A DNA stretch of 64,000 bases from Selaginella moellendorffii (taxonomy: Eukaryota; Plantae; Lycopodiophyta), in NCBI RefSeq assembly GCF_000143415.4, contig NW_003314348.1:62001-126000 (forward strand), written 5' to 3'. Below, one piece after another: positions 1 through 64,000 of this stretch. Position 1 is the first letter of the stretch, and the number at the start of each line of letters is the position of its first letter. A program made the translations under genes and the position numbers. A model generated the notes under the pieces. That model saw only the letters and a list, made by a program, of their open reading frames with translations. It did no database searches and was not told the DNA's origin.

Positions 1-157
1 TTTGGAAGTTCCTCTTGCAGATCTATTCTAAACCATTGCTCAAAGAGAATAAGCTACAAAACTATTCTTCATGCTGATACGAATTCTTGATCACAGTGGT
101 GCGGTCTGATTGATGATATACCAGAACAGTAAGTAACTCTTGATTTACTTTTAGAGC

Positions 158-1499
158 TCACCTTTGCATCTCCGACTCGCTCTTGCGCATGTCAATGACG
201 AACCGATACTTGACATCCGACTTTGCCAGCCGCTCCATGGCCTCGTTGACGCTGCCCATCGTGATCTGCTCAACGATGGCCGTCACGTTGTGCTCCCCGC
301 AGAAATCCATCATCTCCTGCGTCTCTTTGATGCCCCCGATCAGGCTCCCAGCGATCATCCGACGTCCTGGGACATAAACCACACAAGATGAGGCACAAGA
401 GGATTGAAACTCATGTGTTACCAGCAAGGAGAGTTATGGGTGCTATCTGCAAAGGAGCGTCCGGTGCTCCAACCAAGACCATCTTGCCATTTACTTTGAG
501 AAGCGCCAGCAGGGGCTCCAACGCGTGCTTCGCCGAGACGGTGTCAATGATATAGTCGATCGACATCGCGGCAGCCTGTGCACATATATAGAAGGAAATC
601 TTGCAAGAAACTAAGGTGATTCTTACCGCCATTTGTTCTTTGTCCGTGCTAACCAGGAAATCGTCCACTCCAAGCAGCTCCCTGGCTTCCCTCTCCTTCT
701 TTGGCGACGTGCTAATCACCGTGACTTTCATGCCAAAGGCCTTGCCGAACTTGACAGCCATATGCCCCAGGCCTCCCAGTCCCACCACTCCAAAGCTCCG
801 CCCAGCCTCCGCCATTCCAAAGTGTTTCATGGGGCTATACACCGTGATCCCGGCACACAGCAGTGGAGCTGCGGTGTCCAGCGGCAACTTTGCCGGGACC
901 TTGATCACAAAGCTGGGAAGTTCCATCAAGGAAAAGGTTGGCATACTGTTCATAGATGGAAGAAAAGCCAAACACTAACCTCTCGTCCACGACGATGGCG
1001 GTCGAGAAGCCTCCCATGGTGTGGCTTCCATCCGGTAAGTGAGAATTGTAAGTCCACACAAGCTTTGGGCAGTAGTTCTCCAGGCCTTCGTTGCAAGAGT
1101 GGCAGTCATGGCAAGAGCTAACGAGGCAGCCCACGGCCACACGGTCCCCGAGTGTAAAGCGGCTCACCGAGGAGCCCAGCTGTTCCACCACGCCAGTAAT
1201 CTCGTGCCTGGAATAATAGAATCGCAAGAAGATATAGTAGCTTACCCAGGAACAACGGGAAAAATCGTTATCCCCCATCCGTTCCTGATCTGGTGTAAGT
1301 CCGAGTGGCAGATTCCGCAGTAGAGGATCTTAATCACCACGTCCGTGGCACTGGGATTCCTGCGGAACTCTTGCAATTCATCGAATCGAGGGAGGGAAAG
1401 CTCCAAGGATTACCTCCGGGCGAGCTTGAAAGGGGCAAGAACACCCGCCGCATCCCTTGCCGCCATCGCCATCGCCTCAAATCCAGCGCTCTTGCCCAT
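158..1499 (-). CDS. CAD: Cinnamyl alcohol dehydrogenase-like zinc-dependent alcohol dehydrogenase, 6 exons
   Basis: Spliced ORF pieces give MGKSAG...CGICHSD...VPGHEITG (catalytic Zn), [15 protein letters not shown] (structural Zn), [20 protein letters not shown] (NADP binding) and C-terminal [13 protein letters not shown] introns at the junctions; ATG at 1499, stop at 158-160. Confidence 0.93.
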
Positions 1500-1631
1500 A
1501 TCTTCCCGATCGATCGAAGCGAGCACTCTCAGGGACGTAAAAGGACGTCCGGGGAACTCAACCACTACTTTTTGAAGGAATCTAATTGTGATAAAGTATA
1601 TTTTTGATATGATGGTTATGATATCAATAAT

Positions 1632-4600
1632 TATGAGTGCTTGGAATATGGAAAGGGAATACAAAACATATGCATATCAATTAACCCAAAAACTTTAAAT
1701 TATATACAAGAGTGAGTGGTTTGGATTGAAATCAATTTGACAGCTATCAAAATTCCATTATACTAATATTAGCTATACATTTGGCCCTCACATCATCCCC
1801 TCCTCTCAGAACATGCAGATATGTAAATGGTATTAATTGCTCTTAATCATTTTCTATAAAGCATTTCAACTGTTACACATGCACAATCTTTGGAGGATCG
1901 GCCTGCTATACGTTATGCCAAACCTCATAAACTTGTGGTTCGACTTGCCATAACACTCAATATGGTCCTTTCCACTGCACAAGGAGCTCTTTATATAAAC
2001 CACATACCATAAGATAGGGAAAATGGACTAACACCAAATCCTTCATTTTGTACTCTGCAGGTGGACAATGATAAGAGTTGTACCGCTATTGTTGTCCCAT
2101 TTGTACGTGGCCTAAGTGTTAGGCAAACTCTACTCAAACAAGTGGAAGAATGCTCATCAAATATTGATCTCATGACCTAGCATTGGCAGCACGTGGCAAT
2201 CGCGAAGGTAAACCCAGCTCCGTTGGTAATATTGGATCATAACCATATAAAAGTTTATATGGTGAAGCACCAACAGAACTCTACACCCCTGTGACATATG
2301 AATATCAAAGAGACGGTAAATAACCATCCCAATCCGAATGCTGAAAGTTCACATACTTCGCAATCATCCCCTTGAATGTCCAAACGAGCCATTCCACCAG
2401 ACCGTCTGATTGTGGATGATAAGCACTTGTGAAAGTGTGGCGTATCCCCAACCGAGACGTCAAAACATGAAATGCCTCAATCATAAATGCGGGACCATTA
2501 TCTGAAAGAATCCACTCTGGACAAGAATACTGGAACACCACTCGATTGAGGAGGAAGTATCCAATGGCAATTGCAGAGGCACTATCAAGAGCACCAACTT
2601 CCACCCAACAAGTCAAATAGTCAGAAGCAATAATAATATACTCATTGCCAACAGTCAATCGTGGAAAAGGTCCCATAAGATCAAATGCCACTAACTCAAA
2701 TGGATGGGAAACTACCAACCGTCCTTCCGCAGCCCGACGGGGAGTATTACAAACTTGGCACCAAACGCAGTTATGCACATACAGGATAATATCACGTCAC
2801 ATCTCTGGCCAATAGAAAGACCTGCGCAGCTTCTCGGTTACATGACGATGTCCCATATACCCACCTAGAACAAGAGAATCACGGTAAGCCTGGAGAAACC
2901 GTGGAACAAAAATAAAAGGCACCATTAGCTATAAATGATTATTAGGATCCGTCCTCACAAAATAAAGAAGGCCGTCTTCAAAGCGATATTGAGAATATAA
3001 ATGCCAAAAAGGCAAGTCATCAGCAAGTGATGCAAGATTTTCAAACCCATCTCAAAGCCTTTAAATTCATAGCTCAATCTTTTGAGCTTCGCGAACCTCA
3101 TCAAGAGAAGGTAGATCTTGCTCTGTGCCTTGTGGATACTAAACGTCAAGTACAGCAACCGCCGATAGCACAGAATCCTCATCTAGAAAATCCACAGAGG
3201 CTGGAACAATAGGCTCGTCAGAAACATGAGAAGAAAATGGAGAAGGAAGAGGAGCTTGAGAAAGAGCATCAGCATCAGCCATAGAACTCCCTAGTTGATG
3301 AACAACATCAAAATTATATATTTGAAGTTTCAAAGCCTATCGAGCAGTACGACCAACCAGGTTCTTCCATTTTAATAATGAAGTAATAGCAGCATGATCA
3401 CCTTCAAGTAACATCCGAGAACCATGTAGATATGCATGAAGTTTCTCGAAACCCCAAACTACTGCTAAACACTCCTTTGTCGTGGAGTAGTTCATTTCCA
3501 CTGGTTGTAATATATGGCTTATATACGCAATAGGATGGCGCTGACCAGGCACACTCGAGCTCTCTTGCATCAACACACCTCCAAAACCAATGTCAAAAGC
3601 ATCCATGCACAAAATAAAAGGTCAAGTGTAGTTAGAATATGCCAAAACCGGAGGAGTTGTCAATAGCTCTTTAAGATCCCTAAACGCCCGCTCACAATCC
3701 AGAGACTAGATGAAAGATGATGTTGATGACTTCAACAACGCTCGCAATAGTGTAGTGTGATCAAAAAGATGATCCACAAAACGACTAAGATACTACACCT
3801 TGCCTAAGAAGCACTACACATCATTCACACACTTTGGAGTAGGGAACTTTAAAACAGCCACAAGTTTGTCAGGATCAACTTGCAAACCCTCACGAGAAAT
3901 ACAGTATCTAGGGTAAGTTGTATCTTGGACCCAAACACCCACTTCGACCACTTCAGTTTTAAACCAGCATCGCGTAGCTGATCCAACACTTTACAAACAT
4001 CACGAACATGCTCCTCCCATGTCCCCTTTGAGTGAATCAAGACATCATTAATGAAGTTAGTAGTGACCTCCAGCATATTGCAAGAACCTCATCCATCATC
4101 TGCTGGAAAGTTGCTAGAACATTGTTCAAACCAAACGGCGTCACCAAAAACTCGTACAAACCAAATAGTGTACGAAAAGTAGTCTTAGGAATATCTTCTT
4201 CAGCCATTAGTACTTGTCAATACCTAGAAGCAAGATCTAGTTTGGTGAACTAATGACTTCGCCCTAGACGATCCAAGAGATCAGCAGTGTGAGGAGGGTA
4301 CACATCTGGGATCATCACTTCATTTAATGGACAATAGTCGATGTAGAAATGAATACTCCCATTAAGCTTCGTCACAAGATTAGGTTTACATGCCCAAAAA
4401 CTCCGCTACTTCTGAATAACACCCTTCTCCAACATCTCCTTGACATTTGCACATAAAATCTTGATCTCCTTGGGTGACTGATGACGAACGGGAACCTTGA
4501 TTGGACGAGCATCCCCGGTTGGAATTGGATGACATGTGGCAACCTTGGCCCCAAACTATAGGTCAAATTCAAAGAGATCAGAATACTCTTTCATAAGCCG

Positions 4601-6306
4601 GTCCACCGCTGCAACATAAAGATCGTTGGAGGGATCGGAAAAGGGAAGAGCAGAACAAGATAGAAACATAGGAGGAAATAGTGGGGGAACAAAAGTAATG
4701 AAAGCAGAGGTAGAAGGAGAGGGACAAAAAGGTACAGAAGTGAGAGGAATGGATGAAACATAAGGAAGTATGAGATAAAGGGGAGAAGCCTGAAAGTCAC
4801 ACTTGGCATGATTGTGTTGCAACCAATCCATACCAAGAATGAGGTCAAACGCTTGACTCGGCACCACCCGCAACGACTGCAACTCAAGCTCAAGATCGCC
4901 CACACGCACAACCAGGTCCTCCTCATCCCGTGCACATGCATGTGTACGGCCGTTGCCATAAAGAATGAAAACTAGTTTTGCCACATGATGCAAGTATAGA
5001 CGACAATGTGTGGCAACAGGACGAGCAATAGAAAATAAACTCGAACCTATATCAACCAACACGGAGAGAACAATAGGAGACCTCTTGTTATAAAAACAAG
5101 CTTGGAAAGTAAACACTGGATGAACTGGTGCCGAGTGAACCCCTTGATGATACCCCCGAAAGAAAAATGGAAGGGTCACTGACTTATTCGCGCAAGGTCC
5201 CTCAGTTTACTCGCGTGAGTCCTCGTTTCCCGGATGCATCTTGGTGTCCAAACCTTCCACTGTAGCAACACTAATGGGACGTTGTTGACACCAAGGTCTT
5301 TGAAGATGTTCGGGAGAACACTCTAATCCCCACGAGTGGCTACACTCAAACCATTGTACCATTGCAACGCCATCCCTTGGAAACACATGGGAAACTCACG
5401 CAAACATTGAGTATTATCCGAAGAATGATATGTGGCAATCACTATGAAGTGATCAAACCAATGGTACACATTATCCCCAAGATTCCTGCGAAAGAACTCC
5501 GGTCGAATGCGAGGATTGGCACTAAGAGGAGGAGGAGTTGTACCACGTGTCGTGAATGTCACCATAAATTGAGTTTGGTTGTTCAATTGCAAACACATAG
5601 CATCAAGCAATTGGACCAACTGCTGCTCAATGTAAGCAACCAAAGAGAACGACTTGAGAGACGATCCGTTGGAGTTCAAATATAGAGGGAAAAGGGCCCA
5701 TGAACAAGAGTGCACCCCCTTTTCCAATTGGTTAAGGGTCTTGGGATATTTGGGGTTAAGTGTCCTTGGGTTTGAATAGTACTGGGCTGGGTGACCTCCC
5801 GGGGAAGTCCAAACTCAAGAGCTTACACTCAAGAGTTAAAGGAGAAGATTGTTAATCTGCTATGAAGATGAATGAAAAAGAAAGAGTAAAAGAAGATAAA
5901 TGACAAAAAGTTAGAAGGAAATAGTAGATCTAGACAATGCAAAAAGCTAAATCTAAAGGAAATGGAAAAAACTAAATCTAGATAATGCAAAAGCTAGATC
6001 TAAACCAAAATCCCAAATTCAAGCACTCCTCAGAAGGTGCTATTCACCTCCACCAATATGAGTGGAATATAGAAAGGGAATACAGAAAATGTGCATATCA
6101 ATTAGCCTAATCCTCAGAAGGTGCTATTCACCTCCACCAATATGAGTGGAATATAGAAAGGGAATACAGAAAATGTGCATATCAATTAGCCTAAAAACCC
6201 TAGCTCAGGAGTGAGTGGTCCGAATTGAAACTAATTCGATGACTACCAAAATCCCACTACGCTAATATTAGTATATAGCATTGTAGCCGTACACTTAGCT
6301 CTCACA
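1632..6306 (-). mobile_element. Decayed Ty3/gypsy LTR retrotransposon A (short LTRs, tRNA-Ala-type PBS)
   Basis: LTRs 1632-1792 and 6141-6306 with T(A/G)TGAG...CTCACA termini; PPT complement TCATCCCCTCCTCTC at 1793; PBS complement CACCTCCACCA before 6141. Fragmented gag, protease (VLVDIGSS), RT (FINDVLIHS), RNase H (ECLAVVWGFEK) and integrase (FDLMGPFP, SDNGPAF, YHPQSDGLVE) in gypsy order. No TSD visible. Confidence 0.9.
6027..6194. repeat. Perfect 84-bp tandem duplication spanning the PBS/LTR junction of element A
   Basis: 6027-6110 and 6111-6194 are identical (TCCTCAGAAGGTGC...ATTAGCCTAA). Confidence 0.95.
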
Positions 6307-6463
6307 GAACGATATTATAACCTTGAACGATGGTCATGTGGCTTTGGTTTGGGCGAAATTTAAAATCTCTTAAAGTGGTTTGAAAATTCTACTTGGTGTT
6401 TAAGCAAAACTTAAGGGACTAATATACTTAGAATATACTTGGATTTTCTAGGATATTTTACCC

Positions 6464-7024
6464 TTATTCAGTTAAATTAATCTTATAATTTATAATCATA
6501 TTTATAATTTATAAACTTTCCTAAACACTTCATAATATATTCTTTAATATTCTACCATCTAATGGTTAATATGCAATAAGATTAATCTTGATTTACAAAT
6601 TATAAACATGTTTATAATTATTGATCAATTGGATTATTCAATGGCACTACAATTAAGCAAACCAAATGTTGTTTCATGCAAACATACAGCAATATATTTA
6701 AATTGTGGTGTCAAGACTTTTTACTTAAAATATGAATTCAGATAGTTTTGTTAATTCAGATAATATAAATATTTCTTCAAAAGATATAATTAAAACTTAT
6801 ATAGAAATACAAGAAGAATTAAAATTTTGCATGCCGCATGTGCTTAATAAAAGTGTTATTCCTGTTTATTAATAAAATTGGAAGTTTATAATCATAAATA
6901 AAAAGAAACCTAATTTTATTACATATTGGTAGAATAAATTAGAATATACTAAGAAGTGTTTAGGAAAGTTGACAACTCATAACATGTTTATAAATTATAA
7001 ATACAATATTAATATAAATGAACA
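6464..7024. mobile_element. AT-rich MITE/foldback-like element with degenerate ~95-bp inverted arms
   Basis: AACTTTCCTAAACACTT near 6515 mirrors AAGTGTTTAGGAAAGTT near 6954; similarity extends over about 6464-6557 and 6927-7024. No TSD resolved. Confidence 0.55.
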
Positions 7025-7198
7025 ACAATTATTCAATAGTAGAACATTACCTACAACAAGAGACGCATTGGTGGTTAGAAAAGTGAAAAACTAAGTTCCA
7101 GCCACAGGAGTACTGCATGAGAAGCCAAAGTCAACGCTGATGGTATCTGCAGCTGAATGGTGGAAACAGAATCAGTGTACATGGAGAATAGTACGCGA

Positions 7199-9147
7199 AT
7201 GTATTTCAAAACGAAGTTGTACGCCATCATTGCCACGTCAGTGTACCCGCCATTTCGAGTCCTCCGGTGCTCAAGCATGGCGACGATGTGCTTGTTTCTT
7301 ATGGGGGGCTCTACTACAATGCCAAGGTGATTTCAAAGGTTTCGAAGCTAGGTTTTAGCGATCTTAGCGATCCCATGGCAAATGCAGGTCACCAACATCA
7401 AGTTTCGAGCGAATGCTTGGCGGTATTTAGTGCATTACACGGTTTGTTTGAGACTACCAAGAAATGTGTCAGTGGATTTTATTGTCCTGTATTTTTGCAG
7501 GGATGGAGCAAAAAGTAGTGTAACCCTTTGATATTAATCTAGGCAACAATTTTCTTGGCCTCGATTCTTGGTTTTGCAGATTTGACGAGTGGGTTCGCAG
7601 CAATCGCATTTTCGACGAGAAGGCCAGGGGCCAGCTTAAGATCGCCCCAAAGGTAAAGCAGGAGCTTGGTTTCAGCGATGGATTGAACCGGCAGGAGGCA
7701 AATCCTTCGGACTCGCTGTCCAAAGTCTCCAAAGTCGAGCAGTCCAAGCGTTGCAAGAGTCGGCCTTCTGTGGGAGCCACTGCTGAGAGGGGAAAGATGA
7801 TAAAAACTCCTAAACAGGAGTTTATAATCGAGAGCCCTAGCGATTTGGGAAAACAGGACGCGAAGCTTCTTCCAATTCAGGTACCGTAGTTTCTTTCAAT
7901 GCTACTTTACTATTGCTTTGTCTCTTTTCTTTTCTGTTGCTAGATTGTTCTGCCGAGAACTTTGCGGCGACATCTGCAGGATCACAAGGATCGCATCGAG
8001 AACCTCCAACTCACAAGACTTCCCAAGAAACCCAGCGTGGAGGACATTCTGAAATTGTATCAAGACCACAGGATGCTCAAGAGAGGAAAAGCTGAGAGGT
8101 GTATATATAATGCCGTCAAGTTTCATTGTGCAAACTTTTGCCTTCCAGGATTGACGTCGAGGTTTCAAACGGCCTGCGGTATTACTTCGACAGAACTCTC
8201 AAGAACTTGCTCTTGTACCCGGCAGAACGGAAGCAATATGCAACCTTGCTTTCGCTCAACAGCGACATTGTACCGTCCACGATCTATGGAGCCGAGCATT
8301 TGCTTCGTCTCTTCCGTAAGTGATGAGCTTTCCACCTTTAAGCCCTCTTAACAAATCACCTAGATAACAGCCAAACTCGCGGAGCTTCTCGTGTATGATC
8401 AGCTCAAAGAGAAAGAGGTGTCCGAGCTCGAAGACAAAGTGATGGAGATAATGCTGTAAGTGGACCATTGCAATCTTCTTCTTGTTTGTTTGACTCAAGA
8501 AGCCATGGCAGATTCATTGAGGGAAACGAGTCGCAGTTCCTGTGTGCTTAATCGAACCATAGACGTATCAGGTGGTGAAACGATCCCCAAACGATTAAGT
8601 TCGCTTTCATCGTTTCATGATGTGGTAGCTTGTGGATTTTGTAATTTTATGGTTATAGCACTCTCGCGCGAGCGACGAGCTACTGGAAACTAGATAGCTT
8701 TTCACTGATGCCATTAACAATTCTCAGTGAATTGACGGACTTTTGGCTCGAGAACAAAGCTGCTAGCAATCGAAAATCATTGCACGAGAGGAGTGTGGCT
8801 CCCTCTCTTGCTACTCTACTTTGTCGATATTTCTATAGTAGATTGGAACACAAGCAGACAGTGTGGACCACACCTCGACCATTAGTTAAAAAAGAGAAAG
8901 TTTCTTCCTTCTTTATCTTCCCCAAGGACAAGCAGACCTCTGTACATGTCAACGTTCACTTCTTTTCTATCAGCAAGCAAGCGAGCAAAACGAAAGAATC
9001 GAGCCAGGGGTCGAACACTGCATCATCTCTTTTTTCTCCTTTCCTTGTTGCTTGCTCTTTTGGCGGCCTCTCAAGAAGAAAAGAAAAAGAGAGACAAGCA
9101 CAGTTGGATTCAATCGGATTCCCCTGTGTTTCTGTACCTCCCCTTGG
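7199..9147 (+). repeat. Copy 1 of a ~1.95 kb inverted segmental duplication (partner 50705-52673)
   Basis: Near-identical ORF sets on opposite strands (e.g. 7962-8351 + versus 51513-51902 -), including introns and 3' flank. Confidence 0.95.
7261..8551 (+). pseudogene. MRG15/Eaf3-family gene copy lacking its start codon
   Basis: Same exons as the copy at 51304-52609, but about 8 bp containing the ATG (CATGGACC) are missing at ~7261; the conserved KLPELL reads KLAELL here. Confidence 0.75.
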
Positions 9148-9893
9148 CCCCTTACAAGTTTGCTTACCAACATAGCAGAGATAATATCATAATTCCATTG
9201 TGATATCTAAAAGGGTTTGTAAAAATAAAATATAAATAATTAAAATATTTATAAATCAAAGTTAAACAAAAAACTGTGGTCAGTGTGGGTGGGGAAACTT
9301 GAAGAAGGCACCAAGACGAAAGTTCTGACAATAACTAGTTGAATGGACAATGTGGATTTGCACATTTTGAAGGGGTGGGAGCAAAAACAAATATTAAAAC
9401 TATAGCATTGAAATAATATGAGAAAATAATTACAAATATACAATTACTAGTTATTGATAAAGTAGCATTTTAAATTAAGAGATTAAATGAAGTACACAGT
9501 TTATATAAATTTTTTATAAATTTAAGAACACTTGAAATTATAAAATATTTGAAAAGATAATATCAAAGATTATGAATTACATAGATAATAAGACAATATA
9601 GAAATAAAAAAATTATACAAAAATAAAAATAATGAATCCTACTAAAAAAGATAAAGATATGAAAATTTTAAACTTTGAAGTTCCGCTATTAAAAGTAACA
9701 TAATAATATCCATATACTATATACAAATAATCAAGTACAACATTAAGACTCCATCTTGAATGAAAAGTTTAATTTAATAACAAAAAATCATTCATTAGAA
9801 TATTAATGAAAGGATTAAAACTTTAATATTAAACTATTTATGAAATAATTTAATTACAAACTATAAAGTTTATAAATATATATATGTATATAC

Positions 9894-12165
9894 ATGTATT
9901 ACCTTACATAGATAATACACTAATTATAGTACTAAAGCATATTGACCATCCATATCATATTTGAATATGATCTATCCATCCAAAGCACTCACATTAGTGG
10001 AGATGAAGGGCAATGCAATTTGTACTTAAAGGGCAAAGTTTTTTGGCAATGCTTTACTTTAATATTCAGGATTGTGTTTTTCTTTTTTATTTCTTCATTC
10101 TCTTTTAAATTTAGATTTGTATTAGCTTTTTGCAAGATCTAGAATTTTAGCTATTGCTATGCTTATATTTGTTCTTTCTTCTAATCTTTATTGGATTCTC
10201 TTCTTCTACCATGCCACATTGTCATTGATCAAGGAGTATGTTATTTGAGATTGTTTATGCTATTCTTTTGGATTGAACTTTTGGTGCTGTGTCATATTAA
10301 TGTTACATTAGTCCTTGATGTATTGCCATCTTTAACTTTTATGGGACATGATTATACAATTTGTCTTGTTTTCGGTGTTCTGCCATCTTTAGTTGATGTG
10401 AAGTGTGATTGTGACATTGATTGGCAATCTATGGATAATCCAGTTCAATTCTTGAAAAATATTTGAGGATCAAATTTATGAAAAGATGATATGTACAAAC
10501 TCTAGTGGATTCTAGATTATGATGACAAGTTTAATTATTATAAAGATTGTTTTGGAGATGAAGTGAAGATTTTGTAGGGTAAATATCAATCCTTCAATTT
10601 GCCATTTAATCTTTTCTCTTTACCTTTTGCTATTTCTCAACCTTTTTTTATTTCTTAGCTTGAGCCACTTTTTCATATTCTTAGTGTTCCTTCCTCCTCT
10701 GCAATATTTCATTTTCTTGGTATATTGATTATTTCTGACTCTTATGATTCTCATTCTTAATCTAGGGTTGAGTTAAGTGTTTTCTATCTTCCTCATACTA
10801 ATATGGATGTTGAGTATGTATATGAAATAGAGAATTTTACTTTTGTTTCATTAACAAAGTCTTTGATTAATTCTAATATTGAGTATTTCCATATTTCAAG
10901 GGTTAAGTCACTTTGGCCAGAATTTCAAGTTGTGTCTCCACTTATTAGTGTTACTAGGAGCTTTTGTTTTCTTATTGTTGCTAAAAAGTTTATGTATTCC
11001 CTCGAGAGTGTAGATATTATTATTGATTTTCCCATCTCAAGTGTTGAGTTATATATTGAGGAAGTTGAATGGTGTGAATTTTTTGTTTATATTGTGGTGG
11101 CAAAAGTATTTTATGATAAGAAGTCCCCTATTTTCCAAACTTTAAACATATATCCTTTTAATTTTATTATTGTTGCATTGCCAGCTTCTGTAAATTTTTC
11201 TTCCAATGCTTTTTGATCCATTTTTTTTTCTTCTACAATGGTTTTTCCTCAGTTTTTCTCACTTTCTCTTTTTGTTTTGACATTTCAAAAAATAATTCTT
11301 TAGAGGGGGGGAGGGGTGGTTAGAGGGAAGGTATAGTAGTTTGGCCTCGACAATAAAGTGAGGATAAGTGACTATGGTAGTAAAGTGAAGATGAATAATG
11401 GAATGAGGACAAGTATAGTGAGTCCGAATAGAACATTTAGCCCTGGCATAGTGAGGCTAAACGAATATGATAATGGAATAAAGCCAAATATAGATAATAA
11501 AGTGAGGACGAGCATAGCAAATCCAAACAAAGATAGTGTTTTAGAATTTATTTTCCTTCAAGGAGGGCATAAAGAAGATATAGAGGACAAACAGAGTGAA
11601 TCCAACCTATTATATACAGTGTTAGACAAGGATAATGATTGTGAGTTTAAGTTAATATAGATTTCAAATATTAACCAAAAGGAAGGCATAAGTAAGTTTT
11701 ACTTATGGTCCTAAGTCCTAGTTAATGATGGTTTTGGAGGATCATCAATAGATACACTTAGAGATAGGATATATTATTTGCTACAATGGTGCTTTATGGA
11801 CTACAATGGCTCTTGAAGTTCTTTACTTTGGTTTAAAGTTATGGTTTCAATGTTGGTTTAAACATTTAGTAGTTGCACATAGAGTTGCAATTGGTTTATT
11901 AAGATTCCGTAATTGACTAATACTTATGCTATGGCTCTAGATTTTGTTTCAATCATGGTTGTCAACAACTTTGTTATTAGTTTTGTGGGAGCTACAGATT
12001 CTTATGATAATTTGTTATTGTTCAATAAAATTATTGTCATTACCTTTTCATTTTCCAAAGAGGAAGATGGTGTAAGGTTTGTAAATACATATGCATGTAT
12101 TATCCTGCTTAGATAATACACTAATTATAGTACTAAAGCATATAAAGTCTGGTCCATCCACATAT
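9894..12165. mobile_element. Heavily decayed AT-rich transposon relic bounded by ~65-bp direct repeats
   Basis: TAGATAATACACTAATTATAGTACTAAAGCATAT occurs at ~9908 and ~12110; the interior has only stop-riddled ORF scraps. Family not assignable by eye. Confidence 0.4.
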
Positions 12166-15100
12166 ATACATAAATCTGTATATAAGCAGGGGTCTAAACC
12201 CCAATTAATATACCTATTCCCACTCACATAAACTAAATATTAAAATGTTGTGTTAAAACTAAAACTCAATTTTTATATATTTACTAATGTTTTTCTCTAA
12301 TCAAGAGATAAAAATATAAAGCAAATAAAAAGTAAATACTATATGTTGAAAATGGAAAATATAAAGTGATAAAATGTTTTTATTACTTTTGCTTTGATGA
12401 TTTAAAATACATAAAACTTTTAAAATAGGAGCAAATACATACTAAGGATAAAGAAGGCTATAGGAGGCAACTATTACAGATTAATGCTTAAGTATTAATG
12501 TGATATAAAATCTTTTTTTGAAAATGAATAAACTTATTTAAATTTTAAACATATTACTATTTCTGTTTAACTTTCTAAAAGAATTCAAAATAGATAATTT
12601 TTATTATAATTTTTATTAAACCACATTATATAACAAGAGTCTTGCCATTTTAAAGAAAAACATTAATACCAGCCTTTATGAGTGCATGGAATATGGAAAA
12701 AAATGTGCATATCAATTAGCTCAAAAACTTTAGCTTATACACAGGAGTGAGTGATCCGAATTAAAACCAATCTGATGGCTACCAAAACCCCACTACGCTA
12801 ATATTAATATATGGTATTGTAGCTATACACTTGGACCTCACATCATTCCCTCCTCTCAAAATAATAAAAAGACCATCTGGGTTCTTTTGTAGATAGGCCA
12901 GGATTTGGAGGAACATCAAGAGGATGCATTAGCAGATATATAGATGGTATTAATTATTTTTGATCCTTTTGTACAAATTGTTTCAAATGTTGCACATACA
13001 AAATTTCTAGAGGATCGACCTACTGGACATCATGTCAAACCTTATAAACTTGTGGTCCAACTTGCTGCAACATTCGATATAGTCTTTTCCACTTAGTAAA
13101 GAGTGCTTTAGATAAACCACATATCGTAAGATGGGGAAAATGGACTAACACCAAGTCATCCATTTTGTACTCTACAGATGGATGATGATGGGAGTTGTAG
13201 TGCCATTGTTGTCCCACTTTTATATGGCCTAAGTGTTCAGTAGATTCTACTTGGATAAGTGGAAAAATTCTCATCAAATACTGATCCCATAACCTAGTAT
13301 TGGCAGCTCGTGGTAATCACGAAAGTAAACCCAGCTCCATTGGTAATATTGGATCATGACCATATAAGAGTTTATATGATGAAGCACCAACAAAACTCTG
13401 CACCCCTATGACATATGCATACCAAAGAGATGGCAAATAACTATCCCAATCCGAATGCTGAAAGTTAATATACTTCGTGATTATTCCTTTGAATGTTCAA
13501 ATAAGCCGTTCCACCAAACTGTCTAACTGTGGATGATAAGCACTCGTGAAAGTGTAGTGGATCCCTAACTGAGATGTCAAAACGTGAAATGCCTCAGCAA
13601 TAAATACAAGACTATTATCCGAAAGAATCTATTCCAGACAAGAATGCTAGAACACCACTCAATTGAGGAAGAAGTATCTAATAACAGTTGCAGAGGCGCT
13701 AGCAAGACCACCAACTTCCAACCAACAAGTCAAATAGTTAGAAGCAATAATAACATATTTATTGCTAGAAATCAATCGTGGAAAAGATCCCATAAAATAA
13801 AATGCCACCAGCTCAAACAGGCGAGAAACTGCAATTGACTTTAACCATCCTTCTGCGGCACGAGGGGGAGTATTACAAGCCTGGCACCAAACGTAGCTAT
13901 GGATATACTGGATAACATCACGTCACATCTCTGGCCAATAAAAAGACCTACGCAACTTCTCAGTTACACAAGATGTCTTATATGCCCGCCTAGAATAAGA
14001 GAATCATGGTAGGCATGGAGAAATTGTAGAATAAAGACAGAAGGCACCACCAGCCATAAAGGATCATCAAGAACCGTCCCCACAAAATAAAGAAGGCTGT
14101 CTTCAAAACAATATTAAGATTGTAAATGCTAAAATGGTAAGTCATTAGCAAGTGATTGAAACCCATCTCGAAACCTTTGAATCCACAGCTCAGTCTTTTG
14201 AGCCTTGCAGACCTCATCAAAAGAAGGTAGATGTAACGCTGAATTTCAAGCCGAACTCCAAGCCTGTTGCACAACAAAACGAGGGTCCAATACAATCCTA
14301 CGAGCACCAGCTCCCCATATCCAGCACCTGCACGCAAAAATGGTGTCAGATGGGAGTCTGGCACAATTTTGGCATACTAGTGGCCTAACGTGAGGAGCAG
14401 GGTACCCTACCGACTGGAGCAGTGTGGAGCTTAGGTTTAGACTCAAGCCGGACGCAGAACAAGGAGCAACATAACCTAACAGGAGCCAAACTAATGTCTC
14501 AAGTGGTCGAACATGCATTTCAACCACTATCCCTACTATACATTTAGAACTCCCTATATCCCCCCCCCCCCTTGAGGAACACACACTTTGGGTTTTCACC
14601 CCAAGCCTCCCTTAGTACCAAGAGTTAGTCTTTGAGATAAGCTCAAAACTTACTAAATATGGAATGGCATAAGATTGCGAATTTGGACACAGGATGAACA
14701 CTATTGTGTTCAGGCCAACCTCTACATTCTATAGATATGCCAAATGAGTGAATCTAGACACTTTCCATAAATAGCATTTGGGACCAAAATGAGACCAACA
14801 CAAAGGGTATGATAGCGAGAGTGTTTGGCAAACACGATAAACTATCATCTAGCAATATTGAGGGATTAGTCTCAATACATGAGGGTTTTTGCCAAGCTAG
14901 TGCAAGATAGAGCAAAAGAAAACTAAAAAGCCAGGCCAAGTATGTTTGGCAAAATAGACACTTAAGAATTCCGTCCTTATGCTTATCCGGCCAAGTACAA
15001 ATAAGCTCTATTTCGTTAAAGTGGGATTTATTCAGTAAAATGGGACTAAGTACAAATTTTCAAGTATTTGAAAATGATGTGAATTTATATGTTTTTTGTC

Positions 15101-15500
15101 CATGGGCTAGACATATCTGGGGCATGGTGACTAGCGCGGTGACTTTGTGTCCAGACTGAGTCCATCTGGTTGTATAATAAATCTCATTGTCAAGGTGAAC
15201 AAGCCGAATCTGAAGCTAAAGAAGAGCGATGGCATGCGCGCACACACTATTTGTTTGTTCATTGAGCGTGTGGTGAGCTTTCCAAGATGAACGTCATTCC
15301 TATTAGCTAGACATATAACTTAATGGTGAGAACATTTAGATATTATTCAATGTTATCTTTTTCTAACGAATCTAATTGTGAAGGTGTAGCAAGAGGCATT
15401 GCTAGTCTGGAGAAGTCATTTAACTCATTTGACCCTTAGTGTATTTTCATGAAACTAAATAACATTTATATTATTAAGGAATTTCTCTAGTACCTTTTTT

Positions 15501-16538
15501 TTACGACATAAAGGCTTGCATTTCTTTCAAAGGTGATTTAGTAAAAGGCCTGAGGGCACATGCCATTTTCGACAAAGCCATTTTGATAGCAGTGCACTCG
15601 TCACACTTTGAAAAGCTGGAGTACTTTCTTATACTCACATCCCTGAACCTGTTGCTCCACAATCTACTAAATCTAGATTGGCTCAGCTTCCTGTAGCCAT
15701 TACTCTGGAGTTCCCGATTCACATCTTCCAATATGGCCCCCTTGGTATACATGGAAGGGAGAACTCGTTAGGTGTCTTGTGTTCCATCTTCCAAGAGGCG
15801 GGTTTTATGTGGTTGTTGCTCGCTACATGTCTCGACAAACCTCTTGAAGATTGCCTCTTCATATACAACATGACCCCTGGTTTTGTGAGTACTGTCGTTC
15901 CCATGGACTGCCTGTTGAACCCTTTGTTCCTCGAATTCAGTTTTGATTCTGTAGAATGTGGTTTGAGGGACTCCATAAATGATTCTCCATGCCTTCATGC
16001 AGACCAAACCCTTCTGGAAGACCATGCCCCCCACCTGATGTTCTGAAGCATCAACAGATGACCGTAATGCCTCATACACAAAATTGCGAGCTGCCTTCCA
16101 GGACAATGTCTTGTATCTTGCTCTCTCCTCTTCAATAGCATCCCAATTAGCATGTTGACAGCACCTCCTCTTGCAACAAGCAACTGTCGAGACCATTCGA
16201 ACCTCCATCGCCATTTTCTGCCTTTTCGGTTCGTTGCTCAGATCCCTTTGGCTGCGCTTTAGAAAGGTGTACTTTCTTTTCCCATGAAGAGATGTTCTGT
16301 CATCAGTTGTAGTGGTGTTTGATTGTGAATCCTTCACATTCTCAAACACTAAGTACCTCAATTTCCACCGCACAATGCTTCCAATAGTCAGATTGTTTTC
16401 TTCTGTGTCAACAACCTCTAAAATCGCAACTCCAATATCATCCCAGCCCAATTCTTGATTAGCAACCGCATCTCTTGGATCGACAACTGTGGCTAAGCCC
16501 TCAGCTACCACCTCCCCCTCGGGGTTGTTTAGAAACAC
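15501..16538 (-). pseudogene. N-terminal half of a Sola-like transposase, one in-frame stop, catalytic core absent
   Basis: Two ORFs in one frame separated by TAA at 15768-15770. Motifs CCKRRCC...VCMKAWRIIYGVPQTTFYR and LP...SRFSRLW...F..VSIRKYSSFSKCDEC resemble Sola-type N-terminal Cys regions (recognised from memory, not searched). No DD(E/D) region before the TIR. Confidence 0.6.
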
Positions 16539-17017
16539 CTTTGCCTAAATCCATGTAGCACGGTTCTTAAGATCCACGGAGGGAACATGCGCTGTCCCCA
16601 ACATCTGCTTTCTTCTGAAGATTTTTCAAGGCAACAACAACATTTACCCCGACGACCATCTCTCCTCGTTCAATAGCGACCACATTCCCATCGAAGACAG
16701 TCTCTACTGATACACCCTAAGCCATTGACAGTGTATAACAAAGTTCCGATCCATAGACACAAGGGTCTCTTTTGCAACTCTCTTCCCACCATTCAAAATG
16801 TAAACCTTTTCCCCAACCCTGAAGGCCATTCTGAAAGTGCAGAAAAGAAGTTAAGACCATAAAAAAAATGATTGGAGAATGGCCTAAATCATAATATACC
16901 AAACAACCTCAATAGCATGAGGCCACATGCCATTATTCAAACATGTTATTGACACCCATGTGAAATTTCGCATTCACAAAATTGGCATGAGCCCTCATGC
17001 CATTAGTGGTACCATTA

Positions 17018-17209
17018 ATGGCATGAGGCCTCACGCTATCTTTGGCCCCTGCTAACCTGTTGCTATATTCCTTTTGCCTTGTGGCAATTGTATATATTTT
17101 TGTGTGCGTGACTAGTCACCCATACAAAAATATATACAGTTGCAGCAAGGCAAAAGGAATATGGCAATAGGCTAGCAGGGGCCAAAGATGGCATGAGGCC
17201 TCATGCCAT
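17018..17209. repeat. ~190-bp near-perfect inverted repeat with no spacer
   Basis: Arms pair around the centre GTGACTAGTCAC (17108-17119), e.g. TCTTTGGCCCCTGCTA/TAGCAGGGGCCAAAGA and ATATTCCTTTTGCCTTG/CAAGGCAAAAGGAATAT. Confidence 0.93.
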
Positions 17210-17398
17210 CTTGATATACACACAGCTGCAGGCAAGTAAAAACATACATAACAATACGCTAGCCATGAAATTGCAAGAGCCCAAGATGGCATGTGGCCTC
17301 ATGCCATTTCTAAATGTGGTCTTAAGCCATTCCATAGTGAACATACCAGGAAGCACAAGTGCCGAATATCAAGAGGAAGCGGTAGCCACACCAAAGAC

Positions 17399-17521
17399 AG
17401 TGCCGCTCGCAACACCGCAACTACTTGTAGTGCCGCTCGCAACACCGCAACTGCTCGTAGCGCCGCTCGCACAAACTGCCACTCGCATAAACTGCTGCTC
17501 GCAATGCCGCAACCGCTCGTA
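17399..17521. repeat. 30-bp minisatellite (AGTGCCGCTCGCAACACCGCAACTRCTYGT), two good copies plus degenerate ones
   Basis: Read directly from the sequence. Confidence 0.8.
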
Positions 17522-17645
17522 GACGCATAAACCACAGCTCACAACGCTGCTTACACAAGCAGCGCTCACTGCGCTCAGCAGAACCAAGAACATGGCGCAC
17601 AAAATGATAGACCTAGGAATGAGTTTGAGAATTCAAAAATAACAC

Positions 17646-19549
17646 ACGCTTGAACGTCACATCAAATCCTTTGACAAACCAGATCTTATGATTCCTTTGA
17701 CAAATTTCAAACTGAGTAGCTTCTAGACTTTGCTGTCGGACGTTGAACTTTTTCACATCATGTCCTTGCCTCGATCCAGCTGTGCCATGTCAGTGATTCG
17801 AACTTTGCCATGCCATGTCAGCGATCCGCGCCAAGATTATTCGCCATGTAAAGGAATAATTATGCTATGTGTGTACGTCCATTTATGGCAATATAAGGCC
17901 ACATGCCATTCAAAGACTAATGCTAGTCGAGCATTTTTTGGTGCATTTTTGGGTTCAAAATTCACACGCTATAAAGTTTACCTGTACCAAAAATAGAAAC
18001 AGCTTTATTTACTTGGGAATTTAAGTGGTTGAGGCATTTTTAAACTTACAAACACATGCCCTACTTACATTCCTTTGGTTGCTTAAAATTCAAAAATATT
18101 ATAAACCTTTCTTTTTGCATTTTCAATGTTTTCAATTATGGTTTTTGATTTTCGCAGGACTAGCCTAGTAATCTATTTGCATCCCGTCATGTTTATAGCT
18201 AGCTTTCGTTTGTCCCCTTCGCTAGCCTGAGATACATCTGCTCGGCATCTGCCTCTTACAGCATTTGCCCAGAAAGGGCATCTTTCTTCACGCAGCATTT
18301 GCCACATGTTTAGGGTTTAGGGTTTAGCAATTCAGTAGCTTGATAAACATGCAAATACAGAACTTGATGCAAAATCCTTTGATATATCACAATGCCCCTA
18401 GGACCATAAACACATTTCAATAGAGAGGGTCCTTTCATTTCATAACTCCTTACGTAGATCTTGGTGAAACCAGAGTTAGTGAAGTTAGTTTCTTGAGATC
18501 CCGCATCTGATTGTGATGTCCCTTTGTAGTGTCGATGGAAAGGTCAATGCAGACCAAACTGTAAAATCTTGGAGCAAAATAACGGTCGGATCTATGGCAA
18601 ATGCCCCTGAAACATTGTAAGGTTCGTGTGGTTTCATATGGTGTCCGATCGAGATGCTTCTTTGCAAGGTCATCAAGAAAGACATTGTATACCATTTTGT
18701 AAAATCTAGTTGCGATTTAACGGTTGGATCTCCAGAAAACTCAATAAAATCTCACGCGTGTAAGAATATTCTAGGAATATACTCCTATGTGCCCCTGAAA
18801 ATGGCATGCAGCCCCACGCCATTCAAGAGATAACGCCAGATGACACCGAGCATTTTTTGGTGCATTTTTTGGGATCAAAATTGCATGAGCCCAGACGCTT
18901 GAACGTTACATCAAATCCTCTGACAAACCAGATCTTATAATTCCTCTGACAAATTTCAAACTGAGTAGCTTCTAGACTTTGCTGTCGGACGTTGAACTTT
19001 GTCACATCATGTCCTTGCCTCGATCCAGCTGTGCCATGTTAGTGATTCGAACTTTGCCATGCCATGTCAGCGATCCGCGCCAAGATTATTCGCCGTGTAA
19101 CTGCTCGGCATCTGCCTCTTACAGCATTTGCCCAGAAAGGGCATCTTTCTTCACGCAGCATTTGCCACATGTTTAGGGTTTAGGGTTTAGCAATTCAGTA
19201 GCTTGATAAATATGCAAATACAGAACTTGATGCAAAATCCTTTGATATGTCACAATGCCCCTAAGACCATAAACACATTTCAATAGAGAGGGTCCTTTAA
19301 TTTCATAACTCTTTACGTAGATCTTGGTGAAACCAGAGTTAGTGAAGTTGGTTTCTTGAGATCCCGCATCTGATTGTGATGTCCCTTTGCAGTGTCGATG
19401 GAAAGGTCAATGCACACCAAACTGTAGAATCTTGGAGCAAAATAACGGTTGGATCTATGGCAAATGCCCCTGAAACATTGTAAGGCTCGTGTGGTCTCAT
19501 GTGGTGTCCGATCGAGATGCTTCTTTGCAGGGTCATCAAGAAGGACATT
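17646..19549. repeat. Internal direct duplications A..B..A'B' in the TIR element
   Basis: 17646-17851 matches 18895-19100; 18238-18686 matches 19101-19549. Each B block carries GTTTAGGGTTTAGGGTTTAG. Confidence 0.9.
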
Positions 19550-20223
19550 TATTTAGCTGAACATCTGGCATTTTTGGAAATACAAGATGCTTTGGAATAT
19601 CCAATCATGCATGGTATAAATATAGCGAGGGTATTAAATGATATCCCAATCATGATCTTTCTTTTGGATTTCGCGTGCATGCAGTCTGAGGAATGATGAC
19701 GTTGTGGATTTCTTTTGGATTTCACGTGCATGCATGCGCGCGGCGATCCAGAAATTAATGGTGGCGCCCAAGTCCGAGGAATGATGACGTTGCGGGATTA
19801 CCAACCGTCGTGACATTTCGCGCGTGTGAGGTTAGGTTTTGCATTTTGCTTCGTACTCGCACTTGCACACTCGCGCTCGCATCGCACTCCCACTCGCGAT
19901 CACGCTCACATTCGCGCTCATCTACCTTCTCTACAGGTTTCTCGTGTGCATCGGCGTCCACTCGCGCTTGCATCACACTCGCGCTCGCATCGCGCTCGTG
20001 TGCATCAGCATCCACTTCAAGACACACCCAGTTTGTAACTTCGCTGCCAACTCCGCCGCCCACTCCGCCACCCACACGCAGCCCACTTGGCGTCCCGGGA
20101 GATTTCAGCACCACTCTCCAACTGTAAGTGGCAGAGTAGCCTTGTTGCTACGATCCGCTGCACACACAGTGCACATTCGCCAGCGAGTCCGGCCTCGATT
20201 GTCATGCCTCCATTCGGCTTCAA

Positions 20224-21644
20224 ATGGTAAGTCTTTTAGGCCAAGTAGAAAATGGCATGAGGCCACATGCCATTCAGTAGCAACATTGGCATGCACCGAT
20301 TAGGCTCTTGAGTGCAGTCCGGTTACAGATGGCGTGTAGCCTCATGCCATCTTAGGATGCAGCCTCAAGACATCTGATGCAGTGGTGAATGGCGTGTGGC
20401 CTCGCGTTATTTCCAGCTGCTAGCTTTTCATCTGTCAACTCTAATTGTTGTGCATTTCTGAACAGGCGAGGAATTGCGTTCTTCTTCCAGCCACTATCAA
20501 TGTGGATGCAGAGAAGGGGGAGGAGCTCACCAGTTGGACTTTTGGGATGGAAGGCGAGGATCTGAGGCTGTACAACACAGATGGTGGGAGAAAAGAATGC
20601 ATGGGGATCCTCATCCAAGTGACAGACACTCCATGCAGTTCCATACAAGAATATGGACTGGCACTTGTGGTAGAGATAGCGTCCGCCTTCAAGATCCACC
20701 TTGCACATCCTAGCGGCTTCCCGGAGGGGGGCAGCGGCTATGAGAAATTCCTAGAGGGAGCTAGGGAGAGGTTGTCCAGGAGGCCCACAATTTCAAAGAC
20801 GCTGCGGGTCTATGAAGATCACATGGAATCCACGAACCTCACCTATGGCGATATTCAAAAACTATATTCCAACATTGAGCCGTTGAGAGTGACTCCAGTT
20901 TGCGAAGCGAAGGGGAAGGGGGTCGATCTGGAAACTACCCAGAAGCAGAAAAGGGTGGTCAAGCTCAAGCCGACGTCCGACTCTCCTGCTCCAAAAAAGA
21001 AGCTACTCGGTGATGCCATTGCCTCGGGTTCGAACACTACACCCACCAAAAAGAAGAGCCGCAAAGAGCAGAAAGAGCAAGAAGAGGCAGCAAAAATCGT
21101 CACAGATAATAGTACTTGTTACTATTCCAACAAAGTATATACAATCGATGTGAGCCACATCGACATCCAAAGCAAATACAACCACAAGCTAGTATCTGAT
21201 GAGTGGCTGGAGAAACTGAAGCAGAAGATGCTGGCAAGTCCAATAACACCCGACATCGCAGACGTGATCCCCTACTACCGAACAATGAAGGGCGAGACGA
21301 GGTTTCCAGACTTGATTAATAGGAAGGTGTTGGACGATCAGAACATCCGGTTCTATGCCGTCTCCGGGCAGCATTCTAGCTTGGCGATGCAAGAGATAGT
21401 TGTGGATATTATGGTGGGCGAGGAGGTGAAGAAAGTCTTCAAGACAAGAGTTGTCTGCCTGATAAAAGGCAACTCGCCCCTCCGATCTATCATATACATC
21501 TCCCACGCGCAGAATGTCAAGCAAGAAACGTGCTACAAATCGGGTCTGCACGAGACATTGGCACGAACACGGAAGCTCTGGGTTTAACTAAAGAAGCCAC
21601 AAAAACCAGGACAAGGACGTGCACTAGCAACTAGCGCCTGGCAG
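20224..21644 (+). pseudogene. Transposon-borne gene with a ParB/Srx-like domain, premature stop at 21585-21587
   Basis: ATG|GTAAGT at 20224, acceptor at 20465, then a ~370-codon exon with basic NLS-like tracts (PAPKKKL, PTKKKSRK) and VYTIDVSHIDI...LVSDEWLEKLKQKM...RFYAVSGQHSSLAM, which fits the ParB-fold hydrophobic strand plus GxH pattern. The frame continues past TAA to a CAG|GTAAG donor at 21644. Confidence 0.55.
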
Positions 21645-23225
21645 GTAAGCCTCATTGCATGTGGCATAGCATGTGGCCTCACGCCATTTCCATTGCAGAA
21701 ATCAACCAAATGGCAGATGGAATGGTATATCAGAAGCCATTTGATCGGACAGACACCAGTCATCATTTATGGCATATATATTGTCTAGCCAAGCACTATC
21801 CGCATCTCCATAATCTGCTCAACCGGATGGGTTCTTCGACCACTGAACATGAGCGTGGACGTATTAGAGAAGAGATGGCATTACTATTGGGTTTAAATCC
21901 TGATAGTGTGGAGAGTGATGAAATTCCAAGATTATTGTATAGGCGTTGGAGGCAAAAAATAACAGTCTGAGATGGCATGTATTTATTTAAAAATGTAACT
22001 TATTATGGCATGGGGTTCCATGCCATTGTATTAATATTAAAAGACAATTCTTTGAGAGGATTTACATTATACTAGAAGTGTTACAGCATGTTATTGGAAG
22101 TTTACGAAGTTGTTTTATTAATAAGGGGAAAGTAAAGATTGAATGGGGACTTGGGCTCCACCTAGACTCGGAGCAACTGAGCCAATATTAAAAGGATGGA
22201 AAGAAATTGAACGACGATGACAAGGAGAAGAGAGAGGTGAAGCAGTGGCAGGGAGAGAAGTGATTGAGTAGACATTTCCTTGTTTAAAATAAAATGGCAT
22301 GTGCCTCAATGCAGTTGAATTTTGTTATATTTATACACTATATAAAGGTTTGGAAACCTTATTTTACAAGTGGGATAATGACAATTCCCACTTTAACGAA
22401 ATAGAGCTTAAATGCTAAGTCTAGTTTACTAACACTTGGACAAGAGGGGCCAATAAAGGGAACCAACAGTACCGACCTCTTGCCGTCATGGTAGTAAGGA
22501 AAGAGTGTCCGTAAGGACTGGCCGACAAGTATCTTTCAATACCCGAAATTACATTCGCGACACTCTCCCCCCCCTGGAGAAAATCGATATCTTCGTTGAT
22601 GCATACCCAAGTTTAGCAAACCGTCAAGGAAACAACTCTGAAAGTTAACGGAAAGCACACTATGTGGGAAACACACCGACTTATATGAGTTATGGAACAA
22701 CCTCTCCTCTACGTCCAAAGACGTCCAGACTTAGACACCCTCCGACCGTCACCGATAAGGAAATGACTAACGGAGTTAGCCACCCTTGTTGCTCCAAGTA
22801 CCACTCAACTTATAAAGGAATGATATATCCTTGCCTGTAGAGATATGGGGAGAAGGCCAGAGGCCTAACTTCCCCTGAGCAAGAAATCAACCCTTTGGGA
22901 AGATTTAAACAACTATTATAAACAAGCAGATTAAGTTGTTTACATGATCACACCCCTTTTCAAAAATGAGTCATCGAGAGAGAGAGGCGGGGACTTGTGA
23001 TCAGTCTATAATAGTTATCCCCATGGTTATGGATTGGACCCACGCACCGAAGTGCCGAAGTCAACCTGCCAAAACTGACCCAAGTACTAATGAACGAGAG
23101 AAACAAAACTTTGATTTATAGAAATATATTACTTTATTATTTTTCAAGATTTAAGACAATATTTACAAAAACTAGTTTTCTTTTACTATTCGCATACTCC
23201 GTAATAAGCTCATGAGCATGTGTAA

Positions 23226-23479
23226 GATTGCTAAGAGGCTCTTAAGTTGATTCACAAGTTGGATAGCCTTTCCACTTAACTAGATACTCTCGACGTTTGG
23301 CATGTTCAAGCCAGCATGCGTCCAAAATAGCCTCCACTTCATATTCAAGTTCACCATCCACAACTTTTGGAAATGGATGAATCTCCCTGTGTCATGCAAC
23401 ATCCATAGTGTAAGGAGTCAATAGATTGGCATGAAATACATTATGAATATTTGACATCTTCGCAAGATCCAACCGATAG
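23226..23479 (-). pseudogene. Integrase C-terminus and chromodomain of element C
   Basis: Minus-strand translation gives IHNVFHANLL and then EYEVEAILD...EYLVKWKGYPTCEST*EPLSNL. Confidence 0.85.
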
Positions 23480-23716
23480 GATACTGTGAGACACAAAATC
23501 CCTAGGCCCCAAAGTGGAGCTGGAAAGGGTGCCACGTGGTAATGGCCGAAGCAAAAGCCAAACGAGCGTAACATGTTTGGACTAAAAGCTCCGACTTGGA
23601 AGGCTGAGAGTGGGAGTGGAACTCCCAACAAAGTGCTCAAGGAACAAGCATGAAGCGAGCAATAAGTGAGACTCCAAAAAGGGACCCAAAAGGACCAACA
23701 CCTGACACGTGGAAGT

Positions 23717-24051
23717 GTCCGAGATGGAGTCCGAGGTGGAGTCCGAGGTGGAGTCCGAGATGGAGTCCGAGATGGAGTCCGAAGTGGAGTCCGAAGTGGA
23801 GTCCGAGATGGAGTCCGAAGTGGAGTCCGAGATGGAGTCCGAAGTGGAGTCCGAGATGGAGTCCGAGAAGGACCCGAGATGGAGTCCGAGGTCGAGACCG
23901 AGACTGGGACCGAGACCGGAACCGAGACCAGGACCGAGACTGAGACCAAGACCGAGACCGGGACCGAGACCGAGACTGAGGCGAAGGCCGAGACCGAGCC
24001 CGAGCCCGAGTCCGAGTCCGAGTCTGAGTCCGAGTCTGAGTCCGAGTCTGA
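23717..24051. repeat. LTR minisatellite: 12-mers (GAGATGGAGTCC) grading into 6-mers (GAGACC/GAGTCC)
   Basis: Read directly; longer counterpart in the 3' LTR. Confidence 0.95.
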
Positions 24052-25062
24052 GAGGGTGAAAGCCCAAAGCGTTTGTCTCCCAGACCCTGGGGGGTTTGGT
24101 GAGCTCCAAAAGTATAGTAAGGGGGAGGACTGTAGTGGAGCCAGTTTGGCTAGGAAAGGCCAGTTTGGCCCAGGAAGGCCAGACCCAGTGTTGGGTGATG
24201 AACTGACCACTGGGAAGTCCAAGACTAGAGTGAATACGGATCGACAAGCGGGGTAGCTTGGTGAAGTGTTCAAGAGCCGGCTCTAGTTCCCCCGGGAGAT
24301 CGACTGGCCGATGCTCCCAGTCCAAGTGTGGGTGGCACTACCTACTTGGATACCAGGGGTGGCTCAACGGAACCTCGCTCTAAGCCCATGGCTAGAGCAC
24401 CCAAAGGCGAAAGGCGGGGAGAGTACCCAGGTGGCTCGCGTAAGGTCACAGTGTTCCGAAGTGTTGTCCCAAAGTCCCAGACTGTGGAAAGGAAAAGGAG
24501 TAGTCCTTTAGTGTGGTGGCCAAGGATACTGTCATGTGGTGAGGAAGTCCCAGAGGACCATGGGACTTAGTGGTCAAGCTTGTGGGCCTCGATCCAGTGG
24601 CAGTGTTGGCACACACGGTCAAGGGCAGAAAGGGACTTAGTGGGGACAGACAGAGGGATATTGGGGAAGGCTGCTCCCCTTGTCGGTGGGCATCCTAAGG
24701 ATGCTAAGGAGTGGATCTGGAATGACCACTCACAGATGGTTGGCTCAGTCTTGGAGAGACAAGACTGTGTTGCAAGTGGTATTGGACTACCGGTGCGGCA
24801 AAGGTGATTAGGCATGGCCTTAGCGTAACAGGCTGCTATGTCGGTGGTACCTTTGAGTGTCGGTCATGGGATCAGACACGTAGAGCACTTGGACCAGGTG
24901 CAAGGGTGGAGTGGCATGGATGCCACTCTTGGGGCTAGCAAGTCCCAAGTCCTGAATTGGACTTATGGAGGTTGTGAATGAAACTCCTCCAAGTGGTCAA
25001 AGGTGTGGTTAAGTGACTAAAGTAGAATGGAAAAATTAGTCGCTTACAACTTGGTATCAGAG

Positions 25063-28000
25063 TTGTTCCTTAGTCCGACTCTTATTGGTGGCCAAGTATA
25101 TCACCGCTTGTATTGGAATCGGAGGGTCCTAGATATGGACCTATCCTTGAGGAGTAGCATGTCGAAAAGACATGGCTCTCCACTCAAGTTCATGCATGAA
25201 CTTGCGCACGATGTGGTGGATGGAAAAAGGGCCAGTAAGGGAATGACTTTGGGATCTTGGGAACAGTATAAAGGTTTCTTCATAGAGTTGAGGATGTGAT
25301 CTAGATGAGCGTTTGACTTTGCAAACTGGCTAAAGTAGTTGTGGTAAACAACTATAGTTAGGATCATGGGAAAGATAAAGACTCCAAAACAATAAAGGAG
25401 TCACAAGATTATCCTCATATATTTGAGGTGGGTGCTCATGAATGTGAGACTAGAAGTAATGACCGTGGGAGGTCAAATACGAAAAAGGACACAAGTCCTT
25501 GAAATGGTAGCTGGAGCTACCTCTAATAAATGCTAGAATAAACCAAGGAGGTGGGGGTGTACTTAGAGGATGAGTTGGTATTCTCATCATATGGACAAGT
25601 GGTCCTAAGGGGCAAAGGTTAGCCCCAAGAAAATCATCAAGTGTCAGAGTAACACTTGCAAAGATTGTCCTTGTGAGTAGGACATGAATACAAGAAGTTG
25701 TATTCTAGTGAGTTGGCACCTCTAAGACTGAGACCTCGCAGGTTGTTGGATTAGCAAAGTCCAAAATGCTGGATGACTCAAGCGGAGTCAGGGAATGGTC
25801 CTAAAGGATTGGTTGAAGCATTTAGACTAAGGTGTATGGTGCCCCATGAGGTATGGGGAGGATCATAACATCCAAGTATGAGAACAGTAGGTATCTCATT
25901 AATGGCAGAATGTGCCATACTAAAGTTGTGGGAAAGATGTTCCCAGAAAAAAGCAACTTTGGCCCAGAGTTGGGTACAAGCACTATGGTGCGGTGCTAAC
26001 GGATAGTTAACATGAGGAATAATTATATTGGTCTTGGCAAAGACCTAAACACTAATAAGTAGTGTTATAAGGGTAGGCTCGTGGGGTTGATGGTGTGGAG
26101 ACACCAAATGTGCCAAGGTGTGATACCTTGAGGTTATGATGGTGGGTTCATAAGAACCCCTTGCCAAGGGAATCCTAACGGAAGCGGGAAAGGCATGGCC
26201 TAAGCTGGAAGGCATGCGGTTGGAGTGTGGTGACCCAGATAATGATGAAGGTGTTGAAGCACCAAGCAATGAGTTGTAGGACTTGACAGCTATGGGGCAA
26301 CTAAGCAAGAGGTGCAAGATAATTGGTTAAACTAGTAGAAGGTAGCTACCCAAGACTTCTTAATGGTATAAAAAAGTTAGATATACCCTTACGGGGGATA
26401 AATTACTTATGTTGTGATATAGTAAGTCAATGTCGTAAACGGGAATGCTCATTGTCCAGAAGCCATCATTGGGACACCCAAACACTCTAGAACACCAGGA
26501 GGTGGTGTTTTGTGTCGTAAGGGCAATGGATAAGGCCCAAGGGACTAAGTCTCTAACGAATGATGGATAGAAGGTGCTATCCAAATGTCCAATGTTGTGG
26601 AGACGAGAAGACTGTCTACCCGAATTGGACAAAGCCAAAAATGAAATTTTGGCAAGGCTAGTGATAGGCATGTAAAGGCCCATAAGCAGCAACGTTAACC
26701 CTGGTGTGGGGGATTATAAGGTGAGCATGCCCAAGATTGAGGAACCACTCCCTAGGCTATCGAGTAGGTTCATCCCTAAGCATACTTGCTAAGGCATAGT
26801 AAAATGTGCAAAACTATCCTCCTAGTTTGGAGGAGAATAACCAAAGGAAACATATGGGGCCAAAAGGCAAGTAGTATTGGGATGGAACTAAACCATAGAA
26901 ATTGAAGGGCATATCCAATGATGGTTATGGAAGTTGGGAGTGGAGAATCAAGAGGGTGCTTGAGGATATTGTTGCTAGCAACCGTGAGGCCATGGAGAGT
27001 CTAAAATATGCAATTGTCCATGTTAGACTATATGGCAACTATAAAGCTTGCGAAGAGGGAGGCCTTAGCAAGCTAAGGGACAGAATTCCTTCAAGGTTCC
27101 CAAAGATGATTCTAGGTAACTTAGTACTTAGAAAGGCCAAGTGTAAATGGTTCATGGAACGCGCGAAATCAGAGTGGTGTAGCAGAAGCGTGGTCTTGAA
27201 GCTTGCCATGAGGCAATGCTATCAAGGTTAGGGAAGTAGTTCCCGAGTGTTCAAAGAGAGGGCTTTGAATGAAAGTCGATGGTCAAGGACTTTCACGCTT
27301 ATGCAAGAACCATGTTACAGTGGTCGGAGGACTTGCCAAACGAGATTGGCAAGTCAGGGGAACAAATACCCTAGTTGAAGGTGATTACTTCAAAAAGGGT
27401 GGGCCATGGGGCCAAGCATGGACGAGTCCCTGCATGATCACGGACTTGTCAAGTGAGAGGACTTGGCAGTGTGGAGGAACTAGGTTCCTAAGCTGTGATC
27501 TGTAGCGCGCTTTAAGTATAAGTTGGTACACCGGCATGGGGAGTCACGCTAGGCATCTAGGGTGATGCCGTCCGTAGATGCATATACAAAGGTTGGGTTC
27601 GAGTCCCGACCCTCTAGTGCTTGGGTTCGAGTCCCAAATCGCTAGGGCGTGGTGATGGTTTGGAATATGAGGATACTCATATTTCGGTGGTCATGGACTC
27701 TCAATGAGGAGATTGGCTTGGGCACACCGCCAAGCGGTGGATGCCCCGGAGTCGTGATACACGGTTAGATTGCTTAGAGTGAAAGCTCGGCATATCTAAC
27801 TTGAACACTTTGGTGTAAAGGGCACTAAGGACGTGGTGAATGAGATGGGGACACCCAAGTCTCAGTTGCTATGAATCCTTGGCCGAAAGGGCTGGCTTGG
27901 GCGCACTGCCAAGTGTGGGGGGTACCCCCGGGGTCATAGTCAACAACTTAGAAGGGTCTGGAAGACCTAGTTCCTATTGATAGACTTATTAAGGGGTCAA

Positions 28001-29104
28001 GATGAGATCACTAGGTGATCTTGTGGCTAAACAAGGACAAAGTCTTTGTTTGGGTTAAGGAATATAATTCTTAGTTCAAAGTGTTGATTTGAACTATTGA
28101 TAAAGGTGTGGCTTGGTCGAAGTGACCAAGTGGGAAGAACACCTAAGGGAAATGAGTTATGTCAATGCTATGGCATAGTAAGTCCAAGGAAAGTAGTCTC
28201 TATAAGAGATCCAAGGGAGGGTCTCAAAAAATTGGGCCGTGGATAGAGCCCACGACAGAAAATGTTAAAGAGACGTACTAGGGGTGAACACCCTCTAGAC
28301 TTGGCAAAGCAAAGTGTTTGCTATGGAACCGAAAGGAAACCTCAAAAATGGAGGTAGCGATCCTATGTTGTTGGGTGCAACAATCAAGGATAGGAGCAAA
28401 AGACTAGTGGCCAAGAAAAGAGCCATGGGAATCATGGGAAGGAATCCAAATTGCAAAGTTAGCCAAGGAACACAAATGTGTTTGATACTAACGGATTGCG
28501 AAAAAGGAAGTGGACTTCCAAGGATAGATTCCCAAGTGCTCCAATTTGGCAAAGTAAAAGCTCCAAGTGAGGAGCGGCAAAGTAGCCAAAGGATAGGGCC
28601 GTGGACAGCCCTGGCATAAATGATGATAATTGAAACGTAGTGCCAAGGGTGGCACAAAATAGAAAAGAGGATGGTGGTGCCCTCAAGTAAAGAATTTCCT
28701 AGGATAAGGAAGTGGACTTGCACAATATGTGCAATGCAAGGTGTCGGAGACACCTAGGAAAATTGACTTCAAGAAGTCAAAAGTAAACGTTCCAAAGTGC
28801 AAAGGTTATATCGATGAAAATTGAGACTACTCAAGATGGAGTAGTGGGATTGAGATAGAGATGGTGTCTCTAACAAATTTAGCGAGAACTAAACCAATAA
28901 ATGGAAAGAACCACCACAAGTGGTCTAGTCAGTCTCTAAGTTGGAGAGACTATCCTCCTTAGAGGATGGACAAGGCATGGTGAGCCTTCGGGGTCAAACC
29001 ATAGACAAATATTGGCCGGGTGCCAAGGATGGGAATGGTAATACTTGTGGGTGTTACTTTATAAAAGGGTTTACTGCTCGATGAGGACATCGAACTTCGT
29101 CTAT
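25063..29104 (+). ncRNA. Putative highly structured non-coding RNA domain (dense stem-loop array)
   Basis: Dozens of adjacent short inverted repeats, e.g. 25158-25174, 25185-25204, 25485-25500, 25686-25705, 26048-26066, 27330-27355, 27662-27685, 28027-28053, 28718-28734, 28739-28755, 28763-28780, 29078-29093. Mismatches are mostly G-U compatible on the + strand. Expression not shown. Confidence 0.7.
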
Positions 29105-29346
29105 GGGTGGGAGTTGTGAGACACAAAATCCCTAGGCCCCAAAGTGGAGCTGGAAAGGGTGCCATGTGGTAATGGCCGAAGCGAAAGCCAAACGAGCATA
29201 ACACATTTGGAGTAAAAACTCCGACTTGGAAGGTCGAGAGTGGGAGTGGAACTCCCAAAAATGTGCTCAAGGAACAAGCACGAAGCGAGCAATAAGTGAG
29301 ACTCCAAAAAGGGACCCAAAAGGACCAACACATGACACGTGGAAGT

Positions 29347-29898
29347 GTCCGAGATAGACTCGAGTTGGAGTCCGAGATGGAGTCCGAAGTGGAGTTCGAG
29401 GTGGAGTCCGAGGTGGAGTCCGAGGTGGAGTCCAAGATGGACCTGAGTTGGGGTCCGAGATGGAGTCTGAGGTGGAGTCCGAGGTGGAGTCCGAGATGGA
29501 GTCCGAGATGGAGTCCAAAGTGGAGTCCAAAGTGGAGTCCGAGATGGAGTCCGAAGTGGAGTCCGAGATGGAGTCCGAGATGGAGTCCGAGACGGAGTCC
29601 GAGAGGGAGTCCGAGATGGAGTCCGAGATGGAGTCTGAGATGGACCAAGATGGAGTCCGAGATGGACCCGAGATGGAATCTAAGATGGAGTCCGAGAAGG
29701 ACCTGAGATGGAGTCCGAGGTTGAGACCGAGACCGGGACCAAGACCGGGACTGAGACCAGAACCGAGACCGGGACCGAGACTGAGACTGAGACCGAGACC
29801 GAGACCGGGACCGAGACCGAGACCGGGACCGAGACCGAGACCGAGGCGGAAGTCGAGACCGAGCCCAAGCCCGAGTCCGAGTTCGAGTCCGAGTCTGA
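29347..29898. repeat. Expanded 12-mer/6-mer minisatellite in the 3' LTR of D
   Basis: Same units as 23717-24051 but about 217 bp longer. Confidence 0.95.
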
Positions 29899-30900
29899 GA
29901 GGGTGAAAGCCCAAAGCGTTCGTCTCCCAGACCCTGGGGGGTTTGGTGAGCTCCAAAAGTATAGTAAGGGGGAGGATTGCAGTGGAGCCAATTTGGCTAG
30001 GAAAGGCCAATTTGGCCCAAGAAGGCCAGACCCAGTGTTGGGTGATGAATTGACCACTGGGAAGTCCAAGACTAGAGTGAATACGGATCGACAAGCGGGG
30101 TAGCTTGGTGAAGTGTTCAAGAGCCGGCTCTAGTTCCCCCGGGAGATCGACTGGCTGATGCTCCCAGTCCAAGTGTGGGTGGCACTACCTACTTGGATAC
30201 CAGGCGTGGCTCAACAGAACCTCGCTCCAAGCCCATGGCTAGAGCACCCAAAGGCGAAAGGCGGGGAGAGTACCCAAGTGGCTTGCGTAAGGCCACGGTG
30301 TTCCGAAGTGTTGTCCCAAAGTCCCAGACTGTGGAAAGGAAAAGGAGTAGTCCTTTAGTGTGGCGGCCAAGGATACGGTCATGTGGTGAGGAAGTCCCAG
30401 AGGACCATGGGACTTAGTGGTCAAGCTTGTGGGCCTCGATCCAATGGCAGTGTTGGCACACACAGCCAAGGGCAAAAAGGGACTTAGTGGGGACAGACAG
30501 AGGGATATTGGGGAAGGCTGCTCCCCTTGTCGGTGGGCATCCTAAGGATGCTAAGGAGTGGATCTGGAATGACCACTCACGGATGGTTGGCTCAGTCTTG
30601 GAGAGACAAGACTGTGTTGCAAGTGGTATTGGACTACCGATGCGGCAAAGGTGATTGGGCATGGCTTTAGCGTAACAGGCTGCTATGTTGGTGGTACCTT
30701 TGAGTATCGGTCATGGGATCAAACACGTAGAGCACTTGGACCAGGTGCAAGGGTGGAGTGGCATGGATGCCACTCTTGGGGCTAGCAAGTCCCAAGTTCT
30801 GAATTGGACTTATGGAGGTTGTGAATGAGACTCCTCCAAGTGGTCAAAGGTGTGGTTAAGTGACTAAAGTAGAATGGAAAAATTAGTCACTTACAGATAC

Positions 30901-33900
30901 ATCACCAAGTTTTTTCAACACTCGATAGGGTCTGACATATCTCGGCAAGAGCTTCCGAGACAAAGAACCCTTAATGTTCAAGTTTCGGGAAGATAACCAC
31001 ACCTGATCTCCCACTTGATAGGATACATCCTGACGATGCTGATCCTTATCATATCGATACCTATTCTGAGCTTTGCCCATCGCCTCAGTAGCTCGAGACT
31101 AACCTTGGCATAGCTACTCCACATAAGTCTCAACAGCCAGGACCAACACTTCAGATATTGATTTCGGTATAACAATCTATTGAGGGACTCCACAAGCATT
31201 TCCTTGCAGCATCTCCCAGGGAGAACAACTAATAGCGCTGTGAAATGTGTTGTTATAACAAATTTTTATTGTGTTTAAATGCTCAACCTAGTTGCGTTGG
31301 TCCGCCGTGACATAGTACCATAGATAATCCTCAACTTGAGCATTCACACGTTAAGTCTGCCCATCAGTCTGAGGATGATAAGTTATACTAAACTTCAACT
31401 TGGTACCGAACAACTGGAACAGAGTGCCCTAAAACTTCCCTGTAAATCTCGAATCTCTACCCGAGATCATCTTTTTAGGAAGACCACAAACCCGCATTAC
31501 TTCATGGAAAATGAGCTTTGCTGCTTATTTCGCATTCATTATTCCCACAGTTGGAATGAAGTGTGCAATCTTCAACAATTGATCCACAACCACCATCAAA
31601 GTATTATAACCCTTGGATTTCGGCAAGCAAATGATGAAATCAAGTGTCACACTTTGGAATGGCCATGCTAGTGCTAGAATGCATTGCAACTTTCCAGTTT
31701 GCTTCTCAATTCTGCACTTACATTGCTAGCATATAAGGCATGAACAAACATAGTTTGCTACATCACCTTCCATACCAGACCAGAAAAAATCCCTTTTTCA
31801 ATGAAGCCAGAGTCTTCCACTTTCCACCATATCCCGCTGCCGGAACATCATGATGTTCCCACAGAAACAACTACTGCAAATCCTTAGAGGGAAGATACAA
31901 TCTTTCTTGCTTATAGAATATAAGCCCATCCCAAACTGAGAAGTGAAGCTTCACATTGGTGTGGCTAACAACTTTCGTTGCATCGCTATCAAAGTCCTGC
32001 TTTGACAACTCCACACGGCATAACATTGCTTTCGTCAATAGATCACTTCCATATGAAGCTCAAACATCCTCCAACTAGTCCGAACTGATTGTCGATATTG
32101 CCGGAAATTGAGCCTGACGACTCAACGCATCCAGAACAATATTGTCTTTACCAGGTTTATATATGATTTCAGTATCATATCGAGCGAGCTTCTCTTACCA
32201 ATGAGCCTGCTTCGGTGTAAGCTTTGGCTGCGTAGCAAAGTATCTTAGTGTGTTATTATTTGTATAAACCTTGGTATATCCACCCAAATAGTATTCTAGT
32301 GCCAACACTATAGCAAACATCTCTTTTTCATGCGTTGGCCATTTTTGTTAAGTTTCATCCAATTTCTTGGAATAGAACACAATGGGACAACCATATCGCT
32401 TTAGCGTAACACCAATCACTTTGTCACAATCTTGCTATAACATGGCACCAATAGCATAGCTAGATGCATCACAATGCACTTTGAAGGGTTTATCAAGATC
32501 TGGGATCCTGAGAACAGGAACTGTAGTCAAGATCTCCTTCATCTGTACGAAAGTATGCTGACAAGCTAGTGTCCAATGAAATTGTACACTACTCTTTGTC
32601 AACTCAGTCAACGAAAGAGCAATTCTGTCAAAATTGCAGACAAATTTGTGATAGTATCCCGCCAAACCAAGAAAGGAACGAACATCTGATACAGTGGGCG
32701 GAACTTCCTAGGATTTCATTGCTTCCACCTTCTTTGGATTTACCTCAATTATGCCACCACCAACTATATGTCCGAGAAAGTTTACGCGCAATTGTCCAAA
32801 AGCACATTTACTTTCCTTAGCATACAGTTTATGTTCACGCAACTTCTGAAACACCAGCTCCAAGTGTTTCAAATGATCCTCCAACGTTTTGCTGAAGACT
32901 AGAACATCATCGATGTATAAGACAACAAATGTCTCTAAATAATCTTCGAGTATTCTATCCATCATAGTGCTGAACGTTGCCGGAGCATTGCATAACCCGA
33001 ACGGCATGACAAGGAACTCATAAAATCCGTACCGAGTATTAAAGGTTGTCTTCTTGACATTCTAATTTGCCACCTGTATACCCGGACCATAAATCAAGTC
33101 GCATAAAACTTAGCCTTTAAGAGTTGGTCAAACAAGTCATCAATGTGAGGCAAAGGATAACTATTTTTGACCGTGATCTTGTTGAGTGCTCGATAGCCAA
33201 TACACATCCTCATGGTTTCATCCTTTTTCATAACAAAAAGAATTGGCACTCCATATGACTTGCTTGGTCAGATATGACCTTTGTCAAGAAGCTCCGTGAG
33301 TTGCTTCTTAAGTTAAGCCATCTCCTTGATATTCAATCGATATGGAGCTTTCATAGGTGGTTTAGAACCCGGAATAACCTCAATCCGATGATCAACCTCA
33401 CAACTAGGAGGTAGCCCTAGTGGTAAATCCTTTAGGAAGATATCCTGATTCCATGCCAACAACTTTAATATCTTCTTTGGTACAGGATCAACCCCGTCGC
33501 TAATTCGAACTGAGTCACCAATACCCTCAGCTTCCATCACTTGAACCCAAAAGGTCCAACATCCCTTCTTAGCTACTTTTTGAGCGACTCTCGCAGTCAG
33601 GAACTTAGAATCCCAGTCCTTTGAGGAGTGCTTTTGCAACTGGAAGGACACTTCGGGACGTCCTTTTGATTTCAACATGATACGACTTTGTCCAGCACCA
33701 TAAATCCCTTTAATATATTTGTTGAAGAAATCCATACCAAACACCATATGAAAATCTAGTATCTTCAACACTACCAAGTCCACTCTTTTTTTCCACTTGG
33801 ATATTTTTATAGGAATATCACTCACAAACTTTCTGGCTACTTGCCCACCTTTTGCAAACCGGAAGTGCATATGCGACATTTGCTCAGCATTCAATCCTAA

Positions 33901-35350
33901 CAACTTAACTAAGTCTTCGGATATCACGCTGTGCGTAGCTCCCATGTCAATCATCACTCAAATTCGATATCCGCAGACAAAACCTACCAGATACATCAAC
34001 GAATCAGTGTTTGCATTGACTGCGAGAAAAGCTTGAGGAAAGCAACAAAAGTAACTCGCCTCTTCTTCCTCATAGTCTGCATTGACCAACTCATCAACCC
34101 CTTCAGCTTTGCCACCATCGTCTTCCCTCATGACATTAATCTGAGACCTTGTCTTATACTTGTTGGGACATTTCGAGGACCTATGTCCTGACTCTCCACA
34201 ATGGAAGCATTGGCCCACACTACCTGTTCCACTAGGAGCAGGTTTCATAGGTTGCTGCTGCTTGTACCCACCAAGAGGAGGAACAGAGGGCCTAGAACTA
34301 GAAGAAGTTGCTGGTGGTCTCCAACCACCACCACCTTTGTTAACTGTTGCTTGTGAGCCTCTCAAGTGGAACCTACCTTCCACTTTCTATTTCTGGTCAC
34401 CTTGTTTATTCCTAGAATTTTTATTATTATCCAAGTTACCAGCATACGATTGCCGATATTGTTCCATGAGCGAGTGACTAAAGGCAACTTGCTGTGCTGC
34501 CTCCTTACACTCCAGATACGTCTTTGGCTTAAACTTCAAAATCTTATTGTGAGAAAGTGAACTTAAACCCTCTAGAAAATAACTCCGAGCATCTTTGTCA
34601 CTCATATTTGCAATTATAATGCACTTTTGAGCAAACGAATTAACGTAATGCATGAGGGTCCCCTCGCTGCTTTAACCACTACAACTCCGCGTGAAGTCTC
34701 AAACCAAGATCATCCAACAAGTATTCCTTACGGATATAAGACTGCATCTTGGTCCAACTTCTAGTTTGCCCTTTTTCAGCACAGACTTGGCACCACCAAG
34801 TTTTGGCATGTTTGGTGAGAAAGGATTGCGCACACGCAACTTTCGTACAATCATCTATGTCTACCGCTATAAAATAGTTTTTAATATTGTAGACCCAGTC
34901 TTCCAAAACCTGATAGTCCTGCATACCTCTGAAATTGGGTGGTTTCAGAGGCTTGAACTTTGAAACTCGTGCAACCGAGGGTGGTTGCAGAACTTACTCA
35001 TCCTCAAAACTTGAAGAGGAGTTTGGTTGCTTAGGTTTAGCTAGTTTAGCTGCCTCAACTTCTTTCTTCCTTTTCTTGTTCTCCTTCTTCAATTTGTGAA
35101 TCTCCTTTCGCAAATTCTCGATCTCGACTTCATGAGCCATATGCTGTAGTGCCGAAGCATTTGGCTCTTCCTCTTTTGACTTAGCCTCAGCCTCTTCCCC
35201 AGCATCTCTAGCAAGAGTTTCCTCCTCTCGATTCGCCCGTCTAGAGGTTTCAACATCATCAGCACGGTTCCTTTTCACCATCCCACTAGCTGCATGCATG
35301 CCTCTATCAGTAACTGAACATGCATACAACATTTTTACCGAATGGTGCAA
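30901..35350 (-). pseudogene. Disrupted gag-pol of chromovirus C
   Basis: gag, zinc knuckle CFHCGESGHRSSKC, protease IDMGATH, RT MPFGLCNAPATF...YIDDVLVFS, RNase H VHCDAS, integrase and GPY/F region; many stops and frameshifts. Confidence 0.92.
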
Positions 35351-38300
35351 TCTAACTAATCCTACATAAGTTGTTTCGGATCTACTAGAAAAGTCTCTAC
35401 GTATGTAACTTCAGTTAGAAAATTCGACAAAAGTTGGATAGGAATCGCTGAGACAATTCCTCTGATACCAAATATAGCGCACTTGAATTTGGAGCTGAAC
35501 TCTAAGCCCATTGCACTACAAAACGAGGGTCTAGTACAATCCCACGAGCACTAGCTCCCCATATCCAGCACCTGCATGCAAGATGATGTTAGACGGAGTC
35601 TGGCACAATTTTGGCATACTGGTGGCCTAACGCAAGGAGGAGGGTACCCTATCGACTAGAGTAGCGTGAAGCTTGGGCTTAAACCCAAGCCAGACACAAA
35701 ATAAAGAGCGACACAGCCTAGTGAAAGCCAAACTAATGTCTCAAGTGGTCGAATATGCATTCTAACCATTATCCCTACTATACATTTAGAATTCTCCATA
35801 TCCCCCCCCCCCCCCCTTGAGGAACACACGCTTTGGGCTTTCACCCCAAGCCTCCCTCAGTATCAAGAGTTAGTCTCTAGGACAAGCTCGAAACTTACTA
35901 AATATGGAATGGCACAAGATTATGAATTTGGACACGAAATGAACACCATTGTGTTTAGGCCAACCTCTACATTCTATAGATATGCTAAATGAGCAAATCT
36001 AAACACTTTCCATAAATAGCATTTGGGACCAAAATGAGACCAACATAAAGGGTATGATAGCGAGGGTGTTTGGCAAACACGGTAAGCTATCATCCAGCGA
36101 AATTAAGGGACTAGTCTCAATACGTGAGGGTTTTTGCCAAGCTAGTGCAAAACAGAGCAAAAGAAAACTAAAAAGCCAGGCCAAGTATGCTTGGCAAAGT
36201 AGACACTTAGGAATTCCTTCTTCATGCTCATCCGGCCAAGTACAAATGCTAAGTCCAGTTTACTAACACTTGGATAAGAGGGGCCAATAAAGGGGACCAG
36301 CAATACCAACCTCCTGCCGTCATGGCAGTAAAGAAAGAGTGTCCGTACGGACTGGCCGACAAATATCTTTTGATACCCAAAGTCACATTTGCAATAGTAG
36401 ATCTTACTCTACACCTTGTGGATACTGAATGTCAAGTACAACAACTGCTAATGACATAGAATCCTCATTGAGAAAATCCACAAATGCTGGAACAACAAAC
36501 TTATCAAATTTTTCACTTTCATAAGAAGAGAGTGAAAAAGAAAAAACAGCTTAAAAAAGGGCATCAGTATCAGCCATAGAACTCCTCGAATGATGAACAA
36601 CATCAAAATTATATATCTGAAGCTTCAAAGCCCACTAAGTAGTATGACAAACCAAATTCTTCCGCTTTAATAATGAAATAATAGCAATATAATCACCTTC
36701 TAGTAACGTCTGAGAACCATGTAGATATGCATGAAGTTTCTCAAAACCCCAAACTGTTGTTAAACACTCCTCTATTGTGGAGTAGTTCATTTCTGCTAAT
36801 TGTAATGTACGGCTTATATACACAATGGGATGGCACTAATCAGACACACTCGAGTTCTCTTGCATTAACACACCTCCAAAACCAATGTTAAAAGCATCCA
36901 CGCGCAAAATAAAAGGTCAAGTGTAGTTAGGATATGCCAAAATCGGAGGAGTCATCAATAACTCTTTGACATCCCCGAACGCCCACTCATAATCCGGAGA
37001 CCAAATGAAAGATGATGTTAATGACTTCAGCAACGCTTGCAATAGTGCAGTGTGATCAAAAAGATGATCCACAAAACGACTAAGATACTGCATCTTGCCC
37101 AAGAAGCGTTGCACATCATTCACACACTTCGGAGTAGGGAACTTTAGAATAGCCACAAGTTTGTCAAGATAAACTTGCAAACCCTCATGAGAAATACAGT
37201 ACCCAAGATAAGTTGTATCCTTGGACCCAAACATGCACTTTGACTGCTTCAGCTTTAAACCAATGTTGCATAGCCAATCCAACACTTTACAAACATCACG
37301 AACCTGCTCCTCCCATGTCCCCTCCGAGTGAATTAAGACATCATCAATGAAGTCAGCAGTCACCTTTGGCATATCGCAAAGAACCTCATCCATCATCCAC
37401 TGGAAAGTGGGTGAACCAACGATTTCGCCCCAAACGATCCAAGAGATCAGCAGTGTGAGGAAGAGGGTACACATCTTGGATCGTCACTTCGTTTAACGGA
37501 TGATAGTCGATGTAGAAACGAATACTCCAATCAAGCTTCGTCACAAGATTAGGTTCACATGCCTAAGGACTCCACAACTTCTGAATAACACCCTTCTCCA
37601 ATATCTCCTTGACATTTACATGTAAAATTTTGATCTCCTTGGGTGACCGACAACAAACGGGAACCTTGATTGGACAAGCATCCCCGGTTGGAATTGGATG
37701 ACATGTGGCAATCTTGACCTCAGACGATAGGTCAAATTCAAAAAGATCAAAATACTCCTTCATAAGCCAGTCCACTGCTACAACACAAAGATCGTCGAAG
37801 GGATCGAAAAAGGGAAGAGCAGAACAAGATAGAAACATAGGAGGAAATAGTGGGGGAACAAAAGTAATGAAAGCAGAGGTAGAAAGAGAGGGACAAAGAG
37901 GTACAGAAGTGAGAGGAATGGATGAAATATAAGGAAGTATGAGACAAAGGGGAGAAGCCTGAAAGTCACACTTGGCATGATTGTGTTGCAACCAATCCAT
38001 ACCAAAAATGAGGTCAAAAGCTTAATTCGGCACCACCCGTAACGACTGCAACTCAAGCTCGAGATCGCCCACACGCACAACCAGGTCCTCCTCATCCCAT
38101 GCACATGCATGTGTACGGCCGTTGCCATAAAGAATGAAAACTAGTTCTGCCGCATGATGCAAGTGTAGACGACAATGTGTGGCAACAGGATGAGCAATAG
38201 AAGATAAACTCGAACTTGTATCAACCAACACGGAGAGAATAATAAGAGACCTCTTGTTATAAAAACAAGATTGGAAAGTAAACACTGGATGAACTGGTGC

Positions 38301-40131
38301 CGAGTGAACCCCTTGATGATACCCCCGAAAGAAAAATGGAAGGGTCACTGACTTATTCGCGCAAGGTCCCTCAGTTTACTTACGCGACTCCTTGTTTCCC
38401 AGATCCATCTTGGTGTCCAAACCTTCCACTACAGCAACACTAATGGGACGTTGTTAACGCCAAGGTCTCCACCTAGGAAATGGAGGTCGCCAATCCAGAA
38501 AACGCCGACAATGCCGATAAGTATGACCAACTTCATCACATGCCCAGCAATGAACATCACGGCCACAACCACGTGCTCGCCCTTGTCCTTGGACTCGAGC
38601 AGCAGCAACATCAACCTCCATTGGAACAGAACCATCACTCATAGGAAGTGGAGTTGAAAAATTGTGTAGCGAGAAGTGGAAGAAGCGACTTCTCATAACG
38701 TTGTGCTAAGCAAAGAGCATCATCAAGGGTGGCGGGAGCAAGTGCATGCACAAGTCTGACAAGATCTTAACGAAGTGCTAGCCACAACATTCCTAGCTTG
38801 ATCCACTTCAACATATTGGGCTCCACATGAAGCAAAAGACTTCAGAAACAAATGCCAAATTGCATCACTGACTCAGATAGCTCTTGGCGAAGGACGATGT
38901 AATTGTTGGAAGGCATCATCACAATCATCGACATGGCCGAAGGCGCATTTGAAGATGTCCGGGAGAAGACTTCAATCCTCACGAGTGGCTGTGCTCAAAC
39001 CATTGTACAATTGCAATGCCATCCTTTGGAGACAAGTGGCAAATTCACGCAAATATCAAGCATCATCCCATGAATTATATGTGGCAATCACCGTGAAGTG
39101 ATCGAACCAATGATACACATCATCCCCAAGATTCCCGCGAAAGAACTCCGGCCGAATGCAAAGATTGGCACCAAGAGGAGGAGGAGTTGTACCACGTGCC
39201 GTGAACGCCGCCATCAATTGAGTTTGGTTGTTTAATTGCAAACGCATAGCATCAAGCAATTGGACCAACTACTGCTTTAGAGTCAAAGGAGGAGATTTCG
39301 GATCTGCTATAAAGATGAACGAAAAAGAAAAAACAAAAGAAGAGAAATGACAAAAAGCTATAAGGAAATGGTAGATCTAGACAATGCAAAAAGCTAGATC
39401 TAAACCAATATCCTGAAAAAGAAGAACAAAAGAAAGGAAATGGAAAAAGCTAGATATAGACGATGCAAAAGCTAGATCTAAACCAAAATCCCAAATTCAA
39501 GCACTCCTCAGGGACAATCAAGGGTGCCCCTCACCTCCACCAATGTAAATGTTTGGAATATAGAAAAGGAATATAGAAAATATGCATATTAATTAGCCCA
39601 AAAACCCTAATTTATATACAAAAGCGAGTGGTCCAGATTGAAACCAATCTGACGGCTACCAAAATCCCACTATGCTAATATTAATATACGGCATCGTAAC
39701 TGTACACTTGGCCCTCACATTATATATTTATATGAGTTTTAACCATTTTATTTGTTAACTATTAACTATGAACTTAAATGAATTTAGATACTTTTTTAGT
39801 TCTTCTAAGTAAAATAGCGATACTTACTTTAGCAACAACAAAATGTACGTCTATGCACTTTTGAAACTCACACTTGAATGAAGATGTAAGTACTTTTTAA
39901 CTAAGCAGTATCAATCCCCAACAAATTTAACTGTCAAGCTAGCTAAACTAAATTTTATTAAATTTTCTAGTGGTTTGTTTTGCATTGCTTCGAAATACGG
40001 TTTCAAACGCTGCGTGAATGAAGCGGAGAGAAAGAAAAGGAAGGCTATCACCCTGCCTAAAACCTTGATAGATCCGTGGTACTGCTCCAGCTAGGGGAAT
40101 ATTCTACTCCCAGGTTTTAGGGTTTTAGGGA

Positions 40132-41444
40132 ATGGCGGAGAAGAAGAACAAGGGGGGCATGGCGCTGCGCGTCCGGCCTCCGGCATTTGGACTTCCCACG
40201 GCATGCCCGAAATGTTTGCCATCTCTTCTCTACTTGCGCCTTGCCAACATCACATTCTGGCCCGAGTATAGCGCCGCCATGCCTGATTCCGGTAAGGCGA
40301 GAATCCATCACGTTATATCTTGGTGTTTTTCTCTTTTATTTTGCGTGGCAGACGATCTTCCCATGGTGGAGCTGGGACTGCTGGTTGGATTCGCGAGCGA
40401 GCCGGGAGGAGTGGAGGAGTTCTTGCGGACGGAGAAGCTGGGCGATCTGGACGCGGATCTGGCGGAGGTGGACAGGTCGGAGCTCAAAGCATTCAAGTCT
40501 TTGCTGGTGCCGCTCAGTGACGCGCTACAGCTGGAGCTCTGGTCCAGGGAGAATGAGAGCATCGCACACAAGATTTACGTCTCGCATCTTCCATGGCCGA
40601 TCAACAGGGCGATCGAGTGGAACATGAGGCGAAAGTTGATGAACAGGCTCGGAGTGAACAAAGAGAATGCCAAGGACAGAGAAGCCGAGGTGAGCTTTTA
40701 TCCCATGGGGGAGAGAGATTGGAACAAAAAGTGGTTTGACGTCTCCTTGGTTGTGGTTTTAGATCTACAAGTGTGCCTTCGATGCGTACGAGGCCTTCTC
40801 GGCTAAAAAGCAAATGGACTCGCTCTATCTTGTGAGCGACAAGTAAGTACCGTATTCACTGCTGAGATTGACTCCTTTCTTTTTTTCATTTTTGTGCTTT
40901 TAAGGCCAACGAGTCTCGATGCGATGCTACTCGCACACATCTTATTCGTTCTATCTGTGCCTCTGGTATGCTGGCCACTTTCAATTTTCTCGTTATTCTT
41001 ATGATGTTGTGTTGATCCTGCCATGACAGGTAGGATCTATTCTCAAGGATGAGCTGGTCTCGAAGCATCCATTGCTGGTCCAGTATGCCGAGTCCATGAA
41101 GGATACTCTCCTCAAGAGCAACGAACCATCGCCATCGGACAGTGTAAAGTCGCCACCGACATCACCCCGAGCATCAAGTCACGCTAGTTCATCGTCCAGA
41201 GACAAAGATAAAGGTTTGTTTTTTCAAGGCGATTTGATTCGATTGATTTGCTGGTTTGTTTTCTCTTTTTCCAGGAACAAACCCTGAGCCCAAGCGCAAG
41301 CAAACTCCCAAAGAGAAAGAGTTCCGGAAAAGGGGAAAGATGTTCGTTATGGCTCAGTTAGCAGCTCTCGTGGCCTACATCGTATACTCGGGCCTTCCAT
41401 TCGAAGAAGACGACGGTGACGACAATGGGCATGACGACGATTGA
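40132..41444 (+). CDS. MTX1: Metaxin (mitochondrial outer membrane import protein), multi-exon
   Basis: N-terminus RPPAFGLPTACPKCLPSLLYLRLA typical of plant metaxin; LPWPINR, PTSLDAMLLAH, then a C-terminal TM helix and acidic tail; telo-box-like motif just upstream. Confidence 0.88.
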
Positions 41445-42099
41445 TGCAAGCCCTCTGGAAAAGCACTAACAAACAAACATCGAAAGGTTTTTCGAGAAAA
41501 AAATGCATTGACAATTCAAGGAATAATCACTTTGGTGCGAGCAGGGAAAGCAAAAGACTGATCCGTTTGTGCTTCCATTGGTGGCTGGAGATAAACAAAG
41601 AATGGATGCGAGAAAATAAAAACTCTATGGTTTTGCGGCCGGTCTCACAGATATGAGCCAAAAAGCAACAATCCGAGTCGCCACGGAATCGAACAGGTAA
41701 AGCAAAAGCTCACTCAAATCTGCCAAGAATCACACAAAGCTTAGTGCTGAATCAACACTATTTAGGCAATGGTCTTAAATCACGACCAAAGCTTGAAAGG
41801 ATGATAGAGTTTGCCTGCCTTACGACAGCGATTTGTGATTGCTGTCGTCGTCTAACTTGTGTGTGTTGTCTCCACTAAAATCATGGCGTCAAACTACAGC
41901 AAAACATTTCCAGTCGCCACGAAATCCACTTCAAAAGCGAATTCTTTTTTGTAGCCATCCAAGTCAATCATTCCATTTCTTTCTCGCTGGGCTCCCAGAG
42001 GATCAACCCACACCAATTGAATAGATTAGATGAAATTCCTCTCTTGTCAGTGCTGAATCTCCGCGATTACAACAGCCCACCCAGCAGACAGGGGAGGGG

Positions 42100-42152
42100 C
42101 TGGGCGGGAACGCTTTTCAAAATCTCCCGCCAAAACTTAGGGTTTTAGGGTT
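42100..42152 (+). promoter_or_regulatory. E2F-like sites plus telo-box-like motifs
   Basis: GGCGGGAA, TCCCGCCAAAA and TTAGGGTTTTAGGGTT are clustered within ~50 bp. Confidence 0.45.
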
Positions 42153-43525
42153 CCTGCGGGCAATTACGTTTGCTCCGGCCGGAGACGCAATGCCGGATCG
42201 ATCGGCGGGTGCTTCGACCCACCTCGATCTTCAAAGACGCGGCAATCCCATCCAATGCGCCTGTAACAGATTGGCGAGCGCCTTTGTTCCGTGTGAGCTC
42301 TCATTCTTTGTGTTTGCTTGTTCCCTGTTGGAATGTAATGCTTTCTGGTGGGCCTAAAGGGATCGTCTCGACGTCGGTATTGTCCAGGCTCGCGAAGGCT
42401 GTCTCGGTATATGATTTTTTTTTCCGCTCTTGTGGCTAGCATGTCTGTAGTACTTTGGACTAAATGCCTACTTCTTTTTCTGCGTCTAATCAGGGACAGG
42501 AATTGCTTGCTGGCCTATCATTGGCGCGCGTTTTCAATCAATCAGTGTCCTTTAGTACCCGCTACTATTACGATTGGTGCCGTCAACTTCGGAAATTCGC
42601 GCGCATCCGGTATGTGGATTCGGTAAAAGCATTCTCCCTCTCCTTGTTGTTGCTTAGCCCTCCCCCTTTTTGCTGGATGTCACTCAAACTTTTGCTTGCG
42701 AGACCTTCCCGCTTTCGTGGTTGTGTTACTTACTTGCATAAAACTTACGAGCATTCAATGGATGTCTTGTTTGTTTGGATAGGTTCCGCGTCGAAGAACA
42801 ATATTTTCGAACACTCAAGTTGCAAAATCCATGCCACTGGAGTCTGGAGGGTCAATAATCCAAGGCCCCTATGGTGCTGGAAGGGAATTTGCTGCCACGA
42901 GGGGAACACCCCACAGTTGGTGGATAAAGCAGGATCCGTCCTTCACCTCCTTGGGTACGTAAATTCTTTCCAGCCACGCCATTATGGACGGTGGCGATGC
43001 CGTGGAATTCGGCGTTACGGCTGGGCCCGAGAGGCATTGGTTCTACAAACGGTTTTGTGGAGCTGGAATATGCCCGGGACTCTCGCCTTTGTGCCTGTTA
43101 AACGCACCAAGGGGCGCAACAACAGCAACAACGGGGACAAAAATGACACAGCAAACCGGAGCATAACTATCAAGAGGGATGGGGAATGTGGTTATGGGAG
43201 AATCACAGGGAGAAAAAGCTACAGGGAGCGTGAAAGGCAACGGAGGAAAAAACTTTCAGCCACAGGGAACAACACAACAGGGGGACTGCCACTTAAGTAC
43301 ATTTCTTAGAGGCTCCTGCATTGAAGAAAACAGCGTAGCAACAAGAGGAGTATATCTTGGCCCACTCACGCGTGCACTAGAATCTTGCGGGGCCGGGGGG
43401 AGTGACCCAATGGCCTCAGTCGTTGTGTGGTATAAGAAGGAACGAAGCCGAGACGGGCATCAGTGGCGGTAAGGTGGTGGAGGAGTTTTCACAAAAAACT
43501 TCCCCTCCATTTAGTTCCTGCGAGA

Positions 43526-45251
43526 ATGGGAAGCCTCCCTCCCCTGGAGCAAGAGAAGCAAGCCGGCTTGAAGAGCTTGGAGTTTCTCAGCAGCAACGAC
43601 AAGCAGAGTGCTTACTCCGCAGCAGAGTTGGAGGCCGGGCACTGCGCGGAGGGAGGCTGTCCATGCGACACCAAAGCTGCTGCTCACTCGGCTGGCCAGT
43701 CAAGTTTCTTCCAGGCCGTTGTCAATTCTTTCGTGCTGCTGATCGGTAAGAAGCTCTCGTTTCTCCATTCTCGTCTCTCCATTCTTCCTGCTGATTCCCT
43801 GTCATGTTTCAGTCACTTGATATGCATGCAGGGATTCTCTTCGAGTGTTTTTGATCTGTATGGAAGAGTTTGTCAGTGTTGAATTATGGAATGATTGCCT
43901 GCATGTCCGGTGTACATTTTCGAACCCGCATCTTTTCGTGATTTCTTTTTCTTTGTTCCTTTCATTAGTGCCGCACCAGGTGAGTCGGCAGATACTTCTA
44001 GAACTGTTCCCTGTTTCTGTTTTCTCAACTGATCTACTTTTACTAATCATTTGCGCTAACAGGCCTGGGAACTCTCTCCTCTGCCTATGCGATCGAGAAG
44101 GCCGGATTCTTTGGTTTGCTGGTGCTATGCATCACCGCATCGTTCTACTGGATCGGCTCCAAGCTGATAGTCATTTGCATGAAGCGGACAAGAGCCTCTG
44201 ACTACCAAGATGTCGGGACCAAAGCCTTTCCTCGCTGGGGTCGGCTGCTCATAACAACGTGCTTCTACATCGACATCCTGGGATGCCTGGTCGGGTACCT
44301 CGTGTCCATGGGTGACACCATGATGCACATCTTTCCTCACCCTCAACTCGACATTCTGGGATTCAAGGGGAAGACGCTCTTCACTCTCCTCGCCTTCTTG
44401 GTCATCCTGCCGTCGGTGTGGTTCCGGAAGCTGAGCACCATCTCCTACCTCTCCTTCTGGTGCGGCATGAGCATCATCACGACAATCATCTGCCTGCTCG
44501 TCGCGGGGGTCAAGGATCACATTGGTTTCAGCCAGGACGTTGCCATCTTCCGCCCTGCCAACGTTCCAATCGCTACAGGGGTCTACACCTTCACTTTCGG
44601 AGCAACCGCCGTGTTTCCGAACGTTTACAGATCCATGAAGAACCCCAGCAGATTCACCGAGGTAACTTCAAGTTCGAAGCGTGCCTTTCTCTTTGTTCTA
44701 ACGCTGCTCTGTTCGTCCAGGTGATGACACTGAGCTTCTCCATGGCAACACTGCTCAACATCATTGTTGGCATCGTCGGCTCGGTCATGTTTGGAGCAAT
44801 GACTAAAGCCCAAGTCCATCTCAACATGCCACCGGCGCTCATCGCCTCCAAGGTTGCAATCTGGGCCACTCTCCTCACTCCGGTCACTCAGTTCGCGCTC
44901 TTCCTCTCGCCAATCTCTTGCGAGCTGGAGCAGATCATGATCAAGTATCTGCCGTGGAAGGCCGAGTCGCGGATGACCTCTGGAGCCTGCATCATGCTCC
45001 GGACAACGCTGCTCATCGCCATCGCCATGGGAGCTCTGCTCTTTCCGTACTTCGCCAACATCATCGAGCTCATAGGATCTTCGGTGAGCGTAACGCTCTG
45101 CGTTATCTTCCCCGGCGTCTTCTACTTGAAGCTTTTCTCCCACAAGATTCCCAAGTCGCGGTTTGCCGGCATTTGCGTGGTGATTGGCGTGAGCGCCTTG
45201 GCGGGGGTCGCGGGCACCATTGTTTCCATCCAGGACTTGATACACAAGTAA
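43526..45251 (+). CDS. Amino acid transporter, AAAP/AVT1-like, 3 exons
   Basis: SSFFQAVVNSFVLLIG|LGTLSSAYAIEKAG, DYQDVGTKAFPRWGR, AVFPNVYRSMKNPSRF, LLFPYFANIIELIGS and multiple TM helices. Confidence 0.9.
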
Positions 45252-45661
45252 GAGAACTTTCTCTTGGTTTCTTTTATATCGGCCAGGAAGAACCAAGAGG
45301 AACCAAGAGGAGAGAAAGAAGAAAAGAACTAACTGGTATTCTCGTGTTAATAGATGATAAGAGCAGATTCAATACTGGATGTTCTTTGATTTTGTTTGGT
45401 ATTAAAACCATTTAAATGATTAAACCAAGAGCCTATAGCTTTCGTAGTATAGTAGAGTCCTTGTAAGCCTGAAAGGTAAGAACCGCACAAAGCGTGAGCT
45501 CGTTGATTCCTCCGCTACGAAACAAGTTTTGGGATCCTGATCACGTAAGTTGGAAGTGACAGAAAGAAGCGCCGCTTTTCACGATTTCCTGCGCGTTGCC
45601 ATCCCACGATCTTGGAAGCCTTTCCCATGGAAGAGGAGAAAGAGAATCTGTGCTTCTGCTG

Positions 45662-47485
45662 TTACCAGAATCCACCACACGAGCACTTCCCGTCTCTAAA
45701 AACGTGGAACCGGGCCGTGTCCCTGCAAACTATCTCCCGTTCTTCCATCCCGGACAAAACTTCCATCACCCTGTGACAATCGTCGCAAACTCGCAAATTC
45801 TTCGTGATCCGGATGGTCGATCCCGGAGCCGTGCTAATGAGAGCGCAGCCCATTGCCAGCCTCTCGCTGTGACCACGAAGAACTTCTTCCTTGGCATCGT
45901 CGCTAATGTTTCGTGCGACGCTGTCCAAGTCCGCGACGTAAAGTCCCTCCTGCTTCATCCTCCAAGTTACCATCTTTACCTTGGCTTCGATGGCTTTGAT
46001 CAGAGCATGGGTACGATCTCCGGCGATAAACGAGTGAACTCTCGACGAGGAATCCGTCCACCAGCTTCGTCCTTCCTCGGCTTTCCTCCATGCACCGCTC
46101 TTAATCCTCAAAGCTTCGATCTTTGATTGCTCGCTCCACATCTTCAAGCTGCCGTAGAGACTTGCCATGAGCATGTATGGAGCCGAGTCTCTTGGATCGA
46201 TCCGGAGCAACGCCTCGAAAGAAACCTTGGCTACTATCAAGTTCTTCCACTTGCGGCACGAACCGAGGAGCGTCATCCACGTCGACCAAGTTGCCTGGAA
46301 TGGCATCGTCTCCACCACCTCCACCGCCTCCTCAAGCCTGTTCGATCGCCCAAGCATGTCGAGCAAACAGAGGTAGTGCTCGATGACCGGAACTATCCTG
46401 TGCCTCGACTCCATAGCCCGGAAGAACTCCCGGCCTTGGTCGACAAGACCGGCGTGGCTGCAAGCGGTGATGATGCACACGAGCGTCACCTCGTCCGGTC
46501 GCAATCCCTCCTCCACCATCTTCTCGTACAGCGAGAAAACTTTCGCGGTCTCGCCTCGCCGGCTACTCCCGGCTATGAGAGCAGTCCAGGCCACCGAGTC
46601 CCTCGCGTCCAAGACGTCGTAGAACACCCTCTCGGCGCTCTCAAGGCTCCCACACCTCCCGTAGAAATCCACCAGGCAAGTCCCGATAATTCCATCTCCA
46701 TCAAAACCGAGCCGGCAAATCTGTCCGTGGAGAGCTCTCCCCGCCTCCAGCGCCACTAGAGCTCCACACGCCTTGAGCGCCGCCACAAAGGTGGCCTCGT
46801 CCGGCTCGAAGAGCCTCCCAATCTCCAGGAGCTCCAGGCAAAGATCGGCCTCTCCGAGCTCCGCCAGTCCCAGCAGCAGCGAGTTCCACACCACCACACT
46901 GTGCTCTTCGATCCGGTCGAAAGCCCGCCTCGCGTCCGCCAAGCTCCCACACTTCACGTACATATCCACAGCACACCCGGCCACAAACACGTCCCCGCCA
47001 TAGCCACGCTCGCAAGCCTGCGCGTGGATCTCCATCCCTCTCTCCAGAGCCGCGGCTTTCACCACCTTTCCACTGATCTCCCGGCCCTTCTCTCGCATGC
47101 CACAGCTCGAGCAGGCCTTGAGCGCCGCTACGAAGCACCGCGAGTCGGGCTCACACCCCTGCCTCCGCTGGATCCCCGCGAAGATCTCCAGCGCGAGCTC
47201 CCCCTGCCCCTGCCGGGCATAGCCGAGCAGCAGCGACGTCCACGCCACTGCGTTGTGGCAAACCATCCGGTCGAAGACGCGGTGAGCGTCGGCCAGGCTG
47301 CCACACCGCGCGTACATGTCCACCAGCGCGCTGGAGACGAAGAGATTCGCGCTGCTGCCGCCGTCGATCGCCTCCGCGTGGAGCCTCCTCCCGCGCTCCA
47401 GCTCCGCGGGGCTGCGACACGATCTCAGCGCCGCTAGCAGCAGCGAAACACTCCGGGACCTCACCTTGCTGGGCCGGAGCTCCAT
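45662..47485 (-). CDS. PLS-class PPR protein with DYW domain of the DYW:WW subtype, ending in GFW
   Basis: Intronless 607 aa; P/L/S repeats, E domains, GRSWWTD in place of the PG box, HSERLA, RITKNLRVCDDCH, RFHVFRDGKCSCGGFW. Confidence 0.93.
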   Translation of the reverse strand: MELRPSKVRSRSVSLLLAALRSCRSPAELERGRRLHAEAIDGGSSANLFVSSALVDMYARCGSLADAHRVFDRMVCHNAVAWTSLLLGYARQGQGELALEIFAGIQRRQGCEPDSRCFVAALKACSSCGMREKGREISGKVVKAAALERGMEIHAQACERGYGGDVFVAGCAVDMYVKCGSLADARRAFDRIEEHSVVVWNSLLLGLAELGEADLCLELLEIGRLFEPDEATFVAALKACGALVALEAGRALHGQICRLGFDGDGIIGTCLVDFYGRCGSLESAERVFYDVLDARDSVAWTALIAGSSRRGETAKVFSLYEKMVEEGLRPDEVTLVCIITACSHAGLVDQGREFFRAMESRHRIVPVIEHYLCLLDMLGRSNRLEEAVEVVETMPFQATWSTWMTLLGSCRKWKNLIVAKVSFEALLRIDPRDSAPYMLMASLYGSLKMWSEQSKIEALRIKSGAWRKAEEGRSWWTDSSSRVHSFIAGDRTHALIKAIEAKVKMVTWRMKQEGLYVADLDSVARNISDDAKEEVLRGHSERLAMGCALISTAPGSTIRITKNLRVCDDCHRVMEVLSGMEEREIVCRDTARFHVFRDGKCSCGGFW

Positions 47486-47616
47486 CGCAATCCCAGTCCC
47501 CGCCCGGCATTCCTTCCCTCGCGGAAGCGCCGATCGATGGAAGAAAATGCGATGAACTTGGCTGCCCTAAATTCTGGACGAATATTCCAAGCTTCTAAAC
47601 CTTATTCAAGCAAAAC

Positions 47617-47791
47617 GGTCCTTTGAATCCAAGGGCCCGAGTTCGAATCTCGGTGGGACCTAGTAGCTCCCCCTAGATGCTATAAGCATATTCTTTTGCT
47701 CCCTGTCTGCCCTAAACCAGCCACATTCCTGGCGAATATTCTAAACTTTTTAGTTAGTGGAAGGGGCGGAGTTCGAATCTCGGTGGGACCT
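47617..47791 (+). pseudogene. Two tRNA-Gln-derived 3' fragments in a degenerate ~130-bp tandem repeat
   Basis: CTTTGAATCC...CCGAGTTCGAATCTCGGTGGGACCT (47621-47661) matches the anticodon loop, T arm and acceptor strand of tRNA-Gln(UUG); second partial copy at 47761-47791; no D arm or A box. Confidence 0.7.
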
Positions 47792-49195
47792 TAGGGCTAG
47801 CTGCCCTAGATTCTTGTCGAATATTCTATTACTGCGAATCTCTTGGCGCGGGAAAAGCCGTTTTACTATTTCCTGCTTGTGCTGGATTGCACTCCCCTCC
47901 ACCAATCCGTTGTCTCATTCATTACGTCGGGCCCCCTTTTTTGTTTGCAAGCATGATATGGGCGGGCAGAAATCAGCCTGTCTCCTACTCACTGTAGCTT
48001 TTCCTTGCCCTAAATTTTACACCGCCATGGCGCCACGGCCAGAGTACGTACGCGTACTGGGCGCCACCAGGCATGTAACAATACAAAGAACACCCTGGAC
48101 TTAGAAACGTTTCAAAGCCGGATCCTCCCCGGTACGCTGGGCGGAGTACGTACGGAACGGACCACGATTTTTCACCCCATTGTTTTTTATTCCCTTTCCA
48201 TCATCGGGGTGGCACCAAGTACACAGCCAATGCACCCTAGCAATCTAGCGAGATAGAAGAAACAAAACCAGACATAATATCTGAATTTCTATATGGTCTT
48301 GTATGGTCTTTTATAACCCTAGCTACACAACAGGCTGGCGGCTGGCAGTAACAAATGGCCGCCCATCCACGTCATAGAGCCGTATCCTGGCCACTGGCCA
48401 TGGCCATGGAGCCGTATGACCACGCCGGAGAAAAGCTGCCCCAACGGGTCGAAGCGGCGCCACCGGCGGCGCAACCAGCGGCGCCGCCGGCTCCCATTGT
48501 ATAAATTTCCGACCCTCTTCCATCCGCCATAGCTGGCGAGCTTTCTCGGGGAGGAGGCGGCGGCGTCTTCGGGGAAAGGAGAGGAGAATAAGCCAATCCC
48601 GCATACTTTTCTCCTCGCATTGCTGCGACATTTTAGTCTAACGCGTTGATCGAGCGATTCACAGCCAAAGTCCAGACCATTTCTCCAAACAACGCAGCCT
48701 AGCGTCCACCCAAGAGCGTAAACCACCAAGAAAGGCGAGGCAAAGATTAAAAACCCTGGATTGTCACTGTTTGGTTGTTGGGGCGAGAGGTATTTAGATT
48801 GGGGGACCCTCGGCATTCCACCATCTTCTCCAATCCCTCTCCTCCTCCTCTTCTCCGCCGCTCTTCCATTCTCTTCGATCGATCACTCTGCCTCTCTCGA
48901 TCTATCGCTCTCTCCTCGCGTTCTTCCCAAGATCTTGGAATCGCGATCACAAAATCTCCTCTTCTCTCGCAAAATCTCTCTCCCCTCCGCAAAATCGTTC
49001 CTCTTTCTCCCCTCCTCTCGCGATTCCACTCCCCTTTGCTTGCATTGCAATTCAAGGATTACGAAGATCCCCCTTGCAAGCGATCGATTATCGCGGAGTA
49101 TTGGTTTTCTCTTCCGTGATTTCTCGCTCCTAGAGCTCCTTCCCCGTCAAGACTAAGAAAGGCGGCATCAAAAACAAGGGAGAGATCGATCACGC

Positions 49196-50017
49196 ATGGC
49201 ATTCATCGCGGCGGTGGAGATCAGGCTCAGGAAGATCGGGCTCCAAGCGGCGGCCAGAGGCGGAGGAATGCTTCGGTCGTCATGGCCATTGCTGCTCCTC
49301 GCCGCAATGGCCGCTCTCCTCGTCTCCCTCGGATCCTTCGACCACCTCTCGCTCATGGCGCAGCGGCTGTCGCTGGACAGGCTTCCCCATCTCAGGGATT
49401 CCATCTTCGGCACGCAGCCCTTCCTCTTCCTCGTCCTCAATTCCGTGATCTTCGCCGTGCTCGCTCCCTCGGGCCTCTTCAAAGATGGTTGCTCCTCCAC
49501 TCCAGATGATCTCCCTTCGTCTACCCCGTGCTCTTCTCGCACTTCTTCTCTCTCTCGCACTGATTCGATCGATGGGTCGTCGCACAGCACCACCACCGCA
49601 AAGTCTCTCGAAGAACAGTCATCCAAGAGCGACACTCCGGCTCCAGAGCCAGATCCAGCGCCGGCTCCACAACCGGAGGATCCAATCGCCCCGAGCTCCA
49701 CAGCAGATCTCTCGGGTCCGGCTCCAAGCCCCAGCACGGATTCTTCGCTCCCGGCCAAGGAGGTCCTCAAGAAATCGCCGAGGCCGAGCAATGTGAGCCC
49801 GCCCAAGTCGCGAGTGAAGCGCGTCAAGAAGATGCAAAAATCCGCGGCAGCTCCGAGCAAGCAAATGGTGGCGCCGGGCATTGTCGAGGAGCATCCCAAA
49901 GATCCCGTGGGGGATCCCACGGATTCGCTCGAGGACGAGGATTTCAAGCGCTTCATCGATAGCTTCATCGCCCACACGCGACACCAGATGCTGCTCCAGG
50001 AGAGAGAGTACGTCTGA
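49196..50017 (+). CDS. DUF4408/DUF761 (cotton fibre expressed-like) membrane protein
   Basis: N-terminal hydrophobic segments with PFLFLVLNSVIFAV, Ser/Pro-rich linker, C-terminal EDFKRFIDSFIAHTRHQMLLQ. Confidence 0.7.
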   Translation: MAFIAAVEIRLRKIGLQAAARGGGMLRSSWPLLLLAAMAALLVSLGSFDHLSLMAQRLSLDRLPHLRDSIFGTQPFLFLVLNSVIFAVLAPSGLFKDGCSSTPDDLPSSTPCSSRTSSLSRTDSIDGSSHSTTTAKSLEEQSSKSDTPAPEPDPAPAPQPEDPIAPSSTADLSGPAPSPSTDSSLPAKEVLKKSPRPSNVSPPKSRVKRVKKMQKSAAAPSKQMVAPGIVEEHPKDPVGDPTDSLEDEDFKRFIDSFIAHTRHQMLLQEREYV

Positions 50018-50704
50018 AGCAATCCAGCGCAGCGGTGCCGCACGATCTAGGGCTTGGGAGAGATCGGACGCCTCACACACGCCCATGTTTTCTCCTTTTT
50101 TTTGCCACAGCTCTGTACAAAAGTGTTGATGGTGGGAGGGTAGGAACTCAGCACAGTTTCTTGCTAGTTTTTTGAAAGCAAGAAAACTGCTATGCATATA
50201 TTTTTTAAGCATAGATTTAGGAAGGCATAGCCAGCTTGTTGCAAAATAAAACATTTCTGGAAATAAAGAAAAGCAAAAAAAATTAGTTAGGAAAACTTCT
50301 GCTCCTGTTCCTGTTTGCTGATGAAAGATCTACACTAGATTAGCCATGGATTAACAAAGATTATGGGAATGTTCCAATTACACTTAAGAATTGAGGATTT
50401 TTCTTTGGAGGGTGATGGGCTGCTCGATCTCACCGACCATATTCGCTTGTTTGTTCCACGCCGTACGCTGCGTACGGAGGTGACAACGACGACCGAGCAG
50501 GGTGTTTGGCTGTCTGATCGATTGATTCAAAGGCAGCAAAAGTTTAAGTTTACCGAGATCTTGTCATGTACCTTGAACGGGATATTTCAAACATTCTCAG
50601 ACGATTTCGTTTCGCTAAGCTAGCTTGAGGAACTTGTGTTTGGCCGCTTGCCATTGTCACCTTGCAATCGTATCGTGATCGACTGTAGCATATAGGCCGC
50701 GGTA

Positions 50705-52673
50705 GCCGAGGGGAGGTACAGAAACACGGGGGAATCCGATCGAATCCAACTGTGCTTGTCTCTCTTTTTCTTTTCCTCTTGAGAGGCCGCCAAAAGAGCA
50801 AGCAACGAGGAAAAGAGAAAAAAGAGATGATGCAGTGTTCGACCCCTGGCTCGATTCTTTGGTTTTGCTCGCTTGCTTGCTGATAGAAAAGAAGTGAACG
50901 TTGACATGTACAGAGGTCTGCTTGTCCTTGGGGAAGATAAAGAAGGAAGAAACTTTCTCCTTTTTCACTAATGGTCGAGGTGTGGTCCACACTGTCAGCC
51001 TGTGTTCCAATCTACTATAGAAATATCGACAAAGTAGAGTAGCAAGAGAGGGAGCCACACTCCTCTCGTGCAATGATTTTCGATCGCTAGCAGCTTTGTT
51101 CTCGAGCCAAAAGTCCGTCAATTCACTGAGAATTGTTAATGGCATCAGTGAAAAGCTATCTAGTTTCCAGTAGCTCGTCGCTCGCGCGAGAGTGCTATAA
51201 CCATAAAATTACAAAATCCACAAGCTACCACATCATGAAACGATGAAAGCGAACCCTTCACCGTTTGGCGATCGTTTCACCACCTGATACGTCTATGGTT
51301 CGATTAAGCACACAGGAACTGCGTCTCGTTTTGCTCAATGAATCTGCCATGGCTTCTTGAGTCAAGCAAACAAAACGAAACAGAAGAAGATTGCAATGGT
51401 CCACTTACAGCATTATCTCCATCACTTTGTCTTCGAGCTCGGACACCTCTTTCTCTTTGAGCTGATCATACACGAGAAGCTCCGGGAGTTTGGCTGTTAT
51501 CTAGGTGATTTGTTAAGAGGGCTTAAAGGTGGAAAGCTCATCACTTACGGAAGAGACGAAGCAAATGCTCGGCTCCATAGATCGTGGACGGTACAACGTC
51601 GCTGTTGAGCGAAAGCAAGGTTGCATATTGCTTCCGTTCTGCCGGGTACAAGAGCAAGTTCTTGAGAGTTCTGTCGAAGTAATACCGCAGGCCGTTTGAA
51701 ACCTCGACGTCAATCCTGGAAGGCAAAAGTTTGCACAATGAAACTTGACGGCATTATATATACACCTCTCAGCTTTTCCTCTCTTGAGCATCCTGTGGTC
51801 TTGATACAATTTCAGAATGTCCTCCACGCTGGGTTTCTTGGGAAGTCTTGTGAGTTGGAGGTTCTCGATGCGATCCTTGTGATCCTGCAGATGTCGCCGC
51901 AAAGTTCTCGGCAGAACAATCTAGCATCAGAAAAGAAAAGAGACAAAGCAATAGTAAAGTAGCATTGAAAGAAACTACGGTACCTGAATTGGAAGAAGCT
52001 TCGCGTCCTGTTTTCCTAAATCGCTAGGGCTCTCGATTATAAACTCCTGTTTAGGAGTTTTTATCATCTTTCCCCTCTCAGCAGTGGCTCCCACAGAAGG
52101 CCGACTCTTGCAACGCTTGGACTGCTCGACTTTGGAGACTTTGGACAGCGAGTCCGAAGGATTTGCCTCCTGCCGGTTCAATGCATCGCTGAAACCAAGC
52201 TCCTGCTTTACCTTTGGGGCGATCTTAAGCTGGCCCCTGGCCTTCTCGTCGAAAATGCGATTGCTGCGAACCCACTCGTCAAATCTGCAAAACCAAGAAT
52301 CGAGGCCAAGAAAATTGTTGCCTAGATTAATATCAAAGGGTTACACTACTTTTTGCTCCATCCCTGCAAAAATACAGGACAATAAAATCCACTGACACAT
52401 TTCTTGGTAGTCTCAAACAAACCGTGTAATGCACTAAATACCGCCAAGCATTCGCTCGAAACTTGATGTTGGTGACCTGCATTTGCCATGGGATCGCTAA
52501 GATCGCTAAAACCTAGCTTCGAAACCTTTGAAATCACCTTGGCATTGTAGTAGAGCCCCCCATAAGAAACAAGCACATCGTCGCCATGCTTGAGCGCCGG
52601 AGGGTCCATGGACTCGAAATGGCGGGTACACTGACGTGGCAATGATGGCGTACAGCTTCGTTTTGAAATTCAT
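50705..52673 (-). repeat. Copy 2 of the inverted segmental duplication (partner 7199-9147)
   Basis: Reverse-complement near identity with 7199-9147. Confidence 0.95.
51304..52609 (-). CDS. MRG15/Eaf3-family chromatin reader (chromo-barrel + MRG domain), multi-exon
   Basis: MDPPALKHGDDVLVSYGGLYYNAKV...YLVHYTGWSKKFDEWV (chromo barrel); LPKKPSVEDIL, GLRYYFDRTL..LLLYPAERKQY, PSTIYGAEHLLRLF, KLPELL (MRG domain). Confidence 0.88.
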
Positions 52674-52694
52674 CTCTATGTACGCACGTACGTA

Positions 52695-54290
52695 TTACGT
52701 CTCCATACACTCGAGGGAGTAGCCAGCTACGTGCGAGCAGACGGAGCCAGCCGGCGTGCCGGTGTTGGCCAGCGTCAGGTCCACGTCACGGAAGTGGATG
52801 TCCGTACATGTGGTCGCGCACTGTAGGCTGATTCCGTACGGCGAGACCGAGGTGCCCCGGATGTTTGAGAATGTGATGTTGCTGATCTCCAGAGAGGTTC
52901 CCTAGGTTTATCAGTTGAGTGGCAGTAAGTTTTCGGGTGAAACTTACCTGGTTCTGGCAATTGTGGCCAAGTTTTGATCAACTATGATTGGGTTCTTCAC
53001 GTTGTTCATCACAATATCGTCGAAAGCTTCCTCACATAACCAGAGCCACCCTGCTTGCTCACAGTTTAGCAACAAAAGCAAGGAATATCACAGTGCCGCA
53101 CCTGCCAGGTTTTGATCCGTACGCCATTCGTGGCTCCGTCGATTTTGATTCCTTGGACCAAACATTGGTCACCGTGTCGAAAGACCCGCCTTTCCAAGGC
53201 TGCCGATGCTGATTCCATGCCCAGGCCCGCATCTACTGTTGGTCACCTTGACGTTGTCGCTCCCACTCACAATCGACACACAGTCGTCACCTTTTCAAGT
53301 AGAGCTTTCAGTAGATCAATTGAAGGGTCTTACTCACCAGCCGAGACGTCTGCCTTGTCAATGACAATGTTGGTGGTTCCAGAGACGTGGATTCCATCGG
53401 TGTTGGGGCTGTCCCCGGGGGAATCAATCACGACATTCACAGCCTCAACAACATCCGACTTAGAGAATGTGAGGTGGATTTGAGGGGGTGTTCCGAACGG
53501 TGGTGCCATCGACCTTGATGTTCTTGCCACCGCTAAACCTGATACCCTGCGCCGCAAACACAGTGGAAACTTATCGATAATCAGAGCTTGGCTTACCGTT
53601 GGAGCATCACCGTCACTGCAACCCTGGGAAAGAAAAGATTCAGTCATCGTTGCATACAATGGAGAGAGTACCTGTGTTTTGTTGCGTTTGCAAGACTGCG
53701 CCCACCAATCAGCGCCATTCCCGTCGTACGTGCCGCCAATCAACGTGAAGTCCGTCACCCCCACGAATTCGAGTCAAACTTTTGCAGCTGACTCGGCTAG
53801 CCACGCACTTCTAGGGCTGGCATGGAGGGTGGCGTTTACCTGGCCAACCAAACTTTAGAATTCGCTTCAACCATTGACCAGCGTTTGTGACATTAGAGCA
53901 CTTCTCAAATACAATGGGCGTGAGGTAATATCTGCCTGTCATGTAAGGAATGGCGATGGTGGCCTCGTTGCCTTGAGTGCATGCAGTTATACATTAAGAA
54001 GAAAAGAGAAAAAATAAACAAAAATGATAAACAAAGCACACCAACCTGAGAATTATCATGGACTCCATTCCCCAAAGCTCCAAACTCAAGCACATTGAAG
54101 TTTGAAGATGATGGAGTGGGAGACTTCTTTGGGAATGGGGGAGAATCCTTTGGCAAATGAGGAGGGGGGAATTCTTTGGCAAATGTTTGGGACGAGGAGA
54201 TTGATTTGGTGACGGGGTAGCATCTATCCTTGAGAATGTATCTAAAACAACAGCAATCAACAAAAGTATTAGAGTTCTTTTACTTGCCAT
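52695..54290 (-). pseudogene. GH28 polygalacturonase, frameshifted
   Basis: Signal peptide, [47 protein letters not shown] frameshift in the homopolymer run near 54165 separates the signal peptide from the rest, and other lesions appear downstream. Confidence 0.8.
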
Positions 54291-55302
54291 TGCCCCCAAC
54301 AGAATAGACCAGAAGTTGCAAGTATATATCTTAATCTCCCTGTGTTTTAACTACTGTATTATGCGTAGTTTTACTTTTATGAATGATTTCTCCATCAATT
54401 TTTTTTTAAACGGAAAAAGAGGGAACACAGACCAAAAATTTGTCTAACCTCTTCTTTGAAAGTGCAAGCTAGTATGTAAAGTAAGGCTACCTGCATGGTC
54501 ATTGAACTCGAACCAAGTCGGCCGATCGGAAACGCCGGACGTTTGACATAACGTCGGATGGGAGCACTCGACCTCGCTCCACAAGAAGGCACACTTGAAG
54601 AACGGGAAAAAACGGGAGACGTGTCGGTGATCTAATCCCAGCCTGCGAAGTCTGTCGTTAGCAACATCTTGGACAAACCCCGCAACAGCAAGAACAACAC
54701 TGGAAAGTCGTCGCTAGCATATCACCTAAATGATTCAAGATCTGAAACATTGCACTCGCAGCAGATTAACCAACATAAAACATTCTGTTGGCCATAGATA
54801 CAACAAAATCTAAAATCTAAAAGATAATGTATGCTGTTTCTGTGTGGAGCATTCCATTTCTCCAGCATGTCTGCTACACTTTCATGGCCCGGCGCGAGGA
54901 TGCGACTCAGGAAACCCCTTCATCTCGTCCGTCCGGATTATGGAATTTTGCTGCCACTCCGGAGACCAAAACACTCCCGCAAAACTTTGCTAACAAAAAC
55001 GTGACACTCTCAAAAGCTTTCTTCGCAGCTTACAAAAATTCAATCCTCGTGATTTTCAAGGAAAAAACTTTTTTTTACCATATGCCCATCAAGAAATAAT
55101 ATCCCTCGGGGAAAGAAGTGCTCTGCCTCGTGAAAATGGCTGTGGTTGAAAATCGGAATCAAAACATGATCAAGATGCCCGTTAGTAATGGCTAAAGACA
55201 AGGATCCAAAACCCTAATAACTGGTCCACGAAAGCGAGGATGACCTCCAACATTCTTGTTTTAGGGTTCATGCGCTAGGGTTCTGGATCACGATGAGAGG
55301 CG

Positions 55303-57792
55303 ATGCGAGTTCTCCTCGCCTCCAGCAGCAGCCGCGGCTTGAAGCGGTGCCTCCACACCGCCAGCTTAGATCGTTCCGACATCGCCTCCGCCGTGCTGGA
55401 TCTCGAGAAACAGGCGGTGCGGGCAGAGAATGCGACCTACGCACGGCTCCTCCAGCGCTGCGCACGGGCCCAAGCGCTACCCGAGGGCAGAAAGATCCAT
55501 TCCCTGGCTGTCAAGCACAATCTCTTGCCCGGAAATCTCATCCTGGGCAACCACATTGTGAGTATGTATGCTCATTGCGACAGCCCCGGGGATGCCAAGG
55601 CCGCTTTCGACGCCTTGGAGCAGCGCAATCTCTACTCGTGGACAGGGCTGGTCGCGGCCTTCGCGATCTCCGGCCAGAGCAAGGAGACGCTGCGAGCTCT
55701 GGAGAGGATGCGGCAGGATGGTGTTCGTCCTGATGCTGTGACTTTCATCACTGCCTTGGGCTCTTGCGGCGATCCAGAGAGTCTGCGGGATGGGATCCGG
55801 ATCCACCAGATGGTGGTGGACAGCCGCCTGGAGATCGATCCCAAGGTGAGCAATGCGCTGCTCAACATGTATAAGAAGTGTGGAAGTCTCTCCCACGCCA
55901 AGAGGGTCTTTGCAAAGATGGAGAGAACGAGGAACGTGATAAGCTGGAGTATCATGGCCGGGGCTCACGCTCTCCACGGAAACGTCTGGGAGGCTCTTCG
56001 CCACTTTCGATTCATGCTGCTGCTGGGTATCAAGGCCACCAAGTCGGCCATGGTGACGATCCTCAGCGCTTGCTCCAGTCCGGCTCTCGTCCAAGATGGT
56101 CGGATGATCCACTCGTGCATCGCTCTCTCCGGTTTTGAGTCGGAGCTCCTCGTTGCCAACGCGGTGATGACCATGTATGGACGCTGTGGAGCTGTGGAGG
56201 AGGCGAGGAAGGTTTTTGACGCCATGGACGAAGCTCTCCGGGACGTGGTCTCGTGGAATATCATGCTCTCGACCTATGTACACAATGATCGAGGCAAGGA
56301 TGCAATTCAGCTGTACCAGAGGATGCAATTGAGACCTGACAAGGTGACCTACGTTTCGTTGCTCAGCGCGTGCTCTAGCGCTGAGGATGTTGGACTGGGA
56401 CGGGTTCTCCACAAGCAGATCGTCAACGATGAGCTCGAGAAGAATGTGATCGTCGGGAACGCGCTCGTTTCGATGTACGCGAAGTGTGGAAGTCACACGG
56501 AAGCTCGAGCTGTTTTTGACAAGATGGAGCAGCGGAGCATTATCTCTTGGACAACGATCATCTCGGCTTACGTGAGGCGGAGGCTGGTTGCGGAGGCTTG
56601 CCACCTTTTCCAGCAGATGCTGGAACTGGAAAAGAACGGGTCCTCTCAGCGAGTAAAGCCCGACGCTCTGGCATTTGTCACGATTCTTAACGCTTGCGCC
56701 GACGTCTCGGCACTGGAGCAAGGGAAGATGGTGTCCGAGCAAGCCGCTAGCTGTGGATTAAGCTCGGACAAGGCCGTCGGGACTGCAGTGGTGAATCTGT
56801 ATGGGAAGTGTGGAGAGATCGAGGAGGCTCGCAGGATTTTCGACGCGGTTTGTAGCAGGCCAGACGTCCAGCTCTGGAACGCGATGATCGCGGTGTACGC
56901 TCAGTTTGGACAGAGTCACGAGGCGCTTAAGCTGTTTTGGAGGATGGAGATGGAGGGCGTGAGACCGGATAGCTTCAGCTTCGTGAGCATTCTCCTGGCG
57001 TGCAGCCACACGGGGCTGGAAGATCAAGGAAAGAGCTACTTCACTTCCATGACGACCGAGTACAGGAACGTGACGCGAACGATCCAGCACTTTGGCTGCG
57101 TGGCTGATCTTCTCGGTCGCGGTGGCAGGCTGAAAGAGGCCGAGGAGTTTCTGGAAAAGCTTCCGGTGAAGCCCGATGCTGTGGCCTGGACGTCACTGCT
57201 GGCCGCTTGTCGGAACCACAGGGACTTGAAACGAGCGAAGGAGGTGGCCAACAAGCTGTTGAGGCTGGAACCGAGGTGTGCCACGGGATACGTAGCGCTG
57301 TCCAACATCTATGCCGAGCTCCAGAAGTGGCACGCCGTGGCTAAAGTCCGGAAGTTCATGGCCGAGCAAGGCGTGAAGAAAGAGCGTGGCGTGAGCACCA
57401 TCGAAATTGGCAAGTATATGCATGACTTTGCCACCGGCGACGACGCTCATCCTCGGAACCGTGAGATACGTGAGGAGCTTGCGAAGCTCCACTCGCAGAT
57501 GAAGGAATGTGGCTATGTCCCGGATACCAAGATGGTGCTCCACTTTGTGGACGAGCAGGAAAAGGAGAGGCTGCTCTTCTCGCACAGTGAGAGGCTGGCA
57601 ATAGCTCTGGGTCTCATCTCGACTCCTCTCGGAACTCCTCTGCGAGTGACGAAGAATCTCCGGGTGTGTAGTGACTGTCACACCGCAACCAAGCTGATCT
57701 CCAAGATCGCTGGAAGAAAGATTGTGGTCCGAGATCCAACTCGGTTCCATCTTTTCAAGGATGGCAAGTGTTCCTGCCAGGATTATTGGTGA
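55303..57792 (+). CDS. PLS-class PPR-DYW protein (organellar C-to-U RNA editing factor), 829 aa
   Basis: Intronless; long P-L-S array, E1/E2, GYVPDT, HSERLA, KNLRVCSDCH, CSCQDYW. Confidence 0.95.
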   Translation: MRVLLASSSSRGLKRCLHTASLDRSDIASAVLDLEKQAVRAENATYARLLQRCARAQALPEGRKIHSLAVKHNLLPGNLILGNHIVSMYAHCDSPGDAKAAFDALEQRNLYSWTGLVAAFAISGQSKETLRALERMRQDGVRPDAVTFITALGSCGDPESLRDGIRIHQMVVDSRLEIDPKVSNALLNMYKKCGSLSHAKRVFAKMERTRNVISWSIMAGAHALHGNVWEALRHFRFMLLLGIKATKSAMVTILSACSSPALVQDGRMIHSCIALSGFESELLVANAVMTMYGRCGAVEEARKVFDAMDEALRDVVSWNIMLSTYVHNDRGKDAIQLYQRMQLRPDKVTYVSLLSACSSAEDVGLGRVLHKQIVNDELEKNVIVGNALVSMYAKCGSHTEARAVFDKMEQRSIISWTTIISAYVRRRLVAEACHLFQQMLELEKNGSSQRVKPDALAFVTILNACADVSALEQGKMVSEQAASCGLSSDKAVGTAVVNLYGKCGEIEEARRIFDAVCSRPDVQLWNAMIAVYAQFGQSHEALKLFWRMEMEGVRPDSFSFVSILLACSHTGLEDQGKSYFTSMTTEYRNVTRTIQHFGCVADLLGRGGRLKEAEEFLEKLPVKPDAVAWTSLLAACRNHRDLKRAKEVANKLLRLEPRCATGYVALSNIYAELQKWHAVAKVRKFMAEQGVKKERGVSTIEIGKYMHDFATGDDAHPRNREIREELAKLHSQMKECGYVPDTKMVLHFVDEQEKERLLFSHSERLAIALGLISTPLGTPLRVTKNLRVCSDCHTATKLISKIAGRKIVVRDPTRFHLFKDGKCSCQDYW

Positions 57793-60450
57793 CAGGTTCG
57801 ACACATTCAATATATCTTATAATTTTTGTTTAATAACAGGGAGTTCATTGCAGGCTCGAAGCAATCACCCTCGTGATCCAGAGCTCCGGCTTCCCTCTTG
57901 CCACTTCGAGGCATCGTCGTAGCGCATGAGTTCCATCGTTTCTCGTGGAAACCAGATCTCCAGCCGGCAAAACCGTCCTGCTGTATAATCCTGTAAGCAA
58001 CACCTTATTGGAAAGTGGATCTTCTCCGTTCTCTCGGGAGTGATCGGTAAGAGGCCGGTGCCAGTCCATCCGACTCCATTAGTATTATTTCAAAAGCAAC
58101 AGCAAAAACCGCTATGCCATTTCGCAACTTGATCTGATCAAACGTTCATTCACCGGAAAGAAAGGCTCTCGCTCCGCGTTCTTCGTCTACTTTTTTTAAA
58201 ATTTCGAAAACCGTAACTAACCCGGTTAAACTCTGCCGCGTGGCGTTTTGGACGGTATAGATTAAGGGCCAAAGACTCAAATCGATAGTATGGGAGCGCG
58301 CAAGTTGGCAAGGCAAGTAACAAAAGAGAGCGCGAGGAGGAACACAAAGTTGGCCAACCCCTCAAGAGGGTAAAGAGTCAACCTGCAAAGATCAAGGCAA
58401 GTCTAGGAGGGAGCTATCAAAAAACCCTGAAAGGATCACTGCAAAGATCAAATCGTGAGGATCAAGCTCCACAAAGAAAATATGTATCTACTTTCAAGCA
58501 CCATAGTATTACTCTAAACAAGAGTCCCCCATTCCCTATCTCTATGGGTGTGCTGCTCGTTCCATGGCTCCACAACCCCAGGTGCTCCTCCATTCGCTCA
58601 TGAATTGTAATAAGTTACATAATTTGTTGTGTGATGTAGCATTGTTTAGATTTTATATTTCTACACAATAAAATCTTTTTATGTCTCTAATATACCTTTT
58701 ATTTTAATACAAGAAACAGCTTGAAAAGGATAAGCTTCTACCCATATTCTTCTCTTATAAAAATCTTAAGACTTCTTGTTTGTGTATACCACCTGTAGCA
58801 AAGATGAAGTTGGAGTCAGTGACATTGGTATTTAGTTCTGCTTCCTAAAATAACAAATTTGAAAATGTGAGGCTTTTGAAATGGATCTGAAGTTAATTTT
58901 CACTGATGAACACTGTATAAAAGATGCCAGTTAGCTTCTCACCAAATATTGGAGTTGCTCTAGTTGGATTTCTGATTTGTTCATCATCTTTGACAACAAT
59001 ATCCAATACACTTTATTCCCACACTTCTCAAAATACTGAATACAAAATGGTTGAGATTGTCCTGCTCTTAAAATTTGTAGTCAAGGTTTAACTTTACTTA
59101 TTACTAATACAGGTTTTCTTGGATTGAAAAATATACCGGAAGGATATTTAAGATATTGTTAAACTGTATTCTTATAAGATAATCATTCTATGTTGCTTAT
59201 ACAATCTTAAACCATTTACTTTTACTGTTTACTCTGGTTGATCATGATTTGCCATAAGAAAATATCAAATATATTATTATGGTGTTAGAGGGAAATAAAA
59301 CAATTTTATGGATATGTAAATCAAAGCTAGTCCATAACCTCCGAAACATCACTATAAGAAAGCAGCCAAGATGCATTAGCAACATCGTAATCTAGAGGCA
59401 ATAAATCTTTGTTCTTTCAGGGCTCACTTGTTTTTTACCCTAGTAGTTTTGGGATATGATCTAGTTGCAAAGAGGAAATTCCATCGACTTGCAAATAAGG
59501 TACGAGAGACATCTATACTTTGCCACTGCCACCAACTGAAAATGCATCTCCTTGTCACTACTTTGATGAGTGACTTTTGGTGCCTAGAATATAGTCATGC
59601 TCATCGTTAATGCAGCCCAAGACTAAATCTGAAGGGACCTTCCCCACTATGAAAAGTTGGTAAAAACATTCAAATGTTTATAAACACTGTAATTATTGAT
59701 TTAAACATTAGAAAATTGAATTTTGAAGAGGAACAACATGTAGATTCAGCAAGAAGAAGAAGAATGAATTGCAAAGATTATTCTGGCCACTTAGAGCTCA
59801 AGAGATGGAAAAGAACTCGATAGGGAATTCCTCATTGCAGCAGCATGTTTCCCATGCCTTGACACTCTTGGGACATTCTTGCCTAACTTTAGCCCCAAGT
59901 TTAGTAAGAGGAGCTAGATTTTTATGCAGCAAGAATTACCAAGGTCAGTGATAAAGTAGTGATCAATGGTCACATATTATGATATGAAAAGGTTGAAAGG
60001 TAAGAAAGTTTATCAAAGTACACTTGAAACTTATAAGAATACCATAGTGAAGATGGTCAAGTACACAAAGTTTCCAGATAGCAATGGAATGATGATAAAT
60101 GGTCAAGAGACTGAAAAGTGCAAAGTGAGAGGATAGGATTACTAGTTTACTAGAGATGATTTTTCATTTAATTTTCTTACACACCAAAGTGTTCTTTTTC
60201 CTCAAGATGTCCTTCAAAGATGAACTGTTATTAATATTATTGATTTGTTATAATTAATAAGTTTTTCTTTTTGGAATCAGCAAACCATGATTGCTGTTGC
60301 ACAGAAATATAATTAGTAGAATAAATTATTGAATTTTTTGTTGGTCATAAAACACCAAGAAGTCTTGGTGTATAACCAGTACCAATGAAAACAAAAGAAA
60401 AATGAAAAAAAGTCCAAAATGCAAGCATATTCTTCTTTTAAATCAAGCAT

Positions 60451-61090
60451 CTATGCCATGCAACGGCTGGAGCACCGGTGCACGATCCGGTGCATGTGCC
60501 GGTAATTGGGCGATAGCTGGAAGCTAAATCTCTGTAAGATCATGGCCACGGCGATCTTGGCTTCGGTGTGGGCGAAGGATTGGCCCGCTCTGGCCTTGGG
60601 AGAATGGGAGAAATGCGAAGAGGTGCTGTGTCTTGGAAGTGCGTCCGCAATGCGCTCGGGTCTAAACTCGTTGGCGTCGTTGCCCCAGAGATCCGTGTCG
60701 TGGAGGAGGCAGAGGATGGGGACGATCACTCCGCTCCGTTCCGGGAATGACAAATGCCCAAGCTTGGCATCTTTGAATTAGCTCCGGACGATGACAACGG
60801 CAGGAGAATACAATTGCAAGCTCTTGTTGAGCACCATCCCGACCTGGAATTTGCCATAGGTATAGAGTTTAGAGGAGAAGTCCAATGAAGAATGAAGAAC
60901 TTACGATTTTTAGCTTGCTTAAGCCCTTGGCATCTGGTGCTTTGGACTGGCAGACTTGGCGTACTTCATCTCGGGCTCGTTCCTGCCAGGATGGGTTTAT
61001 GGTGAGGGGCATCATTGTCCATGCCAGCCACTTAGCTGAGGTATTGTGTCCCGCAATGTAGAACGTCTTGCATTCCTCCATCATCAATGG
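60451..61090 (-). pseudogene. Cytochrome P450 3' fragment, paralog of the gene at 62535
   Basis: Collinear with 62565-63212 including the intron, but the heme Cys codon region is deleted, there is an in-frame stop near 60778, and everything 5' of MEECKTFY is missing. Confidence 0.9.
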
Positions 61091-61341
61091 GGCGGTGAGG
61101 TGTCACTTCCAAGGCAAAGAAGAAGTGTTTGAGTTTGTTTCTTCAGCTTATGGGAAGATTCTTTTTGTAAGAAAAGATTCAAATTGTTTAATGTATGGCA
61201 TTGAACCATCTTCAACAACCCTAAACAATTCAAATAAGGGGAGAAATGCACAATCTAATACCCCTTTTTCTTACATGTTACCCCTTGCCATGCTCACTCC
61301 TCCCTCCCTCCGTGGCATGCTTAGTCACACCTAGCTCTGCA

Positions 61342-62238
61342 CCTTAAATATTTAACAACTAATTCTAAATTAGTGATGTTAAAATTTAATTAGTAGATGT
61401 TGTTAACAGATATGCTAACGACTATATTTGTATAATTAGCCAGTGAATGAACGGTTATAATTTATACATATATAGCCTACTATTTGTGCTCCTTATATTT
61501 TATTTCTTATTTTATTCATTATCTTTAGTATTATGGCTAGATTGGAATATATAGATTATGCTAAGATAGTATTCTTTCTTTTTCTGATCTTATTGAGAGA
61601 ATTAATAGTAAAGTAAATTATTTTTACTTTTTGTATTTCTTCAAGAAGAGAGAGAATATAAAAGATATCATCAACCAATGACATCTTTTATTGGTCTTCT
61701 TCTTCATTTTAATGCACCAATAATATTCTAAGCATTTGAGCAAATGAGAGATTACTATTTGCAAACTAAGTATTAGTTCTAAGAGGTCTTGTGGTATTGC
61801 AATTTTTATGATTCTACTTTAAACCATCTTTACAACCTTGATTATCAAATGATATGTCATTGATCAATGACATCTTTCACATTCTCTCTCTTCTGGAAGA
61901 AGACCAATTAGAATATAAAAATTAAAAGAATTTATTTTACTATTAGTTCTCTCAATAAGATCAGAAAAAGAAAGAATACTATCTTGAGCATAATCTACAT
62001 ATTCCAATCTAGCCATAATACCAAAGAGAATGAATAAAATAAGAAATAAAATATAAGGAGCACAAACATAAAATACAATGAGGACAAACTTAAACCAAGC
62101 TAGGTTATATATGTATAAATTATAGCCGTTCATTCACTGGCTAATTATAAAATTATAGTCGTTAACATATCCATTAACAAAATCTGCTAATTAAAATTTA
62201 CAGTTACTAATTTAGAGTTAGTCGTTAAACATTTAAGG
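61342..62238. mobile_element. Foldback element with ~350-bp inverted arms, each containing the 5' end of the same ORF
   Basis: 61342-61685 is the reverse complement of about 61853-62238 apart from indels; weaker similarity extends to ~61240 and ~62292. The arms encode MARLEY...GLLPEERECERCH pointing inward. Confidence 0.8.
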
Positions 62239-62534
62239 ATGGCAAAAAGGTAGCCACTTAAAAGAGGGGGTGTGCAAATAAGACTCACAGCCTAATTCCT
62301 CACCCATCTATTTGTCTGTTAACACTTCCTGGCCTTCACCTGAAAGGGCGCCAGAGACAAAAAATGTATTTTTGATATATATAACACAACAGAAGAAATT
62401 AAGTTATAACCCTCTAGTAACTTAACTTACAGAATCTAAAAGGTAGCAACCAACATTTCCCTTCACAATATTGACTTACTATGTCCTTTGAAAAATACGG
62501 TTAAACTCTGACACATATTTTTTCTCGGTTTAGG

Positions 62535-64000
62535 TCAATCATCTAGTCTTTGGAGAAGCAAGGGCATGCCGTGCAGCGGCTGGAGCGCGATCCGGTGTAC
62601 GGGGCTGTGCCGGTAATTGGGCGATAGCTGGAAGCTAAATCTCTGTAAGATCATGGCGACGGCGATCTTGGCTTCGGTGTGGGCGAAGGATTGGCCCAGG
62701 CACACGCGCTGGCCTTGGGAGAATGGGAGAAATGCGAAGAGGTGCTGTGTCTTGGAGGCGCTGGAGATGCCGTCCGCAAAGCGCTCGGGTCTAAACTCGT
62801 TGGCGTCGTCGCCCCAGATGTCCTTGTCGTGGAGGAGGTAGAGAATGGGGATGATCACTCCGCTCCCTTCCGGGAATGACAAATGCCCAAGCTTGGCATC
62901 TTTGAAGCAGCTCCGGACGATGGCAACGGCAGGAGAATACAATCGCAAGCTCTCGTTGAGCACCATCCCGACCTGGATTCGCCATAGCTATAGAGTTTAG
63001 AGGAGAAGTCCAAGAAAGAACAAAGAACTTACGATCTTTAGCTTGCTTAAGCTCTCGGCATCTGGTGCTTGGGACTGGCAGACTTGGCGGACTTCTTCTC
63101 GGGCTCGCTCCTGCCAGGATGGATTTATGGCGAGGAGCATCATCGTCCATGCCAGCCACTTAGCCGAGGTCTCCTGTCCCGCGATGTAGAACGTCTTGCA
63201 TTCCTCCATCAAGCCGTCAATGGTGAAGGAGAGCCCGGTCTTTGCATCATAGTGCTCCGCGTCGACTTCCTTGAGCATCACTCCGAGGAGATCACTTCCA
63301 TAGCCCTCGATCTCTCCCGCCGCCGTTTGATCCTTCCGGACTTGGACAATCTCTTCCAGTGTCGAGCGCACCTCGGCATTGACGGCTTTGATATCGCGGT
63401 TGATCTTGGAGAATGGAAGCTTGCTGTGATGGAGTTTGTAAGAGACAAGTTCAAGTGCGAAGTCTATACCTCTGTATCCATAGCGATGAAAATTTGCGGT
63501 AGACGAGCTCGCCCACTTGATCCAGCAGCTCGAAAACTCTGTGGCCCTGCTTGTAGCTGCTGCCAAATGCCGCTCGAGAGATAATGTCCGACGTTAGTGT
63601 AATGAGCTCCTTGCAAACTTCCAGTTCGATGGGCTCTTCTTTGCCTTCTGTGAGAGCATTCCATTTCGCCAGCATGTCTGCTACGCAATCTCGCATGCCG
63701 CCGACCATGAGCTACAAGATTTTATGTCAAGAGAAGAACTTTGGAGTGATTTTCGCTCGCTTGCCTTGATCTTGTCGGCGTGAAAGGCCGGTGCGAGGAT
63801 GCGACGCCTCAACGCCCACTCGTCTCCATTCACGACGGCCATGCCTCGGCCCAGGAGATCGATCTGGAGCTGACGCTGCCAGTTGGAGTTCCAAAACGCT
63901 CCAGCCTTGTTGTAGAGCACCTCTTTGATCATGTCGAGGTCCGTAAGAACAACGCCAGGCTCGCTTCCCCACCACCACCGCAATGGTTGTCCTGGAAGAG
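62535..64000 (-). CDS. Cytochrome P450, CYP72 clan (CYP709/72/734-like); 5' end outside the window
   Basis: NGDEWALRRRILAPAFH, LTSDIISRAAFGSSY, EECKTFYIAGQETS, ESLRLYSP, FRPERF, FSQGQRVCLGQSFA. Confidence 0.93.

Follow-up and report, generated by a model that had tools for sequence, protein, structure and literature searches.

A LARD-type LTR retroelement packed with short perfect hairpins, possibly made as templated inverted copies

LARDs (large retrotransposon derivatives), LTR elements that retain kilobases of non-coding interior, are common. An earlier note on a stretch of 64,000 nucleotides from Selaginella moellendorffii (here called the window) described a retroelement in it, element D, as an LTR element that integrated by the normal retrotransposon route, codes for nothing recognisable and consists of a continuous chain of stem-loops. 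The anatomy of the element bears out the first of these statements (Table 1): LTRs, primer-binding site, purine tract and GATAC duplication are all present, and the duplication, at 5 bp, lies inside the 4-6 bp range of LTR retrotransposons. By the known plant consensus, the primer site TGGTATCAGAG corresponds to the 3' end of initiator tRNA-Met. The 3' LTR exceeds the 5' LTR in length because its tandem array is longer, and the non-tandem parts of the two LTRs are 96.9% identical (K2P 0.032; 29 transitions and 2 transversions). The whole element is inserted within a gypsy element (element C) that has the opposite strand orientation.

Table 1. Features of element D. Positions are those of the window.
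Feature	Position	Strand	Remarks
Complete LTR retroelement (element D)	23485-30895	+	7.4 kb
Left target-site duplication, GATAC	23480-23484	+	identical 5 bases at 30896-30900
5' LTR, 1564 bp, TG..CA ends	23485-25048	+	aligns with 29115-30895
12-mer tandem array in 5' LTR, unit GTCCGAGATGGA, grading into 6-mer	23717-24046	+	Tandem Repeats Finder
Hairpin-rich non-tandem part of 5' LTR	24060-25048	+	11 perfect hairpins against 2.8±1.4 in shuffles
Non-coding interior, 4066 nt	25049-29114	+	
Primer-binding site TGGTATCAGAG, plant initiator tRNA-Met type	25052-25062	+	3 nt past 5' LTR
Perfect 20-nt palindrome in leader	25185-25204	+	135 nt past primer site
Two tandem tRNA T-arm/B-box-like hairpins, GGTTCGAGTCC twice	27593-27652	+	28-nt tandem repeat
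Short polypurine tract GGGTGGGAG	29105-29113	+	adjoins 3' LTR
3' LTR, 1781 bp, TG..CA ends	29115-30895	+	aligns with 5' LTR
Tandem array of 3' LTR	29347-29893	+	
Hairpin-rich part of 3' LTR	29900-30895	+	
Right target-site duplication, GATAC	30896-30900	+	matches left copy

The searches for coding content agreed with the reading that the interior holds no relic of gag or pol. Each of its sense frames contains 80-87 stops, tblastn of the interior against the gypsy open frames of the window gave no match, and Pfam returned nothing at E≤1 for the ten longest stop-free pieces. For three open frames of element D, a word-indexed protein search yielded either no relatives or low-complexity matches only, and an exhaustive search of representative proteins yielded three low-complexity matches of about 30% identity. 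A 20-mer across the LTR end and the primer site occurred in three metagenome contigs, which shared those 20 bases alone, and had no match in viral contigs. A large interior without gag, pol and env (4066 nt) and a uniform, abundant family both place the element with the LARDs: in one DNA run, 107,690 of 2,800,581 contigs (3.8%) matched the element stretch at a likeness of at least 80%. The family is very abundant and barely transcribed, with 26 matching RNA reads among 18.4 million records. With LARDs such as Sukkula of barley it shares long LTRs, a kilobase-scale interior without gag or pol, high copy number and presumed helper dependence. It differs in its host, a lycophyte and not a grass, and in the dense perfect hairpins of 6-10 bp and unrelated sequence in its interior and LTRs. 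LARD interiors are said in PMC7215508, which cites Kalendar et al. 2004, to have conserved RNA structure. Retrozymes and Cassandra/TRIM are likewise non-autonomous, protein-less LTR elements with the same type of primer site. However, an Rfam search over 23000-31500 gave no match at E≤1 beyond chance-level ones, neither the hammerhead ribozyme of retrozyme LTRs nor a 5S rRNA-like LTR being present, and element D is therefore neither a retrozyme nor a 5S-bearing element; at 7.4 kb it is also far from miniature size (<1.5 kb). We conclude that element D is a single insertion, already ageing, from a LARD-type family of non-coding, presumably helper-dependent LTR elements that is very abundant.

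The LTRs and the interior of this element are packed with short, local, perfect Watson-Crick hairpins of unrelated sequence. In the interior we counted 55 perfect hairpins (stem of at least 6 bp, loop of at most 10 nt) against 8.1±3.3 in dinucleotide shuffles (z 14). Stems of at least 7 bp numbered 22 (1.9 in shuffles), and with stems of at least 5 bp the count rose to 95. The count is about seven times that expected by chance and exceeds the rest of the window three- to fourfold; each of the other 4-kb tiles held 6-25 hairpins at a z no greater than about 3. The excess persisted against shuffles that preserve 2- to 6-mers (about 10 hairpins) and against shuffles of 8- or 12-nt blocks. The non-tandem LTR parts had 11 perfect hairpins against about 2.5 in shuffles, and nine of the 11 in the 5' LTR are common to the 3' LTR. 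No comparable excess was seen in the LTRs of the host gypsy element or in the neighbouring DNA; hence the hairpins are not general to the retroelements of this genome. Every hairpin that the earlier note had listed was found at or adjoining its place, and its statement that the stems differ and form no tandem repeat stands, as the stems of the interior are mutually unrelated in sequence and no internal repeat underlying them was found. The description as a continuous chain has to be softened: the hairpins are dense, but the share of the interior that they cover is 22% for stems of at least 6 bp and 36% for stems of at least 5 bp, and their spacing is irregular (CV 0.86). Pairing was enriched only where the spacer measured 0-10 nt, loops of 4-5 nt being the most frequent. 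Beyond a spacing of 20 nt, stems in the interior showed no enrichment, which speaks against the multibranch nesting that had been proposed for some of them.

The stems are perfectly Watson-Crick paired, end sharply and have the composition of the background. The first pair outside 100 hairpin cores was G-T in 22 cases, A-C in 12 and another in 66, where composition predicts 17.8, 13.7 and 68.4, and the second pair was Watson-Crick at the background rate. Interruptions across 59 stems (4 G-U, 2 A-C and 4 other) were no more than decay after insertion would give at the 3.2% seen between the LTRs. G-U was no more frequent than composition predicts, and the claim that imperfect pairs are mostly G-U on the sense strand was not upheld. 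A sense-strand excess of long stems containing G-U (14 against 4.0 expected; antisense, 3 against 2.5) was rejected as evidence because extensions of this kind grow from perfect cores, which the shuffles do not have; with the cores given, G-U lay at its compositional expectation. Stem arms (GC 0.46) and linkers (0.45) were alike, and the purine skew of the arms equalled that of linker k-mers, as would be expected of a stretch of ordinary sequence paired with a copy of its complement. The sense strand of the interior is purine-rich as a whole (A 31%, G 28%, T 24%, C 17%). The sole strand-specific signal was the composition of the loops, which are C-poor (7% against 17% expected, p 7e-6) and G-rich (38% against 29%, p 0.003) on the sense strand; C is also scarce in the bases next to the stems. 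C-G closing pairs were somewhat favoured (31% against 18%). The hairpins share no loop motif, GG is not enriched in the loops, and none of 10 tetraloops was of the GNRA or UNCG type.

Local folding was far beyond both the shuffles and the neighbouring gypsy interior. In 100-nt windows of the interior the mean folding z was -1.44 on the + strand and -2.01 on the - strand, compared with roughly -0.3 in the rest of the window (2-kb bins, +0.56 to -1.5), and over 14 segments a fold tool returned z values that averaged about -2. Fragments of 350 nt folded with an energy gain over shuffles of 20.3% on the sense strand (z -4.0) and 30.2% on the antisense strand (z -4.7), the corresponding gains of the host gypsy element being 6.6% and 10.6%. 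The earlier note had proposed selection on the sense RNA and had held that a lack of strand asymmetry would speak against it; for folding energy this was the outcome, the antisense gain being at least as large as the sense gain.

Comparison with other copies bears on whether the hairpins belong to this locus or to its family. At 40 sites nearly all other copies differ from element D. The common letter adds pairs at seven of these sites, where random changes of the same kind give 1.7±1.3 (maximum 5), and removes pairs at three (6.6 expected). Since the common letters restore hairpins above chance, the element D copy is losing them, and the aligned letters point to the hairpins as a property of the family and not of the locus. 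One LTR stem is G-C paired in this subfamily and G-U paired on the sense strand in most copies.

How, then, did the hairpins come about? That they arose during retrotransposition through templated inverted copying has, in our estimate, about an even chance of being correct. In cycles of retrotransposition the growing DNA end would fold back, copy 6-10 nt of its own strand and rejoin the template; an exact reverse complement would then lie within a few bases of the copied stretch. Such short-range template switching would most likely be the work of the helper's reverse transcriptase. An element without a reading frame would lose no function from the insertion of hairpins, so that insertions would pile up, and hairpins already present could be made perfect again in the same way. 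Once integrated, they would no longer be maintained, and the element D copy would lose them through ordinary transitions. For DNA replication, template switching is on record as a source of new hairpins and as a means of restoring old ones to perfection (PMC8794818), and we infer that it does so in reverse transcription as well. The hairpins that arise in this way (PMC8794818, PMC10710096) resemble those of element D in their perfect inverted arms, short spacers and background composition. The events described in DNA replication are sporadic (PMC8794818, PMC10710096), whereas element D needs about 100 of them in 4 kb of one family, probably in reverse transcription. Creation or re-perfecting in one step would explain the dearth of G-U pairs and mismatches in the stems. 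The abrupt stem ends, the composition of the arms and the spacers of 0-10 nt also argue for copying, as do the folding beyond shuffles on both strands (more so on the antisense), the lack of GNRA and UNCG among the 10 tetraloops, the family-wide presence suggested by the common letters and the neighbouring DNA devoid of an excess. Copying slips in reverse transcription thus fit the evidence at least as well as selection on RNA shape does, and they account for most features more simply. Against them stand the extreme density of the hairpins, about seven times chance, for which we know of no precedent from errors of reverse transcription, and the C-poor loops and flanks, for which they account only on the condition that C was scarce in the background sequence beforehand. 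The LTRs of the host gypsy element, which have no comparable excess, and the G-C/G-U variation of one LTR stem also count against them. Hairpins of this origin might benefit the transposing lineage, for example in packaging or as a shield against silencing. If copying slips are at work, a mutational process makes hairpins wholesale wherever coding constraint is absent, possibly providing raw material for new small-RNA genes.

The strongest alternative, selection of the hairpin chain at the level of the sense RNA, is one that we regard as quite possible, if on balance improbable. It comes in two versions. The RNA might be ordered on the scale of its genome, as the RNAs of some persistent viruses are, or it might carry numerous scattered stem-loops whose loops are purine-rich and whose linkers consist of purines. 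These would either capture the Gag or nucleocapsid of a helper and out-compete the helper RNA in packaging or hide the RNA from small-RNA silencing with stems not long enough for Dicer. In favour of selection, the 20% sense energy gain lies within or above the range of structured RNA viruses, for which gains of 7-9% (HCV), 15% (SARS-CoV-2) and about 24% at most are given, and whose genomes have been characterised as stem-loops following one another by the hundred (PMC7642675). Element D resembles such GORS RNAs in its energy gain along the whole RNA (20%) and in its many consecutive local stem-loops. GORS, however, is defined on coding viral genomes and as a sense-strand property, whereas element D is non-coding, its energy departs from shuffles along the RNA with a larger gain on the antisense strand, and its stems are perfect inverted repeats visible without any energy model. 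Unpaired positions of the sense strand are purine-rich and C-poor, which would keep linkers from pairing with one another, in agreement with the absence of long-range pairing. Purines in single-stranded loops bind Gag in a retrovirus (PMC8096270), and dispersed degenerate stem-loops are proposed packaging signals of small RNA viruses (PMC6475782); element D resembles both in its many short stem-loops with purine-rich loops along its whole length, although no loop motif common to them was found. The favoured C-G closing pairs, the extension of the excess over the whole transcribed unit including the LTR parts, the G-C/G-U variation of one stem between subfamilies and the structure ascribed to LARDs in PMC7215508 also fit selection on RNA. 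On the other side, the sense strand has no advantage in z-score or energy gain, and there is no excess of G-U, though G-U should cost an RNA stem little and most mutations are transitions. The stems are not enriched in GC, stable tetraloop types are absent, neither a common loop motif nor an enrichment of GG was found, the spacing is irregular, and RNA reads are few. We think it rather unlikely that selection has acted on the whole RNA to keep it a series of some 100 short hairpins, each independent of the others, whose unpaired parts consist of purines only. Such an RNA would be the equivalent, among retrotransposons, of the genome-scale structure found in persistent viruses; it would allow a parasite without proteins to capture the Gag of its helper or to evade small-RNA silencing, and thereby to occupy a few percent of a plant genome. 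Either way, in a family to which a few percent of the assembled contigs belong, the interior consists almost wholly of local hairpins. If these are selected, they would show plainly that a cellular parasite can have RNA structure on the scale of its genome, and they would offer a direct handle on how helper proteins choose their RNA. Selection and copying predict opposite outcomes in an alignment of natural copies.

It is far less probable that the inverted repeats originate or play a role in the DNA once it is integrated, whether as cruciforms or hairpins with a chromosomal role, as sites for dimeric proteins or through template switching in replication at the insertion site. The signal is indeed strand-symmetric and purely Watson-Crick, but each stem has another sequence and offers no common binding site, the loop mode is 4-5 nt and not 0, the common letters of the family indicate that hairpins were lost in place and not gained, and flanking DNA replicated by the same forks is without an excess. 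Scarcely credible is the view that element D is an ordinary degenerate gag-pol element or that composition or low complexity has inflated its hairpin count: AT-rich parts of the window outside the element do reach 10-13 hairpins per kb, but GC here is normal (43-49%), the excess survives the k-mer-preserving and block shuffles, and the stops, tblastn against the gypsy open frames of the window and Pfam on the ten longest stop-free pieces all tell against a degenerate gag-pol.

Some smaller observations concern the helper and the leader. Past the primer site, no homology was found between the leaders of elements C and D, the alignment score of 50 comparing with 36.6±6.3 (maximum 57) in shuffles; by the tRNA-iMet primer site common to both, element C would be a candidate mobiliser. 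At the T-arm-like motif, ARAGORN found no tRNA gene. The primer-binding site is predicted by folding to be paired in a stem with 25080-25097, and the palindrome of the leader, judged by its letters, is a candidate site of RNA dimerisation.

Element D is a complete LTR retroelement nested in a gypsy element of the opposite strand (element C), with which it has only the primer site in common. It is flanked on both sides by the five bases GATAC, its initiator tRNA-Met (iMet) type primer-binding site, TGGTATCAGAG, is located three bases past the 5' LTR, and a short purine tract adjoins the 3' LTR. The LTRs are unequal in length because the copy number of a 12-mer array differs between them; on either strand the arrays produce open frames that are long but spurious. 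With the arrays excluded, the LTRs are 96.9% identical (K2P 0.032; 29 transitions and 2 transversions), and element D is therefore not a young insertion. A 20-mer composed of the LTR end (CTTACA) and the iMet primer site is shared by three JGI metagenome contigs, which contain nothing else of element D and presumably represent LTR elements of other plants.

Features of the window discussed in the text
Feature	Position	Strand	Remarks
Element D	23485-30895	+	complete
5' LTR of element D	23485-25048	+	aligns with 3' LTR; TG start, CA end
3' LTR of element D	29115-30895	+	aligns with 5' LTR; TG start, CA end
12-mer tandem array, 5' LTR	23717-24046		grades into 6-mer; about 28 units
12-mer tandem array, 3' LTR	29347-29893		grades into 6-mer; about 33 units
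Interior of element D	25049-29114	+	4066 nt
Palindrome	25185-25204		20 nt, perfect
T-arm/B-box-like hairpin	27593-27652		two tandem copies
Host gypsy element C	22410-23484 + 30896-36392	-
Element C primer site	35470-35460	-	iMet
Element C LTR remnants	36244-36392 and 22410-22558
Element C protease domain	33316-33957
PPR gene	55303-57792	+	829 aa
PPR gene	45662-47485	-	607 aa
Gypsy family fragments	1815-5957, 12932-14859, 35595-39404		79-91% alike
Direct repeats	60642-61083 and 62771-63211		roughly 440 bp; 91-93% alike, 2.1 kb apart
Open frame	40132-40806	+	GST_N_4/Tom37 (metaxin-like) domains

The earlier note had described the interior as non-coding, and this was confirmed. Its longest open frame does not exceed 152 codons, each sense frame contains 80-87 stops, tblastn of stop-free pieces of the window's gypsy elements and genes gave no meaningful match to it, and its ten longest stop-free pieces had no Pfam match at E<=1. 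As far as these tests reached, a degenerate gag-pol is excluded. An Rfam search of element D found nothing, so the element has neither a hammerhead nor a 5S sequence. Its identity as a non-autonomous LTR retrotransposon of the LARD type (large, non-coding, helper-dependent) is secure. We found no paper on this family, nor on a LARD with a hairpin chain of such kind. The interior also holds a perfect palindrome with a self-complementary centre, 135 nt 3' of the primer site, at which the RNA of the element may dimerise, and a hairpin resembling a tRNA T-arm/B-box (GGTTCGAGTCC), at which ARAGORN found no tRNA gene.

All hairpins listed as examples in the earlier note are present in the sequence. 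Perfect stems with loops of up to 10 nt were counted and compared with dinucleotide shuffles. The interior contains 55 stems of at least 6 bp, against 8.1±3.3 in shuffles (z 14), and 22 of at least 7 bp, against 1.9. At the 6-bp threshold the non-tandem parts of the LTRs contain 11 each (about 2.5 in shuffles), and the remaining 4-kb tiles of the window 6-25 (z at most about 3). The raw density of element D is otherwise approached only in some AT-rich kilobases. K-mer content does not account for the excess, because shuffles preserving 2- to 6-mers and shuffles of 8- or 12-nt blocks all gave about 10 hairpins, and within the reach of these tests an artefact of composition is excluded. No internal repeat was found in the interior; every stem is different. 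Hairpins of at least 5 bp (95 versus 27 expected) cover 36% of the interior and those of at least 6 bp 22%, so the proposed "continuous chain" of stem-loops is dense, but "continuous" overstates this copy.

Folding energies likewise exceed those of shuffles and of neighbouring DNA. The mean z of 100-nt windows is -1.44 on the + and -2.01 on the - strand of the interior, versus roughly -0.3 in the rest of the window. Fragments of 350 nt gained 20.3% over shuffles (z -4.0) on the + and 30.2% (z -4.7) on the - strand, compared to 6.6% and 10.6% in the host gypsy interior, where the latter is the sense strand, which also folds somewhat better than its shuffles. Fourteen sense segments of element D, each folded with 200 shuffles, had z values averaging about -2 (range +0.5 to -4.7) and predicted structures that are rows of local hairpins. 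Of the results that the earlier note said would refute its reading, z-scores no better than those of shuffles or neighbours were thus not seen, and a lack of strand asymmetry was seen in the energies.

The possible readings of how the hairpins arose are ranked here by probability. Reverse transcriptases are known to prime themselves by folding back. The reading placed first, with about an even chance, is that templated inverted copies were made during retrotransposition: short-range template switching would make and re-perfect the hairpins, as is documented for DNA replication (PMC8794818), and such events would not be purged from an element that codes for nothing. This ranking follows from that precedent, from the expected lack of purging and from the traits of the hairpins themselves, namely perfect Watson-Crick, sharp-ended arms of background composition, short spacers, no signature of G-U tolerance, and strand symmetry. 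Stems of at least 7 bp number 21 versus 1.8 expected with spacers of 0-10 nt and 4 versus 1.5 with 11-20 nt, and there is no excess beyond 20 nt; nested or multibranch pairing, as suggested earlier, is therefore not supported statistically. Loops are most often 4-5 nt long; from centre to centre, the hairpins are irregularly spaced, at a mean of 73 nt (CV 0.86). Among 100 perfect cores examined, stems end abruptly: the first outside pair is G-T in 22, A-C in 12 and other in 66, versus 17.8, 13.7 and 68.4 expected from composition, and the second is Watson-Crick at background rate. The claimed bias of imperfect pairs towards G-U was hence not borne out. Interruptions in 59 scored stems (4 G-U, one of them a change private to this copy, 2 A-C and 4 other) are few, about as decay since insertion predicts, so essentially all stems were perfect at insertion. 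The GC content is 0.46 in arms versus 0.45 in linkers, and the arms have the same purine skew as linker k-mers, as if an ordinary purine-rich arm had been joined to its complement.

Selection on the sense RNA, the main rival, is possible though less probable. With its energy gain, element D stands at the upper end of what has been reported for structured RNA viruses, which likewise consist of hundreds of stem-loops in succession (PMC7642675), and purine-only unpaired parts would hold the hairpins local. The sole strand-specific signal is loop composition: sense-strand loops are C-poor (7%, versus 17% in shuffled-sequence hairpins, p 7e-6) and G-rich (38% versus 29%, p 0.003). C is scarce in the stem-flanking bases too, and there is some preference for closing stems with C-G pairs. 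In a retrovirus, purine loops serve as sites for Gag (PMC8096270). However, selection finds neither a sense-strand advantage nor a G-U excess, the stems are not enriched in GC, and the loops share no motif; GNRA or UNCG tetraloops were found in 0/10. Copying and selection can also be combined, with hairpins made by the former and kept by the latter.

The family is abundant in a DNA run of the same organism, in which 107,690 of 2.8 million contigs (3.8% of records) matched 24100-29300 with at least 80% likeness; 2,699 came from a run whose label names a second organism. Two RNA-seq runs of 9.2 million records each had only 10 and 16 reads on this stretch. In nearly all of these the - strand carries the first mate, which under the usual stranded protocol means sense RNA; the actual protocol is not on record. 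Per base, changes among copies are almost equally frequent on the two strands (G>A 0.094, C>T 0.099, A>G 0.109, T>C 0.082). We then compared, site by site and without a consensus sequence, 40 sites at which this copy departs from nearly all others. The common letter makes or lengthens a hairpin at 7 of them (random changes of the same kind, 1.7±1.3, maximum 5 in 200 trials) and removes pairs at 3 (6.6±2.3 expected). Seven sites at which this copy so differs lie in the LTR. Three changed after insertion, since the other LTR keeps the common letter, and four, being common to both LTRs, mark a subfamily; at one of these a sense-strand G-U of most copies is G-C here. With 55 hairpins and an LTR divergence of 3.2%, this copy fits a loss of hairpins since its insertion, and the hairpins belong to the transposing lineage, not to the chromosomal site. 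A role or origin in chromosomal DNA is unlikely, because no sequence is common to the stems, the hairpins are absent from neighbouring DNA and this copy is losing them.

Elsewhere in the window, scattered fragments of one gypsy family indicate nested and rearranged insertions, and a pair of direct repeats may be a small LTR element. The metaxin-like open frame probably belongs to a host gene, as one of its exons. Both PPR genes are intact, carry E and/or DYW deaminase domains, and are of the organellar RNA-editing type, which is greatly expanded in Selaginella.
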